NCBI GenBank assembly: GCA_020632235.1
Contig: JACKFY010000001.1
Span: 29,602-93,601 of the forward strand
Direction: 5' to 3'
DNA length: 64,000 nucleotides
Origin: Pseudomonadales bacterium
GTDB taxonomy: Bacteria; Patescibacteriota; Microgenomatia; UBA1400; PJMF01
Below the pieces are notes generated by a model. That model was not told the DNA's origin. It saw only the letters and a program-made list of their open reading frames with translations, and made no database searches. The translations under genes and the position numbers were made by a program. Below are positions 1 to 64,000 of the stretch, piece by piece; positions within the stretch are counted from its first letter, which is position 1, and the number at the start of each line of letters is the position of its first letter.

Positions 1-806
1 CCTCTGGTAGAGTCAAAGCATTAGTCTCTGATACAGGTGCGCGTACTGAGCAGGTGCTACCTGGATTCCCCACAGAGATTATTGGGTTTGCTGATGTGCC
101 AGAAGTGGGTAGTATCGTTCGTGACACAGACAAAGAGTATGTGCAGGAAGAAGAAGAGGTGAAGGCAGAAGTGGAGCAAGATATAACTGCTGGATGGGAT
201 TTTAGCGCAGTGCTCGATGAAACACCCAAGATGAACCTGATTCTTCGTGCTGATGTGCATGGCACGCTCGAGGCTATTATGGCAACCCTGGATGATGAAA
301 GTACCACCTTGATTGCCTCTGGTGTGGGCGAGGTAACTGAAAAAGATATAGAGCTGGCGGCAGCGAGCAACTCGGTGGTGCTCGCGTTTCATGTGCCTGT
401 TTCCAGCAAGATCAAGCGTCTGGCCAAAGACGCAGGGGTAAAGATCAGAGCCTATGACATCATCTATAAATTGATTGAAGACCTGCAAAAACAGATGATG
501 AAGTTGCTAGAGCCTACTATTGATGAAGTGGTAATCGGCGAGGCAGAAGTCTTGCAGGTGTTTGAGATGAAAGGTGAGCGCATTGCTGGCGTGCGGGTAA
601 AAACGGGCGTGCTCAAGAAAAACGACAGGTTTCACTTGAAGCGTGATGATGACATTATCGCCAACCCAGTGGTCAAGACAATGATGCACGGCAAGCAAGA
701 AATACCAGAGATCAACGCTAAAAACGAGGGCGGGCTTACTTTTAAAAACAAAAAACTTGATTTCCAGGTGGGCGACACCATCGTGGCGTACACGGTGGAA
801 GAGTGA
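1..806 (+). CDS. infB: translation initiation factor IF-2, C-terminal part (5' end outside window)
   Basis: Frame is open from base 1. The translation matches the IF-2 C-terminal domains (GEAEVLQVF...GDTIVAYTVEE). Confidence 0.85.
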   Translation, partial: SGRVKALVSDTGARTEQVLPGFPTEIIGFADVPEVGSIVRDTDKEYVQEEEEVKAEVEQDITAGWDFSAVLDETPKMNLILRADVHGTLEAIMATLDDESTTLIASGVGEVTEKDIELAAASNSVVLAFHVPVSSKIKRLAKDAGVKIRAYDIIYKLIEDLQKQMMKLLEPTIDEVVIGEAEVLQVFEMKGERIAGVRVKTGVLKKNDRFHLKRDDDIIANPVVKTMMHGKQEIPEINAKNEGGLTFKNKKLDFQVGDTIVAYTVEE

Positions 807-823
807 GGCTGATGTTTACCATT

Positions 824-860
824 CCCCCGACTAAAGTCGGGGGAAAAGGGTTTTCCTTTG
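824..860 (+). terminator. hairpin cccccgactaaagtcggggg followed by a T-rich stretch, downstream of infB
   Basis: 10-bp perfect inverted repeat at 824-843, then aaaagggttttcc. Confidence 0.45.
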
Positions 861-977
861 TCATTTTGATCCGCCAGCTGGCGGAGAGAAATCTCATCCG
901 AGCACTCCTGCCCGCAATGTTTGCGACATAGTCGTTGCAGGCGGGCAACTCTAGCGATAGTGTGATAGATGGGTGTT

Positions 978-1652
978 TCAGAGCCTGCTTGCTGTCGCCA
1001 CAACCCCCGCACTGATTTCTGCAAATTGAGGATACTTAGCCCTCACCTCTGATATTTGGGAAATAGGGTCGAGAGTCAAAGTCTGCATAGCAATGCCATT
1101 TGCGATCATTCCCGTTGTTCCCCTCGCATTGACTGACACTTCTACATCGTTGACGTTGTCAGCTAATGGTTCTTCAAACATAATAGTATGCTCAAAAATA
1201 AATGCAGTATGTGCTGTCGGGTGGTGCAGAGTGTGCAGTTCTTTCGAATTACCTTGTTTTACATCTTTCCAAGTAAGAGTCACGCTTTCTGTTTCTGTGT
1301 TAGTAGACGGTGTTTCTACATCTGCCGCAAAGCAAATAGTAATTTGACGCCTATCCTCACTAATAAAGGCTTGCATCCAATGCAGTTTATTTTCTGGGAT
1401 GTAGGGAGTTTGTTCTGCTTGTATTATGCGCAGTCCTTCAACTAAACTATTGACATTGGCAGTGGCGGTAGTAGGCGCCTCCTGCGCAACAAAAGCCGCT
1501 TGAAGGGCAGTAGCTACAATTTCTTGTTTAGCTTTTGGCAGAGCACCCCAAGCATTAGTGAGTTGATCTAGACCAGGTTGGTTACCCAAGGCGTCTGCAA
1601 TTACTTGTGCTAGTTCACTCATAACACATTCTATTATATCAAAAACTATCAT
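978..1652 (-). CDS. hypothetical protein
   Basis: 224-aa ORF with no recognisable motif. It sits where rbfA would normally follow infB. Confidence 0.45.
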   Translation of the reverse strand: MIVFDIIECVMSELAQVIADALGNQPGLDQLTNAWGALPKAKQEIVATALQAAFVAQEAPTTATANVNSLVEGLRIIQAEQTPYIPENKLHWMQAFISEDRRQITICFAADVETPSTNTETESVTLTWKDVKQGNSKELHTLHHPTAHTAFIFEHTIMFEEPLADNVNDVEVSVNARGTTGMIANGIAMQTLTLDPISQISEVRAKYPQFAEISAGVVATASRL

Positions 1653-1735
1653 GATATACTACTAGCTAGTATAAAAACAGGTTACTTTCCCGCATGGGTT
1701 GAAAAACTCGGCGGCGAAGGGAGAAAAGGATACCT

Positions 1736-2005
1736 ATGGCGCTATCAAAGCCACAAAAAACACAAATAATCGCAGAGTATCAGCTGTTTGAAGGGGATAC
1801 TGGCTCACCAGAGGTGCAGATTGCACTACTTACCGCTAGCATCCAAGAGCTGACCGACCACTTGAACAAGCACAAAAAAGACGACCACTCACGCCGAGGC
1901 CTGCTCAAACAGGTGGCAAAGCGTCGCAGACTCCTCAACTTCCTGCTTGACCGCAGTGAAGAGCGCTACCGCACGCTACTTGATAAACTGGGGTTGAGTA
2001 AGTAG
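1736..2005 (+). CDS. rpsO: 30S ribosomal protein S15
   Basis: 89 aa ([16 protein letters not shown]...[14 protein letters not shown]...LLDKLGL). Conserved rpsO-pnp synteny. Confidence 0.92.
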
Positions 2006-2041
2006 AAACCCATCTCTCTTGCTAACGCTAGAGTTCCCCGT

Positions 2042-2075
2042 CCCCCGATGTTTCATCGGGGGGTTCCCTTTCGAA
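2042..2075 (+). terminator. rpsO terminator / pnp leader hairpin
   Basis: cccccgatg-ttt-catcggggg hairpin followed by a T-rich tail, in the rpsO-pnp intergenic region. This is the classic RNase III/terminator site in other bacteria. Confidence 0.5.
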
Positions 2076-2226
2076 AAGAATTGCGTTAGTGTATACTACA
2101 TCTATTAGTACTTAAAAGAACGGTGCTTCTTCTAAGTTTTATAGATTATTTTGTTTCTTTGCAGACGAAGTAAGGTATAAGATTTAGAGTGTGGGCTCCG
2201 TTCTAAAAAAAAAGAAAAGGAGCCGT

Positions 2227-4506
2227 ATGGCATATCCAACCTACCCCAATACGTATACAACTACCATCCCTGTGGGCGACAAAACAGTCGAGATAGAGAT
2301 AGGCCGGTACTCAGAGCAGGTCTCGGCGGCTGTCATGGCCAAGTGTGGTGAGACAATTGTCCACACCACCGTTGCGCTGGGCAGAGATGTCAACCTGGGC
2401 TACTTTCCTCTCTCGGTAGATTTTGCCGAAAAGCTGTATGCTGCTGGTACCATCAAGGGTTCACGTTGGGTCAAGCGTGATGGGCGGCCCAGTGATGACT
2501 CTATTCTCTCGGCTCGCGTCATTGATCGCTCGCTGCGCCCGCTTTTCCCCGACTACATGACGAGAGAGGTGCAGATCATCTCAACGGTCTTTTCGTACGA
2601 TGATGAGAATGATCCAGATATGCTCGCGCTGCTTTCAGCAGCGATTGGAGTAAGTATCTCTGATATTCCGTTTGACGGGCCGATGGCGGGCTTGCGTATT
2701 GGCTACAGCAAAGACACCCAACAGTTTGTGTGTAACCCCACCAAGACCGAGCAAGAGACAAGTGATCTTGATTTGATTGTCTCTGGTAGTGGTGAGGCCA
2801 TCGTGATGGTCGAGGCAGGGGCAAACGAAATACCCGAAGACGTGATGCTTGAAGGCCTGGTGCAGGCACAGTCTCAACTGGGTACAATGTGTGATCATAT
2901 CAAAGAAATTGTGACGGAAGTGGGTAAAGAAAAACTTGACTTAACCCCTACAGTTGACGAGGAAAAACAAGCCAGTGAAGAAGCGCTGACCGCTCAAATT
3001 GGCAAAGAGTACGCGAGTGAGCTGAAAGAAGTTATTCTCAAGCGAGGTAAGCTAGAGCCTACGGGTGAGGCCGAGCTGATAGAGACCATTGTTGCAGACT
3101 TGAATGAAGGTAAAGAGCCTGAAGCTCAAGTGAGCGATAAGGTTGTTTCAAGTATTGTCTATGCGCTGACCAAGAAAATTGGTCGCCAGATGATTATTAC
3201 CGACAAAGAACGACCTGACGGTAGGGCAACTGACGAAGTGCGACAGATTTGGTGCGAAGTTGATGTTTTCCCTCGCACGCACGGCTCGGCTATGTTTAAG
3301 CGCGGGGCAACGCAAGCACTCACGATTGTGACGCTGGGTGAGCCTTCACTGGGCCAACACCTTGAGAGTATCGAGGGTGAAGAGGTAAAGCACTACATGC
3401 ATCACTACAACATGCCTCCGTACGCCTCTGGCGAGGCTGGTCGGTTTGGGTATCCAAAACGACGTGAGATTGGACACGGAGCACTGGCCGAGCGCGCGCT
3501 CCTTCCTATGATTCCCTCTCAAGAAGACTTTCCGTACGCGATTCACGTGGTGACCGAGATCATGAGCTCAAACGGCTCGACATCTCAGGCATCTGTCTGT
3601 GGCTCGACGCTTGCCTTGATGGCGGCCGGTGTGCCTATCAAACGCCCGGTGGCTGGCATCGCGATGGGGTTGATGAGTGATGGCACAGAGTACGTGATAC
3701 TTTCTGATATTCAAGGCCTGGAAGACCACATCGGTGATATGGACTTTAAGGTAGCTGGTACCAGCGAAGGTATCACTGCCATTCAGATGGATATAAAGCT
3801 GAAAGGAATTCCTCGAGATGTGCTAGAAAGAGCTTTAATCCAGGCAAAAGAAGGCCGCATGCACATCATGAGCAAGATGCTGGAGTGTCTTGACAGTCCC
3901 CGAGCAGAGCTTTCCGAGTACGCGCCAAAAATAGAGCAACTCACCATCCCCGCAGATCGGATTGGCGAGCTGATTGGTCCTGGTGGTAAGATGATCAAGA
4001 GCATCATCGAGCAAACAGGTGCTGATATAAATGTTGATGAGGATGAAGAGCAAAAACTAGGCATCGTCAATGTTTCGTCTCCTGACCAAGCAAAGATAGA
4101 CGCGGCTGTTGAATACATCTCAAACATGATGCGCGTAGTAGAGGAGGGTGAAGAGTTTGATGGCGCGGTCACCCGTGTGGAAGACTACGGCGCGTTCGTC
4201 GAGTTTCTACCAGGCAAAGAAGGCTTGGTGCATGTCTCGGCTATGTCAACAGAGTTTTTAAAGAGTGCTCATGACAAAGTCAAGCTTGGTGACGAAGTGC
4301 ATGTGCGTGTCTCTGAAATAAAAGAAGACGGAAAAATAGGCTTGAGCATGCTTTCGGCTGAAGAGCACGAGCAGGCACGATCTCAAGCCCGCACCAACCG
4401 CGGTGGTCGACCAGCCTTTCGAGGTGGTCGAGGCGGCGGCAGAAATGGTGGAGGAGATCGCGATCGTGGTCGCGGCAGAGGAGGCGAGCGCCATCAGAGG
4501 CGCTAG
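2227..4506 (+). CDS. pnp: polyribonucleotide nucleotidyltransferase (PNPase) with an Arg/Gly-rich C-terminal tail
   Basis: Two RNase PH domains, KH and S1 regions (GEAGRFGYPKRREIGHG; DIQGLEDHIGDMDFKVAGT). Shine-Dalgarno aaaggag lies before the ATG at 2227. The tail is RGGRGGGRNGGGDRDRGRGRGG. Confidence 0.92.
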   Translation: MAYPTYPNTYTTTIPVGDKTVEIEIGRYSEQVSAAVMAKCGETIVHTTVALGRDVNLGYFPLSVDFAEKLYAAGTIKGSRWVKRDGRPSDDSILSARVIDRSLRPLFPDYMTREVQIISTVFSYDDENDPDMLALLSAAIGVSISDIPFDGPMAGLRIGYSKDTQQFVCNPTKTEQETSDLDLIVSGSGEAIVMVEAGANEIPEDVMLEGLVQAQSQLGTMCDHIKEIVTEVGKEKLDLTPTVDEEKQASEEALTAQIGKEYASELKEVILKRGKLEPTGEAELIETIVADLNEGKEPEAQVSDKVVSSIVYALTKKIGRQMIITDKERPDGRATDEVRQIWCEVDVFPRTHGSAMFKRGATQALTIVTLGEPSLGQHLESIEGEEVKHYMHHYNMPPYASGEAGRFGYPKRREIGHGALAERALLPMIPSQEDFPYAIHVVTEIMSSNGSTSQASVCGSTLALMAAGVPIKRPVAGIAMGLMSDGTEYVILSDIQGLEDHIGDMDFKVAGTSEGITAIQMDIKLKGIPRDVLERALIQAKEGRMHIMSKMLECLDSPRAELSEYAPKIEQLTIPADRIGELIGPGGKMIKSIIEQTGADINVDEDEEQKLGIVNVSSPDQAKIDAAVEYISNMMRVVEEGEEFDGAVTRVEDYGAFVEFLPGKEGLVHVSAMSTEFLKSAHDKVKLGDEVHVRVSEIKEDGKIGLSMLSAEEHEQARSQARTNRGGRPAFRGGRGGGRNGGGDRDRGRGRGGERHQRR

Positions 4507-4543
4507 TTGAGTGCTAGAGGAGAGTTCTCTATACTAAGCGTCT

Positions 4544-5404
4544 ATGCAACTTGTCCCTGCCTGTGCCTATGACTCTGGTGCCGTGGTGCTGTTTGACTTT
4601 GAATCATTTTCTAGCTGGGCAAACGTGTGCTCCCTTGACCTCACACAGTCAGAAGCTGCTGGGCAGTTGACCAAGACATATCAAGAGCTACTTGCTATTG
4701 TTGCTCCAGAGGTTTCTGGGGTTATTTTGAGTCCTCAGTTTGGGTTTGACCTTCTCTATAGCAAACCCGATCCTTGTGGGGTTGTGTTTGGTCTGGATCA
4801 AGTACCACCTTCGCCCACAAAAACGACAGTACCACTTCTCAGTACCCAGTGGACGCAAGAGCACATTCGCCATAACTACGGTGTTTCGAAACTTCGCTTG
4901 GAGTATGATCCATCGGCACATGACGCATACGACAAACAGCAGATGATACTAGAACTGTATGAGTACGCTCAGTACATCGGCATTCATTTTCTTATCGATC
5001 TATCCACTCCCCAGCTGGAAGATGCAGAGTCACCATTGGTGGAAGCACTCAAGCATATTCGTCAGTCATGTCACGGAGTGATGGTGAATAGCCTTGACTC
5101 AGCCCTTACTGCTGCGACGGTAACCGCCCAGCTTGACAACCTTTGGTTAGCGCGTCTTCCTCAGTCGGAGTATCAACAGCAAAAAGAGTACGTGCGGATG
5201 GTGATGGAAAATGGTGCTACTGGCATTGTGATTGGTCCACACAGTTTTGATGCAGGACTTCTTACTCTTGAGGCACCTTCAAATGAAACTCTTGACCCAC
5301 ATGCAGTTTTGAATAATAAAACAAGCGAACACATTCGCGACAGAGTGTTAGAGCTTACTCGTCTTGTTCAGGAGGGGTTTCTCCAGACATCACCAGCCCG
5401 TTGA
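4544..5404 (+). CDS. hypothetical protein
   Basis: 286-aa ORF with no confident family assignment. Confidence 0.45.
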   Translation: MQLVPACAYDSGAVVLFDFESFSSWANVCSLDLTQSEAAGQLTKTYQELLAIVAPEVSGVILSPQFGFDLLYSKPDPCGVVFGLDQVPPSPTKTTVPLLSTQWTQEHIRHNYGVSKLRLEYDPSAHDAYDKQQMILELYEYAQYIGIHFLIDLSTPQLEDAESPLVEALKHIRQSCHGVMVNSLDSALTAATVTAQLDNLWLARLPQSEYQQQKEYVRMVMENGATGIVIGPHSFDAGLLTLEAPSNETLDPHAVLNNKTSEHIRDRVLELTRLVQEGFLQTSPAR

Positions 5405-5465
5405 CGCTATTACTCTTCACATGGTAGGTTGAGCTCTACACTAAACTAACCAAGAAAGGTAGCTC

Positions 5466-6068
5466 ATGTTTACACTTCCCACACTTCCCTATGATTTTTC
5501 AGCACTTGAGCCAAGCATCGATGCCCGCACCATGGAGATCCACTACACCAAGCATCACCAGGGATATACTGATAAGCTGAACGGTGCTATCGAGGGGTCA
5601 GAGCTCGCAGATGCATCCATAGAAGAAGTTCTCTGTGTTGTTTCTCAGCACTCAGTAGCTGTACGTAACAACGCAGGCGGGTACTACAATCACACACTGT
5701 TTTGGGGGTCGATGAAGCCAGGAGAGGCGACACAGCCCACAGGAGAGCTCCTGGAAGCTCTCAGCGCCACGTTTGGCTCGGTTGACGGATTCAAGCAAGA
5801 GTTTTCAAACGCTGCCGCTACTCAGTTTGGCTCTGGATGGGCGTGGTTGGTGATGAGTGATGGACAGCTACAAGTAGTGGCCACGCCAAACCAAGACAAC
5901 CCACTCATGGACGTGGCAGATATTCGCGGCATCCCCCTTCTTGGACTTGATGTGTGGGAGCATGCCTACTACCTGCAGTATCAAAACAAACGGCCTGAGT
6001 ACATAGAAAACTGGTGGAGTGTGGTCAACTGGGATGTTGTAGCCGATAGACTTGCTGCTGCCTCTTGA
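5466..6068 (+). CDS. sodA: Fe/Mn superoxide dismutase
   Basis: [28 protein letters not shown] ... [19 protein letters not shown] are canonical Fe/Mn-SOD motifs. Confidence 0.9.
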
Positions 6069-6093
6069 AGGATAGCTATTTTTCTAAGTTTTT

Positions 6094-6681
6094 ATGAAAC
6101 AAGTTATTTTTGATGTTGAGACAAAGCGCACCTTTGATGAAGTGGGTGGAGTCTTCCCCGAAAAACTAGGTATTTCCTACATTGGCGTGTGTGTCAGGGA
6201 GCATCATAACACCGATGGCGAGGTGTTTGGTTTTTTTGAAAAAGATATCCCCGATTTCCTCTCTCTGCTAGAGAGTGCTGACGTAGTGGTGGGGTTTAAC
6301 AGCGATCATTTTGATTTACCTACGTTACTTGCCTACAACAGCGATCTTAACCTTCGTGAGATGCCCAGTCTGGACCTGATGGCGCGAATTAAAGACAGCG
6401 CTGGTCATAGAATAGGGCTAGATGCAGTAGCAAAGGAAACCCTTGGTGTTGGCAAAACAGGTGATGGTCTTGATGCTATCAAGTACTACCAAACAAAAAA
6501 CTGGGACGCGCTAGCCAAGTACTGCTTGCAAGATGTGGCAGTAACACGTGACATCTATGACCATGGGGTGGGGAAGGGTCATGTGCTGTTTAAAAACAAG
6601 TGGAACCGGCTGATTACCTGCCCGGTTGACTTTAGTTTTACTCCCGTCAAGAAAGTGGGGACGCAGCGTAGCTTGTTTTGA
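6094..6681 (+). CDS. DEDDy-type 3'-5' exonuclease (RNase H-like fold)
   Basis: Exo I FDVET, Exo II GFNSDHFDLP and Exo III YCLQDV (Y-x3-D) motifs. Confidence 0.6.
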   Translation: MKQVIFDVETKRTFDEVGGVFPEKLGISYIGVCVREHHNTDGEVFGFFEKDIPDFLSLLESADVVVGFNSDHFDLPTLLAYNSDLNLREMPSLDLMARIKDSAGHRIGLDAVAKETLGVGKTGDGLDAIKYYQTKNWDALAKYCLQDVAVTRDIYDHGVGKGHVLFKNKWNRLITCPVDFSFTPVKKVGTQRSLF

Positions 6682-6690
6682 CCCTCAAAC

Positions 6691-6954
6691 CTACATCATC
6701 TTGTACATCCACCACAAGACCAAGACCATAAAGAGCACCAAGAATAACATGATGAGCATGCTGGCGTTTGGGTTATCGCGGTCGAACTGCTGCTGTTCTT
6801 TATCTAGGTATTTTTTGTTGAGCGAGCTGTTGCTTTTTTTAGCAGTACTGCGTTTTTTACTTGCGGAGGCTGTTTTTTTAGCACTCGCTGACTTTGTTGT
6901 TTTGCGAGTTGTTTTTTTTACTGTCTTTTTTTTGGTTGCAGCTTTCTTTGGCAT
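6691..6954 (-). CDS. small Lys-rich protein with a C-terminal transmembrane helix
   Basis: MPKKAATKKKTVKK... low-complexity basic N-terminus plus a hydrophobic C-terminus. The overlapping + strand ORF looks spurious. Confidence 0.35.
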   Translation of the reverse strand: MPKKAATKKKTVKKTTRKTTKSASAKKTASASKKRSTAKKSNSSLNKKYLDKEQQQFDRDNPNASMLIMLFLVLFMVLVLWWMYKMM

Positions 6955-7091
6955 AGGGCAGATACATGATAAGTAGTACTGACTTCATCATAGCATACTG
7001 TCTTTACCTGCTACAACAGCCAGTTTTCCTCTGCTTTTTATTTCATCAATAGTATGGCTATAATGGAGAGGTTTTTATACAAAACTGCCCT

Positions 7092-8786
7092 ATGAGTTTA
7101 ACTGATACACAACTGCAAAAAGTGTTGCAAGATTCCGGTCATTTGAGTGATGCTAGTTTAAAACAAGTGCGCTCACTTTCTCAGCAGCACTCTATTTCTT
7201 TTCGAAAAGCTCTGATTCAGGGTAGTGTGATTACCGATGAAGAGCTAGGCAAGATGGAGGCAAAGCTAATGAAGGTGCCGTTTGTGGTGTTGACCCAACA
7301 AGAGATCGACCCTGATGTACTCAACCTTATACCCGTTGATAGTGCCAAAAAACACAAGACGATTGTGTTTGACCGAGACAAAGAGGGCTTAAAGGTCGCT
7401 ATTGCCGACACCAAAGATGTGCAGCTGCTTAAACTACTCGCCAAGAAAACAAAAGAGAAAGTTAAGGGCTACTACGCGACAGAGCAAGATATTGAAAACA
7501 CCATCGTGCTGTACAGACAAGATATTCAGAAAAAGTTTGCCGAGCTTGTCAAGGAGGGGCTGGGAGCAGTATTTGTGAGTAACAAGATGGACCCGCCAAT
7601 AGAGAAAATTGTTGATTTACTTATTCAGTCTTCGTACGAGCAGAAGGCGTCTGATGTACACATAGAGCCAAAAGAAGAGATGACGGTGGTGCGGTTTCGC
7701 ATTGATGGCTTGTTGTATGACGCGCTGCGTGTGCCCGCGCAGCTGCACGATCGCATTATCACCAGAATCAAGGTGTTGGCAGGGCTTCGCACCGATGAGC
7801 ACATGAGTGCGCAGGACGGCAAGATTCGCACCTCGGTCAACGGTGAAGACCTCGACCTTCGTGTTTCCATCTTGCCGGTAGCTGATGGTGAGAAAGTCGT
7901 CTTTCGCCTTCTTTCTTCCAAGGCCCGCTCGTACTCGGTGCTTGAACTCGGCTTGAGCGAGCGCGATCTAAAGGTTTTACAGGCAGCATACGCCAAGCCC
8001 AACGGCATGGTGCTCTCCACTGGCCCGACGGGTTCGGGCAAGACGACCAGTATTTACTCTATCCTCAAAGAGATCACCACAAAGGAAAAAAATATCACCA
8101 CGGTGGAAGACCCCATCGAGTACTACATGGAGGGTGCCAACCAAGTGCAGGTGAACACCAAGGCCAACTTGACGTTTGCCAACGGCTTGCGATCCATCCT
8201 TCGTCAAGACCCTGACTATATTTTTGTGGGTGAAATTCGTGACAACGAGACCGCCGGCATTGCGGTCAACGCGGCATTGACTGGTCACTTGGTGGTCTCG
8301 ACTCTCCACACCAATGATGCGGCTTCGGCATTTCACCGCCTGATAGACATGGATGTAGAGCCATTTTTGGTTGCTTCAACAGTCAACGTGATTGTAGCTC
8401 AGCGTTTGGTGCGCAAAATTTGCAATGCATGCCGCACTTCTTCAACAGTTACCGAAAAAGAGTTGCTTAAAAACCTTTCTACCGACATGATCCAAAAACA
8501 TTATGTGCCCGTTGGTGATAAAAAAGAAGTACGGGTATATGAGGGAAAGGGGTGTGAGCGGTGTCACTTTTCTGGCTACGAAGGTCGTATCGGCCTCTTT
8601 GAAGTACTGGAAGTTACCAAGCGCGTTAAAGACCTGGTTATCGCGCAAGCTGTTTCAGATGAAATAATGAAAGTAGCCATAGAAGAAGGTATGACCAGCA
8701 TGCTGGACGATGGCCTAGATAAAATCACCAAAGGTTTGACCACCATAGAAGAAGTCTTGCGTGTAACCAAGATAGAGGCAGAGTAG
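7092..8786 (+). CDS. pilB: type IV pilus assembly ATPase PilB (GspE family)
   Basis: N-terminal GSPII domain, Walker A GPTGSGKTT and a tetracysteine zinc motif CNAC...CERC. Confidence 0.9.
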   Translation: MSLTDTQLQKVLQDSGHLSDASLKQVRSLSQQHSISFRKALIQGSVITDEELGKMEAKLMKVPFVVLTQQEIDPDVLNLIPVDSAKKHKTIVFDRDKEGLKVAIADTKDVQLLKLLAKKTKEKVKGYYATEQDIENTIVLYRQDIQKKFAELVKEGLGAVFVSNKMDPPIEKIVDLLIQSSYEQKASDVHIEPKEEMTVVRFRIDGLLYDALRVPAQLHDRIITRIKVLAGLRTDEHMSAQDGKIRTSVNGEDLDLRVSILPVADGEKVVFRLLSSKARSYSVLELGLSERDLKVLQAAYAKPNGMVLSTGPTGSGKTTSIYSILKEITTKEKNITTVEDPIEYYMEGANQVQVNTKANLTFANGLRSILRQDPDYIFVGEIRDNETAGIAVNAALTGHLVVSTLHTNDAASAFHRLIDMDVEPFLVASTVNVIVAQRLVRKICNACRTSSTVTEKELLKNLSTDMIQKHYVPVGDKKEVRVYEGKGCERCHFSGYEGRIGLFEVLEVTKRVKDLVIAQAVSDEIMKVAIEEGMTSMLDDGLDKITKGLTTIEEVLRVTKIEAE

Positions 8787-8788
8787 GT

Positions 8789-9847
8789 ATGGCAAAAAAG
8801 TACTCGTCAGTGCGACTGGGTGGGGAAGACAAGATAAACTTGATAAGTGGTATTGCGACGATGCTCTCGGCTGGTATTCCTATTTTAGAAACAGTCAACT
8901 CGCTACTGGACGAGGCAAAGGGTAACACCAAGATTATTCTTGAGGCGATGCGCGATGATTTGGCGGCAGGGCAGTTTATGCACGAGACGCTGGGTAAGTT
9001 TCCTAAAGTATTTGACAAGGTCACGATCAACTTGGTGCGTGCAGCCGAAGAGGCAGGTAACCTAGAGCAAACCCTAGCTGATGTGCAGGACAGCATCAGA
9101 AAGCAAATGGAGTTTAACGATAAAATCAAGTCTGCCATGATGTACCCTGTGTTTGTGATGGTGGTGTTTGTAGGGGTGCTCTTGATGATTCTGGTGGTCG
9201 TTGTGCCAAAGATTAGCCAGGTATTTTCACGTATGAACATGGAGTTACCACTGCCGACGCGCATCATGATGCAGAGCTCAAACGCGTTGGTGGGACACCC
9301 GTTTATCGTGACGGGGAGTGTGGTGGTGTTTTTTGTGGTACTTGCGTTGATTTTTAAGTATCAGCGCCACGTACTCACCCGAGTGCTGTTTGCCCTACCT
9401 ATTGTGCGGGGACTGGTTAAAAATATTGACTTGACGCGTTTTACGCGCAGTTTGTACTTGCTTCTTACCTCTGGTTTGCCCATTGTGTTTGCGCTTGAGC
9501 TCGCCAGTGAAGTGGTGGTGCGTGACGATGTGCAGAAGATGCTTCAAACTGCACAAGAAATGGTGGTTTCAGGCAAGAGTTTGAGCGAAGGGCTCAAGAC
9601 AGACAATCACATTATGCCAGGGTCACTGGTCAAGCTGATAGAAGTGGGTGAGAAAAGCGGTACGCTCGATGTATCGCTCAGAACCATTTCAGAATCACTT
9701 GACTATAAAGTCTCAAAAGACTTGGCCTCGGCAACTGCATTGCTTGAGCCTATTATGTTGGTGGGGGTGGGGGTGGCGGTGGGAGGGATGATGCTGGCGA
9801 TCATTGCGCCTATCTATGGTCTCATTGCCAATGTTGGCGTACGTTAG
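8789..9847 (+). CDS. pilC: type IV pilus platform protein PilC (GspF family)
   Basis: Polytopic GspF-like protein directly downstream of pilB, with a 2-bp gap. Confidence 0.85.
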   Translation: MAKKYSSVRLGGEDKINLISGIATMLSAGIPILETVNSLLDEAKGNTKIILEAMRDDLAAGQFMHETLGKFPKVFDKVTINLVRAAEEAGNLEQTLADVQDSIRKQMEFNDKIKSAMMYPVFVMVVFVGVLLMILVVVVPKISQVFSRMNMELPLPTRIMMQSSNALVGHPFIVTGSVVVFFVVLALIFKYQRHVLTRVLFALPIVRGLVKNIDLTRFTRSLYLLLTSGLPIVFALELASEVVVRDDVQKMLQTAQEMVVSGKSLSEGLKTDNHIMPGSLVKLIEVGEKSGTLDVSLRTISESLDYKVSKDLASATALLEPIMLVGVGVAVGGMMLAIIAPIYGLIANVGVR

Positions 9848-9905
9848 TCAACCAGTCATCTCGACTAAGGTGGAGAGAAATCTGTGTTTGGGAATCCCCT
9901 CTTAC

Positions 9906-10331
9906 TTAAGAGGCGTCAGGGGTGTTTTTCAACAAGTTGTTCACGATCTCTACTAGCTGGTCTGGCGTGATGTCAGTTTTTGCATAGACTGCTTTAGCAC
10001 CTAGTCGCTTTGCCTGTTGCAACACAGGATCGTTTACTAGGTTGGTCAGCAAAATGATTGGCCCTTTTTTTTCAATCAGTTTTTTTTCAAACAACATAGT
10101 GAGAATACCGATGCCATCAATTTGTGGCATCATGACGTCAAGGAGGATGGCATCGTGCGAGCCTTCCTCAATAGCAGCCAGCCCAGCTTTACCGTCGCTG
10201 TGTGTCTCGACGGTAAAACCCGCCGACTTTAAAACCTCTTCGTAGAGTTCTCGGATAAAGAGGTCGTCATCAATGAGTAAAAGTGAGCTCGCCATATAGG
10301 TCAGTGTACGTCTGATACTCTTTTTTTTCAA
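9906..10331 (-). CDS. stand-alone response regulator receiver (CheY-like)
   Basis: LLIDDD...DAILLDVMMPQIDG...K are the REC-domain acidic pocket and Lys. The true start may be the internal Met (MASSLLL). Confidence 0.8.
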   Translation of the reverse strand: MKKKSIRRTLTYMASSLLLIDDDLFIRELYEEVLKSAGFTVETHSDGKAGLAAIEEGSHDAILLDVMMPQIDGIGILTMLFEKKLIEKKGPIILLTNLVNDPVLQQAKRLGAKAVYAKTDITPDQLVEIVNNLLKNTPDAS

Positions 10332-10335
10332 TCAG

Positions 10336-11466
10336 TTATTTTTGACCTCCCAATTGGTAAAGTGCACAGGTAAAACTACCACCCGCACCATACGAAAGCA
10401 TGAGAATCAGCTCTCCCGGTTGCATGTTTTCAAGCCGTCTACCCATAGACATGTGTATAGTAGCGGCAGGGACGTTTCCTTCGGTAATAGACCACTCAAT
10501 TGCTTCAGCCGGAATACTGAGGCGTTGTTTTCCTTCCAGGTATAAAAAGGGTTTCTTTGGACTGTACTGATACGTTTCAGAAAGATTACCCGCTACAATA
10601 TCAAATATTCCTCTACTGGGATGATGCATGATGACTGCTGTTATTTCTTGGCAGAGTGTTCCTACACTCTTGTTATTTTCTTGAGCATGCTCTAGTAGCA
10701 CTGCATACGCTAACGTTACGATGTTGGGAGGAAAGTATCTTAACGCACCAAGTGCACTCATTACTACACTGATATCTTTTTCATCTGGAGGTGAGTTGTG
10801 CGGGGCTACACTATCTGGTGTGTGTGCCTCTTCCCATTCATCCCATGAATGCTGAAATCGAAGGCAATTTACACCTTTTTCTACAGCCTTGCTTCTTCCC
10901 TCTAGAAGGTGTAAACCTGGATGGTAAGTATTATCATCTGCAGTAGAGTAAGTACCAAGGAGAATAGAAGCCCCGGTAGAAAAGACCTGCGGTGATTCCG
11001 CATCTTTCGGCAAACCAGTAGGGTAGCCTCCTTCCATAGCCACCAATGCGTATTCGATTGTGTCTTTTTTGCTAAGTTTTCCATTTTCAAAAAATGCCCC
11101 CGAGTGCAGATCATAGAGGAGTGAACCAGATGAATCACACGCTTTTGAGTAGACAATGACTGGAATGGTGTCCTCGCACCTCAGATTTCGTCTCACTCGT
11201 TCACGCACATCGGGTGTCAACGGCGCGGTGGTAGCTACCAGAATTACGTCAATATTTGCTGGCGTAACTGCATGTTCTTCAAACGTTTTCTTGGCTAGTT
11301 CAGCGACTACAACATCTTGAATGCGTGCCAGTACTTCGGCACCAAGATTTTGAGTCACTAGGTAGGTTTCTTCAAACCCACTCGTTTCAGCTATAGATTT
11401 GACCGTTTCTAACCCAAGCATTTCCCTAGCGCGCTGCACTATTGCTTCAGGCCCTTTACTGTGCAC
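10336..11466 (-). CDS. KAS III (FabH)-like thiolase-fold condensing enzyme; N-terminus in another frame (frameshift at A6 11480-11485)
   Basis: NIDVILVATTAP...VYSKACDSSGSLLYDL...APHNSPP...LSYGAGGSFTCAL align to the FabH active-site Cys, His and C-terminal regions. An upstream small ORF carries an ITIGSVF (IGTGSY-like) motif; a single base in the homopolymer would fuse it to this ORF. Confidence 0.7.
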   Translation of the reverse strand: MHSKGPEAIVQRAREMLGLETVKSIAETSGFEETYLVTQNLGAEVLARIQDVVVAELAKKTFEEHAVTPANIDVILVATTAPLTPDVRERVRRNLRCEDTIPVIVYSKACDSSGSLLYDLHSGAFFENGKLSKKDTIEYALVAMEGGYPTGLPKDAESPQVFSTGASILLGTYSTADDNTYHPGLHLLEGRSKAVEKGVNCLRFQHSWDEWEEAHTPDSVAPHNSPPDEKDISVVMSALGALRYFPPNIVTLAYAVLLEHAQENNKSVGTLCQEITAVIMHHPSRGIFDIVAGNLSETYQYSPKKPFLYLEGKQRLSIPAEAIEWSITEGNVPAATIHMSMGRRLENMQPGELILMLSYGAGGSFTCALYQLGGQK

Positions 11467-11746
11467 CCGTAAAAAACAGAACCGATGGTTATACCGACTG
11501 CGGCATTATGGTGTACTTCCATATTTGAAACAGACATTTTTCTACAATTTTCAGAAAAAGCTTCTAGAGCAATCACATCTGCGGAGAGGTCAGGAATTTC
11601 CTGGTTATTTTCTAGACCGTAAGCCTTAAAGAGTGTGGTCAGAGGTTTACCTTGTTCTGCAGATTCTTTTGTCATATTTGACGAATAGATGGATAGATCA
11701 GTATAGTGGATTTAAGTTATATTTTGTAGTATTTGTGAATACATAT

Positions 11747-11764
11747 GGGTCTAGACAACTTAAG
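11747..11764. repeat. left terminal inverted repeat of the IS element
   Basis: gggtctagacaacttaag. Confidence 0.8.
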
Positions 11765-11779
11765 CATCACTTAAGTGAT

Positions 11780-12465
11780 AAAATAGTTGTTAAGACCAAT
11801 GAAAAAACAAGTACATACGTCGTTCAAGAGTTTCAGAGGCTAAATTCAGAGATTTTGAGGTATTTCTGCGCTGATCAAACTGCAGCGCAAGCTGCAGTTC
11901 TTTCAGGTGTGAGTCGCAACTCAATTAACAGCTTGTATCATAAAATCAGAGTTCGCATTGTGAGTTTGTCTGTAGCAAACTCTCTGAGCTGGAGAGTTTG
12001 AAGTTGATGAGAGCTATTTTGGAGCAAAAAAAAGTAAGAGGCAAAAAGAGGAAGGGGGTGCAGCAGGAAAAACACCAGTGTTTGGTGTACTCAAGCGTGA
12101 TGGAAAAGTATACGTTAACATTGTTAAAAAACTGCACTAGAGAGCAATTAATGCCTATTATCCAGGGAAAAATACTTGAAGGATCCACTATCTACTCAGA
12201 TGGGTGGCAGGCGTATGACGGACTTATCCTCAATGGCTATGATCACTATCGTGTATTTCACTCGCATGATGAGTTTGTACGTGGCAAAGCACATGTCAAT
12301 GGTATAGAGAGCTTCTGGAGCTTTACAAAGAAGACTTGCAAAGTTTAATGGCTTGAAAAGTGATACATTTCATCTACACTTAAAAGAAAGTGAGTTTCGA
12401 TGGAATATGCGTGGAGAAAATATGTATCATTACTTACTACAGGAATTTAGAGAGAACAGCCACTT
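11780..12465 (+). pseudogene. IS1595-family DDE transposase, frameshifted into at least three pieces
   Basis: The pieces are GAAGKTPVFGVLKRDGKVYVNIVK, then TREQLMPII...STIYSDGWQAYDGL...HSHDEFVRGKAHVNGIESFWS, then FHLHLKESEFRWNMR (family C-terminal signature). They lie in different frames. Confidence 0.75.
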
Positions 12466-12467
12466 TA

Positions 12468-12482
12468 AAGTTGTCTAGACCC
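12468..12482. repeat. right terminal inverted repeat of the IS element
   Basis: aagttgtctagaccc is the reverse complement of the left end. Confidence 0.8.
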
Positions 12483-12558
12483 TACATATTTATTACTTAT
12501 TAAAGATTTTACAAAGTATAAATATAATTATCCCATAATTAAGTTAAATAAGATAATT

Positions 12559-12894
12559 ATGATAAGAATAGAGAAACAGAGAGACGCACACCATCCCGGT
12601 GTTAGTCCTTTATTGAGTGAACCAACTGCATTTCCTTTTATAGATGCATTTTCGCAACTAAGAGCTCCTGTTGTAGATCCTCTGAGAGTTATAGATAGAA
12701 AAGATAAACTAGCCGTTTACAGAGAAATTTATCGTTTGTGCTCAATCTTATACGGAGTTGATATTTCTGAGCCACTTAATGCAAGAGATATTGAAAAAAT
12801 AATGGAAACACATAAGACATTAGCAAAACAACTGGACAAGAACATACAGCATATTATAACTATTGTTTTGATATCCCAATTCCACCTTTGCTAG
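12559..12894 (+). CDS. hypothetical protein (AT-rich island)
   Basis: 111-aa ORF in a roughly 37 percent GC segment just right of the IS. Confidence 0.4.
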   Translation: MIRIEKQRDAHHPGVSPLLSEPTAFPFIDAFSQLRAPVVDPLRVIDRKDKLAVYREIYRLCSILYGVDISEPLNARDIEKIMETHKTLAKQLDKNIQHIITIVLISQFHLC

Positions 12895-12946
12895 AAGAGA
12901 CTTATAAAGATTACACATTTAATGGAAGTATGTTGAGGAGTTTTAA

Positions 12947-13488
12947 GTGCGGAGCACATGTTACGAAATATTACTCTTGCAGATTAATATATATATTGGT
13001 GAAGAAACGATGGGAGAGCTTGGAAGTGGTAGTGACCAGTTTCCTCTGACATTAGAGTCATTAAAAGAAGTAACTGCAGGTATGATCACAGGTTTTGATC
13101 AAGATACCTTGGTAGTTACAGTCACTGATGAGCAGGATATTCCTATTGGTATGATCAGGTTGATAAGAGGAAAGGTGACTTTTCAGTATTTACTGCATTT
13201 GGAAATACAGAAACTAACCTATCTAACTTCAGCAGTTTTCAACCACCTTTAGACTCAACTTTAGATCGGTTGGTGGTAGATGAATTTGGTCAATTTACTA
13301 CAAGTAAGGGTTTGAATGTAGGAAGATTTGCTGTCGATTCTCAAATTAGAAGAGATCGCATGATAGCACCATTACTTCTATATTTAGCAGGAAAATTAGT
13401 CGAAAAGTATAATGAAGAGTGTGTAGAAGATGGAAGAAGTCCTATAGTATTTCTCACCTGTGATACTCATGATAGAGCATCATTATGA
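12947..13488 (+). pseudogene. possible LuxI/FeeM-like GNAT-fold acyltransferase, split by a frameshift near 13180-13250
   Basis: FDQDTLVVTVTDEQDIPIGMIRLIRG (like E-D-YD...G-RLLPT) and LNVGRFAVDS (like WELSRFAV) lie in two overlapping frames. The second piece uses a TTG/GTG start. Weak, motif-level only. Confidence 0.3.
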
Positions 13489-13670
13489 CAGCTACAAAAT
13501 ATTTAGGCGCTCAATTAGTTATTGATCCTCAACATCTTGTTTCAGTACATATGGAAGGAGCGCATGAGCATCATTATCGAAATCATAGTGGTGATGTTTC
13601 AATTTTAGTGGCACATGCTGATCACTTTATAAGTGGTGGTAAAGAACAAAGTGAAAAAAATAATGCGTAG
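13485..13670 (+). CDS. small His-rich protein ending ...HFISGG-KEQSEKNNA (Ubl/sulfur-carrier-like or RiPP precursor candidate)
   Basis: 61 aa. Its start overlaps the upstream stop (ATGA) and it lies 21 bp upstream of the E1-like gene. GDVSILVAHADHFISGG resembles the last beta-strand plus GG of ThiS/MoaD. Confidence 0.45.
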   Translation: MTATKYLGAQLVIDPQHLVSVHMEGAHEHHYRNHSGDVSILVAHADHFISGGKEQSEKNNA

Positions 13671-13691
13671 AAGTGTTAGGAACAATGCAGC

Positions 13692-15053
13692 ATGATTAAT
13701 CGAGAAGATACCGACTTCGCCGGTAATGTGGAAGGAGTTGGTCATAAAAAAAAAGAGATAGCTCCGTATATTTACTCATATAAAGACTTTAGCCAGAGTT
13801 TTTTACCCGAGGACGCTCCTCAGTTGCCAGATGAGAGGCCGTATGAAATTCAAAAGAAGGAACTTCTCCAACTCCTCGATTTATATAAACACACATTACA
13901 TATTTTACCTGCAGAAGCACAGACAGCTGATGTAATTAGTTTAGTATTACATAGAGCTAACGATTTACTTGAGACTGGTATGCTCAGTCAGGAAGAACTA
14001 GCAAGAATTCAATTAATAATTGAGCTGTATTCTGAAGTATTTGATAATTATTTACTCTATCGAAGGATGATTTTGGAGCGCGAAGAAGCAATTAAAAATG
14101 ATGAGGGCGTAATGATTTATCATCCTAATACTAATTTATTCTATCGTTCCGTATCTAAAGAATTATTCTTATTACTAAGAATGAGTAGAGGTAGTACACT
14201 AGAAAGTCCTAACACGAAACGTAAAAGACAGCAAATAAGGTACCGTTTTATCGGAGCGAGTGTGGCAGGCGCAACCATTTTAAGAGCTGTTAAAGACGGC
14301 GCAATGGATGTAGTGATTGCTGATGCAGATACAATATCTGGTTCAAATCAAGAGCGACTAGCTGGTTTAGCAGCACACTTATATCAAATCGGTGAATATA
14401 AAGTAGATGCCTTGCTTGCGGACATGTATGCTATTAATCCATTTGGGAACTATAGAACTGAGCGTCGTTTGGTAATGCCTGATAATTTAGTCACAGATAA
14501 CTCAAAACATATTCCTATTTCAGAATATGTTGAAGAAGATACATTACTCATAGATGTTGCTGACTCATATAAAGCCGAGTTGCGAATAGCTTTATTCCAA
14601 GCAGGTATACTAATCCCTATTATTTCACTTGCTGACACACATCCTACACCTTTTGGTTTATACGAAGTAGTTGGTGAAGATAATCCCTTTGGACAGCGTG
14701 ACACATATGAAGAATGGAAATCATGGGTTGTGAGTGCGGAAAGTTTAAGCGAAGTTCAATTGGCTGCATACAAAGCTTTAACTACTGTAAAAATATTAGA
14801 GGACAGAGTGCCTGCTCCAACTTTAGTGAGTTTTATACATAATGTTTTTGGTTTGCAATCATTTTTACCTCAAGAACCAGCTGATCCTGGTGTATCTGCA
14901 AGTATTTTTTCTAAGTTATTACGGCAAATTATCGAAGGTATAGATGTAAAGGGTCGACCGCTTACGCTTACAGATTTGACAAATTTAGAAAAAGATACTC
15001 AATATGATAGGTCTGTGTTATTAAACTTTATCAAACTTTGTTTAAGCGAATAG
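13692..15053 (+). CDS. E1-like (ThiF/MoeB/MccB family) adenylyltransferase with a novel 190-aa N-terminal domain
   Basis: RFIGASVAGATILRAVKDGAMDVVIADADTISGSNQERL is the Rossmann GxGxxG plus D-x-D...SN-x-RQ motif. ...AINP...LLIDVADSYKAELRIALFQAGILIPIIS is the E1 core. There is no CxxC motif and no Cys in the N-domain. Confidence 0.65.
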   Translation: MINREDTDFAGNVEGVGHKKKEIAPYIYSYKDFSQSFLPEDAPQLPDERPYEIQKKELLQLLDLYKHTLHILPAEAQTADVISLVLHRANDLLETGMLSQEELARIQLIIELYSEVFDNYLLYRRMILEREEAIKNDEGVMIYHPNTNLFYRSVSKELFLLLRMSRGSTLESPNTKRKRQQIRYRFIGASVAGATILRAVKDGAMDVVIADADTISGSNQERLAGLAAHLYQIGEYKVDALLADMYAINPFGNYRTERRLVMPDNLVTDNSKHIPISEYVEEDTLLIDVADSYKAELRIALFQAGILIPIISLADTHPTPFGLYEVVGEDNPFGQRDTYEEWKSWVVSAESLSEVQLAAYKALTTVKILEDRVPAPTLVSFIHNVFGLQSFLPQEPADPGVSASIFSKLLRQIIEGIDVKGRPLTLTDLTNLEKDTQYDRSVLLNFIKLCLSE

Positions 15054-15094
15054 ATTTCATTGCTTGTTTTATGTAAGTATTCTAGAATGAAGCA

Positions 15095-15406
15095 ATGCTC
15101 TTTATTTTTATTTTACTTACTGTAGCTGCTAATTTGCTTATTTCTCTGATAGTTCTTAAAAAGAATCCTCGATCACATACTAATAGACTTATTGCAGCTC
15201 TCTCGATATTTGTTGCTCTTTGGAGTACAGCACAGTACATTTCTTTACTACCTCATGATGAACCAGAGCGATTGTTTTGGGTGCGAAGTATTATGGCCCT
15301 TACCGCTCCTGTATCAGTAATATTATATGGGATATCTCGATCTTTTCCAGATAGTAGTATTACACTAGAATTGAAAAAAAAAACTTGGTTTTCTTTTTAT
15401 GGATAG
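15095..15406 (+). CDS. N-terminal membrane segment of the sensor histidine kinase (separated from the rest by a frameshift at the A10 tract 15374-15383)
   Basis: Three TM helices. Both frames are open across the A10 run. One more or two fewer A would fuse it to the 15385 ORF. Confidence 0.6.
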   Translation: MLFIFILLTVAANLLISLIVLKKNPRSHTNRLIAALSIFVALWSTAQYISLLPHDEPERLFWVRSIMALTAPVSVILYGISRSFPDSSITLELKKKTWFSFYG

Positions 15407-17334
15407 CTGGTCTCATTATTATAGCTTTTACGTCATTAGCATTTTCTGAACTTAGCAACAACCCTGATGGCACTTTTAGTCTTTCACCAGGGCCTGCAAT
15501 AGTGCTATATGCCTTAAACATTTTTATTTTTATGTTTCTAGCTTTCAAAAACTTATATAATAAGTATCGACAAGCAAAAGGTGTTTTAAAAGAACAAATT
15601 AAGATTGTATCTTCTGGAATTATTACATCTTTTACTCTACTGACACTGACAAATTTTGTAGCTGTTGTCTTATTTAAGTCAATTAAATTAACTTCTTTAG
15701 GTCCTCCATCAACTTTGATCATGGTTGCTTCAATGACATATGCAATTGCTCGACATAAATTATTTGATGTTCGAGCAGCGATTGTACGATCAATATCCTT
15801 TACCGTTCTGCTTTCTTTATTTGCATTGTTATATAGTTTTATTTTCTTTTTTATTATTAACCAATTTTTAGATTATTTACCTAGTTGGATTAAAACCTTA
15901 ATATTTGCATTATTATTGGTGCCTATTATGTACTCATTTGATAGCATTAAGCGTTTCTTACAAAGACGGACAGAAAAAATATTTTATAAAAATTTTTATG
16001 ATATTGATCAAACTGCAAAGTTATTAGCTGAAGAAATTAATGGCACACTTGAACTAAAAAAATTGATAAATGATGTTATACGACAGCTAGAAGGAATCTT
16101 GCAAGTTGAAGGAATACGAGTACTTATAGGTAAAAACAAGCAGGCAAAGATATATGAGAATAGTACGTTATTATCTAACCATGATCAGCTTGTTCAATTT
16201 TTATACCTAGTGAAAAAAATTAGAAGAAGGAAGCTAAGTTATTTACTTCTAAGTGATACTCCTGAAGGAAAATTGAAGGAAACTTTTCGTGCATTAAGTA
16301 CAGAATTAGTATTTCTATTTGAGGCGACTAGCGGGATAATAGGAGGGGGTTTTTTTCCTCCAAAGAACAATGGTGATCCCTATACTAGCCAAGATATTCA
16401 ACTGCTAAGTATTGTAGTACCCCAACTATCTGTTGCACTTCAGAACTCTCAGTCATACGAGGAAATCAGTAAATTCAATACCACCCTCAAAGAAGAAGTA
16501 AAGAAAGCAACCACCAAGCTAAAATCAATGAATCAAAATCTTCGCAACCTCGACCGCCTCAAAGATGAATTTCTCTCTATCGCTTCCCACGAGCTGCGCA
16601 CGCCCATGACCGCTATCAAGTCCTACATTTACATGACACTTTCAGGCAAAGGTGGCAAAGTGACCAAAAAACAAAAGTACTATCTAGAGCGCTCGTACAT
16701 GGCCACCGAGCGACTCATCAAGCTTGTCAACAATCTACTGAACATCTCGCGCATTGAGTCGGGCAGGATCTCGCTGGAGCTGGAAAAAATCAATCTTTAT
16801 CGTCTCACTGACGAGGTGTTTGACGAGGTGCGCGCCCGCGCTGAGGAGCTGGGGCTTTCCATCAGCCAAACCAAGCTGGAAGAGCAGAAAAAGCTAGAAG
16901 TTATCGCCGACACAGATAAAGTCAAAGAGGTTTTGATCAACTACATCGGCAACTCACTCAAGTTTACCCCCAAGGGGGGTAGTATCACGGTTTCATACGA
17001 AGTGGCTGACGACATGATCTGGACCAGGGTGACCGACACCGGGGCTGGCGTGTCTCAAGAAGATCTGGGTAACTTGTTTCAAAAATTTGGTCTGATGGAA
17101 GGGTCATATCAGGTAAACCAAAATGTGTCGCAGGGCACGGGCTTGGGTCTCTACATCTGCAAGTCGGTTATTGAGTTGCATGGGGGCGAGGTAGATGCTA
17201 CCTCTCCAGGGGTAGGAAAGGGAACGGTGTTCTCATTTTCACTCCCTCTCTACACGGCTAAAAAGTATTTGGGTCTCAAGAAAAAGTTTGGTGGAAAAGA
17301 TGGTGTTGGCATCGTGCATACATCTGCGTCATAA
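15385..17334 (+). CDS. sensor histidine kinase (multi-TM sensor, HisKA, HATPase_c)
   Basis: At least six further TM helices. H-box EFLSIASHELRTPMTAIKSY. N, G1 and G2 boxes (NSLKFTPKGG...DTGAGV...GTGLGL). Confidence 0.85.
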   Translation: MVFFLWIAGLIIIAFTSLAFSELSNNPDGTFSLSPGPAIVLYALNIFIFMFLAFKNLYNKYRQAKGVLKEQIKIVSSGIITSFTLLTLTNFVAVVLFKSIKLTSLGPPSTLIMVASMTYAIARHKLFDVRAAIVRSISFTVLLSLFALLYSFIFFFIINQFLDYLPSWIKTLIFALLLVPIMYSFDSIKRFLQRRTEKIFYKNFYDIDQTAKLLAEEINGTLELKKLINDVIRQLEGILQVEGIRVLIGKNKQAKIYENSTLLSNHDQLVQFLYLVKKIRRRKLSYLLLSDTPEGKLKETFRALSTELVFLFEATSGIIGGGFFPPKNNGDPYTSQDIQLLSIVVPQLSVALQNSQSYEEISKFNTTLKEEVKKATTKLKSMNQNLRNLDRLKDEFLSIASHELRTPMTAIKSYIYMTLSGKGGKVTKKQKYYLERSYMATERLIKLVNNLLNISRIESGRISLELEKINLYRLTDEVFDEVRARAEELGLSISQTKLEEQKKLEVIADTDKVKEVLINYIGNSLKFTPKGGSITVSYEVADDMIWTRVTDTGAGVSQEDLGNLFQKFGLMEGSYQVNQNVSQGTGLGLYICKSVIELHGGEVDATSPGVGKGTVFSFSLPLYTAKKYLGLKKKFGGKDGVGIVHTSAS

Positions 17335-17337
17335 TGA

Positions 17338-17823
17338 GTGGCTATGCTGCCTGCTGCTTTTCGTAAAAATGGCTTTACCTTGATTGAGGTGTTGGTGGTG
17401 ATGGCTATTTTTTTAGGGTTGTTTGCTATGAGTGTGTTGGTATTTTCCAACATGATTCCGCGTGCTACTCTTGATGGGGTTGTGAGCACTGTGCGCGCTG
17501 ATCTTTTATCCCAGCAGAATAAGGCGATGATTGGTGAGACGGGTGGCGCAGGCTCGGCTAGCTCGTTTGGCATAGCATTCACCACAGACTCCTACACATT
17601 ATTTCGTGGTGACAGTCGTAGTTCTGGCCAAGATGAAGCGACCACGACTCTTCCTGAAGGACTTATTGTGACCACTAGTTTTCCTCAAGATGAAGTGGTT
17701 TTTTCTACTAGAAGCGGCGCATCGTTAGGAGGGAGTGGCACGATTACTCTTTTTGAAGAATCAGCGCAGAGAGAAACAATGATAGAAGTAAACCAATTAG
17801 GGGTTATAGAAAATGTTGAGTAG
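17338..17823 (+). CDS. prepilin-type pseudopilin / minor pilin
   Basis: Class III signal KNGFTLIEVLVVMAIF. Confidence 0.75.
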   Translation: MAMLPAAFRKNGFTLIEVLVVMAIFLGLFAMSVLVFSNMIPRATLDGVVSTVRADLLSQQNKAMIGETGGAGSASSFGIAFTTDSYTLFRGDSRSSGQDEATTTLPEGLIVTTSFPQDEVVFSTRSGASLGGSGTITLFEESAQRETMIEVNQLGVIENVE

Positions 17824-19891
17824 CACATCTTCCCAAGCAGGCTCGTCAGTGATAGAGGTGTTGGTGGCTATGGCGCTTTTCCTACTCATTGTGCCGGCTA
17901 TTATTTTTGGCTTGATCACCAGCCGAGATGGTCAGCCCCAGTCTGAAAATAGATTTGAGGCAACGCTACTTCTGCGCGAGAGTGTTGAGGCAACTAGGGT
18001 CATGCGGGAGGGCGGGTGGAGCACATTTGCTCAAAATGGCGAGTTTCATCCTGTTGTATCAGGTAGTGTTTGGTCGCTGCAGCCAGGTAGTGAGTTAGTT
18101 GGCAACTTTACGCGAACGATTACCATTAGTGATGTGCGCCGCGATGCTGCTGGTAACATTGTTGACGCAGGTGGCGAGCTTGATCCGTCTACCAAAAAAG
18201 TAGTATCTCGTGTTTCGTGGATCCAACCAAGAGAGAGTCAGGTATCCGCCACACTCTACGTGACTCGTTTTTTAGGTAACACAGTCCAAGTAGACTCGCA
18301 GGTCGCTGAGTTTAATCAGGGTGAGTATGATCAAACGGTGGTGACTAGTGAGGCAGGTGGAGCGGTGACGCTGGAGCCGAATACCAAGGGGCAGTGGTGT
18401 GCGCCCAGTTTGTCGCAGACAACGTTTGACATACCTATAAATAACCCAGCCAAAACAATCTGGGCAACCGAGGGTCACGTCTATGTGGGCGCGGGCAACA
18501 ACACCAATAGTACCACCGACTCATACGCGCATATGTTGGTGACGGGCGGTGACCCTCCCAGCTCATCTCTGCACGGAAAACTACGCGGATACCAGACAAA
18601 TGATGTCTTTGGCGAGGGAAACTGGGGCTACATCGCGACCACCAATGATGACAAAGAAGTGGTTATCATTAACCACAATCAGTACAGCGACCCAGGTCAG
18701 CAGGTGTATCAGGAGGCTGGCTACTTTAACACAGGGTATCGGTTTTGGCTTTGGAACGTAAACGATACAAATGACGCCCAAGCGTTATTTACGATGGGAA
18801 ACAGGGGGTATGTTGCAGCTAATAACTATATCTATGTATTTGATCTTTCCAGCAAGTCTGGCTCTCGGCCGCAAATTGGCAGCAGAATAAACTTTGCCAA
18901 TAGTGGTGATACCGCTGGGCAGATTTACGGCAGGGTGGTGGGAGGGGAGACGTTCCTCTTCATTGCCGTGCAGGGCAGCACGCCAGAAGAGCTCAAGATT
19001 CTCAATGTGACAAACCCCAATAACTCAAGCCAGTGGCGAGTGGTGGGTGACATTAATATTGAGCCAAACGGCTGTAGCTCACTTGAATCAGGCAAGGCAG
19101 TCTATGTTAACCCAGCAGGAACCAGAGCATTTATTTCATCCACCAACGACTCTATTTTTAAAGAGTTTGTGACGGTCAACACAGCCAACAAGTCTGCTCC
19201 ATCAGTAGTGGGCGGCACGATGAGTTACCCGGTGTGTAATGATGGCGGTGGATACGAATCTGGCGGGATGGATCCAGAGCAGTCGGTGGTGGTGGGGACA
19301 CTAGAAAACAGGGCGATCTTGGTAGGAGTAGATGCTCCAGGCGGTCCAAACTCTGAGGAATACCAAGTGCTTGACCTTACAAACGAGGCGCATCCGCAGT
19401 ACTGTGGCGGTCTGCATGTAGATGCCGGCATTCGCGGCATCTCTTCGGTTAAAGAGGCGGATGGCGATGCTTATTCATACATTATTACCAACGACCAAGC
19501 GCAAGACTTGCAGATTATCCAAGGTGGTCCAGACGGCAACTACCTGGAATCTGGCACCTATACTTCTGGCATTTTTGATGCGGGGGTAGAGTCGGCGTTT
19601 TATGCGCTCCAGGCGTCTCCAGAATTACCGGTCAATACAACCCTGCAGTTTCAAGTAGCATTGGCAGATCCAGTCGCAGGCAGCTGTCAAAATGCAGTCT
19701 ATGAGTTTGTTGGTCCAGATAAAACGAGCACCACCTATTTTTCTGCTACAGGTGGATCTCTACCTACCGATACTGATGGGGTGGGGTATGAAAATCCTGC
19801 TCGCTGCGCTCGCTATAAAGCATACTTGACTAGCAGTAACTACTCAGCAACACCAAAGATCTTTGACGTTACTATGACCTACGCACCATGA
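17813..19891 (+). CDS. large pilin-like protein (putative minor pilin / tip-associated adhesin)
   Basis: N-terminal pilin-like hydrophobic helix SVIEVLVAMALFLL followed by about 650 aa rich in Gly, Asn and Thr. Confidence 0.55.
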   Translation: MLSSTSSQAGSSVIEVLVAMALFLLIVPAIIFGLITSRDGQPQSENRFEATLLLRESVEATRVMREGGWSTFAQNGEFHPVVSGSVWSLQPGSELVGNFTRTITISDVRRDAAGNIVDAGGELDPSTKKVVSRVSWIQPRESQVSATLYVTRFLGNTVQVDSQVAEFNQGEYDQTVVTSEAGGAVTLEPNTKGQWCAPSLSQTTFDIPINNPAKTIWATEGHVYVGAGNNTNSTTDSYAHMLVTGGDPPSSSLHGKLRGYQTNDVFGEGNWGYIATTNDDKEVVIINHNQYSDPGQQVYQEAGYFNTGYRFWLWNVNDTNDAQALFTMGNRGYVAANNYIYVFDLSSKSGSRPQIGSRINFANSGDTAGQIYGRVVGGETFLFIAVQGSTPEELKILNVTNPNNSSQWRVVGDINIEPNGCSSLESGKAVYVNPAGTRAFISSTNDSIFKEFVTVNTANKSAPSVVGGTMSYPVCNDGGGYESGGMDPEQSVVVGTLENRAILVGVDAPGGPNSEEYQVLDLTNEAHPQYCGGLHVDAGIRGISSVKEADGDAYSYIITNDQAQDLQIIQGGPDGNYLESGTYTSGIFDAGVESAFYALQASPELPVNTTLQFQVALADPVAGSCQNAVYEFVGPDKTSTTYFSATGGSLPTDTDGVGYENPARCARYKAYLTSSNYSATPKIFDVTMTYAP

Positions 19892-20391
19892 AGTACAAAC
19901 CAACACTACGCATCAACAAAGGGTTTACACTTGTAGAGCTCCTCATCTACATGGGGCTGAGCATGTTGTTTTTGGTGGTGACCTCAGCACTCCTTGTGAC
20001 AGCCCTTGAGCACAAACTAGCAGCAGAGTCATTTAACAGTCTCGAGCAAGAATCGCAGTTTATCGCCTTGCGTCTAGCCTATGATATTGAGGAGTCTACT
20101 AGCATCACCACACCATCTGCCCTAGGTGTTCCTGACACCAACATGGTGTTAGTGACAGACGGCGTGCCTTCTAGTGTCTCTAGTATTGATGGAGTACTCG
20201 TCTTTCAGAGACTTGGCCAGGCATACCCACTTCACTCTTCAGATGTCGTTACCGATTCATTTCAAATTGTCCGTTTAGGTTATCCGGGGGGAAATAATAC
20301 CTTAACGATAGATCTCTCACTTCGCAGCGCTATTCAAGAAAATGCTGGACAGCGGACAAAACACGTACATTTTACAGTAGGAGAGCGATGA
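19888..20391 (+). CDS. prepilin-type pseudopilin / minor pilin
   Basis: KGFTLVELLIYMGLSML prepilin N-terminus. Confidence 0.75.
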   Translation: MKYKPTLRINKGFTLVELLIYMGLSMLFLVVTSALLVTALEHKLAAESFNSLEQESQFIALRLAYDIEESTSITTPSALGVPDTNMVLVTDGVPSSVSSIDGVLVFQRLGQAYPLHSSDVVTDSFQIVRLGYPGGNNTLTIDLSLRSAIQENAGQRTKHVHFTVGER

Positions 20392-20762
20392 ACACGCAAC
20401 GTGGTAGTGCTCTGGTTATGCTGTTAGTGATCACTAGTGTTTGCATGATTGTTATTGTTACCACTTTGAGCATGATGCTGATCACAACAGAAAATTCTTA
20501 CCGAATTTCCAGACAGCGCGAGGCCCAGATGGTGGCGGAGAGTGGCATTGAGAATGCGCTTGTTACACTACTAAGAAACCCAGAGTACACGGGTGAAATA
20601 TTGACGATAGACAGTGGAACTGCCACAATTACCGTGATAGAAGATGGGGGAGTAGCTACTATTACTTCGGTGGGAGTGGTGGACACACTGCAGTCGCGCA
20701 TTGTGGTAGAGGCCGACACCAGCTCGGGTGCAGTACAGGTTATCTCTTGGCAAGAACAATGA
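20388..20762 (+). CDS. PilX-like minor pilin
   Basis: MNTQRGSALVMLLVITSV N-terminus typical of the PilX/GspK-like pseudopilins. Confidence 0.55.
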   Translation: MNTQRGSALVMLLVITSVCMIVIVTTLSMMLITTENSYRISRQREAQMVAESGIENALVTLLRNPEYTGEILTIDSGTATITVIEDGGVATITSVGVVDTLQSRIVVEADTSSGAVQVISWQEQ

Positions 20763-21901
20763 TAAAAATCAGAAAAAAAAATCCATTCACTGTTTTGTAT
20801 ATAGAGCGAAACAAGTGGCAGTTGTTTAAAGCTGGGCAGTCAGAACCCATTGTCATTGCCATACCAGAAGATATTTCAAAAGATTTGCAGATACAGTCAA
20901 AAGCAACACTTGAAAAAGTGTGGGCAGCTGCCACCAAACAACACAAGCTGACCCCGGCTCCAGTAGTGATTGTCCTCTCAGAAGATGTCTTGTTTTCCCA
21001 GGCTTTTTCCCAGGTAGTAGAGCCAAATGCAAAAGAGGTGCTTGATTTTTGTAGCTATGTGCCGTTTGAAGATCTGCACACCATTGTTATACCCAGGCAC
21101 ACAGAAAGCACGGTATTTGTTGTGCCCGTGCACTTCCTTCAGCCCATTCTTGAATTACTGAGAAATCATGGCTACCGATTAGTAGGTGTGCTGCCAGAGT
21201 CTTTGACAGGACTTGATTTTTCAGGCCACGACCATAACACAGTGGTAGAGCACGTCAACAGCATGAAGGATGAGCTAACTACGTTTAACCTTGTGCCAGA
21301 AATAAGCGCTCGTGATATTGATGAAGATTCGTTTTATTCATTCAAGATGTCGCCCAAGATTTGGGGGATGATTGTGTTTTTTTTGGCACTCGTTGCTATT
21401 TTGTTTGCTCTTATTATCTGGCAAAAAAATGAAAATGAAAAAGCAGGTATTGGGGTTGATCCTTCACCCACGCCGGTTGCTCAAACAAGCACTCCCGCTC
21501 CTCCAACGCCTCCAAGTGACCTAACGCAAGCCTCTCCGATAGTTCAGGCCACACCCAGTGCTACGCTTGGCACCATTCAGGTGCAAAATATAGATGCTAG
21601 TCAAGCTACCCACACTCAATTAGTCACCGCGCTTGAACAAGCAGGCTACCGTATTCAACGGGTAGCAGTCACTACCCCGGTTGATCAAGCCACCCTGATT
21701 GTCTCGACCAGCATTCCAGAAGAGGAGGTGGACGAACTCATTGCTTTGATTACGAAAGATCTTTCTGAAACTCCAGAGCTCGAATTGTCCCGTAGTGTGC
21801 CAGAAGGCAGCATTATTTTGCAGCTTACTACCTCTGACGCACAAGAAACAAGCCCTGAAGGCGAAGAAGTCACGCCGGCAGACGAGTCTCCTGCGCCATA
21901 G
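20747..21901 (+). CDS. pilus assembly protein, PilM/PilN-like with a TM helix and Pro/Thr-rich linker
   Basis: Cytoplasmic N-domain, TM (IWGMIVFFLALVAILFALII), PT-rich linker and a periplasmic C-domain. Assigned by position in the pilus cluster. Confidence 0.4.
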   Translation: MARTMIKIRKKNPFTVLYIERNKWQLFKAGQSEPIVIAIPEDISKDLQIQSKATLEKVWAAATKQHKLTPAPVVIVLSEDVLFSQAFSQVVEPNAKEVLDFCSYVPFEDLHTIVIPRHTESTVFVVPVHFLQPILELLRNHGYRLVGVLPESLTGLDFSGHDHNTVVEHVNSMKDELTTFNLVPEISARDIDEDSFYSFKMSPKIWGMIVFFLALVAILFALIIWQKNENEKAGIGVDPSPTPVAQTSTPAPPTPPSDLTQASPIVQATPSATLGTIQVQNIDASQATHTQLVTALEQAGYRIQRVAVTTPVDQATLIVSTSIPEEEVDELIALITKDLSETPELELSRSVPEGSIILQLTTSDAQETSPEGEEVTPADESPAP

Positions 21902-22005
21902 TTTGCGTACCTTACTCAAGACCAAAAAACTCCTGCTTGACAGCTCGTTTCTTCTTTGCGTAGTATGGATGGTAGTAGTATTTAGGATAATAAAGAAAAC
22001 GACCT

Positions 22006-22494
22006 ATGCACATTCCTGCTCGTCTTAAAACCGCTCAAAGAGGTTTCACCCTCATCGAGCTTTTGGTAGTAATTGGTATCTTGGCAGTCTTGCTGGCTAT
22101 CGTGTTGGTAGCTATCAACCCCGCTAGACAGTTTGCCCAGGCAAACAATACCAAGAGAAGTAGCGATGTGAACGCAATGTTGAATGCAGTAAACCAATAT
22201 ATGGCAGACAACCGTGGTACCCCACCAACTGGTGTGCCAGCATCTGGTTCTGCTGATATCAGCTCGGCCGCACTTGCTGGAGATTCTCAGGCGTTTTGCG
22301 AAGCACTCGTCACCGAGTATTTAGCTGCGCTTCCTGTCGATCCACAGACCAATAATGGTGATCCAGTAGAAGAGGTAGACTGCTCTGGCACTTGGGATAC
22401 TGGCTATGAGATGAGCCGAAGTGCGACCGATAACCGCATTACGGTGAGTGCTCCAGGCGCAGAGCTGGGTGCGACTATTACGGTCACTCGCTAA
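22006..22494 (+). CDS. pilA: type IV major pilin
   Basis: QRGFTLIELLVVIGILAVLLAIVL prepilin leader plus N-terminal helix. Confidence 0.85.
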   Translation: MHIPARLKTAQRGFTLIELLVVIGILAVLLAIVLVAINPARQFAQANNTKRSSDVNAMLNAVNQYMADNRGTPPTGVPASGSADISSAALAGDSQAFCEALVTEYLAALPVDPQTNNGDPVEEVDCSGTWDTGYEMSRSATDNRITVSAPGAELGATITVTR

Positions 22495-22508
22495 GAGAGA
22501 CTAAACAA

Positions 22509-22565
22509 CCCCTCACCTTGTTTTCTGGTCCAGTCGGCCGGGACCACAAGGTGAGGGGTTTTTAC
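22509..22565. terminator. bidirectional rho-independent terminator between pilA and the convergent transglycosylase gene
   Basis: 12-bp stem cccctcaccttg/caaggtgagggg with a nested inner stem (tggtcc/ggacca), then ttttt. Confidence 0.6.
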
Positions 22566-23326
22566 TAACTTCCACACACAGGCCAGGCGCCACGCCCACC
22601 ATGGGCGATCTTCCAGGCAGTGGTGCGAATTGCTTCTTCGGCATTAAAGCGTAGCTCTGGGTTGGGGTCGAGCCCCATTTGATTTCGTGTTGCACTCCAA
22701 GTACTAGCCAGGTATTGATACATGCCGCCATACTTGCCGTTGGCCGATGTTACCCCAGCGCGAAAGCCCGATTCACACCGAGCGATGTTCTTGAGGTCTT
22801 CCCAACTGACACCATGCTCAGCTCCGTATTTTTGAAACAGGGCGTCAAGCTCATGCGGTGGCAGCTGCGCCACTACAGGCTTTGGTGTTGGCGTAGGTGT
22901 AGGTGTTGCGACTGGCTGGGGGGTAGGTGTAGGGGATGGACTGACCTCTCCTTCGTTATTTCGATCCGCCATGTCGACCCCCGACGTGTCGGGGTTGGAG
23001 ACATCTAAACCCTTCGACTGAGGAGTCACACTCTGCGGAAATGGCGTCTCCAAGGGCGTGGTGAGTGCTGTCACGCTACCCACTGCAGCGGGTACCACTG
23101 GTTTTTGTACCACCACCTCGGCGTACTGCGGGTAGAAGTACTCCACTGTACTTTTGTGGGCTATCTGCAGGGTATTGACACTTGTCACAGCAAACAGCTG
23201 CTGGCGAATAGCCTGGACAGGCAGGGTTACCTGCTTGCTTTGTTGGCCAACAGAGCCAGACCATGCATAGCTAGTACTTGCAAAAAAGAGTGCCGCAAGG
23301 GCAAAAAGAAGGTTTCTTGGCATAGG
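22565..23326 (-). CDS. secreted transglycosylase-like (Rpf/lytic transglycosylase family) protein with a Pro/Thr linker
   Basis: Signal peptide MPRNLLFALAALFFAST, PTPTPQPVATPTPTPTPKP linker and the CESGF...YGGMYQY...AWPVCG transglycosylase-like domain. Confidence 0.7.
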   Translation of the reverse strand, partial: PMPRNLLFALAALFFASTSYAWSGSVGQQSKQVTLPVQAIRQQLFAVTSVNTLQIAHKSTVEYFYPQYAEVVVQKPVVPAAVGSVTALTTPLETPFPQSVTPQSKGLDVSNPDTSGVDMADRNNEGEVSPSPTPTPQPVATPTPTPTPKPVVAQLPPHELDALFQKYGAEHGVSWEDLKNIARCESGFRAGVTSANGKYGGMYQYLASTWSATRNQMGLDPNPELRFNAEEAIRTTAWKIAHGGRGAWPVCGS

Positions 23327-23463
23327 CAAAGAATATGTTGATAATGGGGGACACAGCAAGAGTGTAGGGCGTTCATACGCTCGCCCATGTTTAGTTATGC
23401 TGTGTGTATGTAGCCCCTAGTATAGCAAAGAAAAAGCCTTTTGTCAATAGTTATGGGATTTAT

Positions 23464-23826
23464 TTACAAGATAACTAAGTCTCCTGTTTTCGGCAGTTTT
23501 TCTTGTGTCAAAATTCCTAGTTCATGAAGGAAAGCACCAATGGATATAGAAGTAATAGTATCTAATTGTGCAAGAGCTTCATCATCATTTAGACTTCCCT
23601 CATAACAGTCATGTACTTGCTCTTGTTGCTCCTTGATTGCATCGATGATTTTTTGGATCTCTTGATCGACAACTGTGAGGTAAATGCACCAATAGCCTTC
23701 ATCATAGCCTTCATCAGCGATGAGCTCATCTACCCCCCCCCAGTATGCCCGCGAGCTGTTTTATGGTTGCTTCAGTTTCATTGTAATTCCCAGCTAATAC
23801 ATGAAGTTCGTATTCTTTTGCCATTT
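23464..23826 (-). CDS. small acidic protein interrupted by a C9 homopolymer (23734-23742)
   Basis: MAKEYELHVLAGNYNETEATIKQLAGILGG ends at a stop after the G9 run (minus-strand view). With G8 the frame continues for about 90 aa (DELIADEGYDEGYW...). Confidence 0.4.
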
Positions 23827-23847
23827 TTTCCTTTGGTTTACAACTAG

Positions 23848-24330
23848 CTATGAGTCTTGAGCGTAGACAGTTTTATCTGGTTCTAGGAGAACAAAGATCT
23901 CTGTATATATCCAGCCACCTTCTTTTCTTGCAATAGTGGCAATCTTTTGGCGTAAGTCATCATTACAGTCACACAAATCACTAAGTTTAACGAGATAATG
24001 ACCTTGCACATCTTGTTTTGCTCGTATGCGTGCGCCAGCCGGAATAGTTAGTGCTCGATGAGGGGAAAGGCGGCTCTGTTGGGGTAGGGCATCTGCAAGA
24101 GCTTGTTTTACTTGGTTAATTATGTTTGGAGCATACTCAGTGCTATAACGAAGGCAGTCGTCATGAGACGCATTTATAAAGTACGTTCCTTTAGGTACAT
24201 CTACTTCGCCAGATATGCGGTCTTTCAATTTTTGAAGAGCATCAGTGGTACGATTTTTCACCCTTTGCCACATGGATGAAGTAGCTGTAGTTGACTCAGT
24301 TGGGTTTTTAGTTTCTGCGCTTCCTGGCAT
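23848..24330 (-). CDS. hypothetical protein (probably co-transcribed with the downstream small acidic gene)
   Basis: 160-aa ORF, 21 bp upstream of the next minus-strand start. Confidence 0.45.
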   Translation of the reverse strand: MPGSAETKNPTESTTATSSMWQRVKNRTTDALQKLKDRISGEVDVPKGTYFINASHDDCLRYSTEYAPNIINQVKQALADALPQQSRLSPHRALTIPAGARIRAKQDVQGHYLVKLSDLCDCNDDLRQKIATIARKEGGWIYTEIFVLLEPDKTVYAQDS

Positions 24331-24481
24331 ATAGTCATCTTTCTTTGTTAAGCATTCTAGATTCTCAATACTATCATTCCCACACCCTATATTCTACCTT
24401 TTACTATATCAAAAAACATCAAAAAGTCAAGTAGATGAGCACTTTTTAGTATGAGATTGGTGTAGTATACAATGCGGTAGT

Positions 24482-25035
24482 ATGAAACCAAAACTCTGTT
24501 CTACCGCAGCAATACACGTGTGCATCAAGACAGTATTTTGTTGGTGCATCATAAAGAAATCAGGTTTCATGGCTGCCGCCAGGTGGGCATATTGAGAAAG
24601 ACGAGCTACCCACCAGGCAGCTGTGCGTGAGTGCCAAGAAGAAACAGGCGTACTAGCAGAGATTGTCTTGCCCCTTGGGTCGTTTAAAGCAACCAGTAGA
24701 GTCACACAACCTGCCTGTACCGTTTAACTGCAACCTCCACTGGATATCACAGCAGAACTATAATGCTCGGCGTAAAGGTAGCGCAGGCGATGCTGTCTGG
24801 AGTAGAGGCTGCGAGCAGCACCTTTCGTTTGTGTTTCTTGGGGTGTGTGGCACAGATAGGGTACAGCCAAATCTCGATGAAGTGGTGGAGGCGCGTTTCG
24901 TATCACTGGAAGAAGTACCCGTTGGTTCGCAGGGATGATCTTGGTAGCGAGATTGTGAAAGGCAAAGAGCTACTGAGAATCCTCGTCTCAAGAGGAGTCT
25001 CGGCAGTGGTATACTCTAGTGGCTATGTCACTTGA
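24482..25035 (+). pseudogene. NUDIX hydrolase, frameshifted
   Basis: The NUDIX box PGGHIEKDE-LPTQAAVRECQEETGV is recoverable only by joining two frames. Confidence 0.45.
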
Positions 25036-25749
25036 TTTTAAACACGTCTCTGTTTCGCTTGGAAAAAAAGATATTATCTGACGTCTCGTTCTCGGTGCAG
25101 CCCGGCACGGTGCACGCACTGATGGGGCCAAATGGCGCAGGCAAATCAACGCTCGCGTTGGCTGCAGCAGGCCATCCTGACTATGTTTTGGGCAAGAAAA
25201 GCTCGATACTGCTTGATGGCACAGAGCTGGCAGACCTCTCGCCAGATGAGCGCTCACAAAACGGGCTTTTTTGGCTTTTCAGTATCCTGTCGAGGTGCCA
25301 GGAGTCAAAGTACAGAGTTTTCTCAGACAGGCCTACAATGCCCGTTTTGCTGACAATCCAGAAAAGCTGTTTGACAAAGTGATTCAGTTTCGTGATCATC
25401 TCTACAGTCTCGCAGAAGAGCTATCGGTGAGCACCGATTTGTTGACTCGGGGCTTGAACGAAGGCTTTAGTGGTGGTGAAAAAGCGGCTAGGTGCTGCAG
25501 ATGGCATTGTTGGAGCCGCGCTACGCTATTTTGGACGAGACAGACTCGGGGCTTGATATCGATGCTATCAAGGCAGTGGCTGGTGGTATCTCGACCGTTC
25601 AAAAAAGCACAACACAGGCATCATTATCATCACGCATTACCAGCGCATTCTCGACTACGTCAGCCAGATGTGGTGCATGTTTTGAAAATGGTGCGTTGGT
25701 GGAAACCGGTGGGCGCGAGATTGTCGAGCGGCTAGAGGGAGGAGTATGA
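25025..25749 (+). pseudogene. sufC: sufC (Fe-S assembly ATPase) with at least four frameshifts
   Basis: MSLDFKHVSVSLGKKDI (shift at A7 25063-25069), ...GTVHALMGPNGAGKSTL..., LAFQYPVEVPGV, FSGGEKA, LQMALLEPRYAILDETDSGLDIDAIKAV and PDVVHVL are all SufC-like. They lie in different frames. Confidence 0.7.
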
Positions 25750-26233
25750 AGGGTGAGGACAGCATGTCAGTCTCACAAAGAATTGTAAGCTCCTGCAAAG
25801 GCAGCTTTGTTTCACACAGAAAGGTGCTACTCCTGCGTCGCTCGAATAATGAAAAAAGCAGGCCAGGTTGTTTGGATTTGCCAGGCGGCAATAGCGAGTG
25901 GCCAGAAGATGCAACTGCTAACTTGAGAAACATGCATCTGGCGACATCGTCCGAGAGATACAAGAAGAAACAGGTCTTGTGTTTGATAGAGTTATTCACC
26001 TTGGACAAGATTTCACTTTTGTTTACGTTTTTGAAGTAGAACAACAGCAGTACTCCATTGTCCTTGGCTGGCGGCTGGAGCTTGACACCACAAACAACAA
26101 GCATAGCGATCAGTCACGAGCACACCGAGTATGCCTGCGTTAGTCCGCAAGATTTAGACAAGTATGACTTTGGAGGTGAGCGAGGAACTGGCTAAAAAAG
26201 TGGTGCGAGATGAGCTTACTCAAATGGATTGAT
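25746..26233 (+). pseudogene. second NUDIX hydrolase, frameshifted
   Basis: VLLLRRSNNEK...LDLPGGNSEWPED then, in another frame, RDIQEETGLVFDRVIHLG. Confidence 0.4.
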
Positions 26234-26628
26234 GATGGTGAGCTCTTCAAACATCTGGAAGTCTCGCACGTTGTCTGTGGCGATAGTGGTGATGTTGTGG
26301 GAAAGGGCAGTGGCCGCCAGATAGGTGTCAAACACCTTTTTCCGTATCTGTTATAGTTTTTGACTAGTTGGATAAAAAGCTCTGCAGTTTGGGGTTGTGG
26401 TGTAATGAAGGATAGGTGCTCTGTTAACAAGTATGCTTTCAAGGCTGTGGTTATGCATATCTGCAGGTTGGTGCTGGTGAGCACTTTGAGGGTCTCAGTG
26501 ATATTTTGGTGAGTAACACAAAATGTAATCACTTTGCTTTTGAATGAACTCCTGTGCTTTTTTTGCTTTGGTGCGCCAACAGTTAAGCTTATAAATAAGG
26601 ACGTTTGAATCAAGCAAAATTCTAGTCA
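26217..26628 (-). pseudogene. vapC: PIN-domain toxin VapC, frameshifted
   Basis: MTRILLDSNVLIY at the N-terminus. LAATALSHNITTIATDNVRDFQMFEELTIINPFE is recoverable in a second frame. Confidence 0.5.
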
Positions 26629-26692
26629 TAGATATCATCACGAGTAAGATTATCAACGGAAGTGCCTGTGTAAACAGGATGGAATACAATAT

Positions 26693-26848
26693 TTTTTTGT
26701 TTATTAGCAGGGTTTGTGAAAGGTGCTTTTCAGCGCCTCATTGAAAATATCTTGTAGTGTTTTACCCTCTGTTGCCGATAAAATATCAGCCTGCTTTTTT
26801 CAGTACGGGGTCGAGTCTCACCGTTGTACGCACTAGGTTTTGTGGCAT
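26693..26848 (-). pseudogene. vapB: RHH-type antitoxin (VapB-like) with a frameshift at the T6 tract 26795-26800
   Basis: MPQNLVRTTVRLDPVLKK | QADILSATEGKTLQDIFNEALKS has the ribbon-helix-helix pattern, upstream of vapC. Confidence 0.4.
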
Positions 26849-26878
26849 AGTACGTCATTTTGACAGCAAGACAGCAAT

Positions 26879-28330
26879 ATGTCAAGTTGGGATTTTGCGC
26901 ATAGTTGGGTATACTACACATCCAGATGTCACGATTTGCAGCCAAACACACCTCTAATGATGATCTTGCTGGAACCAGGGAGTACGAACATGGTTATTCG
27001 TATAGCACGAGTGGGTACGCCCACATCTCAAAAGCCAGGCCACTCCGCCCGCGTGGTGTCTGAAATTTCGCATATAAAGCAAGAACCGGCATGGATGGAA
27101 GAAAAGCGTCTGGCGGCCTACGATCGCTTTACTGGCATGCAGCTTCCTGGTTGGGGAGCCGATCTTTCTGATATCGACTTTGATCGCATTCATTACTATC
27201 TTAAACCCACTGATGAACAAGCTAACTCTTGGGACGACGTACCAACCGAGGTCAAGGAAACCTTTGAAAAACTAGGCATTCCTGAGGCCGAGCGGAGTGT
27301 CCTGGCTGGAGTGAAAGCCCAGTATGATAGTGAGGTAGTGTATGGCTCCTTGCAAAAAACCTAGCAGACCAAGGGGTCGTCTTTCTCTCGATGGACGAAG
27401 GCTTGCGACAATACCCGAGCTGGTCAAGAGTACTTTGGCACGCTCATTCCTGCTGGTGACAACATGTTTGCTGCCCTCAATACTGCCGTCTGGTCTGGCG
27501 GTCGTTTGTGTATGTACCTCCCAATACGCAAGTAACCCAGCCGCTCCAGGCTTACTTTCGTATCAATGCTGAAACGCAGGGCAGTTTGAGCGTACTCTGA
27601 TTATTGTAGATGAAGGAGCACGTGCATTATATTGAGGGATGTACCGCGCCAAATTTTAGTTCTGGCTCGCTACATTCTGCCGTGGTTGAAATTTTTGTCA
27701 AAAAAGGGGCACAATGTCAGTACACAACGGTCCAAAATTGGTACAAGAATGTGTGTACAACTTGGTCACTAAGCGGCCAGTGTTGATGAAGAGCGCAGAT
27801 GATCTGGACAGACTTTAACATGGGCTCCAAGGTAACGATGAAGTACCCTAGTTTTATCTTGAAAGGTAGAGGCGCCAGAGGCGAGACGCTCTCGATGGCG
27901 CTGGCAGGAGCAGGCCAGCACCAGGACACAGGGTCGAAGGCTATTCACCTCGCACCCCACACCTCTTCGAGTATTATCTCAAAATCAATTTCAAAAGATG
28001 GGGAAGAACCAGCTATCGAGGTCTTGTAAATGTGGGACCAACGCCCAAAATGCCCAAAACACGGTCATCTGCGATGCGCTGTTGCTTGATAGTACCTCGC
28101 GCTCTGACACCTATCCAGTAGATAAAATTTTTAACTCACAGGTGGCCATTCAGCACGAGGCAACAGTGTCAAATAGGTGATGACCAGCTGTTTTTATCTG
28201 ATGAGTCGTGAGGTCACCGAGAAACCGCCCGCAAGATGATCGTCAATGGCTTTTAGAAGACTTGGTGCGCAAGCTGCCGTTTGAGTATGCTATCGAGATG
28301 AATAGACTGATTGATCACGAGATGGAAGGA
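26879..28330 (+). pseudogene. sufB: sufB (Fe-S scaffold), heavily frameshifted
   Basis: IKQEPAWMEEKRLAAY..., [147 protein letters not shown] and IGDDQLFL are all SufB-like. They are scattered over three frames. Confidence 0.7.
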
Positions 28331-28366
28331 GTATAGGCTAGATACTTGAAGAAAAGGGAGCTTAAT

Positions 28367-28441
28367 CCCTCTTCTCAAAGAGGGGCACCCTTCACCTGAA
28401 GGGTGAACGGGCAGGCGTTTCTCTCCTCTTTCAAAGAGGAG
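28367..28441. repeat. cluster of hairpin palindromes (ccctcttctcaaagagggg; ttcacc-tgaag-ggtgaa; ctcctctttcaaagaggag)
   Basis: Members of the CCCCTCTT-nnn-AAGAGGGG intergenic palindrome family. Confidence 0.7.
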
Positions 28442-28504
28442 CAGGCTGAAAGCCAGAGGTGTTTTTAGAAAAAAATGTATGTATGAAAACAATACCATAT
28501 AGAA

Positions 28505-28815
28505 AAGATCTAAAGAAAAAGCAAGGAGGTTGTGCAACAACAGCACTCCTTCTGAAATCATTCTTTGGAACCACATAAAACAGAGAAAATTGCAGGTCTT
28601 GATTTCAATAGACAAAACCAGTTGATATTTACATAATTGATTTTTTAATACTGCATACAAACTAGGTATAGAAATTGATGGAAGTATCACAACCACACAG
28701 GACTATGATCTTAAAAGAGAACAACGACTGGCGAGCCTGGGTATTACTCTTTTTAGAACAACAGAAAAAGAAGTTGCTACCAATACGCAAGGAGTACTAC
28801 TGCAACTTACCAAAT
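28505..28815 (+). pseudogene. DUF559 (Vsr-like endonuclease domain) remnant with in-frame stops
   Basis: TPSEIILWNHIKQRKLQ ... KLGIEIDGSITTTQDYDLKREQRLASLGITLFRTTEKEV matches the DUF559 C-terminal pattern. Confidence 0.45.
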
Positions 28816-28844
28816 GGTGCCAAGATCAAATAGCAAAACACCCC

Positions 28845-28880
28845 ATCCGTCAGCTGACGGATGCCCCTCTTGCAAAGAGG
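28845..28880. repeat. paired palindromes ccgtcagctgacgg + cccctcttgcaaagagggg
   Basis: The same two palindromes recur at 39710-39749 in the opposite order. Confidence 0.75.
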
Positions 28881-28946
28881 GGAGGAGAAAAGATACTAGT
28901 CGACGGGAAAAAAACGATTCTACTTGAAAAGCCTGGTGAGTACCAC

Positions 28947-29369
28947 GTGTCTCTGGTTCATCCAAACTCAGAAGTAACTATTTTAGGCGCATTTCATACA
29001 AAAAAATCAGAGTCACTCTCTGTTGACCTGACTATCCATCACAAAGCACCTCGCACTAAGGCAAATACTGTCTTAAAAGGAGTGGCAGAAGATACATCTT
29101 CTATTCGTTTTTTTGGCAAGATCATTATTGATCCAGAGTGTGGACAGAGCAACTCATTTTTGACCGAGCGCATACTGCTTCTCTCTGATAGCGCCAGGGC
29201 AGAGGCTATTCCAGAGCTTGAGATCTTGACGGATGATGTCAAGTGTTCGCACGCAGCGAGTGTTACGAGTATCCCTGAAGAACATGTGTTTTACCTCATG
29301 AGTCGGGGCTTGAGCAAGCACCAAGCAGAGCGACTGGTGGTGGACGGTTTTCTTGAGCTTGGTGAGTAA
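28947..29369 (+). pseudogene. sufD: sufD C-terminal fragment (5' truncated)
   Basis: ...LLLSDSARAEAIPELEILTDDVKCSHAASVTSIPEEHVFYLMSRGL is the SufB/D C-terminal signature. Only about 150 aa remain, and an upstream in-frame beta-helix-like stretch lacks a start. Confidence 0.5.
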
Positions 29370-29400
29370 CTCCCTTCTTGATGTTACAATTGGCTTCGTT

Positions 29401-30648
29401 ATGTTACCTCCCGCAGTACGTTTTGACTTTCCCATTCTTTCCCAAGAGATACACGGTAGGCCTGTAGCCTACCTTGATAACGCAGCCACCACACAAAAAC
29501 CACAGGTGGTGCTCGATGCTATCACCCAGTACTACACCACCAGCAATGCTAACGTTCATAGGGGCATCCATGCCTTGGCAGATAGAGCCACAACAGCCTG
29601 GGAGGATAGCCGGTCGGTTATAGCAGCATTTTTTGCTGCTCGTCCAGATGAGCTCGTTATAACCCGCAACACGACAGAGGCAGTCAACGGCGTGCGCTAC
29701 GGATTTCTTGATCATACTTTGGAAAAAGGAGATGTGGTGGTGTGCTCAGTGCTTGATCATCACGCCACACTTGTTACTCTGCAGCAGGCTGTGCAAGCAG
29801 CTGGGGCAGAGCTCGTGCATCTTGACGTCGATGCAGATACATTCCAAGTAGATCTTGCCCAACTTGAAGGCGTGCTCCAAACCTACACAGAGCGTGTCAA
29901 GTGTATCTCCCTGACTCATACCTCCAATGTCCTTGGTAGTATGCTTGATCTGACTAGACTAGACCACATTATCTCGGCAATATATGCGCCAGCAGATAGA
30001 CCAAAGGTGTTACTTGATGCCGCCCAGTCTGCCCCGCACATGCGGCTTGATTTCTCTCACTTGCCCGTTGATTTTCTCGCCTTTAGTGGCCACAAGATGT
30101 ACGGCCCGATGGGCAGTGGTGGATTACTAGTAAAGCAAGAGCTCTCTGACTCCGATCAAATGCGACCGTGGCTGTTTGGTGGGGGGATGATTGCGTCTGT
30201 CTCACCGGAAAAAACAGAGTTTTCACCAGATGCAGCAGAGCGTTTCACCGCCGGCACACCAGATGTTGCCTCGGCTGTGGGGCTGGCAAGTGCGTGCCAG
30301 TATCTTGGCCACCTCGGCTTGGACCAGGTTGCAGACCACCTCTCAGAGCTCGTCAGCTACACGGTTGATCGTCTTACTCAAATACCTCGAGTACAGGTTA
30401 TTAGCGACCCCCACAGCGCGAGCTTGGTATCATTTCTCTATGATGGGGTGCATGCTCATGATGTAGCACAAATCCTCGACTCTCAGGGGGTAGCGGTGCG
30501 CTCTGGACATCACTGCTGCATGCCGCTCCATACCCAGTTTGGGTGGCAGGCGAGTGTGCGTGTCAGCTTTGCTGTCTACAACACAAAAGAAGATGTTGAT
30601 CAGTTTGTGGCCGGTTTGGAGAAGATAACCCAAGTATTTGGAGCGTAA
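29401..30648 (+). CDS. sufS: cysteine desulfurase SufS
   Basis: PLP-lysine SGHKMYGP and catalytic RSGHHCCMPL. The start is probably MLPPAVRFDFP. Confidence 0.88.
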   Translation: MLPPAVRFDFPILSQEIHGRPVAYLDNAATTQKPQVVLDAITQYYTTSNANVHRGIHALADRATTAWEDSRSVIAAFFAARPDELVITRNTTEAVNGVRYGFLDHTLEKGDVVVCSVLDHHATLVTLQQAVQAAGAELVHLDVDADTFQVDLAQLEGVLQTYTERVKCISLTHTSNVLGSMLDLTRLDHIISAIYAPADRPKVLLDAAQSAPHMRLDFSHLPVDFLAFSGHKMYGPMGSGGLLVKQELSDSDQMRPWLFGGGMIASVSPEKTEFSPDAAERFTAGTPDVASAVGLASACQYLGHLGLDQVADHLSELVSYTVDRLTQIPRVQVISDPHSASLVSFLYDGVHAHDVAQILDSQGVAVRSGHHCCMPLHTQFGWQASVRVSFAVYNTKEDVDQFVAGLEKITQVFGA

Positions 30649-30651
30649 TGT

Positions 30652-31020
30652 ATGAGCGACCTCTACCAAGAAATACTACTATCAGAGCTCAAACACCCGC
30701 AAAATCACGGCGAATTACCTCATTTTACCCACTCATCTTCTGGTGCTAACGCCTCTTGTGGGGACCAGCTTTCCGTTCAGCTGCTGATTACTGATGCAGG
30801 CGTCATTGAAAACATAGCTTGGAGGGGTGCAGGCTGTGCCATTAGCCAGGCTACCATGAGCTTGCTCTCAGAGCACATCAAGGGCGCGACCACCTCCCAG
30901 GTTCAAGCACTGACTGATGAAACGCTTTCAGAGTTGACCGGCATTACCCAGATTGCCATTACCCGAAAAAAATGCTTGATGCTGGGCTTAGTAACACTGC
31001 GAGAAGCTTTGAAAATATGA
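30652..31020 (+). CDS. sufU: SufU/IscU-like sulfur acceptor
   Basis: The three conserved Cys contexts: ASCGDQL, GAGCAIS, RKKC. Confidence 0.85.
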   Translation: MSDLYQEILLSELKHPQNHGELPHFTHSSSGANASCGDQLSVQLLITDAGVIENIAWRGAGCAISQATMSLLSEHIKGATTSQVQALTDETLSELTGITQIAITRKKCLMLGLVTLREALKI

Positions 31021-31577
31021 CTATCTGCATTGGCTCTACCAATCCTGTCAAGGTGGCTGCAGTTAAGAACGCAGCAGCGCATGTGTTCGGGAAGTCCGTT
31101 TCGATTCAATCACGCTCGGTCGGGAGTGGTGTTTCAGAGCAACCCCGCAGTAGTGATGAAACCAAGCAAGGGGCAGAAAACCGCGCGCGAAGTGCTTTGT
31201 CTCAGGTGAGTAGTGGCTCAGAAGGTCTGAAAGACGAAGTCAAGCTCGGCATTGGTCTGGAAGGGGGCGTTGCGCTTGATAGCGCTGGAGTGCTGTGGTC
31301 ATTTGTTTGGGTACATGTGGTAGATGGACAGGGTTCTGCAATTTCTGTGAAAGGCTCTCAGTTTCCAGTGCCAGAACCATTTGCAGCCAAGATCATCGCA
31401 GGGGGTGAGATGGGTCCCGTGACCGACGAGGTGCTGGGCACCACCAACAACAAGCACAAAGAAGGGTTGGTGGGTGTCTTGAGCGGAGGGGCAACAGATA
31501 GGCAGACAGAGTTCCAACACCTGGTTGTGTTAGCTCTGGGACTGTGGAAAGAGCGCAATCTTCCTCTTTTCGAGTAG
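31017..31577 (+). CDS. inosine/xanthosine triphosphatase (YjjX/DUF84 family)
   Basis: ICIGSTNPVKVAAV...SGVSEQP matches the YjjX N-terminus. Its start overlaps the sufU stop (ATGA). Confidence 0.65.
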   Translation: MTICIGSTNPVKVAAVKNAAAHVFGKSVSIQSRSVGSGVSEQPRSSDETKQGAENRARSALSQVSSGSEGLKDEVKLGIGLEGGVALDSAGVLWSFVWVHVVDGQGSAISVKGSQFPVPEPFAAKIIAGGEMGPVTDEVLGTTNNKHKEGLVGVLSGGATDRQTEFQHLVVLALGLWKERNLPLFE

Positions 31578-31604
31578 TCAAAAATTAGGTACTATCACCT
31601 GGAT

Positions 31605-32312
31605 ATGCCGCCGCAACGCTTTATTGCCAAACTGGAAGACAAAACTATTCAGAGCACAAAATTTACTCAATTTAAGTTTGAGTTAGTCGAGCCGTATCGT
31701 TTAGATTTTTTGGCTGGCCAGTATGTTTCATTCAAAGTTTCAGAGAGTGGCGATCGTCGCTCCTACTCTATCTGCAGCTCACCAGATATCAAACATGGTT
31801 TTGAGTTACTCGTTGAGATTTTGCCCGATGGCTTGGGCAGTCAGTATCTCAATACGTTGCCGTTTGGTAGTCAGGTAGAGATTCTCGCGCCGATGGGCAT
31901 GTTTACACTAGAAAAAGCACCAGTAGCAACAGAGTATATATTTGTGGCCACGGGCTCTGGTGTTGCCCCGTACTTTTCGATGCTCCAAGAGTTACTGCAG
32001 GTGCAACATGACACACGCCCCATCACGTTGTACTGGGGCTTGCGATACGGTGAAGAGATGTGTTGGCAGGATGAGTTTTCACTCTTGGCGGAGGCATTTG
32101 AAAACTTTACGTTTCATCCCGTGCTTTCTCGTCCAGGTGAAGGCTGGCCGCTTTGTAGTGGGAGAGTCACGGACTGTTTGAGCGTCCACCACATTTCAAC
32201 CGAAGCCGATTTTTTCTTGTGTGGAAATAAGACAATGATTGCCGATATGACCGAACTTTTGTCCCAGAAGGGGGTAGTAAAAACCCACATTCACACCGAG
32301 CAGTTTAACTAA
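31605..32312 (+). CDS. FAD/NAD(P)-binding oxidoreductase (ferredoxin-NADP reductase-like)
   Basis: RSYSICS (RxYS) FAD motif and ATGSGVAPY NAD(P) motif. Confidence 0.75.
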   Translation: MPPQRFIAKLEDKTIQSTKFTQFKFELVEPYRLDFLAGQYVSFKVSESGDRRSYSICSSPDIKHGFELLVEILPDGLGSQYLNTLPFGSQVEILAPMGMFTLEKAPVATEYIFVATGSGVAPYFSMLQELLQVQHDTRPITLYWGLRYGEEMCWQDEFSLLAEAFENFTFHPVLSRPGEGWPLCSGRVTDCLSVHHISTEADFFLCGNKTMIADMTELLSQKGVVKTHIHTEQFN

Positions 32313-32385
32313 ATGTGTGGGTATTTGATGTCTTTGTATCTACTTCTAGACAAGCTGTGCCCAGTCATGATACAGTTTTTCTACT

Positions 32386-32682
32386 ATGAAACAGAGCGAT
32401 AACTCCCCGATACTGGAAACCGATATACAAGACGACGTTGTGACGCAGACTCAACAGGTAGGACGATACAAAGTAGAGGTTATTCGTGACAAATGTATCT
32501 CAGCTGCCAGCTGTGTGGCGATTGCGCCTAATGTGTTTGAGCTGGATGAAGAAGAGATAGCCGTTGTCATTTCTCAAGATGGGGACGATGATGACACAAA
32601 GCTCTTGGCGGCCCAAAGTTGCCCGACAGCAGCTATAGTAGTAACCGATACAACAACAGGAGAACAAGTGTGGCCAAGATGA
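32386..32682 (+). CDS. small ferredoxin
   Basis: DKCISAASCVAIAP...SCPTAAI cysteine pattern of single-cluster ferredoxins. Confidence 0.7.
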   Translation: MKQSDNSPILETDIQDDVVTQTQQVGRYKVEVIRDKCISAASCVAIAPNVFELDEEEIAVVISQDGDDDDTKLLAAQSCPTAAIVVTDTTTGEQVWPR

Positions 32683-32727
32683 CATACTTGGCATGCGCAC
32701 AGATGTGATACACTTTAACGCACACCT

Positions 32728-33384
32728 ATGAAAAACGTCCCACTGTTACTAGCAACTATTATTGGCTCACTCATCTTGATTGTTGGTTTGGGATACGTGT
32801 TTTCTCGATCGCAGGCTCCCGGTATGGCGCAAGAGGCTGACCCTGCACTCGTGTTGGGGAGTACTACTCATCAGAAGGGGGCAGAAAATCCGGTAGTTAC
32901 CATTGTTGAGTTTAGTGATTTCCAGTGTCCAGCGTGCAAGGCAGCACAACCTGCTATTGCGCAAGTTCTTGCCCAGTATCCAGAAGAAATCCGTGTTGTG
33001 TATCGTCATTTTCCTCTCACCATGCATCAGTACGCGCCTTTGGCTGCTCGGGCCAGTGAGGTAGCGAGTGAGTACGGCATGTTTTGGGAGTTTCACGATC
33101 TGTTATTTGAAAATCAAACTACTTGGGAAGCAGCCGAGTCAGAAGACGCAGTAAAAGAGTTGTTTAGCCAGTACGCAGACACTCTAGAGATTGACAAAAC
33201 CGAGTTTCTATCGAAAATAGATGACAAGAGCTATAGCGTGCAGGTAGAGGCCGACCTCGCGGATGGATACAGCCTGGGCGTAAACTCTACCCCAACACTG
33301 TACGTAAACAACACACAGACCACTGCCCTTGGTTTGCAAGCAGCTGTAGAAGAGGCAGTTGCAGCAAGCCAGCAACCAATGTAG
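32728..33384 (+). CDS. membrane-anchored DsbA-like thiol:disulfide oxidoreductase
   Basis: N-terminal TM and FQCPAC active site (CxxC in a thioredoxin fold). Confidence 0.75.
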   Translation: MKNVPLLLATIIGSLILIVGLGYVFSRSQAPGMAQEADPALVLGSTTHQKGAENPVVTIVEFSDFQCPACKAAQPAIAQVLAQYPEEIRVVYRHFPLTMHQYAPLAARASEVASEYGMFWEFHDLLFENQTTWEAAESEDAVKELFSQYADTLEIDKTEFLSKIDDKSYSVQVEADLADGYSLGVNSTPTLYVNNTQTTALGLQAAVEEAVAASQQPM

Positions 33385-33404
33385 TACAAATACGAAAGGG
33401 CACT

Positions 33405-34010
33405 ATGAAACAATCTTCTTCATCTTGGGTACTTCCAGCGATAGCGTTGGTTATAATCGGGTTTTTACTGTTGCGCTGGTACAACATGCGTACAGAAACA
33501 GTTGCCGAGCCCATCAACTTTGCTGAAGGTGTGCAGATAGAAAACTTGAGTCAAGACGAGCTTGACTCGGTAGCGCAGGGCGCTGATGATGTTGAGACAG
33601 CACCACTCACTACTCCACAGATGGCTGAAGGCCAAACAGACGAAGAATCTTCCCAAGAAGGCAACATGGATGAGGCAGCAGTGATGAGTGGTGGGGTGAT
33701 CCGCTACAACGTTGAGGGTGATAAAGTGCTCTTCAATGTCTTTGCGCAGGCCCCGGAAATGACCGAGGGTATGTATCAAGTGTGGCTGCGTGAAGTAGAG
33801 GGAGAAGGGCTCAAGAAAGCATTCACCCTTGAAATGGGCAAAGGAGGGTGGTCGGGCAGTGCTGCAGCACCAACCAGCTCTCTTCCGTTTGAGATTGTTG
33901 TCTCCAAAGAGATGACAGACGATGACGCGCTTGAAACCGTACTACTTGAGGGAACAATAGAGAAACCAGCTGAGATGGCATCGCCAGAGGCGACCCCATC
34001 AGCAGAGTAA
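33405..34010 (+). CDS. hypothetical membrane-anchored acidic protein
   Basis: N-terminal TM, then an acidic low-complexity region. Confidence 0.45.
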   Translation: MKQSSSSWVLPAIALVIIGFLLLRWYNMRTETVAEPINFAEGVQIENLSQDELDSVAQGADDVETAPLTTPQMAEGQTDEESSQEGNMDEAAVMSGGVIRYNVEGDKVLFNVFAQAPEMTEGMYQVWLREVEGEGLKKAFTLEMGKGGWSGSAAAPTSSLPFEIVVSKEMTDDDALETVLLEGTIEKPAEMASPEATPSAE

Positions 34011-34103
34011 AGTATCTACTTGAAGTAGACGCCGAGTATGGTATCCTTAAAGGAAGGAGCCACCACAACGGCACCAGTATAAACGTAAAAAAAAGGAGCT
34101 TGT

Positions 34104-34316
34104 ATGGCAGCAGTTGCTTACAAATACACCAACTCAAAAGGTCAGGACTACTACCTGCACCACAAAAAAGTAACACTTAAGAACGGTAGAGTGCAGACCA
34201 TCTACTTTTTTGCTCGCGATATTCGTCCAGACAGTGCTCTGGCTGAGGTCCCTGCTGGCAAAATGGTGATGGAAACCAAACGCACCGCAATGCCTGTTCT
34301 CAAGAACGCAGCGTAA
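34104..34316 (+). CDS. small basic hypothetical protein
   Basis: 70-aa ORF followed immediately by a terminator hairpin. Confidence 0.4.
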   Translation: MAAVAYKYTNSKGQDYYLHHKKVTLKNGRVQTIYFFARDIRPDSALAEVPAGKMVMETKRTAMPVLKNAA

Positions 34317-34326
34317 TTAAAGCATT

Positions 34327-34386
34327 CCCCCCTCACCATTGCTTTCTGATCCAGTCGGTCAGACCACAAGGTGAGGGGGGTTTTTG
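34327..34386 (+). terminator. rho-independent terminator (same motif family as 22509-22565)
   Basis: cccccctcacc...ctgatccagtcggtcagacc...ggtgagggggg + ttttt. The inner stem shows compensatory changes relative to the copy at 22.5 kb. Confidence 0.6.
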
Positions 34387-34389
34387 TAG

Positions 34390-34740
34390 TTGCTCATGAC
34401 TCATACTTCATCACCCACCATACAAGCCGTCTATGACAGACTAGCAACAGTTATTGATCCAGAACTAGGCATAGATATTGTTAGTTTAGGGTTAATTTAT
34501 GATGTTTCGGTATCACAAGTGCAAACAGAGAATGGTGGTGAGCCGCGCGTGCATATCCTGATGACACTCACGACGCCAGGTTGCCCGTTGGCGGGCGTGT
34601 TTGACAGTATGGTGAAGGACGCTCTTCACGGCTTATGCGATTTGCCACCAGATGAGTTTGCCACAGTAGAGCTGACATTTGACCCGCCATGGGTGCCGGA
34701 TATGATGAGCGAGGAGGCGCGGGCGGAGCTGGAGCTTTAA
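34390..34740 (+). CDS. sufT: Fe-S assembly protein SufT / DUF59 (MIP18 family)
   Basis: DPELGIDIVSLGLIY...MTLTTPGCP...FDPPW DUF59 signature. Confidence 0.75.
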   Translation: MLMTHTSSPTIQAVYDRLATVIDPELGIDIVSLGLIYDVSVSQVQTENGGEPRVHILMTLTTPGCPLAGVFDSMVKDALHGLCDLPPDEFATVELTFDPPWVPDMMSEEARAELEL

Positions 34741-34772
34741 AAGCTTTCTAGTTACTGGATGCTAGCTTCTAT

Positions 34773-34817
34773 CCCCTCTTTTCAAGAGGGGCATCCCTCA
34801 CCATAGAATGGTGAGGG
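34773..34817. repeat. palindromes cccctcttttcaagagggg + ccctcaccatagaatggtgaggg
   Basis: Same family as the copies at 28.4, 28.9 and 39.7 kb. The upstream 25 bp (ctggatgctagcttctat) also match the 39.69 kb copy. Confidence 0.75.
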
Positions 34818-34942
34818 GAGGGGTGTTTAGCACTTCCCTTTTTAAGAGACCAATTTGCAGTGCATATGCTAGAATCTGAATGGAGATTTAATCATCGAGC
34901 TACGCTCGCTGATGACTTGAAAAAGTTGCTCCGTTTACAGAG

Positions 34943-35323
34943 TTAACTGGGCAAGACCTTTGCATTTTTTTGAGAGAAGACCACGACGCCACTCAATGCA
35001 CTTGTTGTTTCTCCTTTAGTATATGTTTGCGTCTCTTCATCAAATCCATGGCTATTAATGTACATTACTAATAGACGCAGCATCTTTCCATTCAAAGTAA
35101 TACGACCTCCATTTTCTGAATTTGTAGTAAATAATACTTCAACATCACCACCGCTTTTTCCTTCAAAAAGTTCTCTAATTTTTTGAGCCACCGGTAAGTG
35201 CTCACTTCCATACTGATAGATTGCGGTATCAGGAGATTGTCCATAACTGAGCGAAAAGTCAATTTGTGAGGCTATATATCTTCCGGCATTAGCACCTAGC
35301 TCAATCTGATAAACATCTGACAT
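34943..35323 (-). CDS. hypothetical protein
   Basis: 126-aa ORF, divergent from rpiB. Confidence 0.45.
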   Translation of the reverse strand: MSDVYQIELGANAGRYIASQIDFSLSYGQSPDTAIYQYGSEHLPVAQKIRELFEGKSGGDVEVLFTTNSENGGRITLNGKMLRLLVMYINSHGFDEETQTYTKGETTSALSGVVVFSQKNAKVLPS

Positions 35324-35360
35324 TATATACCTTTCTATGCGTTTATAGTAGTTTCATTAT

Positions 35361-35384
35361 CTTCTTCTTCTTCTTCTTCTTCTT
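35361..35384. repeat. (CTT)8 trinucleotide microsatellite in the divergent promoter region
   Basis: Eight perfect CTT units between the starts of the 34943-35323 (-) gene and rpiB (+). Confidence 0.9.
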
Positions 35385-35412
35385 TGTCAAGTTTGATATA
35401 GTTACCGGTACT

Positions 35413-35874
35413 ATGAGTAAACAAACCATCTACCTAGGGGCAGACCATCGCGGCTTTGCCCTCAAAGAGCTTATTTCCGAGTGGCTCTCGGCTGAAGGCT
35501 ACCATGTAGTAGACAAAGGCAATACCCAGCATGACCCGGAAGATGACTTTCCGGTGTTTTCGTTTGCTGTGGCCCACGCAGTCGCAGATAACCCCGACTC
35601 GTTTGGCATTGTAGTGTGTGGTTCTGGGGTGGGGGTGAACATTGCCGCTAATAAAGTACCTGGCATTCGGGCCTCGACGGCGGTTAACCCAGAGGAAGTA
35701 GAACACGCGCGGTTTCATGACGACCTGAATGTGCTCGCACTCTCGGCTGACTACATGTCACTAGAGTACTCAAAGATCTGCATCGAGGTGTTTTTGCAAA
35801 CACCGTTTTCTGGGAAAGAAAAGTACCAGCGCCGGATTGATATGATTACCAAGTACGAGCAAGAGAGGGCTTGA
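35413..35874 (+). CDS. rpiB: ribose-5-phosphate isomerase B
   Basis: GADHRGF...VVCGSGVGVNIAANK are RpiB/LacAB motifs. Confidence 0.88.
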   Translation: MSKQTIYLGADHRGFALKELISEWLSAEGYHVVDKGNTQHDPEDDFPVFSFAVAHAVADNPDSFGIVVCGSGVGVNIAANKVPGIRASTAVNPEEVEHARFHDDLNVLALSADYMSLEYSKICIEVFLQTPFSGKEKYQRRIDMITKYEQERA

Positions 35875-35877
35875 GGC

Positions 35878-36543
35878 ATGCAGATACTTCCTACTATTCT
35901 GACTGATTCAGTTGGCATACTGAGCGAACAACTCTCTTGCGTCGCAGAGTCTGAAGCAATAGAAGTAGTCCAGATTGATATCATTGATGGCCAGTTGGTG
36001 GACAACTTGACGGTTACACCCAGTGATGTAGTGGACGGAGATACGTTTGGTTTGCAGCTTGATTTTCACCTGATGACCGACGAGCCGCTTGACTACGTGC
36101 ACGAGCTGACAGAACACAAGCATTACTTGCCTGTCCGCAACGTGATAGGCCAGGTAGAGCACATGAGCGACCAGTCTATTTTTGTCCAGGAAGTAAAAAA
36201 GCATGGCTGGCAGGCGGGGCTCTCGCTCGACTACCATACACCGATTGACTCGATAGACCGTGAAGTTTGGGCGGAGCTTGATTGTGTGCAGTTGATGAGT
36301 GTAGAGATGGGGTTTCAGGGTGCTGTGTTCCAAGATGGAGTGTTTGACAAGCTTGTTTTACTCAACCAAGAGCTCCAGTTACGCGAGCTCACGCTTCCCA
36401 TTTTTCTTGATGGCGGAGTGAGCCTTGATCTTATTTCCCCACTGAAAGCTGCGAGGGTGGCAGGGGTGGGGGTGGGGAGTGGGATTTGGCGCTCAGATGA
36501 CCCTGTCAAAACAATGAGAGAGCTTGCTCGTCAAGCGGACTAA
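35878..36543 (+). CDS. ribulose-phosphate 3-epimerase-like TIM-barrel protein
   Basis: ILPTILTDS...DIIDGQLVDNLT...DFHLM resembles the Rpe N-terminal motifs. Divergent. Confidence 0.55.
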   Translation: MQILPTILTDSVGILSEQLSCVAESEAIEVVQIDIIDGQLVDNLTVTPSDVVDGDTFGLQLDFHLMTDEPLDYVHELTEHKHYLPVRNVIGQVEHMSDQSIFVQEVKKHGWQAGLSLDYHTPIDSIDREVWAELDCVQLMSVEMGFQGAVFQDGVFDKLVLLNQELQLRELTLPIFLDGGVSLDLISPLKAARVAGVGVGSGIWRSDDPVKTMRELARQAD

Positions 36544-36600
36544 TGCTTCCTGCATCTTGTAGTCTGGCTTTGTCCTACTGTATAGTGAAGGTACTGCCCC

Positions 36601-37299
36601 ATGAAAACGACTATCTCTACTCCCAGGCAAAAACAGCTGTGTGCTATCAACAGCGTGGCTATTTTTGGTAGCGCAGATGTTGACGAGCGCCACCCGCTGT
36701 ATCGTGAGGCATTCAGTATCGCTCGGTTCTTAGCCTACCAAGGGAAGACAGTGGTAGATGGTGGAGGGCCAGGCACGATGGACGCAGCTACCAAAGGTGC
36801 GGAGTCTGCCGATGGTAACACCATTGCTGTTACCTTTTATCCTAAAGACATGCCAGAGTTTGAAGGGCGCTACTTTGAAAATAACGTTGATACAGAAATT
36901 AAAACAGCCAACTACATAGAGCGTATGTTTGGTTTAATGGATGTTTCTGATGCAGTTATCTGCATGCAAGGCGGCACAGGGACATTGAGTGAGTGGGCGA
37001 CAGCTTGGCTTTTAGCCCATCTGTACTACGGCAACCACAAGCCGCTTATTTTATACGGCTCATTTTGGCACGAAGTGATGAGCGTGATGAATACTCATTT
37101 TTTTATTGGTGAGAAGGAAAATACAGTCTATAGAATTGCAGACAATCTAGAAGAACTGCACGAGGCTCTGTGGTTATTTGAACAAGAGATAGCCCAGCGT
37201 TGCCAAACTACAGCCAAGCAAGGTGCAGCAGTTTCTCAAGTCTTGAAAAAACCATTTTCTCAAAGTCTAACAGCTGCTTTGAAAGGCGCGTATGTATGA
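36601..37299 (+). CDS. LOG-family protein (Rossmann-fold nucleotide-binding, TIGR00730-like)
   Basis: VDGGGPGTMDAATKGA and CMQGGTGTLSEW motifs. Confidence 0.75.
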   Translation: MKTTISTPRQKQLCAINSVAIFGSADVDERHPLYREAFSIARFLAYQGKTVVDGGGPGTMDAATKGAESADGNTIAVTFYPKDMPEFEGRYFENNVDTEIKTANYIERMFGLMDVSDAVICMQGGTGTLSEWATAWLLAHLYYGNHKPLILYGSFWHEVMSVMNTHFFIGEKENTVYRIADNLEELHEALWLFEQEIAQRCQTTAKQGAAVSQVLKKPFSQSLTAALKGAYV

Positions 37300-38197
37300 C
37301 GTAATCACCATTGGGTCATCATTGATTGATGTGTTTGTCCAGTCGTCTCATTTTACGGTTGTTCCTGACGGCACTCAAGAGTTTTTGTGCCAACTGTATG
37401 GTGACAAGATGGAGGTTGATTCGTTCCAGATGTGTACGGGTGGGGGTGGGAGTAACACCGCAGTAGCATTTGCCCGCAGTGGGTTTCACACTGGGGTGGT
37501 GACCGAGACAGGTAGAGACTCCTTAGCCGACATCATCGTGAAAGATTTTCATGATGAAGTGGTGGCGACTCGTTTTTTGGTAGGCGAGCGAAAAGAGCAA
37601 ACTGGTGGCTCGGTTATCTTGGTTGGTGCAGATGGGGGGAGAACGGTTTTGGTGCACCGAGGGGCAGCGTCCAGGCTTGATCCGCACGATATCCCTACTG
37701 ATGCGCTTAACAAAAGTATGTGGGTGCACTTATCGAGTATTTCTGGTAACGCAGACACGTTATACGAGATTTTCTCAGTCACCAAACAAACAACTGCATT
37801 TTCGTGGAACCCTGGCAAGGCAGAGCTGGCGCTGTTGGCAGGTGGGCAACTGTCTATTGAAGATACGGGGTGTCAGATTCTCTGTGTAAATGCACAGGAG
37901 TGGGAGCAGATTAAGAATGTGCAGACAGCAATTTTGGAGTTTGTGCCAGAAGTAATTGTGACCAATGGCAAGCATGGCGGCATGTTTTTTGTCGAGACAC
38001 ACCAGTACTCGTTTAGCACCAACGACACTCAGTCAATTGACGATACCGGTGCGGGCGACGCATTTATCAGTGGGTACGTGGCGGCTAGGCTATACGGCGA
38101 AGATGTGCGAGATGCCGTTGATGCAGGCCTGGACAATGCCGAGTCGGTGATTGGGTATGTAGGTGCCAAACACGGCTTGTTGACACGGTCTGTGTAA
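37292..38197 (+). CDS. PfkB-family carbohydrate kinase (ribokinase-like)
   Basis: C-terminal DDTGAGDAFISGYV anion-hole motif and N-terminal GG-containing lid. Confidence 0.8.
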   Translation: MYDVITIGSSLIDVFVQSSHFTVVPDGTQEFLCQLYGDKMEVDSFQMCTGGGGSNTAVAFARSGFHTGVVTETGRDSLADIIVKDFHDEVVATRFLVGERKEQTGGSVILVGADGGRTVLVHRGAASRLDPHDIPTDALNKSMWVHLSSISGNADTLYEIFSVTKQTTAFSWNPGKAELALLAGGQLSIEDTGCQILCVNAQEWEQIKNVQTAILEFVPEVIVTNGKHGGMFFVETHQYSFSTNDTQSIDDTGAGDAFISGYVAARLYGEDVRDAVDAGLDNAESVIGYVGAKHGLLTRSV

Positions 38198-38222
38198 CAC
38201 AGTATCCTAACAAAGGTTATTT

Positions 38223-38597
38223 ATGAAACGAGTTACATTTTTTACTCTTCACTTGGCAGTTTGTCTGAGCGTTGTCTCGCTTGGGGTTGTGCCGTTTGCT
38301 TCAGCCCAGAGCATTTCACCACTGCCTTCGGTTAGTCCTTCGCCGAGCGCTTCTCTCTCACCGAGTCCTTCGGTCAGCCCCACGCCAGCCGGCATTACTG
38401 GTTCGGCAAGTGCTACACCAACAGCAACTATGACAGCCACCACTACAAAAGGTGGGGTGACCTACCCTGAACAACTACCACAATCTGGCACAGGTGTTAT
38501 GACACTGTTGGTTGCTGGTTTTGGTTTGGCCTGCATGATAGCAGGTGGCTATGTGCTGTACGCGCTTCCAGAGGTACTCGAAGATGATGCGCGCTAA
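38223..38597 (+). CDS. secreted Ser/Pro-rich protein with LPQSG + TM C-terminus (sortase-substrate-like)
   Basis: Signal peptide, SPSPS repeats, then LPQSGTG followed by a hydrophobic helix and a short tail. Confidence 0.45.
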   Translation: MKRVTFFTLHLAVCLSVVSLGVVPFASAQSISPLPSVSPSPSASLSPSPSVSPTPAGITGSASATPTATMTATTTKGGVTYPEQLPQSGTGVMTLLVAGFGLACMIAGGYVLYALPEVLEDDAR

Positions 38598-38603
38598 AGC
38601 AGC

Positions 38604-39665
38604 ATGACAACAGACTACACCGCGCTTTTAAACCAAGAAATCCAAGATTTAAAGAGTAAAGTTGCAGGTGCTTTTCTTCCTGACGAACTTCGCCTCAAGG
38701 CAGAAAAGGATATTGTAGCGCTTGAGCGCTCGGTGGCTCTGGGTAGCTATGATGAAAAGTACGATAAGGTGTCTCGCTACATTGAGTGGATTGTGCGCAT
38801 TCCCTGGGAAGCAGAAAGCGATGACCAGCTTGACTTAGAAAAGACCAAGCAAGTGTTTGAAACTCACCACTACGGCATGCACGAGGTCAAAAATAGGTTT
38901 TTGGAGTATGTCTCTATCTTAAAACTGCGTAAAGAGCAGTTGGGTAACAGCGAGTTTCGCGCACCAGTGCTTCTTTTGGTTGGATTGGTGGGTACAGGTA
39001 AAACGACTTTTGCCATCTCTCTGGCCGAGGCGCTGGGCCGGCAACTGGTGCGCATTCCCTTTGGTGGTATGGCGTCCTCACTCGAGCTGCGGGGTAGCTC
39101 TCGTCTACATCTAGAATCTGAACCTGGTAGAGTGGTGAAGGGGTTGTGTGAGGCAGGGGTGAGAAACCCTGTGATCTTGCTAGACGAGATAGACCGCGTG
39201 GCACAGGAGGCCAACCGCGACATTATGGGTGTGTTGGTAGAGCTTTTGGACCCTGCGCAAAACCACGCGTTTCGTGATGCCTATGTTGACTATCCTACTG
39301 ACCTGTCCCGTGCTATTTTTATTGCCACTGCAAATAACACAGGTGACATCGCGACTGCCGTGATGGATAGGCTAGAAAAAATTGCTATGCCATCCTATAC
39401 AGATGATGAAAAAATAGTTATTGCCCAGCGCTATGTCTTGCCCGGGCTACTCGCAGACGCCGGCATAAGGCCAGAGCAGCTTGTGATAGATGATGAGATT
39501 TGGCCAGCTATTACACGCCCACTTGGCTATGACGCGGGCATTCGTACTCTGCAAAGGACACTCCAGGGGGCAGTGCGCAAAGCGGCACGCATCATGGTAG
39601 AAAAGGGCTACGAGAATATTCACATCACCGCGCAGAACAAGAATATTTTCCTGCCGCAGTACTAG
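38604..39665 (+). CDS. Lon-like AAA+ ATPase module lacking the LON N-domain and the S16 peptidase domain
   Basis: Aligns along its length to the Lon ATPase region: HYGMHEVKNRFLEY, Walker A GLVGTGKTT, Walker B ILLDEIDR, LDPAQNHAF, sensor ATANN. It ends where the protease domain would begin. Confidence 0.75.
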   Translation: MTTDYTALLNQEIQDLKSKVAGAFLPDELRLKAEKDIVALERSVALGSYDEKYDKVSRYIEWIVRIPWEAESDDQLDLEKTKQVFETHHYGMHEVKNRFLEYVSILKLRKEQLGNSEFRAPVLLLVGLVGTGKTTFAISLAEALGRQLVRIPFGGMASSLELRGSSRLHLESEPGRVVKGLCEAGVRNPVILLDEIDRVAQEANRDIMGVLVELLDPAQNHAFRDAYVDYPTDLSRAIFIATANNTGDIATAVMDRLEKIAMPSYTDDEKIVIAQRYVLPGLLADAGIRPEQLVIDDEIWPAITRPLGYDAGIRTLQRTLQGAVRKAARIMVEKGYENIHITAQNKNIFLPQY

Positions 39666-39709
39666 GTGGGTAGGTTATTGGGCTCTAGGTTCTGGATGCT
39701 GGTTTTTAT

Positions 39710-39749
39710 CCCCTCTTGCAAAGAGGGGCTTCCGTCAGCTGACGGAAGG
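39710..39749. repeat. palindromes cccctcttgcaaagagggg + cttccgtcagctgacggaag
   Basis: Identical palindrome cores to 28845-28880. Confidence 0.75.
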
Positions 39750-39790
39750 GGTGTTTTGTAAAAAAAGAGGGAACACAAACACCTCGCCCA

Positions 39791-39831
39791 CTCATTCTTC
39801 GAATGAGGGGTGCTCCTCTTGAAAAGAGGAG
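39791..39831. repeat. palindromes ctcattcttcgaatgag + ctcctcttgaaaagaggag
   Basis: Variant members of the same hairpin family. Confidence 0.6.
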
Positions 39832-39861
39832 ATAGTAGAAAAGTTGTGCTACCATGCCTGT

Positions 39862-40461
39862 ATGACCAAGTGCCAACAACTCGACCGGCTGTATGCAGAA
39901 ATGGAGTCTCTGGCAGGCACTCTACCCCTTACAAAACAGCCAACTGACATCATTCCAGGAGAGGGCAATACAGAAGCCCGCGTATTACTCATAGGCGAAG
40001 CACCTGGGTACCACGAACACCAACAACGTCGTCCGTTTGTTGGTCGTTCTGGCCAGCTGCTTCGCACAGTGCTAGAGGAAGCAGGCACAAGCGTTGCATC
40101 TGTATACATCTCAAACATTGTCAAGGCTCGTCCGCCAGAAAACCGAGACCCTACCCCTGCCGAGATCGCTGCTTACAAACCATACTTAGACCAAGAAATA
40201 GAGATTCTCTCGCCTCAGCTTGTAGTAACACTCGGTCGTTTTAGCATGGCAAAGTTCTTACCAAAGGTGAAAATATCAGCTGTGCATGGCAACACACACC
40301 GAGTCACTTGGAATGACCAAACGTTGTATGTGTTGCCGCAGTACCACCCCGCAGCCGCACTGCGTGGCACACGAGTGATGGAGGCATTCAAAGCAGATAT
40401 AGCAAAAATACCAGCTGTACTTTCGTGGATACAGACTGCGCCTGCCCAGAAGAGGGAGTAG
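39862..40461 (+). CDS. uracil-DNA glycosylase, family 4
   Basis: GEGNTEARVLLIGEAPG and PFVGRSGQLL motifs. Confidence 0.8.
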   Translation: MTKCQQLDRLYAEMESLAGTLPLTKQPTDIIPGEGNTEARVLLIGEAPGYHEHQQRRPFVGRSGQLLRTVLEEAGTSVASVYISNIVKARPPENRDPTPAEIAAYKPYLDQEIEILSPQLVVTLGRFSMAKFLPKVKISAVHGNTHRVTWNDQTLYVLPQYHPAAALRGTRVMEAFKADIAKIPAVLSWIQTAPAQKRE

Positions 40462-40499
40462 ATGATACGATGTGATAGATTGATGGGCGCACAGAATGT

Positions 40500-41312
40500 A
40501 TGAAGTTGACTATTTTTTTATTTGCCATTCCTATTTTGAGTAGTCTGAGTGGCCTACTGTTATACCGATTCATCGGAAAAAAGCAGCTGTTTAAGCTTGA
40601 CTCTATCCAGTTTTTGTATGCATTTGTGCTTGCCCCGTTATTATTTGTGTGGGCCAAAACATTTTTTTATACCCTTGTTTCAACTCAAAATCTCGGCATT
40701 GCGCTGAGTAGTAACGATGTATTTATTCTGGACACAGTATTTAGCACCTTTCTGCTTTTTATTTACGCATTTGTGGTCATGCACTCGCTGACCAAGACGT
40801 TTAACGTGCGGATGAAAGACGACCCGCTGTACAACATCTTCCACCACTCGGAGTACTTTCATTTGTGGTTGACGCATTTGGCGATGTTTGGCGGTGTGCT
40901 CTCGTGTATTTTTATTATCGGGGCTGTCAATGTATTTTTGCCGTTCCCCTCCGAGCTGGTGCACACTCCACCGCTTGCAATCTTGCCAGTGGGCATTGTC
41001 ACAGGGGTGTTGATTTTTGTTTCAGCTCTGCTGTCTGACCCAAAACAGGCTAAAAACTTTGGTAGAGTGCTCAAGGTGCTTTACGGCGTGTTATTTATGG
41101 CCCAGATGGTGTTCTATCTAGTATTTAGCCCCAGTTTTGATAATGAGCATTTGTTATTTTGGTGGAGTATGTTGGTGTTTGCCACGCTGGTGACTATTTC
41201 ATTTTTTTCGTATAGATCGGTCAAAACACAGTCATTTTTTGAACGAGTAGTGAGCAAATGCAAGCATCTAGAGTGGGAGTTTCGCCTGCAGCTGTTTGGT
41301 GATAAAAAATAG
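40500..41312 (+). CDS. polytopic membrane protein, hypothetical
   Basis: At least seven predicted TM helices. Confidence 0.5.
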   Translation: MKLTIFLFAIPILSSLSGLLLYRFIGKKQLFKLDSIQFLYAFVLAPLLFVWAKTFFYTLVSTQNLGIALSSNDVFILDTVFSTFLLFIYAFVVMHSLTKTFNVRMKDDPLYNIFHHSEYFHLWLTHLAMFGGVLSCIFIIGAVNVFLPFPSELVHTPPLAILPVGIVTGVLIFVSALLSDPKQAKNFGRVLKVLYGVLFMAQMVFYLVFSPSFDNEHLLFWWSMLVFATLVTISFFSYRSVKTQSFFERVVSKCKHLEWEFRLQLFGDKK

Positions 41313-41365
41313 CGTATACTCTACGGAAAAGAAAAAAAGTATGAACACAAAGAGAAAGTTTTGAC

Positions 41366-43030
41366 ATGTCAAGCATTCGCGTTATGCCCCTGGGTGGGAT
41401 GGGAAATGTAACCCAAAATATGTTTTTGTATCAGGTAGACCAACAGATCTTGATTGTTGATTGTGGTATTGGATTTCCTGACCACCACATGCCAGGCGCA
41501 GACCTGCTTATTCCCGATATTAGCTATCTTCATCAGCTCCTAGAACAAGGAAACACCATCGCTGGTATGGTGCTCTCGCATGGCCATGAAGACCACATCG
41601 GGGCACTGGGGTATATTTTGCCAGAACTACCAGAGTTTCCCATCTTTGCTGTGCCGTTTACCGCCGCCTTTGCCCAAAAACGACTCGAGGATAAAGGAGC
41701 ACGCGGGAGCGTGACGCCTGTTCACGATGAAACACATTTGCAGATCAGCCCAACGTTCTCGGTTGAGTTTGTGCAAGTGACCCACTCGGTGCCAGAGACA
41801 CGACACCTCATCATCCGTACACCTGCAGGTACCATCTATCATGGCAGTGACTTTAAGCTTGACCCGCACCCTGTGGACGGCAAGGTGAGTCAGCTCGATC
41901 GCATTGGTCAACTTGCCAGCGAAGGCATAGACCTTATGACCATCGATTGCTTGCGGGTAGAGAGTGCAGACTGGACGAAATCAGAATCAACTGTAGGTCC
42001 GTCTATCGAGACCACGATGCGCGAAACAAAGGGTAAGTACATTATTACCTTGATGAGCTCGCACATTCATCGCATTCAGCAGACCATTGATGCAGCCGAC
42101 AAGTGCGGACGCAAGATCACTTTTGTGGGGCGCTCTGTAGAACAAAACATGGAGATAGCTCTCTCACTAGGCGAGGCGCACATTCCTAAAGGCATGCAGA
42201 TAGACAAACGTGATATTCAAAATACCGCCGATGACAAGCTGTGCGTAGTCATTGCAGGCAGCCAGGGGCAAGAGGGCTCGTCACTGGTGCGAGCAGTTTT
42301 TGGTGAGCATCCGGTTATTCAGATTGCCGAGCACGACACAGTCGTGTTTTCAGCTAGTGCTATTCCTGGCAATGAACTGCCGTACTACGCTGCTATAGAT
42401 GAGCTGTGTAAAAATGGCGTACACGTGGTGTATCCGGACATACTCAAAACACTGCACCAATCTGGTCATGCAAGTACCCCAGAGCAACAGGAGTTACTCG
42501 GGTTGGTCAAGCCCACCTACGTGATGCCAATTGGCGGGGCTGATAGGCACCGCGTCAAGTTTTTGGAGTTTGTGGCAGAGCCTCTTGGGTACACCAAAGA
42601 CGCAGTGCTCCTGCCCAACTCTGGTGAGGTGCTCGAACTTTCTGCTAGTGGACCCAAGGTGGTCGAGAGTGTACACCTCAAGCCACGCATCGTGGATGGA
42701 CTCGGCATAGGAGACGTGGGGCCGGTGGTGCTCTCAGATCGCAAAGCGCTTTCTGAAGCTGGTATCATTGTAGTGGTTGTTCCTCGGGTAAAGGGGCAGT
42801 TTAGGCCAAAGGATATCAGGGTCATTTCCAAGGGATTTGTGTTCATGAAAGAGGCAGATGACGTGATCGAGTTTATCACCAGTACCACCGCAGAATTACT
42901 CACAACATTCAAGAAAAAAACTTCAGATGAAAAGCTGCGAAGGTCTATCGAGCACACACTATCCAGAAAGCTGTTTAAGATCATTCGCCGAGAGCCACTA
43001 GTGGTGATGGTGATTGCAGATACTGCTTGA
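41366..43030 (+). CDS. rnj: ribonuclease J (metallo-beta-lactamase/beta-CASP)
   Basis: LSHGHEDHIGAL (HxHxDH) and beta-CASP motifs. Typical 554-aa length. Confidence 0.88.
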   Translation: MSSIRVMPLGGMGNVTQNMFLYQVDQQILIVDCGIGFPDHHMPGADLLIPDISYLHQLLEQGNTIAGMVLSHGHEDHIGALGYILPELPEFPIFAVPFTAAFAQKRLEDKGARGSVTPVHDETHLQISPTFSVEFVQVTHSVPETRHLIIRTPAGTIYHGSDFKLDPHPVDGKVSQLDRIGQLASEGIDLMTIDCLRVESADWTKSESTVGPSIETTMRETKGKYIITLMSSHIHRIQQTIDAADKCGRKITFVGRSVEQNMEIALSLGEAHIPKGMQIDKRDIQNTADDKLCVVIAGSQGQEGSSLVRAVFGEHPVIQIAEHDTVVFSASAIPGNELPYYAAIDELCKNGVHVVYPDILKTLHQSGHASTPEQQELLGLVKPTYVMPIGGADRHRVKFLEFVAEPLGYTKDAVLLPNSGEVLELSASGPKVVESVHLKPRIVDGLGIGDVGPVVLSDRKALSEAGIIVVVVPRVKGQFRPKDIRVISKGFVFMKEADDVIEFITSTTAELLTTFKKKTSDEKLRRSIEHTLSRKLFKIIRREPLVVMVIADTA

Positions 43031-43081
43031 CAGCGCCCTCAAAGATGATATATCCTATAATTATTAGTTGAGATAGATGCT

Positions 43082-45265
43082 ATGGGTAGAAAAAAAAAGA
43101 AATCACCATTTTCTCTCTCACTTGAGTCAGATACGATCTACTCTATCGTGGCAGTACTCTTGATTATGCTTGGTCTGCTCGTTATTATCTCGTTTACCGG
43201 TCAAGGCAGCGTGCTGGCGCGCGTCAATGCTACCCTGATTCAGGCGCTGGGGGTCTCGACGGTATTTTTGCCGTTTATTTTTATTGCCTCTGGTCTAGTG
43301 CTGTTTCGCACCAAGTGGCAGTGGACCCAGCCCCATGTGTTGCTGGGCACATTACTGCTGTTGATGGGCACGCTGGGGTTTTTCAAAACGGGTGAGGTGG
43401 GCGCTGATACCCATCAAAATGTAGCGGAGCTTTTTTCAACCCCTGGCAGTTATGTTTTCTTTGCGGCCCTACTGTGCATTGGTTTGCTGATTGTGTTTCA
43501 AACATCTCTCAGAGACGTGCTCGAACAACTACATGAGAAACGTCACGTACTACCTGCTGTGCCTCTGCCAAAAAAGAAAACCATGACCTCTTCGCTGTTT
43601 GACGATGATGATGAAGAAAAAAAGCGTTTTTCGCTACCAAGTATTGATGTACCGTTTAAAAAGAAACAGATGCCTGACGAAACAGATGATGACGAAGTAC
43701 CGGAAGAAGAGCTGCCTGAGGGCCCGCTGGTACAGTCCACCGAGATTCCCAAGTTGTCGCTCCATCCAGAAATCCAATCTGATGCTGATGAGGCAGTAGC
43801 CGAAGGTGAGCACGCTACTGGCGGCGAGATCATCTGGGATTATCCACCACTCTCGCTGCTTGATGCCAGCTCTGGAGGCGAGGCAGACAGAGGTGATGTC
43901 AATAAAAACGCCGATACTATCGAGTCAGTACTACAGTCATTTAATATTCGCGCCAAGATAGAAGAGGTCAACTACGGTCCTTCGGTCACCCAGTACGCCC
44001 TTAGCATCAGCCAGGGCACCAAGCTCTCCAAGATCACGTCGCTGAGCACCGACATGGCGCTTGCGCTGGCCGCGCCTGGCGGGCAGGTGCGCATCGAGGC
44101 CCCGATTGCGGGGCGCTCGCTGGTAGGTATTGAGGTGCCAAATTACTCCGCCCAGTACGTGACTCTCAGGCATATGCTTTCATCTGACGTGATGAAGCAG
44201 CACGACTCAAAACTTGCAGTGGCGTTAGGGATTGATGTAGCGGGCAAACCAAAGGTGGTAGATATTGCCAAGATGCCGCATGTGTTGATAGCAGGCTCGA
44301 CTGGCTCGGGTAAATCGGTGGCTGTTAATACAATTATGTGTTCTATCCTCTACCGGGCGACCCCGACAGAAGTAAAGTTTATCTTGGTGGACCCAAAGCG
44401 AGTAGAGTTAACTGGCTACAATGACATTCCCCACCTACTGGTGCCCGTGATTGTTGACGCCAAAAAGGTGGTCTCTGCCCTCAAGTGGGCGACGCACGAG
44501 ATGGACAGACGCTACAAGCACCTAGCAGAGGTGGGCGTGCGCAATATTGACTCGTACAATGAGCTAGCAGGCCATGCGGCGATGTCAAAAATTGTGATTA
44601 TTATCGATGAGCTAGCTGACGTGATGCTGTTTGCCCCCTCAGAGGTAGAAGAGAGCGTGACCCGCATTGCCCAGATGGCGCGGGCGGTAGGCATTCACCT
44701 AGTGCTGGCTACCCAGCGGCCTTCGGTGGATGTCTTGACAGGACTTATCAAAGCAAACATTCCCACTCGTATCGCATTTAATGTGTCATCCATGACTGAC
44801 TCTCGGGTGATCATTGACGGACCAGGGGCAGAAAAGCTGCTGGGTAAAGGTGACATGCTGTATGTGCCCCCAGACCAAGCAAAACCCAGCCGTGTGCAAG
44901 GTACGTTTGTGTCAGATAAAGAAATTCAGAGCCTTATCCAGTTTATCAAAGACCAAGGTCATCCTGCCCAGTATGAAGAAGACATTACCCAAAAATTCCA
45001 GAGTAGTGGAGGGAAAGGCAGCAGTGCTGGCGGGCTGGATGACAAAGACGAACTATTTGATGAAGTAGCCGTCTTTATTGCTCGGGCGGGCAAGGGCTCA
45101 TCTTCGATGATTCAAAGACAGTTTAGCGTAGGGTATAATAGGGCCGCGCGCATTTTAGACCAAATGCATGCAGCTGGCTTCGTGGGGCCACAGGAGGGGA
45201 GTAAGCCACGAGAAGTACATGCTACTGCTATTGCCGAGTATGTGGCGAGGCAGGGAGAGGAGTAG
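43082..45265 (+). CDS. ftsK: DNA translocase FtsK/SpoIIIE
   Basis: N-terminal TM helices, Walker A GSTGSGKSV and a C-terminal gamma winged-helix domain (SSSMIQRQFSVGYNRAARILDQM). Confidence 0.9.
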   Translation: MGRKKKKSPFSLSLESDTIYSIVAVLLIMLGLLVIISFTGQGSVLARVNATLIQALGVSTVFLPFIFIASGLVLFRTKWQWTQPHVLLGTLLLLMGTLGFFKTGEVGADTHQNVAELFSTPGSYVFFAALLCIGLLIVFQTSLRDVLEQLHEKRHVLPAVPLPKKKTMTSSLFDDDDEEKKRFSLPSIDVPFKKKQMPDETDDDEVPEEELPEGPLVQSTEIPKLSLHPEIQSDADEAVAEGEHATGGEIIWDYPPLSLLDASSGGEADRGDVNKNADTIESVLQSFNIRAKIEEVNYGPSVTQYALSISQGTKLSKITSLSTDMALALAAPGGQVRIEAPIAGRSLVGIEVPNYSAQYVTLRHMLSSDVMKQHDSKLAVALGIDVAGKPKVVDIAKMPHVLIAGSTGSGKSVAVNTIMCSILYRATPTEVKFILVDPKRVELTGYNDIPHLLVPVIVDAKKVVSALKWATHEMDRRYKHLAEVGVRNIDSYNELAGHAAMSKIVIIIDELADVMLFAPSEVEESVTRIAQMARAVGIHLVLATQRPSVDVLTGLIKANIPTRIAFNVSSMTDSRVIIDGPGAEKLLGKGDMLYVPPDQAKPSRVQGTFVSDKEIQSLIQFIKDQGHPAQYEEDITQKFQSSGGKGSSAGGLDDKDELFDEVAVFIARAGKGSSSMIQRQFSVGYNRAARILDQMHAAGFVGPQEGSKPREVHATAIAEYVARQGEE

Positions 45266-45268
45266 AGT

Positions 45269-45661
45269 ATGGTCGGAATTGATACATTTTTTGGTAGAAG
45301 ACATCAAAGTATACAGGACGTGAGAGCAAAGGAAGATCCTTATTATAAAAGCGATCGGTCTGAGTCAGAAAATGTTGTGCGAGGAAGTTTGAAGGAGAGT
45401 ATTGCAGAATCAACATCAGTTAGAGATATAATTAATCTTCTGCAACTTGCGGCGTCATCTCGCCCAGACATGAAGCTTGGAAGAAGAGATACGTCGATAC
45501 AATCGGTAATAACTTATCTAGAAGACTATGAGAAACAACCAACTGACAGAAAACTTGCTGGTATAACTAACGATTTGGGTCTTAGAGACAAAATAGAAGA
45601 GTTACTGCCCCCCCCATCAAAAGATAAAAGATCATGGTTGAGGCGCTTCTTTGTTGGCTGA
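45269..45661 (+). CDS. hypothetical protein (AT-rich; contains an in-frame C8 tract 45608-45615)
   Basis: 130-aa ORF. The poly-C tract encodes PPP. Confidence 0.35.
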   Translation: MVGIDTFFGRRHQSIQDVRAKEDPYYKSDRSESENVVRGSLKESIAESTSVRDIINLLQLAASSRPDMKLGRRDTSIQSVITYLEDYEKQPTDRKLAGITNDLGLRDKIEELLPPPSKDKRSWLRRFFVG

Positions 45662-46244
45662 AAAAATTAAGATGTTTGAGCAACTCCCTGCTCAAGCGAA
45701 AGAAAAACCTACCAAGAAGGAGCGTCGCAGGCGTGAACTAGAACAGATCAGGCGAAGAGTAGAGCTATTTGCCCCTTATGCAGAGCAGTTTTTCAAAGCT
45801 GTTCGCGCAAAAGATAGTGAGGCTCTGCTTGCGTTGGCCAGGAGTAAGGGATACACCACACAAAATGTATCCATTGGTTTTGAGCTACTTGGTTCCTCAA
45901 CAGAAAGAGTATTTATTACGAAAGACAATCCAGTCAGGATAGATAATAGGACCCTCTATCTGGGGGAAGGATACGATTTTCTAGATCTTGCGCATGATGT
46001 ATTGGTTATACTCATTGGAGGCAAGCAGTTGTTGGTAGGAGAATCAGCATATGTGAGCTATGAAACTGCAAGGATTGTGTGGGGCACATCTCGGTTTTCT
46101 CCAAGAGCGATACAGCGTTGGTTGTTAGGGCTATTCGATTCTAGTTACGACACAATAGCAGATACTCATGTACTAGACAGATGCTTTATAGAGCTACAAA
46201 GAGATCCGACGGAAGTGTTGGAGGGGATAGAGGCTACTTTCTAA
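45651..46244 (+). CDS. hypothetical protein
   Basis: 197-aa ORF with a basic N-terminus. Confidence 0.4.
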   Translation: MLAEKIKMFEQLPAQAKEKPTKKERRRRELEQIRRRVELFAPYAEQFFKAVRAKDSEALLALARSKGYTTQNVSIGFELLGSSTERVFITKDNPVRIDNRTLYLGEGYDFLDLAHDVLVILIGGKQLLVGESAYVSYETARIVWGTSRFSPRAIQRWLLGLFDSSYDTIADTHVLDRCFIELQRDPTEVLEGIEATF

Positions 46245-46716
46245 TAAGAAGTAGGCGCCTGAAAAAAATTCCCACCGTAAATGCAGCTGTGACCCAAGTA
46301 GTAAAGATGTTATCAAACCCTTGGGATACATTCATTACATCAAGAATTTGACTAATATGCACGTACTCATATAATATTTGCCCAACTCTTTGAATAAGTG
46401 GATTGAGTAAGTTGATGGCGTATCCAATCATTGTGGTGTACAGAAAATAGTTTTGAGCACTGTGTTCACCATTTCTGATTTCATCTCTAGTATAGTCAAT
46501 TACAAAGAGAATGGTAAATATGCTGGTTAAAATAGGGTGTAATTCTGGAAAAAAAGCTACTGCTTCTAAAAATGATTTTATGGCCCCATCTCCTATTTGT
46601 GCTTGGGTGTGCTCAACCAATGCCCCAAGAGCCTGTGACATAGCTACAAACTCTATTGCAACTCCTGGACCCTCCGTTTTTATTTTTCCACCACTTTCTT
46701 TTCCATGATCACTCAT
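46234..46716 (-). CDS. hypothetical membrane protein
   Basis: 160-aa ORF with two or three hydrophobic helices. Confidence 0.4.
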   Translation of the reverse strand: MSDHGKESGGKIKTEGPGVAIEFVAMSQALGALVEHTQAQIGDGAIKSFLEAVAFFPELHPILTSIFTILFVIDYTRDEIRNGEHSAQNYFLYTTMIGYAINLLNPLIQRVGQILYEYVHISQILDVMNVSQGFDNIFTTWVTAAFTVGIFFRRLLLIRK

Positions 46717-46786
46717 GCCCCAGAATATACCGCCAAACTATATCAAAAACAATCAGAAGAATGCATTGGAGTATCAAACTCTATCT

Positions 46787-47596
46787 CTAGAGCGGATTAT
46801 TCACATCAATAAACTGCACCCCTACCTCGTTTCCTAGTGTTTTTTGTAGTGCAGCACCCAGCGCCTGGACACCAAAGACCTCGGTAGCATAGTGACCACC
46901 CAAAAGGTAGCTGATGCCGTTCTCCATCATCTTGTGGGGCACAGACTCACTGCCTTCACCAGAAATGTAGGCCTCGACACCTTTTTGTTTCATCTCCCAC
47001 ATATGGGACTCAACAGGTTTGCCTGCTCCTGAAACAATACCGATGGTTTGAATAGGGTCGCTGTTGGCTGGGAAAGTGAAGATAGTGTGTTGAAACAACT
47101 TGCGGCAGGCTGTTTCAAGCTCGGCCAGCGTCATTTCCTGGGGGAGTTGTGCTACAAACCCCCATTCTTCATAGAGTGTGTTGGTGATGGTGGCACCAAT
47201 TTTTTGAGCAATCTGGGCGTTATTGCTTAGCGTGGGGTGGGCGTCAAGCACGTAGTGCAGGCCAATGATGCTCAGGTTATTCTCGATGATAAGACGGAGC
47301 CGCTTTTGGCTGGATTGCGAGTAGAGAGAGCCTTCAGTGCGAGGGTCAAAGGCGTGGTGAAAGATACACATTTGGGCGCCCCACTCTATAGCCTTTTCTA
47401 GAAATTGGGCGTTGAGGCTAACTCCTGTGGCGATCTTAGTCACATTGTCACCACCCGAAAACTGTATACCATTCGCAACAACGTCTTTTTTCTTGGCTTT
47501 TGCAAGGAGTTCTGGAGTGACAATTTGAGTGAGTGTTTGGTAGATTTTATCTCTGTTCATAGTCGAAAGTATAGCCGTACCTTGAGAAAACAGCAA
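46787..47596 (-). CDS. Nif3-like dinuclear metal centre protein (GTP cyclohydrolase 1 type 2 family)
   Basis: IGLHYVLDAHP ... GIVSGAG ... YISGEGSE are NIF3 signatures. The start may be the internal MNRDK. Confidence 0.8.
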   Translation of the reverse strand: MLFSQGTAILSTMNRDKIYQTLTQIVTPELLAKAKKKDVVANGIQFSGGDNVTKIATGVSLNAQFLEKAIEWGAQMCIFHHAFDPRTEGSLYSQSSQKRLRLIIENNLSIIGLHYVLDAHPTLSNNAQIAQKIGATITNTLYEEWGFVAQLPQEMTLAELETACRKLFQHTIFTFPANSDPIQTIGIVSGAGKPVESHMWEMKQKGVEAYISGEGSESVPHKMMENGISYLLGGHYATEVFGVQALGAALQKTLGNEVGVQFIDVNNPL

Positions 47597-47692
47597 GAAC
47601 TTGGTATACTAGTATGAGTGTGAATTGTACGGTTGTCTGTATAGATTCTGAATCAAGTCCAGAATGACAACCTACAATTATTGAGTCACTTT

Positions 47693-48135
47693 GGGGATGT
47701 ATAGCTTTGACGTGGCGTGCTCATTAACATCTGCAGATCGTCTTTGACTAGAGAAGACGTTAAACAGAGTCAAAACTTATAACTGCAAATAAAACAGCAG
47801 ATACAGTTGCAAGCAGAGCTAAATCTATGCTTCTTGAGGTTGGTGAAACAGCTTCAGCAGCTTTTAGCTCTCGTGTAGCTCCACAATACGCTACGCTCGT
47901 AGCGTAAACTGGCATTCACGCATCTCCTCTCACTGATGGGAGTGTGTGGGTGAAAACCTCAGTCGGTGTGACGGCGTTTTGTCTCCTTTCGCTGGGCGCT
48001 CAAGACTTTTGAAAGGGAGTGTGCTGGTAGGTTTGTCTATCTACCGCCAGTGCTCTACTACAAAAATAGCCTATGTCTGTAGATGATGTTGGTGTGTTCA
48101 CACGGACGCGGGCTCGATACCCGCCATCTCCACCA
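47693..48135 (+). ncRNA. ssrA: tmRNA (ssrA)
   Basis: 5' GGGGATGTATAGCTTTGACGTGGCG pairs with 3' ...GGACGCGGGCTCGATACCCGCCATCTCCACCA (T-arm plus ACCA). An internal ORF ends ...VAPQYATLVA-stop (47905-47907), resembling ...ENYALAA tags. Confidence 0.7.
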
Positions 48136-48142
48136 TTTTGCG

Positions 48143-48796
48143 TTACCCCTCGTGGGCGCAGACGAAGCCTGACACGCTACCCGCGCCTGCCTCTTTCAGC
48201 ACCCGCGCACATTCATCCAGTGTTGCGCCTGTAGTACAGACGTCATCGATGACGAGCACTCGTTTGCCAGCTATGTCTGCTTTCTTTTCTTCAATGACAG
48301 CATAGACGCCAAGCGCATTGTCAGCCCGCTCACCTCTATGATGTATGCTTGCCTGGGCAGTGGTGGCTTTGATTTTGGTGAGTAGTGTTTTATAGGGAAT
48401 ATGCGCTTTGGTTGCTATGCTGGCGGCTATGATCTCTGCCTGGTTGTAGCCTCGCGCATCTTGTTTTTTTGGGTGCATGGGCACGCTGGTAATAACGTCA
48501 CACTCTGGAATGACACTGCAGTGGTACATCAGCCTGCCAATAACAGTGCCAACTGCTCTGACATGACTATACTTGAGGGAAAAAAGCAACTGTCGCACAG
48601 GGTACTCATACTCTGCGACTGCGCGAATGAGTGAGAGGTGGCTTGTTTGGGGCAGTTCAACATCAGAAGTGAGAAACTCTATGTGCTGAAAGCAGCGTTC
48701 GCATAGGAGGGTGCCGGTTGTTTTGCAACCACAGCAAAATGGGGGGAAGAGTAGATCAAGTGTTACCCCAGCGATGTCTTTGAGGTACTTTTTCAC
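48143..48796 (-). CDS. comF: ComF-family protein (double zinc ribbon + phosphoribosyltransferase domain)
   Basis: CCGCKTTGTLLCERC zinc ribbon and PRT motif VLVIDDVCTTGATL. Confidence 0.75.
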   Translation of the reverse strand: MKKYLKDIAGVTLDLLFPPFCCGCKTTGTLLCERCFQHIEFLTSDVELPQTSHLSLIRAVAEYEYPVRQLLFSLKYSHVRAVGTVIGRLMYHCSVIPECDVITSVPMHPKKQDARGYNQAEIIAASIATKAHIPYKTLLTKIKATTAQASIHHRGERADNALGVYAVIEEKKADIAGKRVLVIDDVCTTGATLDECARVLKEAGAGSVSGFVCAHEG

Positions 48797-48976
48797 CAGG
48801 CCAATTGTAAAGATGAAATCTGACAGATAGCTTTCATCAATCTTTGTTATTTCGACTTCTGATATGTCGGGGTTGGAAAAATGCCCAACACAGACTTCTT
48901 TCCGCCAGCCGGCGGATCGAAGTGACGTGAAGGCTAGGTTTCTCGAACATGCTCGAAGTGATAACCAAACGCATTG

Positions 48977-49050
48977 TGGTCAATGCTGGACTTGAACCAG
49001 CGACCTCACGAATGTGAATCGTGCGCTCTAACCAACTGAGCTAATTGACC
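48977..49050 (-). tRNA. tRNA-Val (anticodon CAC)
   Basis: Cloverleaf GGTCAAT...GATTCACATTCGTG...GGTTCAAGTCC...ATTGACCA. CCA is not encoded. Confidence 0.85.
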
Positions 49051-49116
49051 GATTGCATATCGTTACCTTCTCATAAAATCTTGACGGGTAAAGCTAATTA
49101 ACCGCAAAAATCTGCT

Positions 49117-50178
49117 TTAAAGCAGATTATACGCCAAAAAGACATGCTTGACATCGTCTGTTGTGTTGGTTTGAAAGAGCTGTCGGCGCACCTCCTTTGC
49201 GTTGGGAATGGAGCGAACATACCAACCCAAGTGCTTTCGCATAGGTAAAAACGAATAGCGTTCGTGGTGCGCGTAGGTGTCTTGGTATAATTGGGTGTGC
49301 TCAAGGGCTACTTGAAAGATATTTTTTTTCGGCCTTTCACCTTCTGGGAGAAAGACGTAGGGGTTACCAAATGAAGATCGGCCGATGAGGACGCCATCAA
49401 TATTGTATTTTTGAGAAAGCTCCACTGCATGGTTTCTATTTTTAGTATCGCCATTGCCAAACACGAGCGTGTTTGTGTGCTTGATTACCTCTGCTGCCCT
49501 GGCAATCTCGTCCCAGTCTGCCAGACCAGAGTACTGTTGCTTGAGAGTCCGGCCATGCAGAGCTATGACTGCTGGCTCTACCTCCAGCAGGTGCTGTACC
49601 CATTCAGCAGCCATTGGTTTGTCGTAGCCAATGCGGGTTTTAACACTGACTGGTATTACTTGGTTTCTTGATTGATACTCTGCAGGTAGTGCTGTGTGTC
49701 TTTTTTGTACCTCTTTTGCGATAGTTTCTGAAATGTGACTGCAGTTTATGGCAGATTTTCCCTCTGCCCAGTCTGTGACACCAGCTTTTGTTTGTGTGAC
49801 AATTGTTTTTGCCAAATCTGGCGTCGTGATGAGCGCTGCGCCCGCACCCGAGTGTGCCACATTTTTTGCAGGACAGCCCATGTTGATGTCAATACCATCA
49901 AAACCCAGTTGGCACAGTAGGGTGGCAGTTTCTCTGAAAAACTGTGGAGTGGTACCGTAGATTTGGGCAACGATGGGGCGCTGCGTCTCGTCAAACAAGA
50001 AGTCTTGCAGTAGTCTGTCAGCGCCATGACATACGCCTTCAACGCTCGTAAACTCGGTGTACACAACGTCAGGGTTTCCGTATTTTTTTTGGATGTATCG
50101 GTAGGGATGATCGGTCACACCGTCCATAGGTGAGAGCCCTACAATGGGTCGTGGCAGCGTACTCCAAAAGTTTTTCAC
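49117..50178 (-). CDS. dus: tRNA-dihydrouridine synthase
   Basis: Dus TIM-barrel motifs (LSPMDGVTD...; catalytic Cys region GIDINMGCP). Confidence 0.85.
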   Translation of the reverse strand: MKNFWSTLPRPIVGLSPMDGVTDHPYRYIQKKYGNPDVVYTEFTSVEGVCHGADRLLQDFLFDETQRPIVAQIYGTTPQFFRETATLLCQLGFDGIDINMGCPAKNVAHSGAGAALITTPDLAKTIVTQTKAGVTDWAEGKSAINCSHISETIAKEVQKRHTALPAEYQSRNQVIPVSVKTRIGYDKPMAAEWVQHLLEVEPAVIALHGRTLKQQYSGLADWDEIARAAEVIKHTNTLVFGNGDTKNRNHAVELSQKYNIDGVLIGRSSFGNPYVFLPEGERPKKNIFQVALEHTQLYQDTYAHHERYSFLPMRKHLGWYVRSIPNAKEVRRQLFQTNTTDDVKHVFLAYNLL

Positions 50179-50206
50179 CCCAGGATTATAGCAGTACTGC
50201 TTTGTG

Positions 50207-52015
50207 CTACTCTAGGTTGTTGGCGATAGCGTCAAGCTCTTGGTTGAGGTACAGCAACGCCGTGGGGTCAATTTGATCTGAGAAATGATTGATAATGTAG
50301 CGGATGATTGGGGCGTGCTGCAGTTGTTTGCTCAAAGACATGGTGCTGACTGCAGTAATGTAGTGTGATAATCCGCGCACGATAGATTTTTTCTGTATTT
50401 TGTCTTGATCGTATAACACAGATAGATCGTTTGTAAGCGAGCTCCAACTTGATGCTCGTTTGATTTCGCTGGGTTGAGAGCTGTCAAATGAAAATGAGAG
50501 TAGCAGCTCTCCTTCTGGATTGGTATATCCTTCAATAACTTCTTGAACGGTCTGTCCATCGACTGTCATAGTAGTGATGTAGAGCTCGACTGGCGTGAGA
50601 CCTTCACTGGTTGTTGCTGCAACAGCATACTCCCCACTGGGTGGCTTCATGTGCTCTATCACGCTCATACTGGTTTCTTCTTCTCCTGTTGTTTGGTTGA
50701 GTAGAGCTTCGCTGTAGTTTTGTGCCTGATCATCTAGCTCACCATCTTTAAAGAGCTGTATGGTAGCGGGTGCATACGCATGCACCGAGATTGCCGAAAG
50801 GTCGGTATAGCTGGGGGTAAAGGTGCGCGTAGAGATAACGGGAAGGGCAGTGTGAGGCATGAGTGTTTCAAACGAGTAAAATGGATCGTTAATGCCTAGA
50901 TCACCACTATCTCTATTGCCTTTTGCAACGAGAAAGTGCCCCTGCACCTGCATGACCGCTGGGTTGTGTGCTGTAATTTGGTCTCGCGCTGGGTCCCAAC
51001 TGCTGCCACCCACTCTGTTGTACTCTAGTTTTGGCGTGCCGTACACGCTAGAGATTTGCTGGGTCAACCTACCAATGACGGGGAAAATAATGTACTTGCC
51101 CGCGTAGCCGTTGTTTCCTTTTAGCCACGTGTTGAGGGTTGATGGGTTGACAGGGCTCCCGTCTGGCATTTGGGTAATGCCGTGATAGTTCATAATCATA
51201 GCAGCCGAGGTCATCGCGCAACCCAGCTCGGCAATGCTTGCAAAGTCTGGTGATGAGGTGGTTCGTAAGCCGTACTCTTCATTGCCCCAAGTGGGGTCGG
51301 TTTGCTTGAACAACGGGACGGGTAGATCGGCATCGACTGACTTGACGATGATGTTGTCGAAATAACTCTCCGAACTGTTTGAAGAACCAACACTAGCCTG
51401 TAATCCTATAGTAGTTTCACCATTTGAAAATGGACTACTATCTTCTAAAAGAATAACTTCATCTCCGTTTACTTTAACATTTATTAAACCATCAGACACT
51501 TTAATAGTAAAATTATACGTATTATTTGGAGAAAAAGCATAATTTCCACTAGAACTTGGTAGGTAAACACTTTCTCCATCAACTACTTTTTGAATAACGA
51601 TACTATCTTCAAATATTTTCAAATCATACCAATTATTAGTATCGACCCAGTTAAAAATGACGTTTCTATCCATACTAGTAGATCCTGAAAAAAACCAATC
51701 AAAAGAATACTCAAAATAATTTGTGTTTGGAAGTTTGAACGTAGTTGGAATAATTTCTGTTACACAAGGAGGGCTATTATTGATAGATATCCCTAGTTTT
51801 TGATCTTGTATTTCCCACTCAGCATCGTGGCCGTTATTTTGACACTTTTGTGTAGAATTTCCCCACTGGCTATTTCTCTCTACCACCCAATCATTGAAGT
51901 TGTTATCATTAAAATTATCAGAAAAAAGAACAGACGAGGCTTCTGTTGGGTTTTGAGAGAGTATAATTAAACTGAAGATGATGACTAAATAAGTAATTTT
52001 TTTTATGAAAAACAT
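50207..52015 (-). CDS. secreted protein: Asn-rich lectin-like N-terminal region plus a C39-like papain-fold cysteine peptidase domain
   Basis: Signal peptide. ELGCAMTSAAMIMNYHG (catalytic Cys context) ... QGHFLVAKG (His). The first 200 codons are about 33 percent GC, the rest about 50 percent. Confidence 0.6.
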   Translation of the reverse strand: MFFIKKITYLVIIFSLIILSQNPTEASSVLFSDNFNDNNFNDWVVERNSQWGNSTQKCQNNGHDAEWEIQDQKLGISINNSPPCVTEIIPTTFKLPNTNYFEYSFDWFFSGSTSMDRNVIFNWVDTNNWYDLKIFEDSIVIQKVVDGESVYLPSSSGNYAFSPNNTYNFTIKVSDGLINVKVNGDEVILLEDSSPFSNGETTIGLQASVGSSNSSESYFDNIIVKSVDADLPVPLFKQTDPTWGNEEYGLRTTSSPDFASIAELGCAMTSAAMIMNYHGITQMPDGSPVNPSTLNTWLKGNNGYAGKYIIFPVIGRLTQQISSVYGTPKLEYNRVGGSSWDPARDQITAHNPAVMQVQGHFLVAKGNRDSGDLGINDPFYSFETLMPHTALPVISTRTFTPSYTDLSAISVHAYAPATIQLFKDGELDDQAQNYSEALLNQTTGEEETSMSVIEHMKPPSGEYAVAATTSEGLTPVELYITTMTVDGQTVQEVIEGYTNPEGELLLSFSFDSSQPSEIKRASSWSSLTNDLSVLYDQDKIQKKSIVRGLSHYITAVSTMSLSKQLQHAPIIRYIINHFSDQIDPTALLYLNQELDAIANNLE

Positions 52016-52177
52016 TCGATCTTTCTACAATAGTTACCACGAGAAAAATAGTGACTATACTGGTGTGATAAATAAGAATAACTTCACATATTATTATGTA
52101 ATAGGATTCTTACAGAAACATTACAATACCTGAGAGGTTCAAAAAAAATCTTAGATGTTGGCTGTGGTGTTGGGTCT

Positions 52178-52738
52178 TTGGTTTTATATCTTTCTAACAT
52201 ATTTAGTTATCTACTAGGAATTGATGTCTCAGACAAAGCAATTGATATAGCTAATACTGCAAAGAAAAATAATAATATCCAAAATATAGATTTTAAAAAT
52301 AAATCACTAAATGAAGTTAAAACTAATTTTGATCTAGTCTTATGTACAGAAGTGATAGAACATATTGACGATGATAAAGATTTTATTTCGTCTCTTTCCA
52401 ATAGGTTAAATGAGTCAGGTTATTTGGTTATTTCGACTCCTTCAGACGAATCTTTTTTCTATAAAAAAGGTTTTTTTACCAATTTTGACAAGAGAGTTGG
52501 TCATATCAGAAGATACAATATAAATTCTCTAACAAAAAAATTAAATAATGGAGGGTTTAGAGTAGTTGACTATGGTGAAACTGATGGAATACTTAGGATG
52601 ATTTTATTTTCTACAGATCTTGAATTTATTGTAAGATTTATTAAGGGTCCGCTTGTTCCAATTTTTCACTTTTTTGATTTCTTATCAAAGAAGATTTTTG
52701 GCTCATGTGGAATCATCCTCCTCGCTCAAAAAAAATGA
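52178..52738 (+). CDS. class I SAM-dependent methyltransferase (5' part displaced by a frameshift; likely true start near 52007)
   Basis: Motif I ILDVGCGVGS lies in-frame just upstream of the annotated start. A further upstream piece MKNIRSFYNSYHEKNSDY...GFLQKHYNT is in another frame. Confidence 0.6.
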   Translation: MVLYLSNIFSYLLGIDVSDKAIDIANTAKKNNNIQNIDFKNKSLNEVKTNFDLVLCTEVIEHIDDDKDFISSLSNRLNESGYLVISTPSDESFFYKKGFFTNFDKRVGHIRRYNINSLTKKLNNGGFRVVDYGETDGILRMILFSTDLEFIVRFIKGPLVPIFHFFDFLSKKIFGSCGIILLAQKK

Positions 52739-53754
52739 AGATACTCCACCTCTGTCGCTACTACACTCCTCACATTGGTGGGGTAGAGACGCATGTTGCT
52801 AAAGTAAGCCAGCAACTGCGTAAAAAAAATCATGATATTCAGGTAATAACCCAAAGTCACAACCAAGATCTCGCAGAAAGTGAGGTCTTGGACGGCATTT
52901 TGGCGCATCGACTGCCTTTTTCTGCAGAAGATAGAAAGTTTCCTACCTGGAAATGGTTTTGGAACAACAGAGAGCTTTTGTTTCACGCAGATATCATTCA
53001 TATTCATGATGTATTTTGGTGGGTTATCCCCTTGCTTCCACTACTTTGGTACAGACAAAAAAAACTATATATGACGTTTCATGGCTATGAAGGAAATGAA
53101 AATCCACGACTGTTTGCCAAGTTTTGGCATTGGGCGGCATACAAATTAACCTTGGGAAACATCTGTGTGGGCGGCTTTCACACCAAGTGGTACGGAGTAA
53201 CGCCTACCTACATTACGTATGGCGCAGTTAACGCGCCCAAAATAAAAGCTTTACCACATAAGAAAAATACATTAATAGCATTTGTGGGCAGGTTAGAGGT
53301 TGACAATGGCATTATGCAGTACTTGAAAGCATTTCGGCACCTTGCTGGTCAACACACGCTGCATCTTGACATATTTGGTGACGGATCACTGCGAAAAAAA
53401 GGAGAAAACTACGCGAAAAAACATGATTTGCCCGTTACTTTTCATGGTTTTGTACCAGATGTATCAGAAAAAATTGGTAGATATGAAGTCGTGTTTGCTT
53501 CTCGCTACCTCTCGATCTTGGAAGGTCTGGCAAATGAGTGTCGGGTCATTGCGCAGCATACTAACGAGCTTCAATATGACTATTTACACCACACTCCGTT
53601 TGCAAGCTGGATTTGCATCTGCGCATCAGCCGAAGAGATAGCGGGGTGTTTGACCCAGAGAGCAAAAGTGAGCAGTAAGGCAGCAGAGTGGGCGTGTAGT
53701 CAAACATGGGAGAGTATGGCCAAGACGTATCAAACACTCTGGACATTGCCATGA
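52735..53754 (+). CDS. family 1 (GT4-like) glycosyltransferase
   Basis: MKILHLCRYYTPHIGGVETHV N-terminus and C-terminal E-x7-E region. Confidence 0.8.
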   Translation: MKILHLCRYYTPHIGGVETHVAKVSQQLRKKNHDIQVITQSHNQDLAESEVLDGILAHRLPFSAEDRKFPTWKWFWNNRELLFHADIIHIHDVFWWVIPLLPLLWYRQKKLYMTFHGYEGNENPRLFAKFWHWAAYKLTLGNICVGGFHTKWYGVTPTYITYGAVNAPKIKALPHKKNTLIAFVGRLEVDNGIMQYLKAFRHLAGQHTLHLDIFGDGSLRKKGENYAKKHDLPVTFHGFVPDVSEKIGRYEVVFASRYLSILEGLANECRVIAQHTNELQYDYLHHTPFASWICICASAEEIAGCLTQRAKVSSKAAEWACSQTWESMAKTYQTLWTLP

Positions 53755-54490
53755 GTGTTAGTGTAGTGATCACGACAAAAAATGAGTCATCCTCAATTGG
53801 AGCTTTGATTCACTCGCTTGGCGCACAAACACTTTTACCCAAAGAGGTTATTATTGTTGATGCCTACTCTGATGATGATACGGTAGAAAAAATCAAAAAA
53901 AATCAAAAAAAAATATTGTCTCTGGTAAACAAGAGGTTGCTGCGACTAACTCTTTAGAGCGAGCTATAAGCACCTACATTATTCCTAAAAACCAGAAGAA
54001 CCATCAACCAATGACGAGGAACGTACTCCTTCATCGCCATGTGTGGGAGAGGGTGGGTGGGTTTGACGAGTCATTATCACTCAACGAAGACTATCCGTTT
54101 TTCTTGAAGGCTCTAGAGTATTTTCCATATAGTTTTGCTAGTGATGCGGTTGTGAACTGGAAACCCCGATCAAGTTACCTAGACTTCTTTTGGCAGATAC
54201 ATAACTACGCTCGCGGTGATGCTGGGGCAGGCATCATTCGTCCCAAAGTGTGGTTGCTCATCCTTCGTTTTGCTCTGTTTTGCTTGCTGACACTACTTTT
54301 TTTAGCAACAGAAAGTGTGTTTCTTGGTAGCATAGTAGTATTGTTGTGTATTTTGTACGCTGTCTGGTCTGTAGCCAAGCACATTTCTCGTTTCCCTAGA
54401 GGTTGGTATTACTTTCCCGTGTTACAGATAGTCACTGATGGGGCTGTTTTGCTGGGCACAGCAAAAGGAGCTATAGACAGAAAAAACTGA
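53751..54490 (+). pseudogene. family 2 glycosyltransferase split by a frameshift within the A6-tc-A8-tc-A9 tract (53887-53913)
   Basis: VSVVITTKNE...IIVDAYSDDDT (GT2 N-terminus) in one frame. A continuous ...NIVSGKQEV...HRHVWERVGGFDESL...NEDYPFFLKAL C-terminal half follows in the next frame. Confidence 0.6.
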
Positions 54491-54557
54491 CAGCTCTGGA
54501 TATAAAGGCATGATTGATCTGCACAAAGTGCACATCTTTGTTATACTGGTGTCCATC

Positions 54558-55064
54558 ATGAAACAAAAGTACAGCTTATTACTTATTCTTGCAGGCGCGT
54601 TGTTACTGTGTGGTGTTTTTTGGGTGTATATGCGCTCCAATGCCACGATGAGTAACCCTTCCAACGATGTGGTGCTCGAAGAGCCAATTGTGGTAGATGG
54701 CGATGAGCTTGAGCCTGCATCTCCGCCTGTTCAGCTTGAGTTTGACCTGGGTTCATACGTGCCGTACTCCTCAACATCTCTGGCACAAGCCCAAGAGAGA
54801 GGAGTAACTGTATTATTTTTTGCCGCCACCAAGTGGTGTCATACATGCTCTGATCTAGAACAAGAAATAATTGCTAGAGCAGCAGAAATACCTGGTGACG
54901 TGACTATTTTAAAGGTAGATTATGACAACGACTCTGCTATGAAGAGCGCTTATGGCGTTACCGTGCAGCACACATTGATAGCACTTGATAGTTCGGGGGA
55001 GGAAATTACTCGTTGGATAGGTCTTGATTTGGATGAGCTACTCTCTAGCCTGGAAAGCACTTGA
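54558..55064 (+). CDS. membrane-anchored thioredoxin-like protein (WCHTC active site)
   Basis: TM anchor and TVLFFAATKWCHTCSDL thioredoxin-fold motif. Confidence 0.7.
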   Translation: MKQKYSLLLILAGALLLCGVFWVYMRSNATMSNPSNDVVLEEPIVVDGDELEPASPPVQLEFDLGSYVPYSSTSLAQAQERGVTVLFFAATKWCHTCSDLEQEIIARAAEIPGDVTILKVDYDNDSAMKSAYGVTVQHTLIALDSSGEEITRWIGLDLDELLSSLEST

Positions 55065-55816
55065 TGCTGGTGTTGGCCGTAGCATTTGTGTCTGGTATTT
55101 TGACGGTATTTTCCCCTTGCGTGTTGCCTATTCTACCGATTGTTTTAGCGAGTGGGGTTGAGAATAAAAAGAGCAGAGTGCGTGGAGTGGTGACTGGTTT
55201 GGTGCTCAGTTTTACTTTTTTCTCTTTACTACTGGCTACTTTAGTACAGCTGTTGGGTGTTCCTGCTGATGCACTGCGCGGCGTGGCTATAGGAGTACTG
55301 TTGTTGCTGGGGCTTAGCATGTTGTTACCCCAGGTAGGTATGGGCATGCAGTCGTTTTTGGAAAAACGGTGGCATTTTCAGCCAATTTCATCAAAAAACC
55401 AGAAATTTTGGGGTGGTTTTTTGAGTGGTGTCAGTCTGGGCATAGTCTGGACGCCGTGTATTGGCCCGGTAGTAGCAACGGTTGCTACTCTGGCTGCAAC
55501 AAGTTCTTTGACGTACCAATCGGGGTTTATAGTGTTTGCATATGCTGTGGGAACGAGCATTCCTCTCTACTTGATTGCGAGCGGCAGCGGTTGGTTCGCA
55601 CGTCGCCTGGGGTTTTTTAAGCAACACAGCGAGCGCATGCGACAGTACTTTGGAGGCGTGCTAGTGCTGACAGCACTGTTTCTTATGTTTTCTATCGACA
55701 GAGTAGTGCAGGTATGGACGCTTGAACATCTTCCGGAGTCATGGACCCAAATCACTACGTACTTTGAGAAACAATTTGTGAGCACAGAGACGCTGCGGGA
55801 GTTGCGATCTAGGTAA
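55061..55816 (+). CDS. ccdA: cytochrome c-type biogenesis protein CcdA / DsbD-family thiol-disulfide transporter
   Basis: Two conserved Cys in TM helices (FSPCVLPILP and WTPCIGPVV). Confidence 0.8.
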   Translation: MMLVLAVAFVSGILTVFSPCVLPILPIVLASGVENKKSRVRGVVTGLVLSFTFFSLLLATLVQLLGVPADALRGVAIGVLLLLGLSMLLPQVGMGMQSFLEKRWHFQPISSKNQKFWGGFLSGVSLGIVWTPCIGPVVATVATLAATSSLTYQSGFIVFAYAVGTSIPLYLIASGSGWFARRLGFFKQHSERMRQYFGGVLVLTALFLMFSIDRVVQVWTLEHLPESWTQITTYFEKQFVSTETLRELRSR

Positions 55817-55984
55817 ATGCTGGTCCCGGCTTTACTTCAAGATGCTATGTTCTTTTCTGTAGCTCTATTTGGTCTAGTTTTTCTTCAGCACCAGCTTTTG
55901 TAGTTTTATCGATAGACCAAGTGTCAATTATTTTCTGTGAAATATAGCATTCTTATTGCTATATTTCACAATTAGAAATAAAAA

Positions 55985-56292
55985 AACACTTACAAAATAC
56001 TAGACCAACAGCAAAACTGTTTTATTTTAGAGATACTCATGGTAATGAAATAGATCTTATTATTTCTCAAGGCGCCACTCAAATACCAGTTGAAATAAAA
56101 TCTGGCAGTACTTTTTCTACAAACTTCCTGAAAGGAATACGTTATTGGACTAAACTACTGAATGAAAAGTCACCGAAAGAAGTCTTGCCAGGATTTGTGA
56201 TTTACACAGGAAGCGAGTTGTATACAACAGATGAGTATTCATTAATTGAGTGGAATGATTTGAGCAAGATTTATGAACGGGTGACAATCTAA
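55985..56292 (+). pseudogene. C-terminal remnant of a DUF4143-type AAA+ ATPase gene
   Basis: FRDTHGNEIDLIISQGATQIPVEIKSGSTF...VIYTGSE matches the DUF4143 C-terminus. There is no start codon or ATPase domain upstream. Confidence 0.4.
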
Positions 56293-56293
56293 A

Positions 56294-56579
56294 CTAGGCA
56301 AGTAATTCATCATTTAAATATCGTCCTTCAGGATCTTCAAATCGCCTCACTGGGTTATCTTTGTGTTGCTGACCATTTTTTCCTGGCTTATTCAACCAAT
56401 TTTTATGGCTAGTAGATATGTATTTGGCAACGACTTCACTTGGAACAACAAAAAATTTAGGTCTTATTCCTGGCTCGTCTAAATTAACAAAAATGTAAAA
56501 GTGGTTTTCAGAAAAGAAATCTTCAGACTTCTGAGTTAAAATCCAGCTATACTCAGATGGGATCTTACTTCTCATCCTA
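56294..56579 (-). CDS. hypothetical protein (AT-rich, next to tRNA-Ser)
   Basis: About 95 aa from MRSKIPSEY. The longer ORF in the track runs through the tRNA gene and is not credible. Confidence 0.35.
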
Positions 56580-56604
56580 TCTTTACAGCTTCGTTTTAAC
56601 TCGG

Positions 56605-56688
56605 CGGAAGGAGTGGGATTCGAACCCACGAGACCACATGGGTCACGGTTTTCAAGACCGTTGCAATAGACCGCTCTGCCATCCTTCC
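56605..56688 (-). tRNA. tRNA-Ser (anticodon TGA)
   Basis: GGAAGGATGGCAGAGCGG...CTTGAAA anticodon loop, long variable arm, T-arm GGGTTCGAATCCC. Confidence 0.85.
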
Positions 56689-56731
56689 TTGACTGGATGC
56701 TAGTATACCATGCTGTTTTTTCAGGTACCAT

Positions 56732-57370
56732 TTGTTTCTTACTCTCTCAGAGGTGTGGTGTACAATTATCTTTGTGAAACTTATTGTTGTTCGTCATGGT
56801 GAAACTGAAGAAAACAAAGAGGGGATTATCCAAGGTCACTTGCCAGGCACACTTTCCCCTTTGGGAAGAGAACAAGCCCAAAAAGTAGCCTTACGCCTAC
56901 AACAAGAGTCTATTGATCATATCTACACCAGTGACTTGGCACGTGCGGCAGATACAGCAAAAGCAATTCATGCATTTCATCCACAAGCACCCTTTATTCC
57001 AACTAAAGATTTAAGAGAAACTTACCTAGGTTCTTGGCAGGGAAAAACGAAACAATCATTGGGTCTAAACAGCGCAACAGAATATACAAACACTGCTGCC
57101 TATCCACCTGAGGTAGAGACAAGAGAACAGCTGTACGCCAGAATCACCCTACTTCTTGAGCGAACTACTCGTACACACAGCGGCAACACAGTTGTGTTTG
57201 TAGCCCATAGCGGAGTCAATAGAATGTTGCTTTCACATGTGAAAGGATTTGGGTTTCAAGGGGTAGAGCAAGTGGAAAAGCAACACAATACCGCAGTTTC
57301 TATCGTCCAGTTTTCTCTAGAAAAAATTTGGGTGGTAGAGCAAGAAAACTCTATTGATCACCTGGCATAG
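56732..57370 (+). CDS. histidine phosphatase (phosphoglycerate mutase-like) family protein
   Basis: LIVVRHGETEENK (RHG motif). A GTG start at 56774 is more likely than the ATG at 56732. Confidence 0.75.
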   Translation: MFLTLSEVWCTIIFVKLIVVRHGETEENKEGIIQGHLPGTLSPLGREQAQKVALRLQQESIDHIYTSDLARAADTAKAIHAFHPQAPFIPTKDLRETYLGSWQGKTKQSLGLNSATEYTNTAAYPPEVETREQLYARITLLLERTTRTHSGNTVVFVAHSGVNRMLLSHVKGFGFQGVEQVEKQHNTAVSIVQFSLEKIWVVEQENSIDHLA

Positions 57371-57415
57371 CGCCTGCTTCAAGCTTTCTTTCAAATAGTG
57401 TACACTGAATAGTAC

Positions 57416-58279
57416 GTGCAAGACCAGACTGCTCCCCACCAAACAAAGCAAGTATTTTCTGGCGTCTCTCCAGTTGTGGGGACGCTTGATGCTCCAGCAG
57501 GCACGAATACTTCACCATTCCAACAAGATGGTGAGTCAAACCAGCGGGCCACAAATTACCAACAGGCAGGTGTTAATACGACTCCACTGCCGCAGGAAAC
57601 ATCAGAGTCTCAGCAAGCCTATGCCAGCCAAACACAACAAACTCCAGAGCAAGACACTGTGTTTGCAGACGCCCAGTTTACAGAGCAACAAGCAACTCAA
57701 GATGCCTATGATTACTCTGGTTTGACAGAAGAAGAACTAGCGTACCTAGCTTCACAGCAAAATCAAGATTTTTTCCCTGGCTTTGCCCGGCCAATGCCAG
57801 AAGAACTGGTGTATGAGTGGGTTGCTCCTAGCAGGCCATTCAAAAAACGTAGTAAGCGACACTACACCACTGTTGTAACTATAGCACTCTTGATTGCTCT
57901 TATATTTTTCTTTATTCGGCAATTCATGCCGGTGGCAGTGATTGGGGCGCTAGTGTTTCTCTACTACGTGATGACGCATGTACAGCCAGAAGATGTACAC
58001 ACACAGATTACTACCTACGGCATTCGCTACGAAAATCAGCTGTATTACTGGGAAGAAATGGGGCGATTTTGGTTTGACGAGCAGCACGGTCAAACAATGC
58101 TCAAGATAGAGGTGAGTAGGTTTCCCGACAGATTAACTCTGTTGCTAAAAGATGCTGACCAAACACTTCTCATAGAGATACTTTCTCAAGTATTGCTGTT
58201 TGAAAAACCACCTCTTACTACGTATGAGAAAGTTGCTGGGTGGCTGAGTGAGAAGATTCCTCTTGATATTGATGGCTAG
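57416..58279 (+). CDS. hypothetical membrane protein with a Gln/Thr-rich N-terminal region
   Basis: 287-aa ORF with two TM helices in the middle. Confidence 0.5.
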   Translation: MQDQTAPHQTKQVFSGVSPVVGTLDAPAGTNTSPFQQDGESNQRATNYQQAGVNTTPLPQETSESQQAYASQTQQTPEQDTVFADAQFTEQQATQDAYDYSGLTEEELAYLASQQNQDFFPGFARPMPEELVYEWVAPSRPFKKRSKRHYTTVVTIALLIALIFFFIRQFMPVAVIGALVFLYYVMTHVQPEDVHTQITTYGIRYENQLYYWEEMGRFWFDEQHGQTMLKIEVSRFPDRLTLLLKDADQTLLIEILSQVLLFEKPPLTTYEKVAGWLSEKIPLDIDG

Positions 58280-58324
58280 CGTCTGACGCGCTGTAGTATC
58301 TGTTACAATACACTGTGGATGTAA

Positions 58325-58396
58325 GCACCCATAGTTTAACGGATAGAACAGTGGTTTGCGGAACCACCGATCCAGGTTCGATTCCTGGTGGGTGCA
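58325..58396 (+). tRNA. tRNA with anticodon GCG (Arg by anticodon)
   Basis: Perfect 72-nt cloverleaf with 7-bp acceptor, 4-bp D, 5-bp anticodon and 5-bp T stems. Loop TTGCGGA. TTCGATT T-loop. Confidence 0.8.
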
Positions 58397-58401
58397 CAAA
58401 A

Positions 58402-58486
58402 GGAGGGTTCGCATAGTGGTCAATTGCATCGGTTTCGAAAACCGAAGCCTTTTTAGGTTCCGTGGGTTCGAATCCCACACCCTCCG
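58402..58486 (+). tRNA. tRNA-Ser (anticodon CGA)
   Basis: GGAGGGT acceptor, anticodon loop TTCGAAA, long variable arm, T-arm GGGTTCGAATCCC. Confidence 0.85.
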
Positions 58487-58598
58487 CAGCAATAGAAAAG
58501 TTCTGACAGACCCACCTAATACCCCTGAATAGGTTGACGGGGCTTGTTAAAAAAACGCCAAAAGCAACAAATGTTGGTTTTACAGCCGTGTAGTTTTT

Positions 58599-59159
58599 TT
58601 ATGATGAGATATGATGATTGACCATCCAGCTTAATATTGTTGATACAGGTATAAAAGTCAAAAGTAAATTAATTTGGTCTATAGACAAATTTAACCACAT
58701 CCAAGAATCTGATTCCGTTAAATCGATACTTGGACTTCTACCTAAGGACAATAAGCTGAAAAAATAAACATAATTTAAGTGATAATGTTTGCTCAAGGAA
58801 TCTTCATCCATAATTTCTAAACTCACTAAAAATGGTGGTTCTTTAGGCTCTACCTCATGATGGAAGTTTTGATAATCAGCCATGTAACTAAAAAACAAAT
58901 TCACAGGTTCAATTTTTAATACCTCTACTTCTTCATTGGAAAAACCAGTTTCCTCTTTTAATTCTCTTAAAGCTGCTTCAAATGGATCTTCAAGTTCATT
59001 AACATGACCTCCTGGTGGCAACCAAACTCCAAGCTTTCTATGTTTTAATAAAAGAGTTTTCTTAGAATGCTCATCAAATAAATAAGACGTCACAACTGGA
59101 TGTATGGGCCAACCATCTGAATATGTTCCTCGAGAGTGCTCCTTATTATTTTGATTCAT
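58599..59159 (-). CDS. NUDIX hydrolase
   Basis: NUDIX box PGGHVNELEDPFEAALRELKEETG. About 33 percent GC. Confidence 0.8.
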   Translation of the reverse strand: MNQNNKEHSRGTYSDGWPIHPVVTSYLFDEHSKKTLLLKHRKLGVWLPPGGHVNELEDPFEAALRELKEETGFSNEEVEVLKIEPVNLFFSYMADYQNFHHEVEPKEPPFLVSLEIMDEDSLSKHYHLNYVYFFSLLSLGRSPSIDLTESDSWMWLNLSIDQINLLLTFIPVSTILSWMVNHHISS

Positions 59160-59181
59160 TTTGATATAATAACTACCTAGA

Positions 59182-60459
59182 ATGAAAGAATTACTTCACT
59201 CTAGACCAGATTGTAACCCAGAATTTATGTTTGAACAGAATCTAAGAACTAGATTCTGTTTGGCAACATCTGAAATATTTCATGGACTTGCTTTAGATCT
59301 AGATGGCACGGTGATGGAGGGACAAGAAGAAATCGATCCTGAAATTTTCAACATTATTTTATATTTATTACGTAGTTTTATTCCAGTTATCATTGTTACT
59401 GGCAGAGGCTTTGGGAGTACAGAAAGACTTATTGAAAGCAAATTGCCAAAAAATTTATTGAGGTATCTTTTTATTGCTAACTACAACGGTGCCACCATTA
59501 GATTTTTTGACGATGACGAATGGAACACTTTAGTTGACAATCAACTTGAAGAAAGGGAAAGAATTTTCAATCTATTGATTTCTTCTGGTTCACCTATTTG
59601 TGATTCGGTAATTTTAGATAATGCAAATTTCGTATCTAAAGTGAGACCTCACTGCATAACACTTGTATTTAATAGCTTTGTAAAAGCTGGGACAAAAGAG
59701 CTCATCCTTAATTTTCTTGCTTCCAATGGAATTGATGTTTCTGCTTTGAAAATAACTGATAGTGGGGCAACCATAGATATTATTTCTCACAATGCTGGAA
59801 AACAAAATGCAATTGCGCAAATTGCTAACCAATTAGATATAAACCACCTAAAAATAGCAAGAGTTGGCGATCAAGGTCAAATAAATGGGAATGATGCGGA
59901 TATGTTGGAATGTTCATCTGGTTTTTCTGTTGGACTTAGAAATCACGATAATGAAGATGGATGCCATCCTGTGGTAGATGAATCAGGCGGAATATTAACA
60001 GGGGTATCCGCAACAAAATATCTATTGTCAAATATACAATTTGATCCTGGATGTGTTATAGATGGAAGTAATTTTTACGATTCAACTCTTAGATCAAAAC
60101 ATCAGAGACAATATGATGCCTTGGCTGAATCAGCAAGAACAAAATATCAGGAAGAATTAATTCGTTTTTCGGAAAGGTCACTGTTAAAAAATGAAGTACT
60201 ATCTGATGAAGCTAGAGCTTTACTAGAAAATTCTGGTTTCGAAAATATATTTTCATTCAATGGTGCCATAACTTTTTCAAATAGAGAGATTGCCTCAATT
60301 CCTTCAAATTGGGAAAATTTCATATTCGCTCAGTCTTCGTCTTTTCCTAACAAATTTAAACATATTTTGAAGTATGGATCACAGTTTTATTCAAGAGGAG
60401 AAGCTTTTATACAACACTTAAAGATTATGACCATCCTCAAAAGCCTATTAAAGAGTTAA
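59182..60459 (+). CDS. HAD-superfamily hydrolase (Cof/IIB-like)
   Basis: Motif I LALDLDGTVM and motif IV VGDQGQINGNDADML. Confidence 0.7.
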   Translation: MKELLHSRPDCNPEFMFEQNLRTRFCLATSEIFHGLALDLDGTVMEGQEEIDPEIFNIILYLLRSFIPVIIVTGRGFGSTERLIESKLPKNLLRYLFIANYNGATIRFFDDDEWNTLVDNQLEERERIFNLLISSGSPICDSVILDNANFVSKVRPHCITLVFNSFVKAGTKELILNFLASNGIDVSALKITDSGATIDIISHNAGKQNAIAQIANQLDINHLKIARVGDQGQINGNDADMLECSSGFSVGLRNHDNEDGCHPVVDESGGILTGVSATKYLLSNIQFDPGCVIDGSNFYDSTLRSKHQRQYDALAESARTKYQEELIRFSERSLLKNEVLSDEARALLENSGFENIFSFNGAITFSNREIASIPSNWENFIFAQSSSFPNKFKHILKYGSQFYSRGEAFIQHLKIMTILKSLLKS

Positions 60460-60639
60460 TTTGCTTATTAAGCAGCTTACTGATTTCTTACCTGAAGCAA
60501 ACCAAACTATAAGTAGGGGTAATTTATCAATAATAGAATTTAAAATTTTATTATCATATTTTGATCACTTGCATATAGTATAATGCATTAGTTTCCACAC
60601 GTTGTCTGGAACTAGCTACAATTTTGGAGTAGGTCAACC

Positions 60640-61300
60640 ATGAAAAAACGGCTCTGGTTAGACGAGTATTTTGGCGTTGTACTAACTAATAACCAATCAG
60701 AGGTAGCTTTCTCCTTGAGAGCGAAACTATAGTTTGTGCCACATTTGATAGTTCGATCATATAGCTTTCCCGGGTGTGGTCTTTGACTCGAGTGTAGATA
60801 GTTTGATGTGCTCTAATCAAAGAGATCTCAAACCATGACTCGATCAAGCTCTTTGTATTAACTCTCAAGACCATTGTATAGCATTAATGACTGGTAGAAA
60901 CTCATCAGAAATGCAGTGCAATTCTCTGTCTTGTCTGGCATAACGTGCAGCATATGCCATCTTTGGACAGTGTCTATGGGTACATAGATACTCTTACCAT
61001 CTGCTTGTACCCTTTAACCAAGGAATTTTGTAGTGTCAATACTAGTTCCAGGTGTTCTCGGTGTACAACACCTGTCGCATCCTACTTTCCGGCCGTATCT
61101 TTGCGGTGACTTCAATGTTTTTATCCCAGAGAGATGCTTTTTGGAGTTTTTCTTTGATTCAAACACAACCAGTTTCTTGCTTACTGATGGTCCTGATCAC
61201 TTAGCAAAGTGTTGCATATGAACTTTTATCTTGAAGTGCGAGCAATTCCTTCTTAAGACTCCGCTCAACCATTCGACGACGAAGTGGTGTCAAATGAGCA
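60640..61300 (-). pseudogene. degraded integrase-core (rve-type) transposase remnant
   Basis: Minus-strand fragments in three frames: GKSIYVPIDTVQRWHMLHVMPDKTENCTAFLMSF and ...SLIESWFEISLIRAHQTIYTRVKDHTRESYMIELSN (like the ESFF...YIxxYN tail). Weak. Confidence 0.3.
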
Positions 61301-61327
61301 TTTTGTGTTGGGTATAGGTAGAAGCAT

Positions 61328-62338
61328 GTGCTTTCTCCCTTATTCTATGGGTTGATTACCAACGTTGAATGCAATTATATAGAATGCATATTTCCACACG
61401 GCTTCCTATCTGAACAGCATGATCATTTTGGAGAACGATCTTCTCTCGAAGAATTGAGAAATTTAGTTTTTATAACCACGGCCACACTTCACTCCTTGCT
61501 TTCTTTGCAAAAACCTAAAACAAGGCTAACTGAAACTAGTATTAATATTGGGCGTATAAATGAGTACTTGGATACTCTATTCGAAACAACCACAATCAGT
61601 GGTAAAGTCATCTCCAAATCGGTAAGAGGTATTTCCGAAACTGATCATCCATTGCAAAACGCCATTTATGCACAAGCCTTAGCTCAAAGACTTTTTGAAG
61701 AAAAAATCGATCTAAATAACCTTATCATTGCTGGTCTTCACTATGGAGGAGTTGAACTACCTTTCGTACTAGATCATTATTTACGAACCACTTATGGAAA
61801 TGAATATATTAGTCCAACGTATGTGTCAGTCCATTATTCTAGATATTCTAATAGCAAAGCTCATCAAGATTCTAGTGTTATAGAGGATATAATCGATAAA
61901 CCTAATTTATCATTTAATGGTAAAAGAGTATTAATTTTAGACGATGGTGTATTTAGTGCTGCCTCTATTCAGAAAATAGGCTGGTTATTCACATTAGCGG
62001 GAGGAAATGTCTCCTTTAGTGCTATGAGCATCGCTAATAATAGAAGAATTGGGCAAATTATGGATGAAGCTGGTGCAGATTCATCATTTTTTGAACAAGA
62101 GTTGTCATCTGATTTTATCAGGGTATCGCCATTTATGAGAGTATTTTTCCCAGAGGAGTATCACGATCAAAGGGCAGACCACAGATTAAACCTTGTTAAA
62201 ACGAGGGCAAGAACCATGCTAGTAAGAACCTATCAAGAATACATCGGGAAAGATCCCTACTCAATTTTACGTGATGAAACAATTATTAGACATCCAATCA
62301 GTCGAAGGAATAAGGATCTGTCTCACTTAAAGCCTTAA
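61328..62338 (+). CDS. hypothetical protein with a type I phosphoribosyltransferase-like segment
   Basis: LIIAGLHYGGVELPF ... NGKRVLILDDGVFSAASI resembles the PRT PRPP-binding motif. Low confidence. Confidence 0.4.
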   Translation: MLSPLFYGLITNVECNYIECIFPHGFLSEQHDHFGERSSLEELRNLVFITTATLHSLLSLQKPKTRLTETSINIGRINEYLDTLFETTTISGKVISKSVRGISETDHPLQNAIYAQALAQRLFEEKIDLNNLIIAGLHYGGVELPFVLDHYLRTTYGNEYISPTYVSVHYSRYSNSKAHQDSSVIEDIIDKPNLSFNGKRVLILDDGVFSAASIQKIGWLFTLAGGNVSFSAMSIANNRRIGQIMDEAGADSSFFEQELSSDFIRVSPFMRVFFPEEYHDQRADHRLNLVKTRARTMLVRTYQEYIGKDPYSILRDETIIRHPISRRNKDLSHLKP

Positions 62339-63173
62339 TTACCTCATCATCTATTAGTGTTCGATAATAATTTTCATTTTTATAAATTAAATTGAAGTAG
62401 CTATTTTCTTTTCCTGAAGTTATTTGTACTTCTAATTCTGGCTCAAATTGAAATGATATAACTTTTTGTTCCATTGGCTGCTCAAATAGTTGCTTATTTT
62501 TTAAGTCAAATCTTTTAAAAGTCTCTGTGAAGGAATAGGGAGTATGAATCACTAAATTTGATCTTCTTCTTTGCTGGGATACTTGTTCTTTATTTGCTAA
62601 TTGTACTTTTAAAATCATTTGTCTCAAAGCAACATCAAAATGTGGTATTTTTAACTCATAAACAAATCTAAAAATTCTTCTTAATAATCTTGCATAAAAA
62701 TGAGATTGAACAAAAATCTTATAATCTGCCATATCAGATAGCTCATCCTCTAGAAATGTGTAAAGACCTTCAAAAATGATAATCGAGTTGGGATTTATTT
62801 TTAAAGGTTGTGATCCAACTCTTTGAGTTTCATGTACTGAAAAAATAGGAATTGTGGTTTCATTTGTTTCGATTAGTTCTTTTAAAGTAGTAGTGCATGT
62901 AGGTAAGTCAAAATTTCTGGGATCATCCCACTTATATTTACTTTTGTGAGAATTTACAAATGGTCTACCAATTTGAAAATTGTCTTGATTAATTATTAAA
63001 GGGTCTACACCAGGAATCTTAGTAAACAAATTAAAAAGACGTTTTGAAACTACACTTGTTTTACCTGTAGCACTTCCACCAGCAATACTAATTAAAAGCG
63101 GTTTATTTTGTTTCAAATTCAAAATATCTGAAACAAATCTATCATTTAAAATTGTAGGTTTATTGATTTTCAT
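62298..63173 (-). CDS. uridine kinase / phosphoribulokinase-family P-loop kinase
   Basis: Walker A ISIAGGSATGKTS. Udk-like core (IIIFEGLY...IFVQSHFYARLLRRIFR). Confidence 0.7.
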   Translation of the reverse strand: MKINKPTILNDRFVSDILNLKQNKPLLISIAGGSATGKTSVVSKRLFNLFTKIPGVDPLIINQDNFQIGRPFVNSHKSKYKWDDPRNFDLPTCTTTLKELIETNETTIPIFSVHETQRVGSQPLKINPNSIIIFEGLYTFLEDELSDMADYKIFVQSHFYARLLRRIFRFVYELKIPHFDVALRQMILKVQLANKEQVSQQRRRSNLVIHTPYSFTETFKRFDLKNKQLFEQPMEQKVISFQFEPELEVQITSGKENSYFNLIYKNENYYRTLIDDEVIKALSETDPYSFD

Positions 63174-63178
63174 TAGTT

Positions 63179-63979
63179 TTAGTAAACAGCCTTTATTGCT
63201 TGTTTTCCTATTGGATTATTCATATCATAGTTAAATTTTTGATTGTATCCATCTACAAGATAAGCTGTTTGAAATAGATAAAGCAAACCTGTCTCATACT
63301 TGTCTTGCCCCAAATTATCGAAAAAGAAAAGATTTATCTTAGAGCTTCTTAGAAAATTTTCAATTTTTGCTAACTTCTTACTTTTACTATTTAAAAAAAT
63401 AAAAGTATATTTATTTGGTTTTGCAAACATTGACACCCACCATCCATGAATAAACTCATCAATAGAAAAGTAATCAGCTTTTTTACATATACCCTCATTA
63501 AGAGCCAAAGATAATGCAAAGGCAAAAGGCAAATCTTCTCCATTACTAAGGACAGAAATATGCTCAGTTTCATGGATTGGGTTAATTATTTTTGCGATTT
63601 TGAATTGTTGCTTTAATAGAAAAATGATTTTATTTACTGGTAAAATGTTAGATTTTTTTAGTTTTGAAATTATTTGGCAAGCAATCACATAAGCAGTAAT
63701 CATACTTGCTGGTCTAGAGAAAAGTTTTTCATCTTTAGGATAAAGCTCTAAAAAACTTATTTGTTTATTGGGTATTATTTTTTTTTCAATATTCGCTGAT
63801 ATTAATATGAGATTTAAGTATTTATCGGAGTTCAAAATATCTGTAGCATCCGAGGTACTTGCACTATAACTATTCAAAATAATCAAATCTCGATGAGTTA
63901 GATTATTTTCTATTAAGGAAAAATCAGATATATAGTCAATTCTTTTGAGGGGAAAGATATGTTTAAGCTCTTGGGTCAA
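63179..63979 (-). CDS. hypothetical protein, possible SIS (sugar isomerase) domain; 5' end may lie beyond the window
   Basis: ISVLSNGEDLPFAFALSLALNEG ... IFLNSKSKKLAKIENF resembles the SIS pattern. Weak. Confidence 0.35.
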   Translation of the reverse strand: MTQELKHIFPLKRIDYISDFSLIENNLTHRDLIILNSYSASTSDATDILNSDKYLNLILISANIEKKIIPNKQISFLELYPKDEKLFSRPASMITAYVIACQIISKLKKSNILPVNKIIFLLKQQFKIAKIINPIHETEHISVLSNGEDLPFAFALSLALNEGICKKADYFSIDEFIHGWWVSMFAKPNKYTFIFLNSKSKKLAKIENFLRSSKINLFFFDNLGQDKYETGLLYLFQTAYLVDGYNQKFNYDMNNPIGKQAIKAVY

Positions 63980-64000
63980 AAATAAAATAGCTGGGGCAGA

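Follow-up and report, generated by a model that had tools for sequence, protein, structure and literature searches.

Insertion sequences of the IS1595 family move by transposition catalysed by a DDE transposase, the enzyme recognising the terminal repeats of the element. Within this family ISApl4, of the IS1016 subgroup, is 712 bp long, encodes a protein of 217 aa and has 14-bp repeats (GGGGCTGTACTAGA) and 8-bp AT-rich direct repeats (PMC12561309). The transposases of the subgroup are recognised by the signature E-DESYFG(53)VYTD----Y(24)HINGIENFW...(14)...KECEFRFN (PMC12561309, citing Siguier 2009), and copies of the ISFtu3/ISFtu6 class in Francisella have been reported as pseudogenes (PMC1978527).

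The element analysed in this work lies in a 64-kb window, by which we mean the whole stretch of 64,000 nucleotides under study, a segment of a bacterial chromosome which carries pnp, pilB/pilC, the RNase J gene, ftsK, suf genes and a tmRNA gene. With ISApl4 and the other IS1016-subgroup elements of Pasteurellaceae and Moraxella (PMC12561309) it shares a compact size (712 bp in ISApl4, 735 bp here) and, the likeness being drawn from the published description, a single tnp ORF, of 217 aa in ISApl4 and 222 aa here. Both have perfect repeats starting with GGG (14 bp and 15 bp, respectively) and AT-rich direct repeats (7-9 bp in the subgroup), and both encode the same catalytic signature, DESYFG ... 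YxD----Y ... HxNGIExFW ... KExEFRxN, with spacings no more than one residue apart. After the GGG, however, the repeats differ (GGGGCTGTACTAGA in ISApl4, GGGTCTAGACAACTT here), and while the hosts of the ISApl4 group are proteobacteria, the host of the window element is a Patescibacteria MAG.

At NCBI the source MAG (locus tags H6774_) goes under 'Pseudomonadales bacterium', and nr has it as 'Candidatus Woesebacteria bacterium'. The RNase J of the window shows 100% identity to a protein encoded on a 271,383-bp contig of this MAG. The nearest relatives of RNase J and of other proteins of the MAG are found in Woesebacteria, Microgenomates and Patescibacteria, and the Pseudomonadales label is therefore a probable taxonomic mislabel. 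Elsewhere in the window the tmRNA gene (47693-48135) measures 443 nt against the 374 positions of the Rfam model (111 bits) and thus contains an insertion, and look-ups of the ORFs at 30972-31577 and 59182-60459 found nothing on record.

Position, ends and family of the element

Alignment to intact copies on two other contigs (L001 and L002) delimits the insertion sequence to positions 11747 to 12482 on the + strand; it is 736 bp long in the window and 735 bp when intact. The left terminal inverted repeat (IRL, GGGTCTAGACAACTT, 11747-11761, + strand) and the right one (IRR, AAGTTGTCTAGACCC, 12468-12482, - strand) are complementary at 15 of 15 positions, and these two were the only exact copies of the repeat when the whole 64-kb window was searched. 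The letters TACATAT abut the element on both sides (11740-11746 and 12483-12489, by direct reading), and the insertion duplicated these 7 bp of its target. Length, bounding repeats and flanking duplication are all as the original prediction had described them, and so is the position at the edge of an AT-rich island; the element forms the left edge of this strain-variable island. The transposase gene runs from 11799 to 12468 (+ strand), its stop codon overlapping the IRR. The C-terminal segment FHLHLKESEFRWN, which had been singled out as family-specific, is present, and pieces of the transposase are spread over all three forward frames.

The termini of the window element recur in both L001 and L002, and the flanks of L001 diverge from the window exactly outside the element ends. 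Independent confirmation of the insertion junctions comes from the right junction only, which is also present in L002; the left junction was not recovered from short-read data by look-ups of the FabH-like ORF, a 78-aa ORF and the NCBI protein P0241. Other copies were sought by an exact 24-nt end search in the window, the GTDB representative genomes and the JGI metagenomes. With the IRL as query this gave no match in the GTDB representative genomes or the JGI metagenomes, nor an empty site (which would read ...GTGAATACATATTTATTACTT...) in either collection, and within the window no second exact copy of the element was found. A MITE or other non-autonomous derivative was rejected, the element being full length (736 vs 735 bp) and no other copy having been found in the window or in these two collections.

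Joining the transposase fragments of the window by hand across frames produced a stitched protein which matches PF12762 (DDE_Tnp_IS1595) at 1.6e-29 (103.4 bits, curated cut-off 27) and NF033547 (IS1595 family transposase) at 3e-45 (154.7 bits, curated cut-off 75). Individual fragments also match PF12762 or NF033547 above the curated cut-offs, and the similarity of the internal pieces to IS1595-family transposases, on which the original assignment hung, was thereby recovered by profile search. The best match of the stitched protein, at 94% identity, is P0001 (222 aa; 96.8 bits against PF12762), encoded on L001, an 857-bp ENA metagenome contig where an element with the same termini sits between different flanks with an 8-bp duplication, TTCAGGAA. 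A look-up with the 453-aa gene that lies on the right-hand side of the insertion retrieved two Logan short-read contigs, L002 (run SRR12358675), which matches window positions 11747-16511, and L003 (run SRR12358676), which corresponds to 12453-15576. L002 carries the same insertion, the IRR being followed by TACATATTT..., with an uninterrupted transposase ORF of 222 aa.

The intact copy has EVDESYFG at residues 69-76, IYSDGWQAY at 131-139, HVNGIESFW at 165 and LKESEFRWN at 195. The resulting signature, EVDESYFG(54)IYSD----Y(25)HVNGIESFW...(15)LKESEFRWN, has spacings of 54, 25 and 15, none of which departs by more than one residue from the published 53, 24 and 14. Size (735 bp and 222 aa in L001 and L002, where the subgroup has about 700-750 bp and a single ORF of about 217-225 aa), ends (short inverted repeats starting with GGG, 15/15 GGGTCTAGACAACTT) and duplications (AT-rich and 7-9 bp in the subgroup; TACATAT, 7 bp, in the window and TTCAGGAA, 8 bp, in L001) agree with the profile matches and the signature, and the IS1595-family, IS1016-group assignment stands. 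It is a genuine IS1016-group insertion sequence, and the genome whose AT-rich intergenic site it occupies is Woesebacteria-like and belongs to the Patescibacteria. Between L002 and L001 only 2 of 735 positions differ, and copies this similar at two unrelated sites (that of the window and L002, and that of L001) suggest recent mobility; the breaks of the Logan contigs at the ends of the element are a further indirect sign of transposition. In the organism the element most likely encodes one uninterrupted 222-aa DDE transposase, expected to bind the element at its 15-bp GGGTCTAGACAACTT termini and to mobilise it in the way of other IS1016 elements.

Indels in the transposase gene, the island and the suf genes

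Relative to L002, the transposase gene of the window contains ten indels (at 11802, 11847, 11983, 11989, 12026, 12043, 12054, 12126, 12328 and 12449). Frameshifts in the transposase sequence of the window had been noted correctly, the count of at least two being too low. Beyond these indels the insertion sequence differs from L002 by a single indel-adjacent substitution, with zero isolated substitutions. The changes fall in mononucleotide runs (A5 to A6 twice, A4 to A5, G4 to G5), in (AG)n dinucleotides gaining or losing one unit (three times) and in 2-nt runs (CC to C, TT to T), and one is complex (AAAAAGAG to AAAAAAAAG). L003, from a second run, matches the L002 state at all shared sites, and L001, from another site and another sample, has the intact state at all ten.

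To the right, the AT-rich island (12483-16455) encodes a 378-aa orphan, a 453-aa protein with a weak ThiF/E1-like match and the N-terminus of a 7TM histidine kinase. Its right edge as a variable region is near 16456, and the island is strain-variable since L090, a contig from a short-read MAG, has another histidine kinase N-terminus on the left of that position. Across 4.7 kb the window and L002 differ by 18 indels (11 insertions and 7 deletions) and five substitutions, complex GAG-to-AAA changes being among the differences; those in the island outside the insertion sequence include GAG to AA(A), A to AA, GG to G, A9 to A10 and T4 to T5. Genes that are not part of the element are affected. The orphan gene (12559-13695, + strand), intact in L002 and L003, is interrupted in the window, where indels occur at 12826, 12945, 12966, 13170, 13476 and 13654, and the sensor histidine kinase gene (15095-17334, + strand), also intact in both contigs, has its 5' part split by +1 indels at 15374 (A9 to A10) and 15394 (T4 to T5). 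In the 453-aa gene mid-island (13692-15053) there are zero differences between the window and the short-read contigs, and any error process was patchy. Just two isolated substitutions relative to the short-read contigs were seen, at 13183 and 13542, each turning the first C of TTCCAGTA into T; the pair looks systematic and not random, and may stem from base-calling errors specific to this motif and related to methylation.

On its other side the island has as neighbours a response regulator (9906-10331) and a FabH-like protein (10336-11675, - strand) in which only ACP_syn_III_C was matched and for which no homologue but itself was found at E<=1e-20 among 5.8 billion proteins. The 78-aa ORF upstream of the FabH-like gene (11439-11675) ends in GITIGSVFYG, resembling the N-terminus of KAS III, and a single additional T in the T6 run at 11474-11479, making it T7, would bring the ORF into frame with that gene; the T6 is possibly another homopolymer error.

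Scanning the window for places without long ORFs located a second damaged stretch at 27.3-28.3 kb. Between 25199 and 28700 the coding sequences of sufC, sufB and a DUF559-SufD gene are split between reading frames. At least seven consecutive TIGR01980 pieces of sufB lie in alternating frames (profile positions 17-126, 150-181, 176-203, 216-261, 274-344, 330-400 and 429-448), and of sufC only a fragment is left. The same three genes are intact, sufC with 247 aa and sufB with 475 aa, in L092, contig 26 of the short-read MAG GCA_020429115.1. Relative to L092, the window has 33 indels from 27062 to 28700, most of them of a single base and in short runs or homopolymers, besides 128 substitutions; from 28.7 to 35.3 kb it differs by only 2 substitutions. 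Real loss of the conserved Fe-S cluster assembly genes sufB and sufC is implausible in a bacterium with a reduced genome, and their broken state therefore points to patches of poor consensus in the source assembly. The suf stretch is independent evidence of such patches, on top of real allelic divergence.

Agreement with short-read contigs elsewhere in the window is free of indels over about 36 kb. Positions 5939-10013 are 100% identical to L007 and positions 41078-51935 to L004 (NCBI GCA_020429115.1); against L005 (39766-49030) there are 13 SNPs and zero indels over 9.3 kb, against L006 (40692-45883) 7 SNPs and zero indels over 5.2 kb, and against L090 (16456-23469) 18 SNPs and zero indels over 7.0 kb. 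The indels are thus local and not a property of the whole window.

Origin of the frameshifts

We put at roughly 80% the probability that the transposase frameshifts are assembly or consensus errors and not biological, since the gene is intact where short-read assemblies cover this locus. The spectrum of differences is what uncorrected consensus errors look like, and from its localised, indel-only character we infer a technical origin. In the source metagenome assembly the data behind the frameshifted stretch, whether used to assemble or to correct it, may have been poorer; a long-read consensus without short-read polishing would fit, the region being repeated and strain-variable. In hybrid metagenome assemblies it is typical of such regions that long-read consensus spans them or that short-read polishing misses them. 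The insertion sequence is what recurs in the community; what differs between strains is the island (12483 to about 16455) and the suf stretch. Short-read contigs reach their limits at the bad stretches: L007 ends at 10013, L002 begins with the first base of the insertion sequence, L003 begins 30 nt inside the IRR, as a k=31 graph would be expected to do at a repeat, and in L090 divergence sets in on the left of 16456 and on the right of 23469. A multi-copy repeat in this genome that blocked polishing was considered and set aside, no second exact copy having been found; strain variability together with repetition of the element in the community is the more likely cause of the bad patch. There are counterpoints, in that the short-read contigs may derive from slightly different strains (core divergence reaches 0.14%), that the 453-aa gene is free of differences and that the 128 substitutions in the sufB stretch represent real allelic variation there.

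The original prediction had offered two biological readings of the broken gene, a decaying copy or expression through programmed frameshifting. A truly decayed copy in this strain, non-autonomous with intact ends and mobilisable in trans by an intact copy or a related IS1016-group element elsewhere in the same genome, is unlikely. Its ends and duplication are perfect, as such a copy would need, and a MAG of the same population (GCA_020429115.1) holds a second IS1016-group element, with transposase P0004 (77% aa identity) and nearly the same 15-nt termini; inactive IS1016-type copies are moreover common, all Francisella copies being pseudogenes (PMC1978527) and truncated tnp genes occurring in Moraxella (PMC12561309). 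Yet L002 has this insertion in intact form, almost all the differences are indels, in homopolymer or AG contexts, and the same type of damage runs through the neighbouring genes and sufB/sufC. When bacterial pseudogenes decay naturally, substitutions predominate and deletions outnumber insertions, and slippage in vivo has a strong preference for long runs; ten indels without an isolated substitution, with insertions in excess and some sites in runs of 2 nt, are unlike such decay. Programmed ribosomal frameshifting, or transcriptional slippage at A-runs, could draw on the several indels that fall in slippage-prone A5-A8 runs, but it is excluded in practice: ten indels would mean ten recoding events, of mixed sign and size (+1, -1, +2, -2) and partly at CC, TT and AG sites. 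The two overlapping ORFs with one conserved slippery site of IS1- and IS3-type elements are not found here, the nearly identical L001 and L002 have one continuous ORF, and the best 120 relatives, of thousands, are single ORFs of 201-229 aa, nearly all of 220-226 aa.

It is very unlikely that the consensus is instead a chimera of co-existing strain alleles, created by polishing with a mixed population and not by plain long-read error. The island and the suf stretch are indeed strain-variable, L090 and L092 diverging there (128 substitutions in sufB), and the Logan contigs break at the ends of the insertion sequence; inside the element, however, the zero isolated substitutions relative to L002 give no sign of a second allele, and a chimera would in any case be a variant of the artefact explanation and not a biological alternative to it. 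That the indels are real, this strain carrying a near-pure indel load at short runs in the insertion sequence, the island genes and sufB/sufC, appears highly improbable. If they were, they would point to an unusual indel-biased mutational process, or to tolerance by way of slippage, in a reduced-genome CPR bacterium, and the element would be a full-length dead copy mobilisable in trans.

Relatives and significance

The consensus-error reading leaves an element with many relatives. The stitched transposase has thousands of homologues, and the best 120 are mostly single proteins of 220-226 aa, many of them from Patescibacteria, Saccharibacteria, Peregrinibacteria and Treponema MAGs. Searches of the annotated plasmid collection by blastn and tblastn gave distant relatives only, the closest being a copy in Francisella tularensis annotated 'IS1595 family transposase' (NZ_CP010448.1). 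At the amino-acid level it is 63% identical, with 99% of the protein aligned, and at the nucleotide level 57% of the window element aligns to it with 73% identity. The Francisella element is far more distant than unnamed metagenomic relatives at 74-78% aa identity. These unnamed relatives (L008, L010-L016; P0002-P0013) span 69-78% aa identity in all, with single ORFs of 221-225 aa in elements of 731-745 bp, and come from MAGs of Patescibacteria, Saccharibacteria, Dojkabacteria and Treponema. They have in common with the window element the termini GGGTCTAGAC..., and by sequence they are different IS species from it; a quick automated end search gave no clean target duplications for most of their loci. 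One of them, at 2949-3681 of L008 (GCA_020429115.1 contig 32), is a second, different IS1016-group element with a transposase (P0004) of 221 aa and 77% identity, and its termini, GGGTCTAGACAACTTTA and GGGTCTAGAGAACTTTA, are nearly the same as those of the window element.

The frameshifts in the window stretches at about 11.4-15.4 kb and about 25-28.7 kb are probably assembly artefacts, and claims of pseudogenes, of a 'decaying IS' or of recoding drawn from either stretch are not trustworthy without read support. The real element is probably an intact, recently mobile and unnamed member of the IS1016 group. It adds one such unnamed element in Patescibacteria to a group whose close relatives are already abundant in MAGs.
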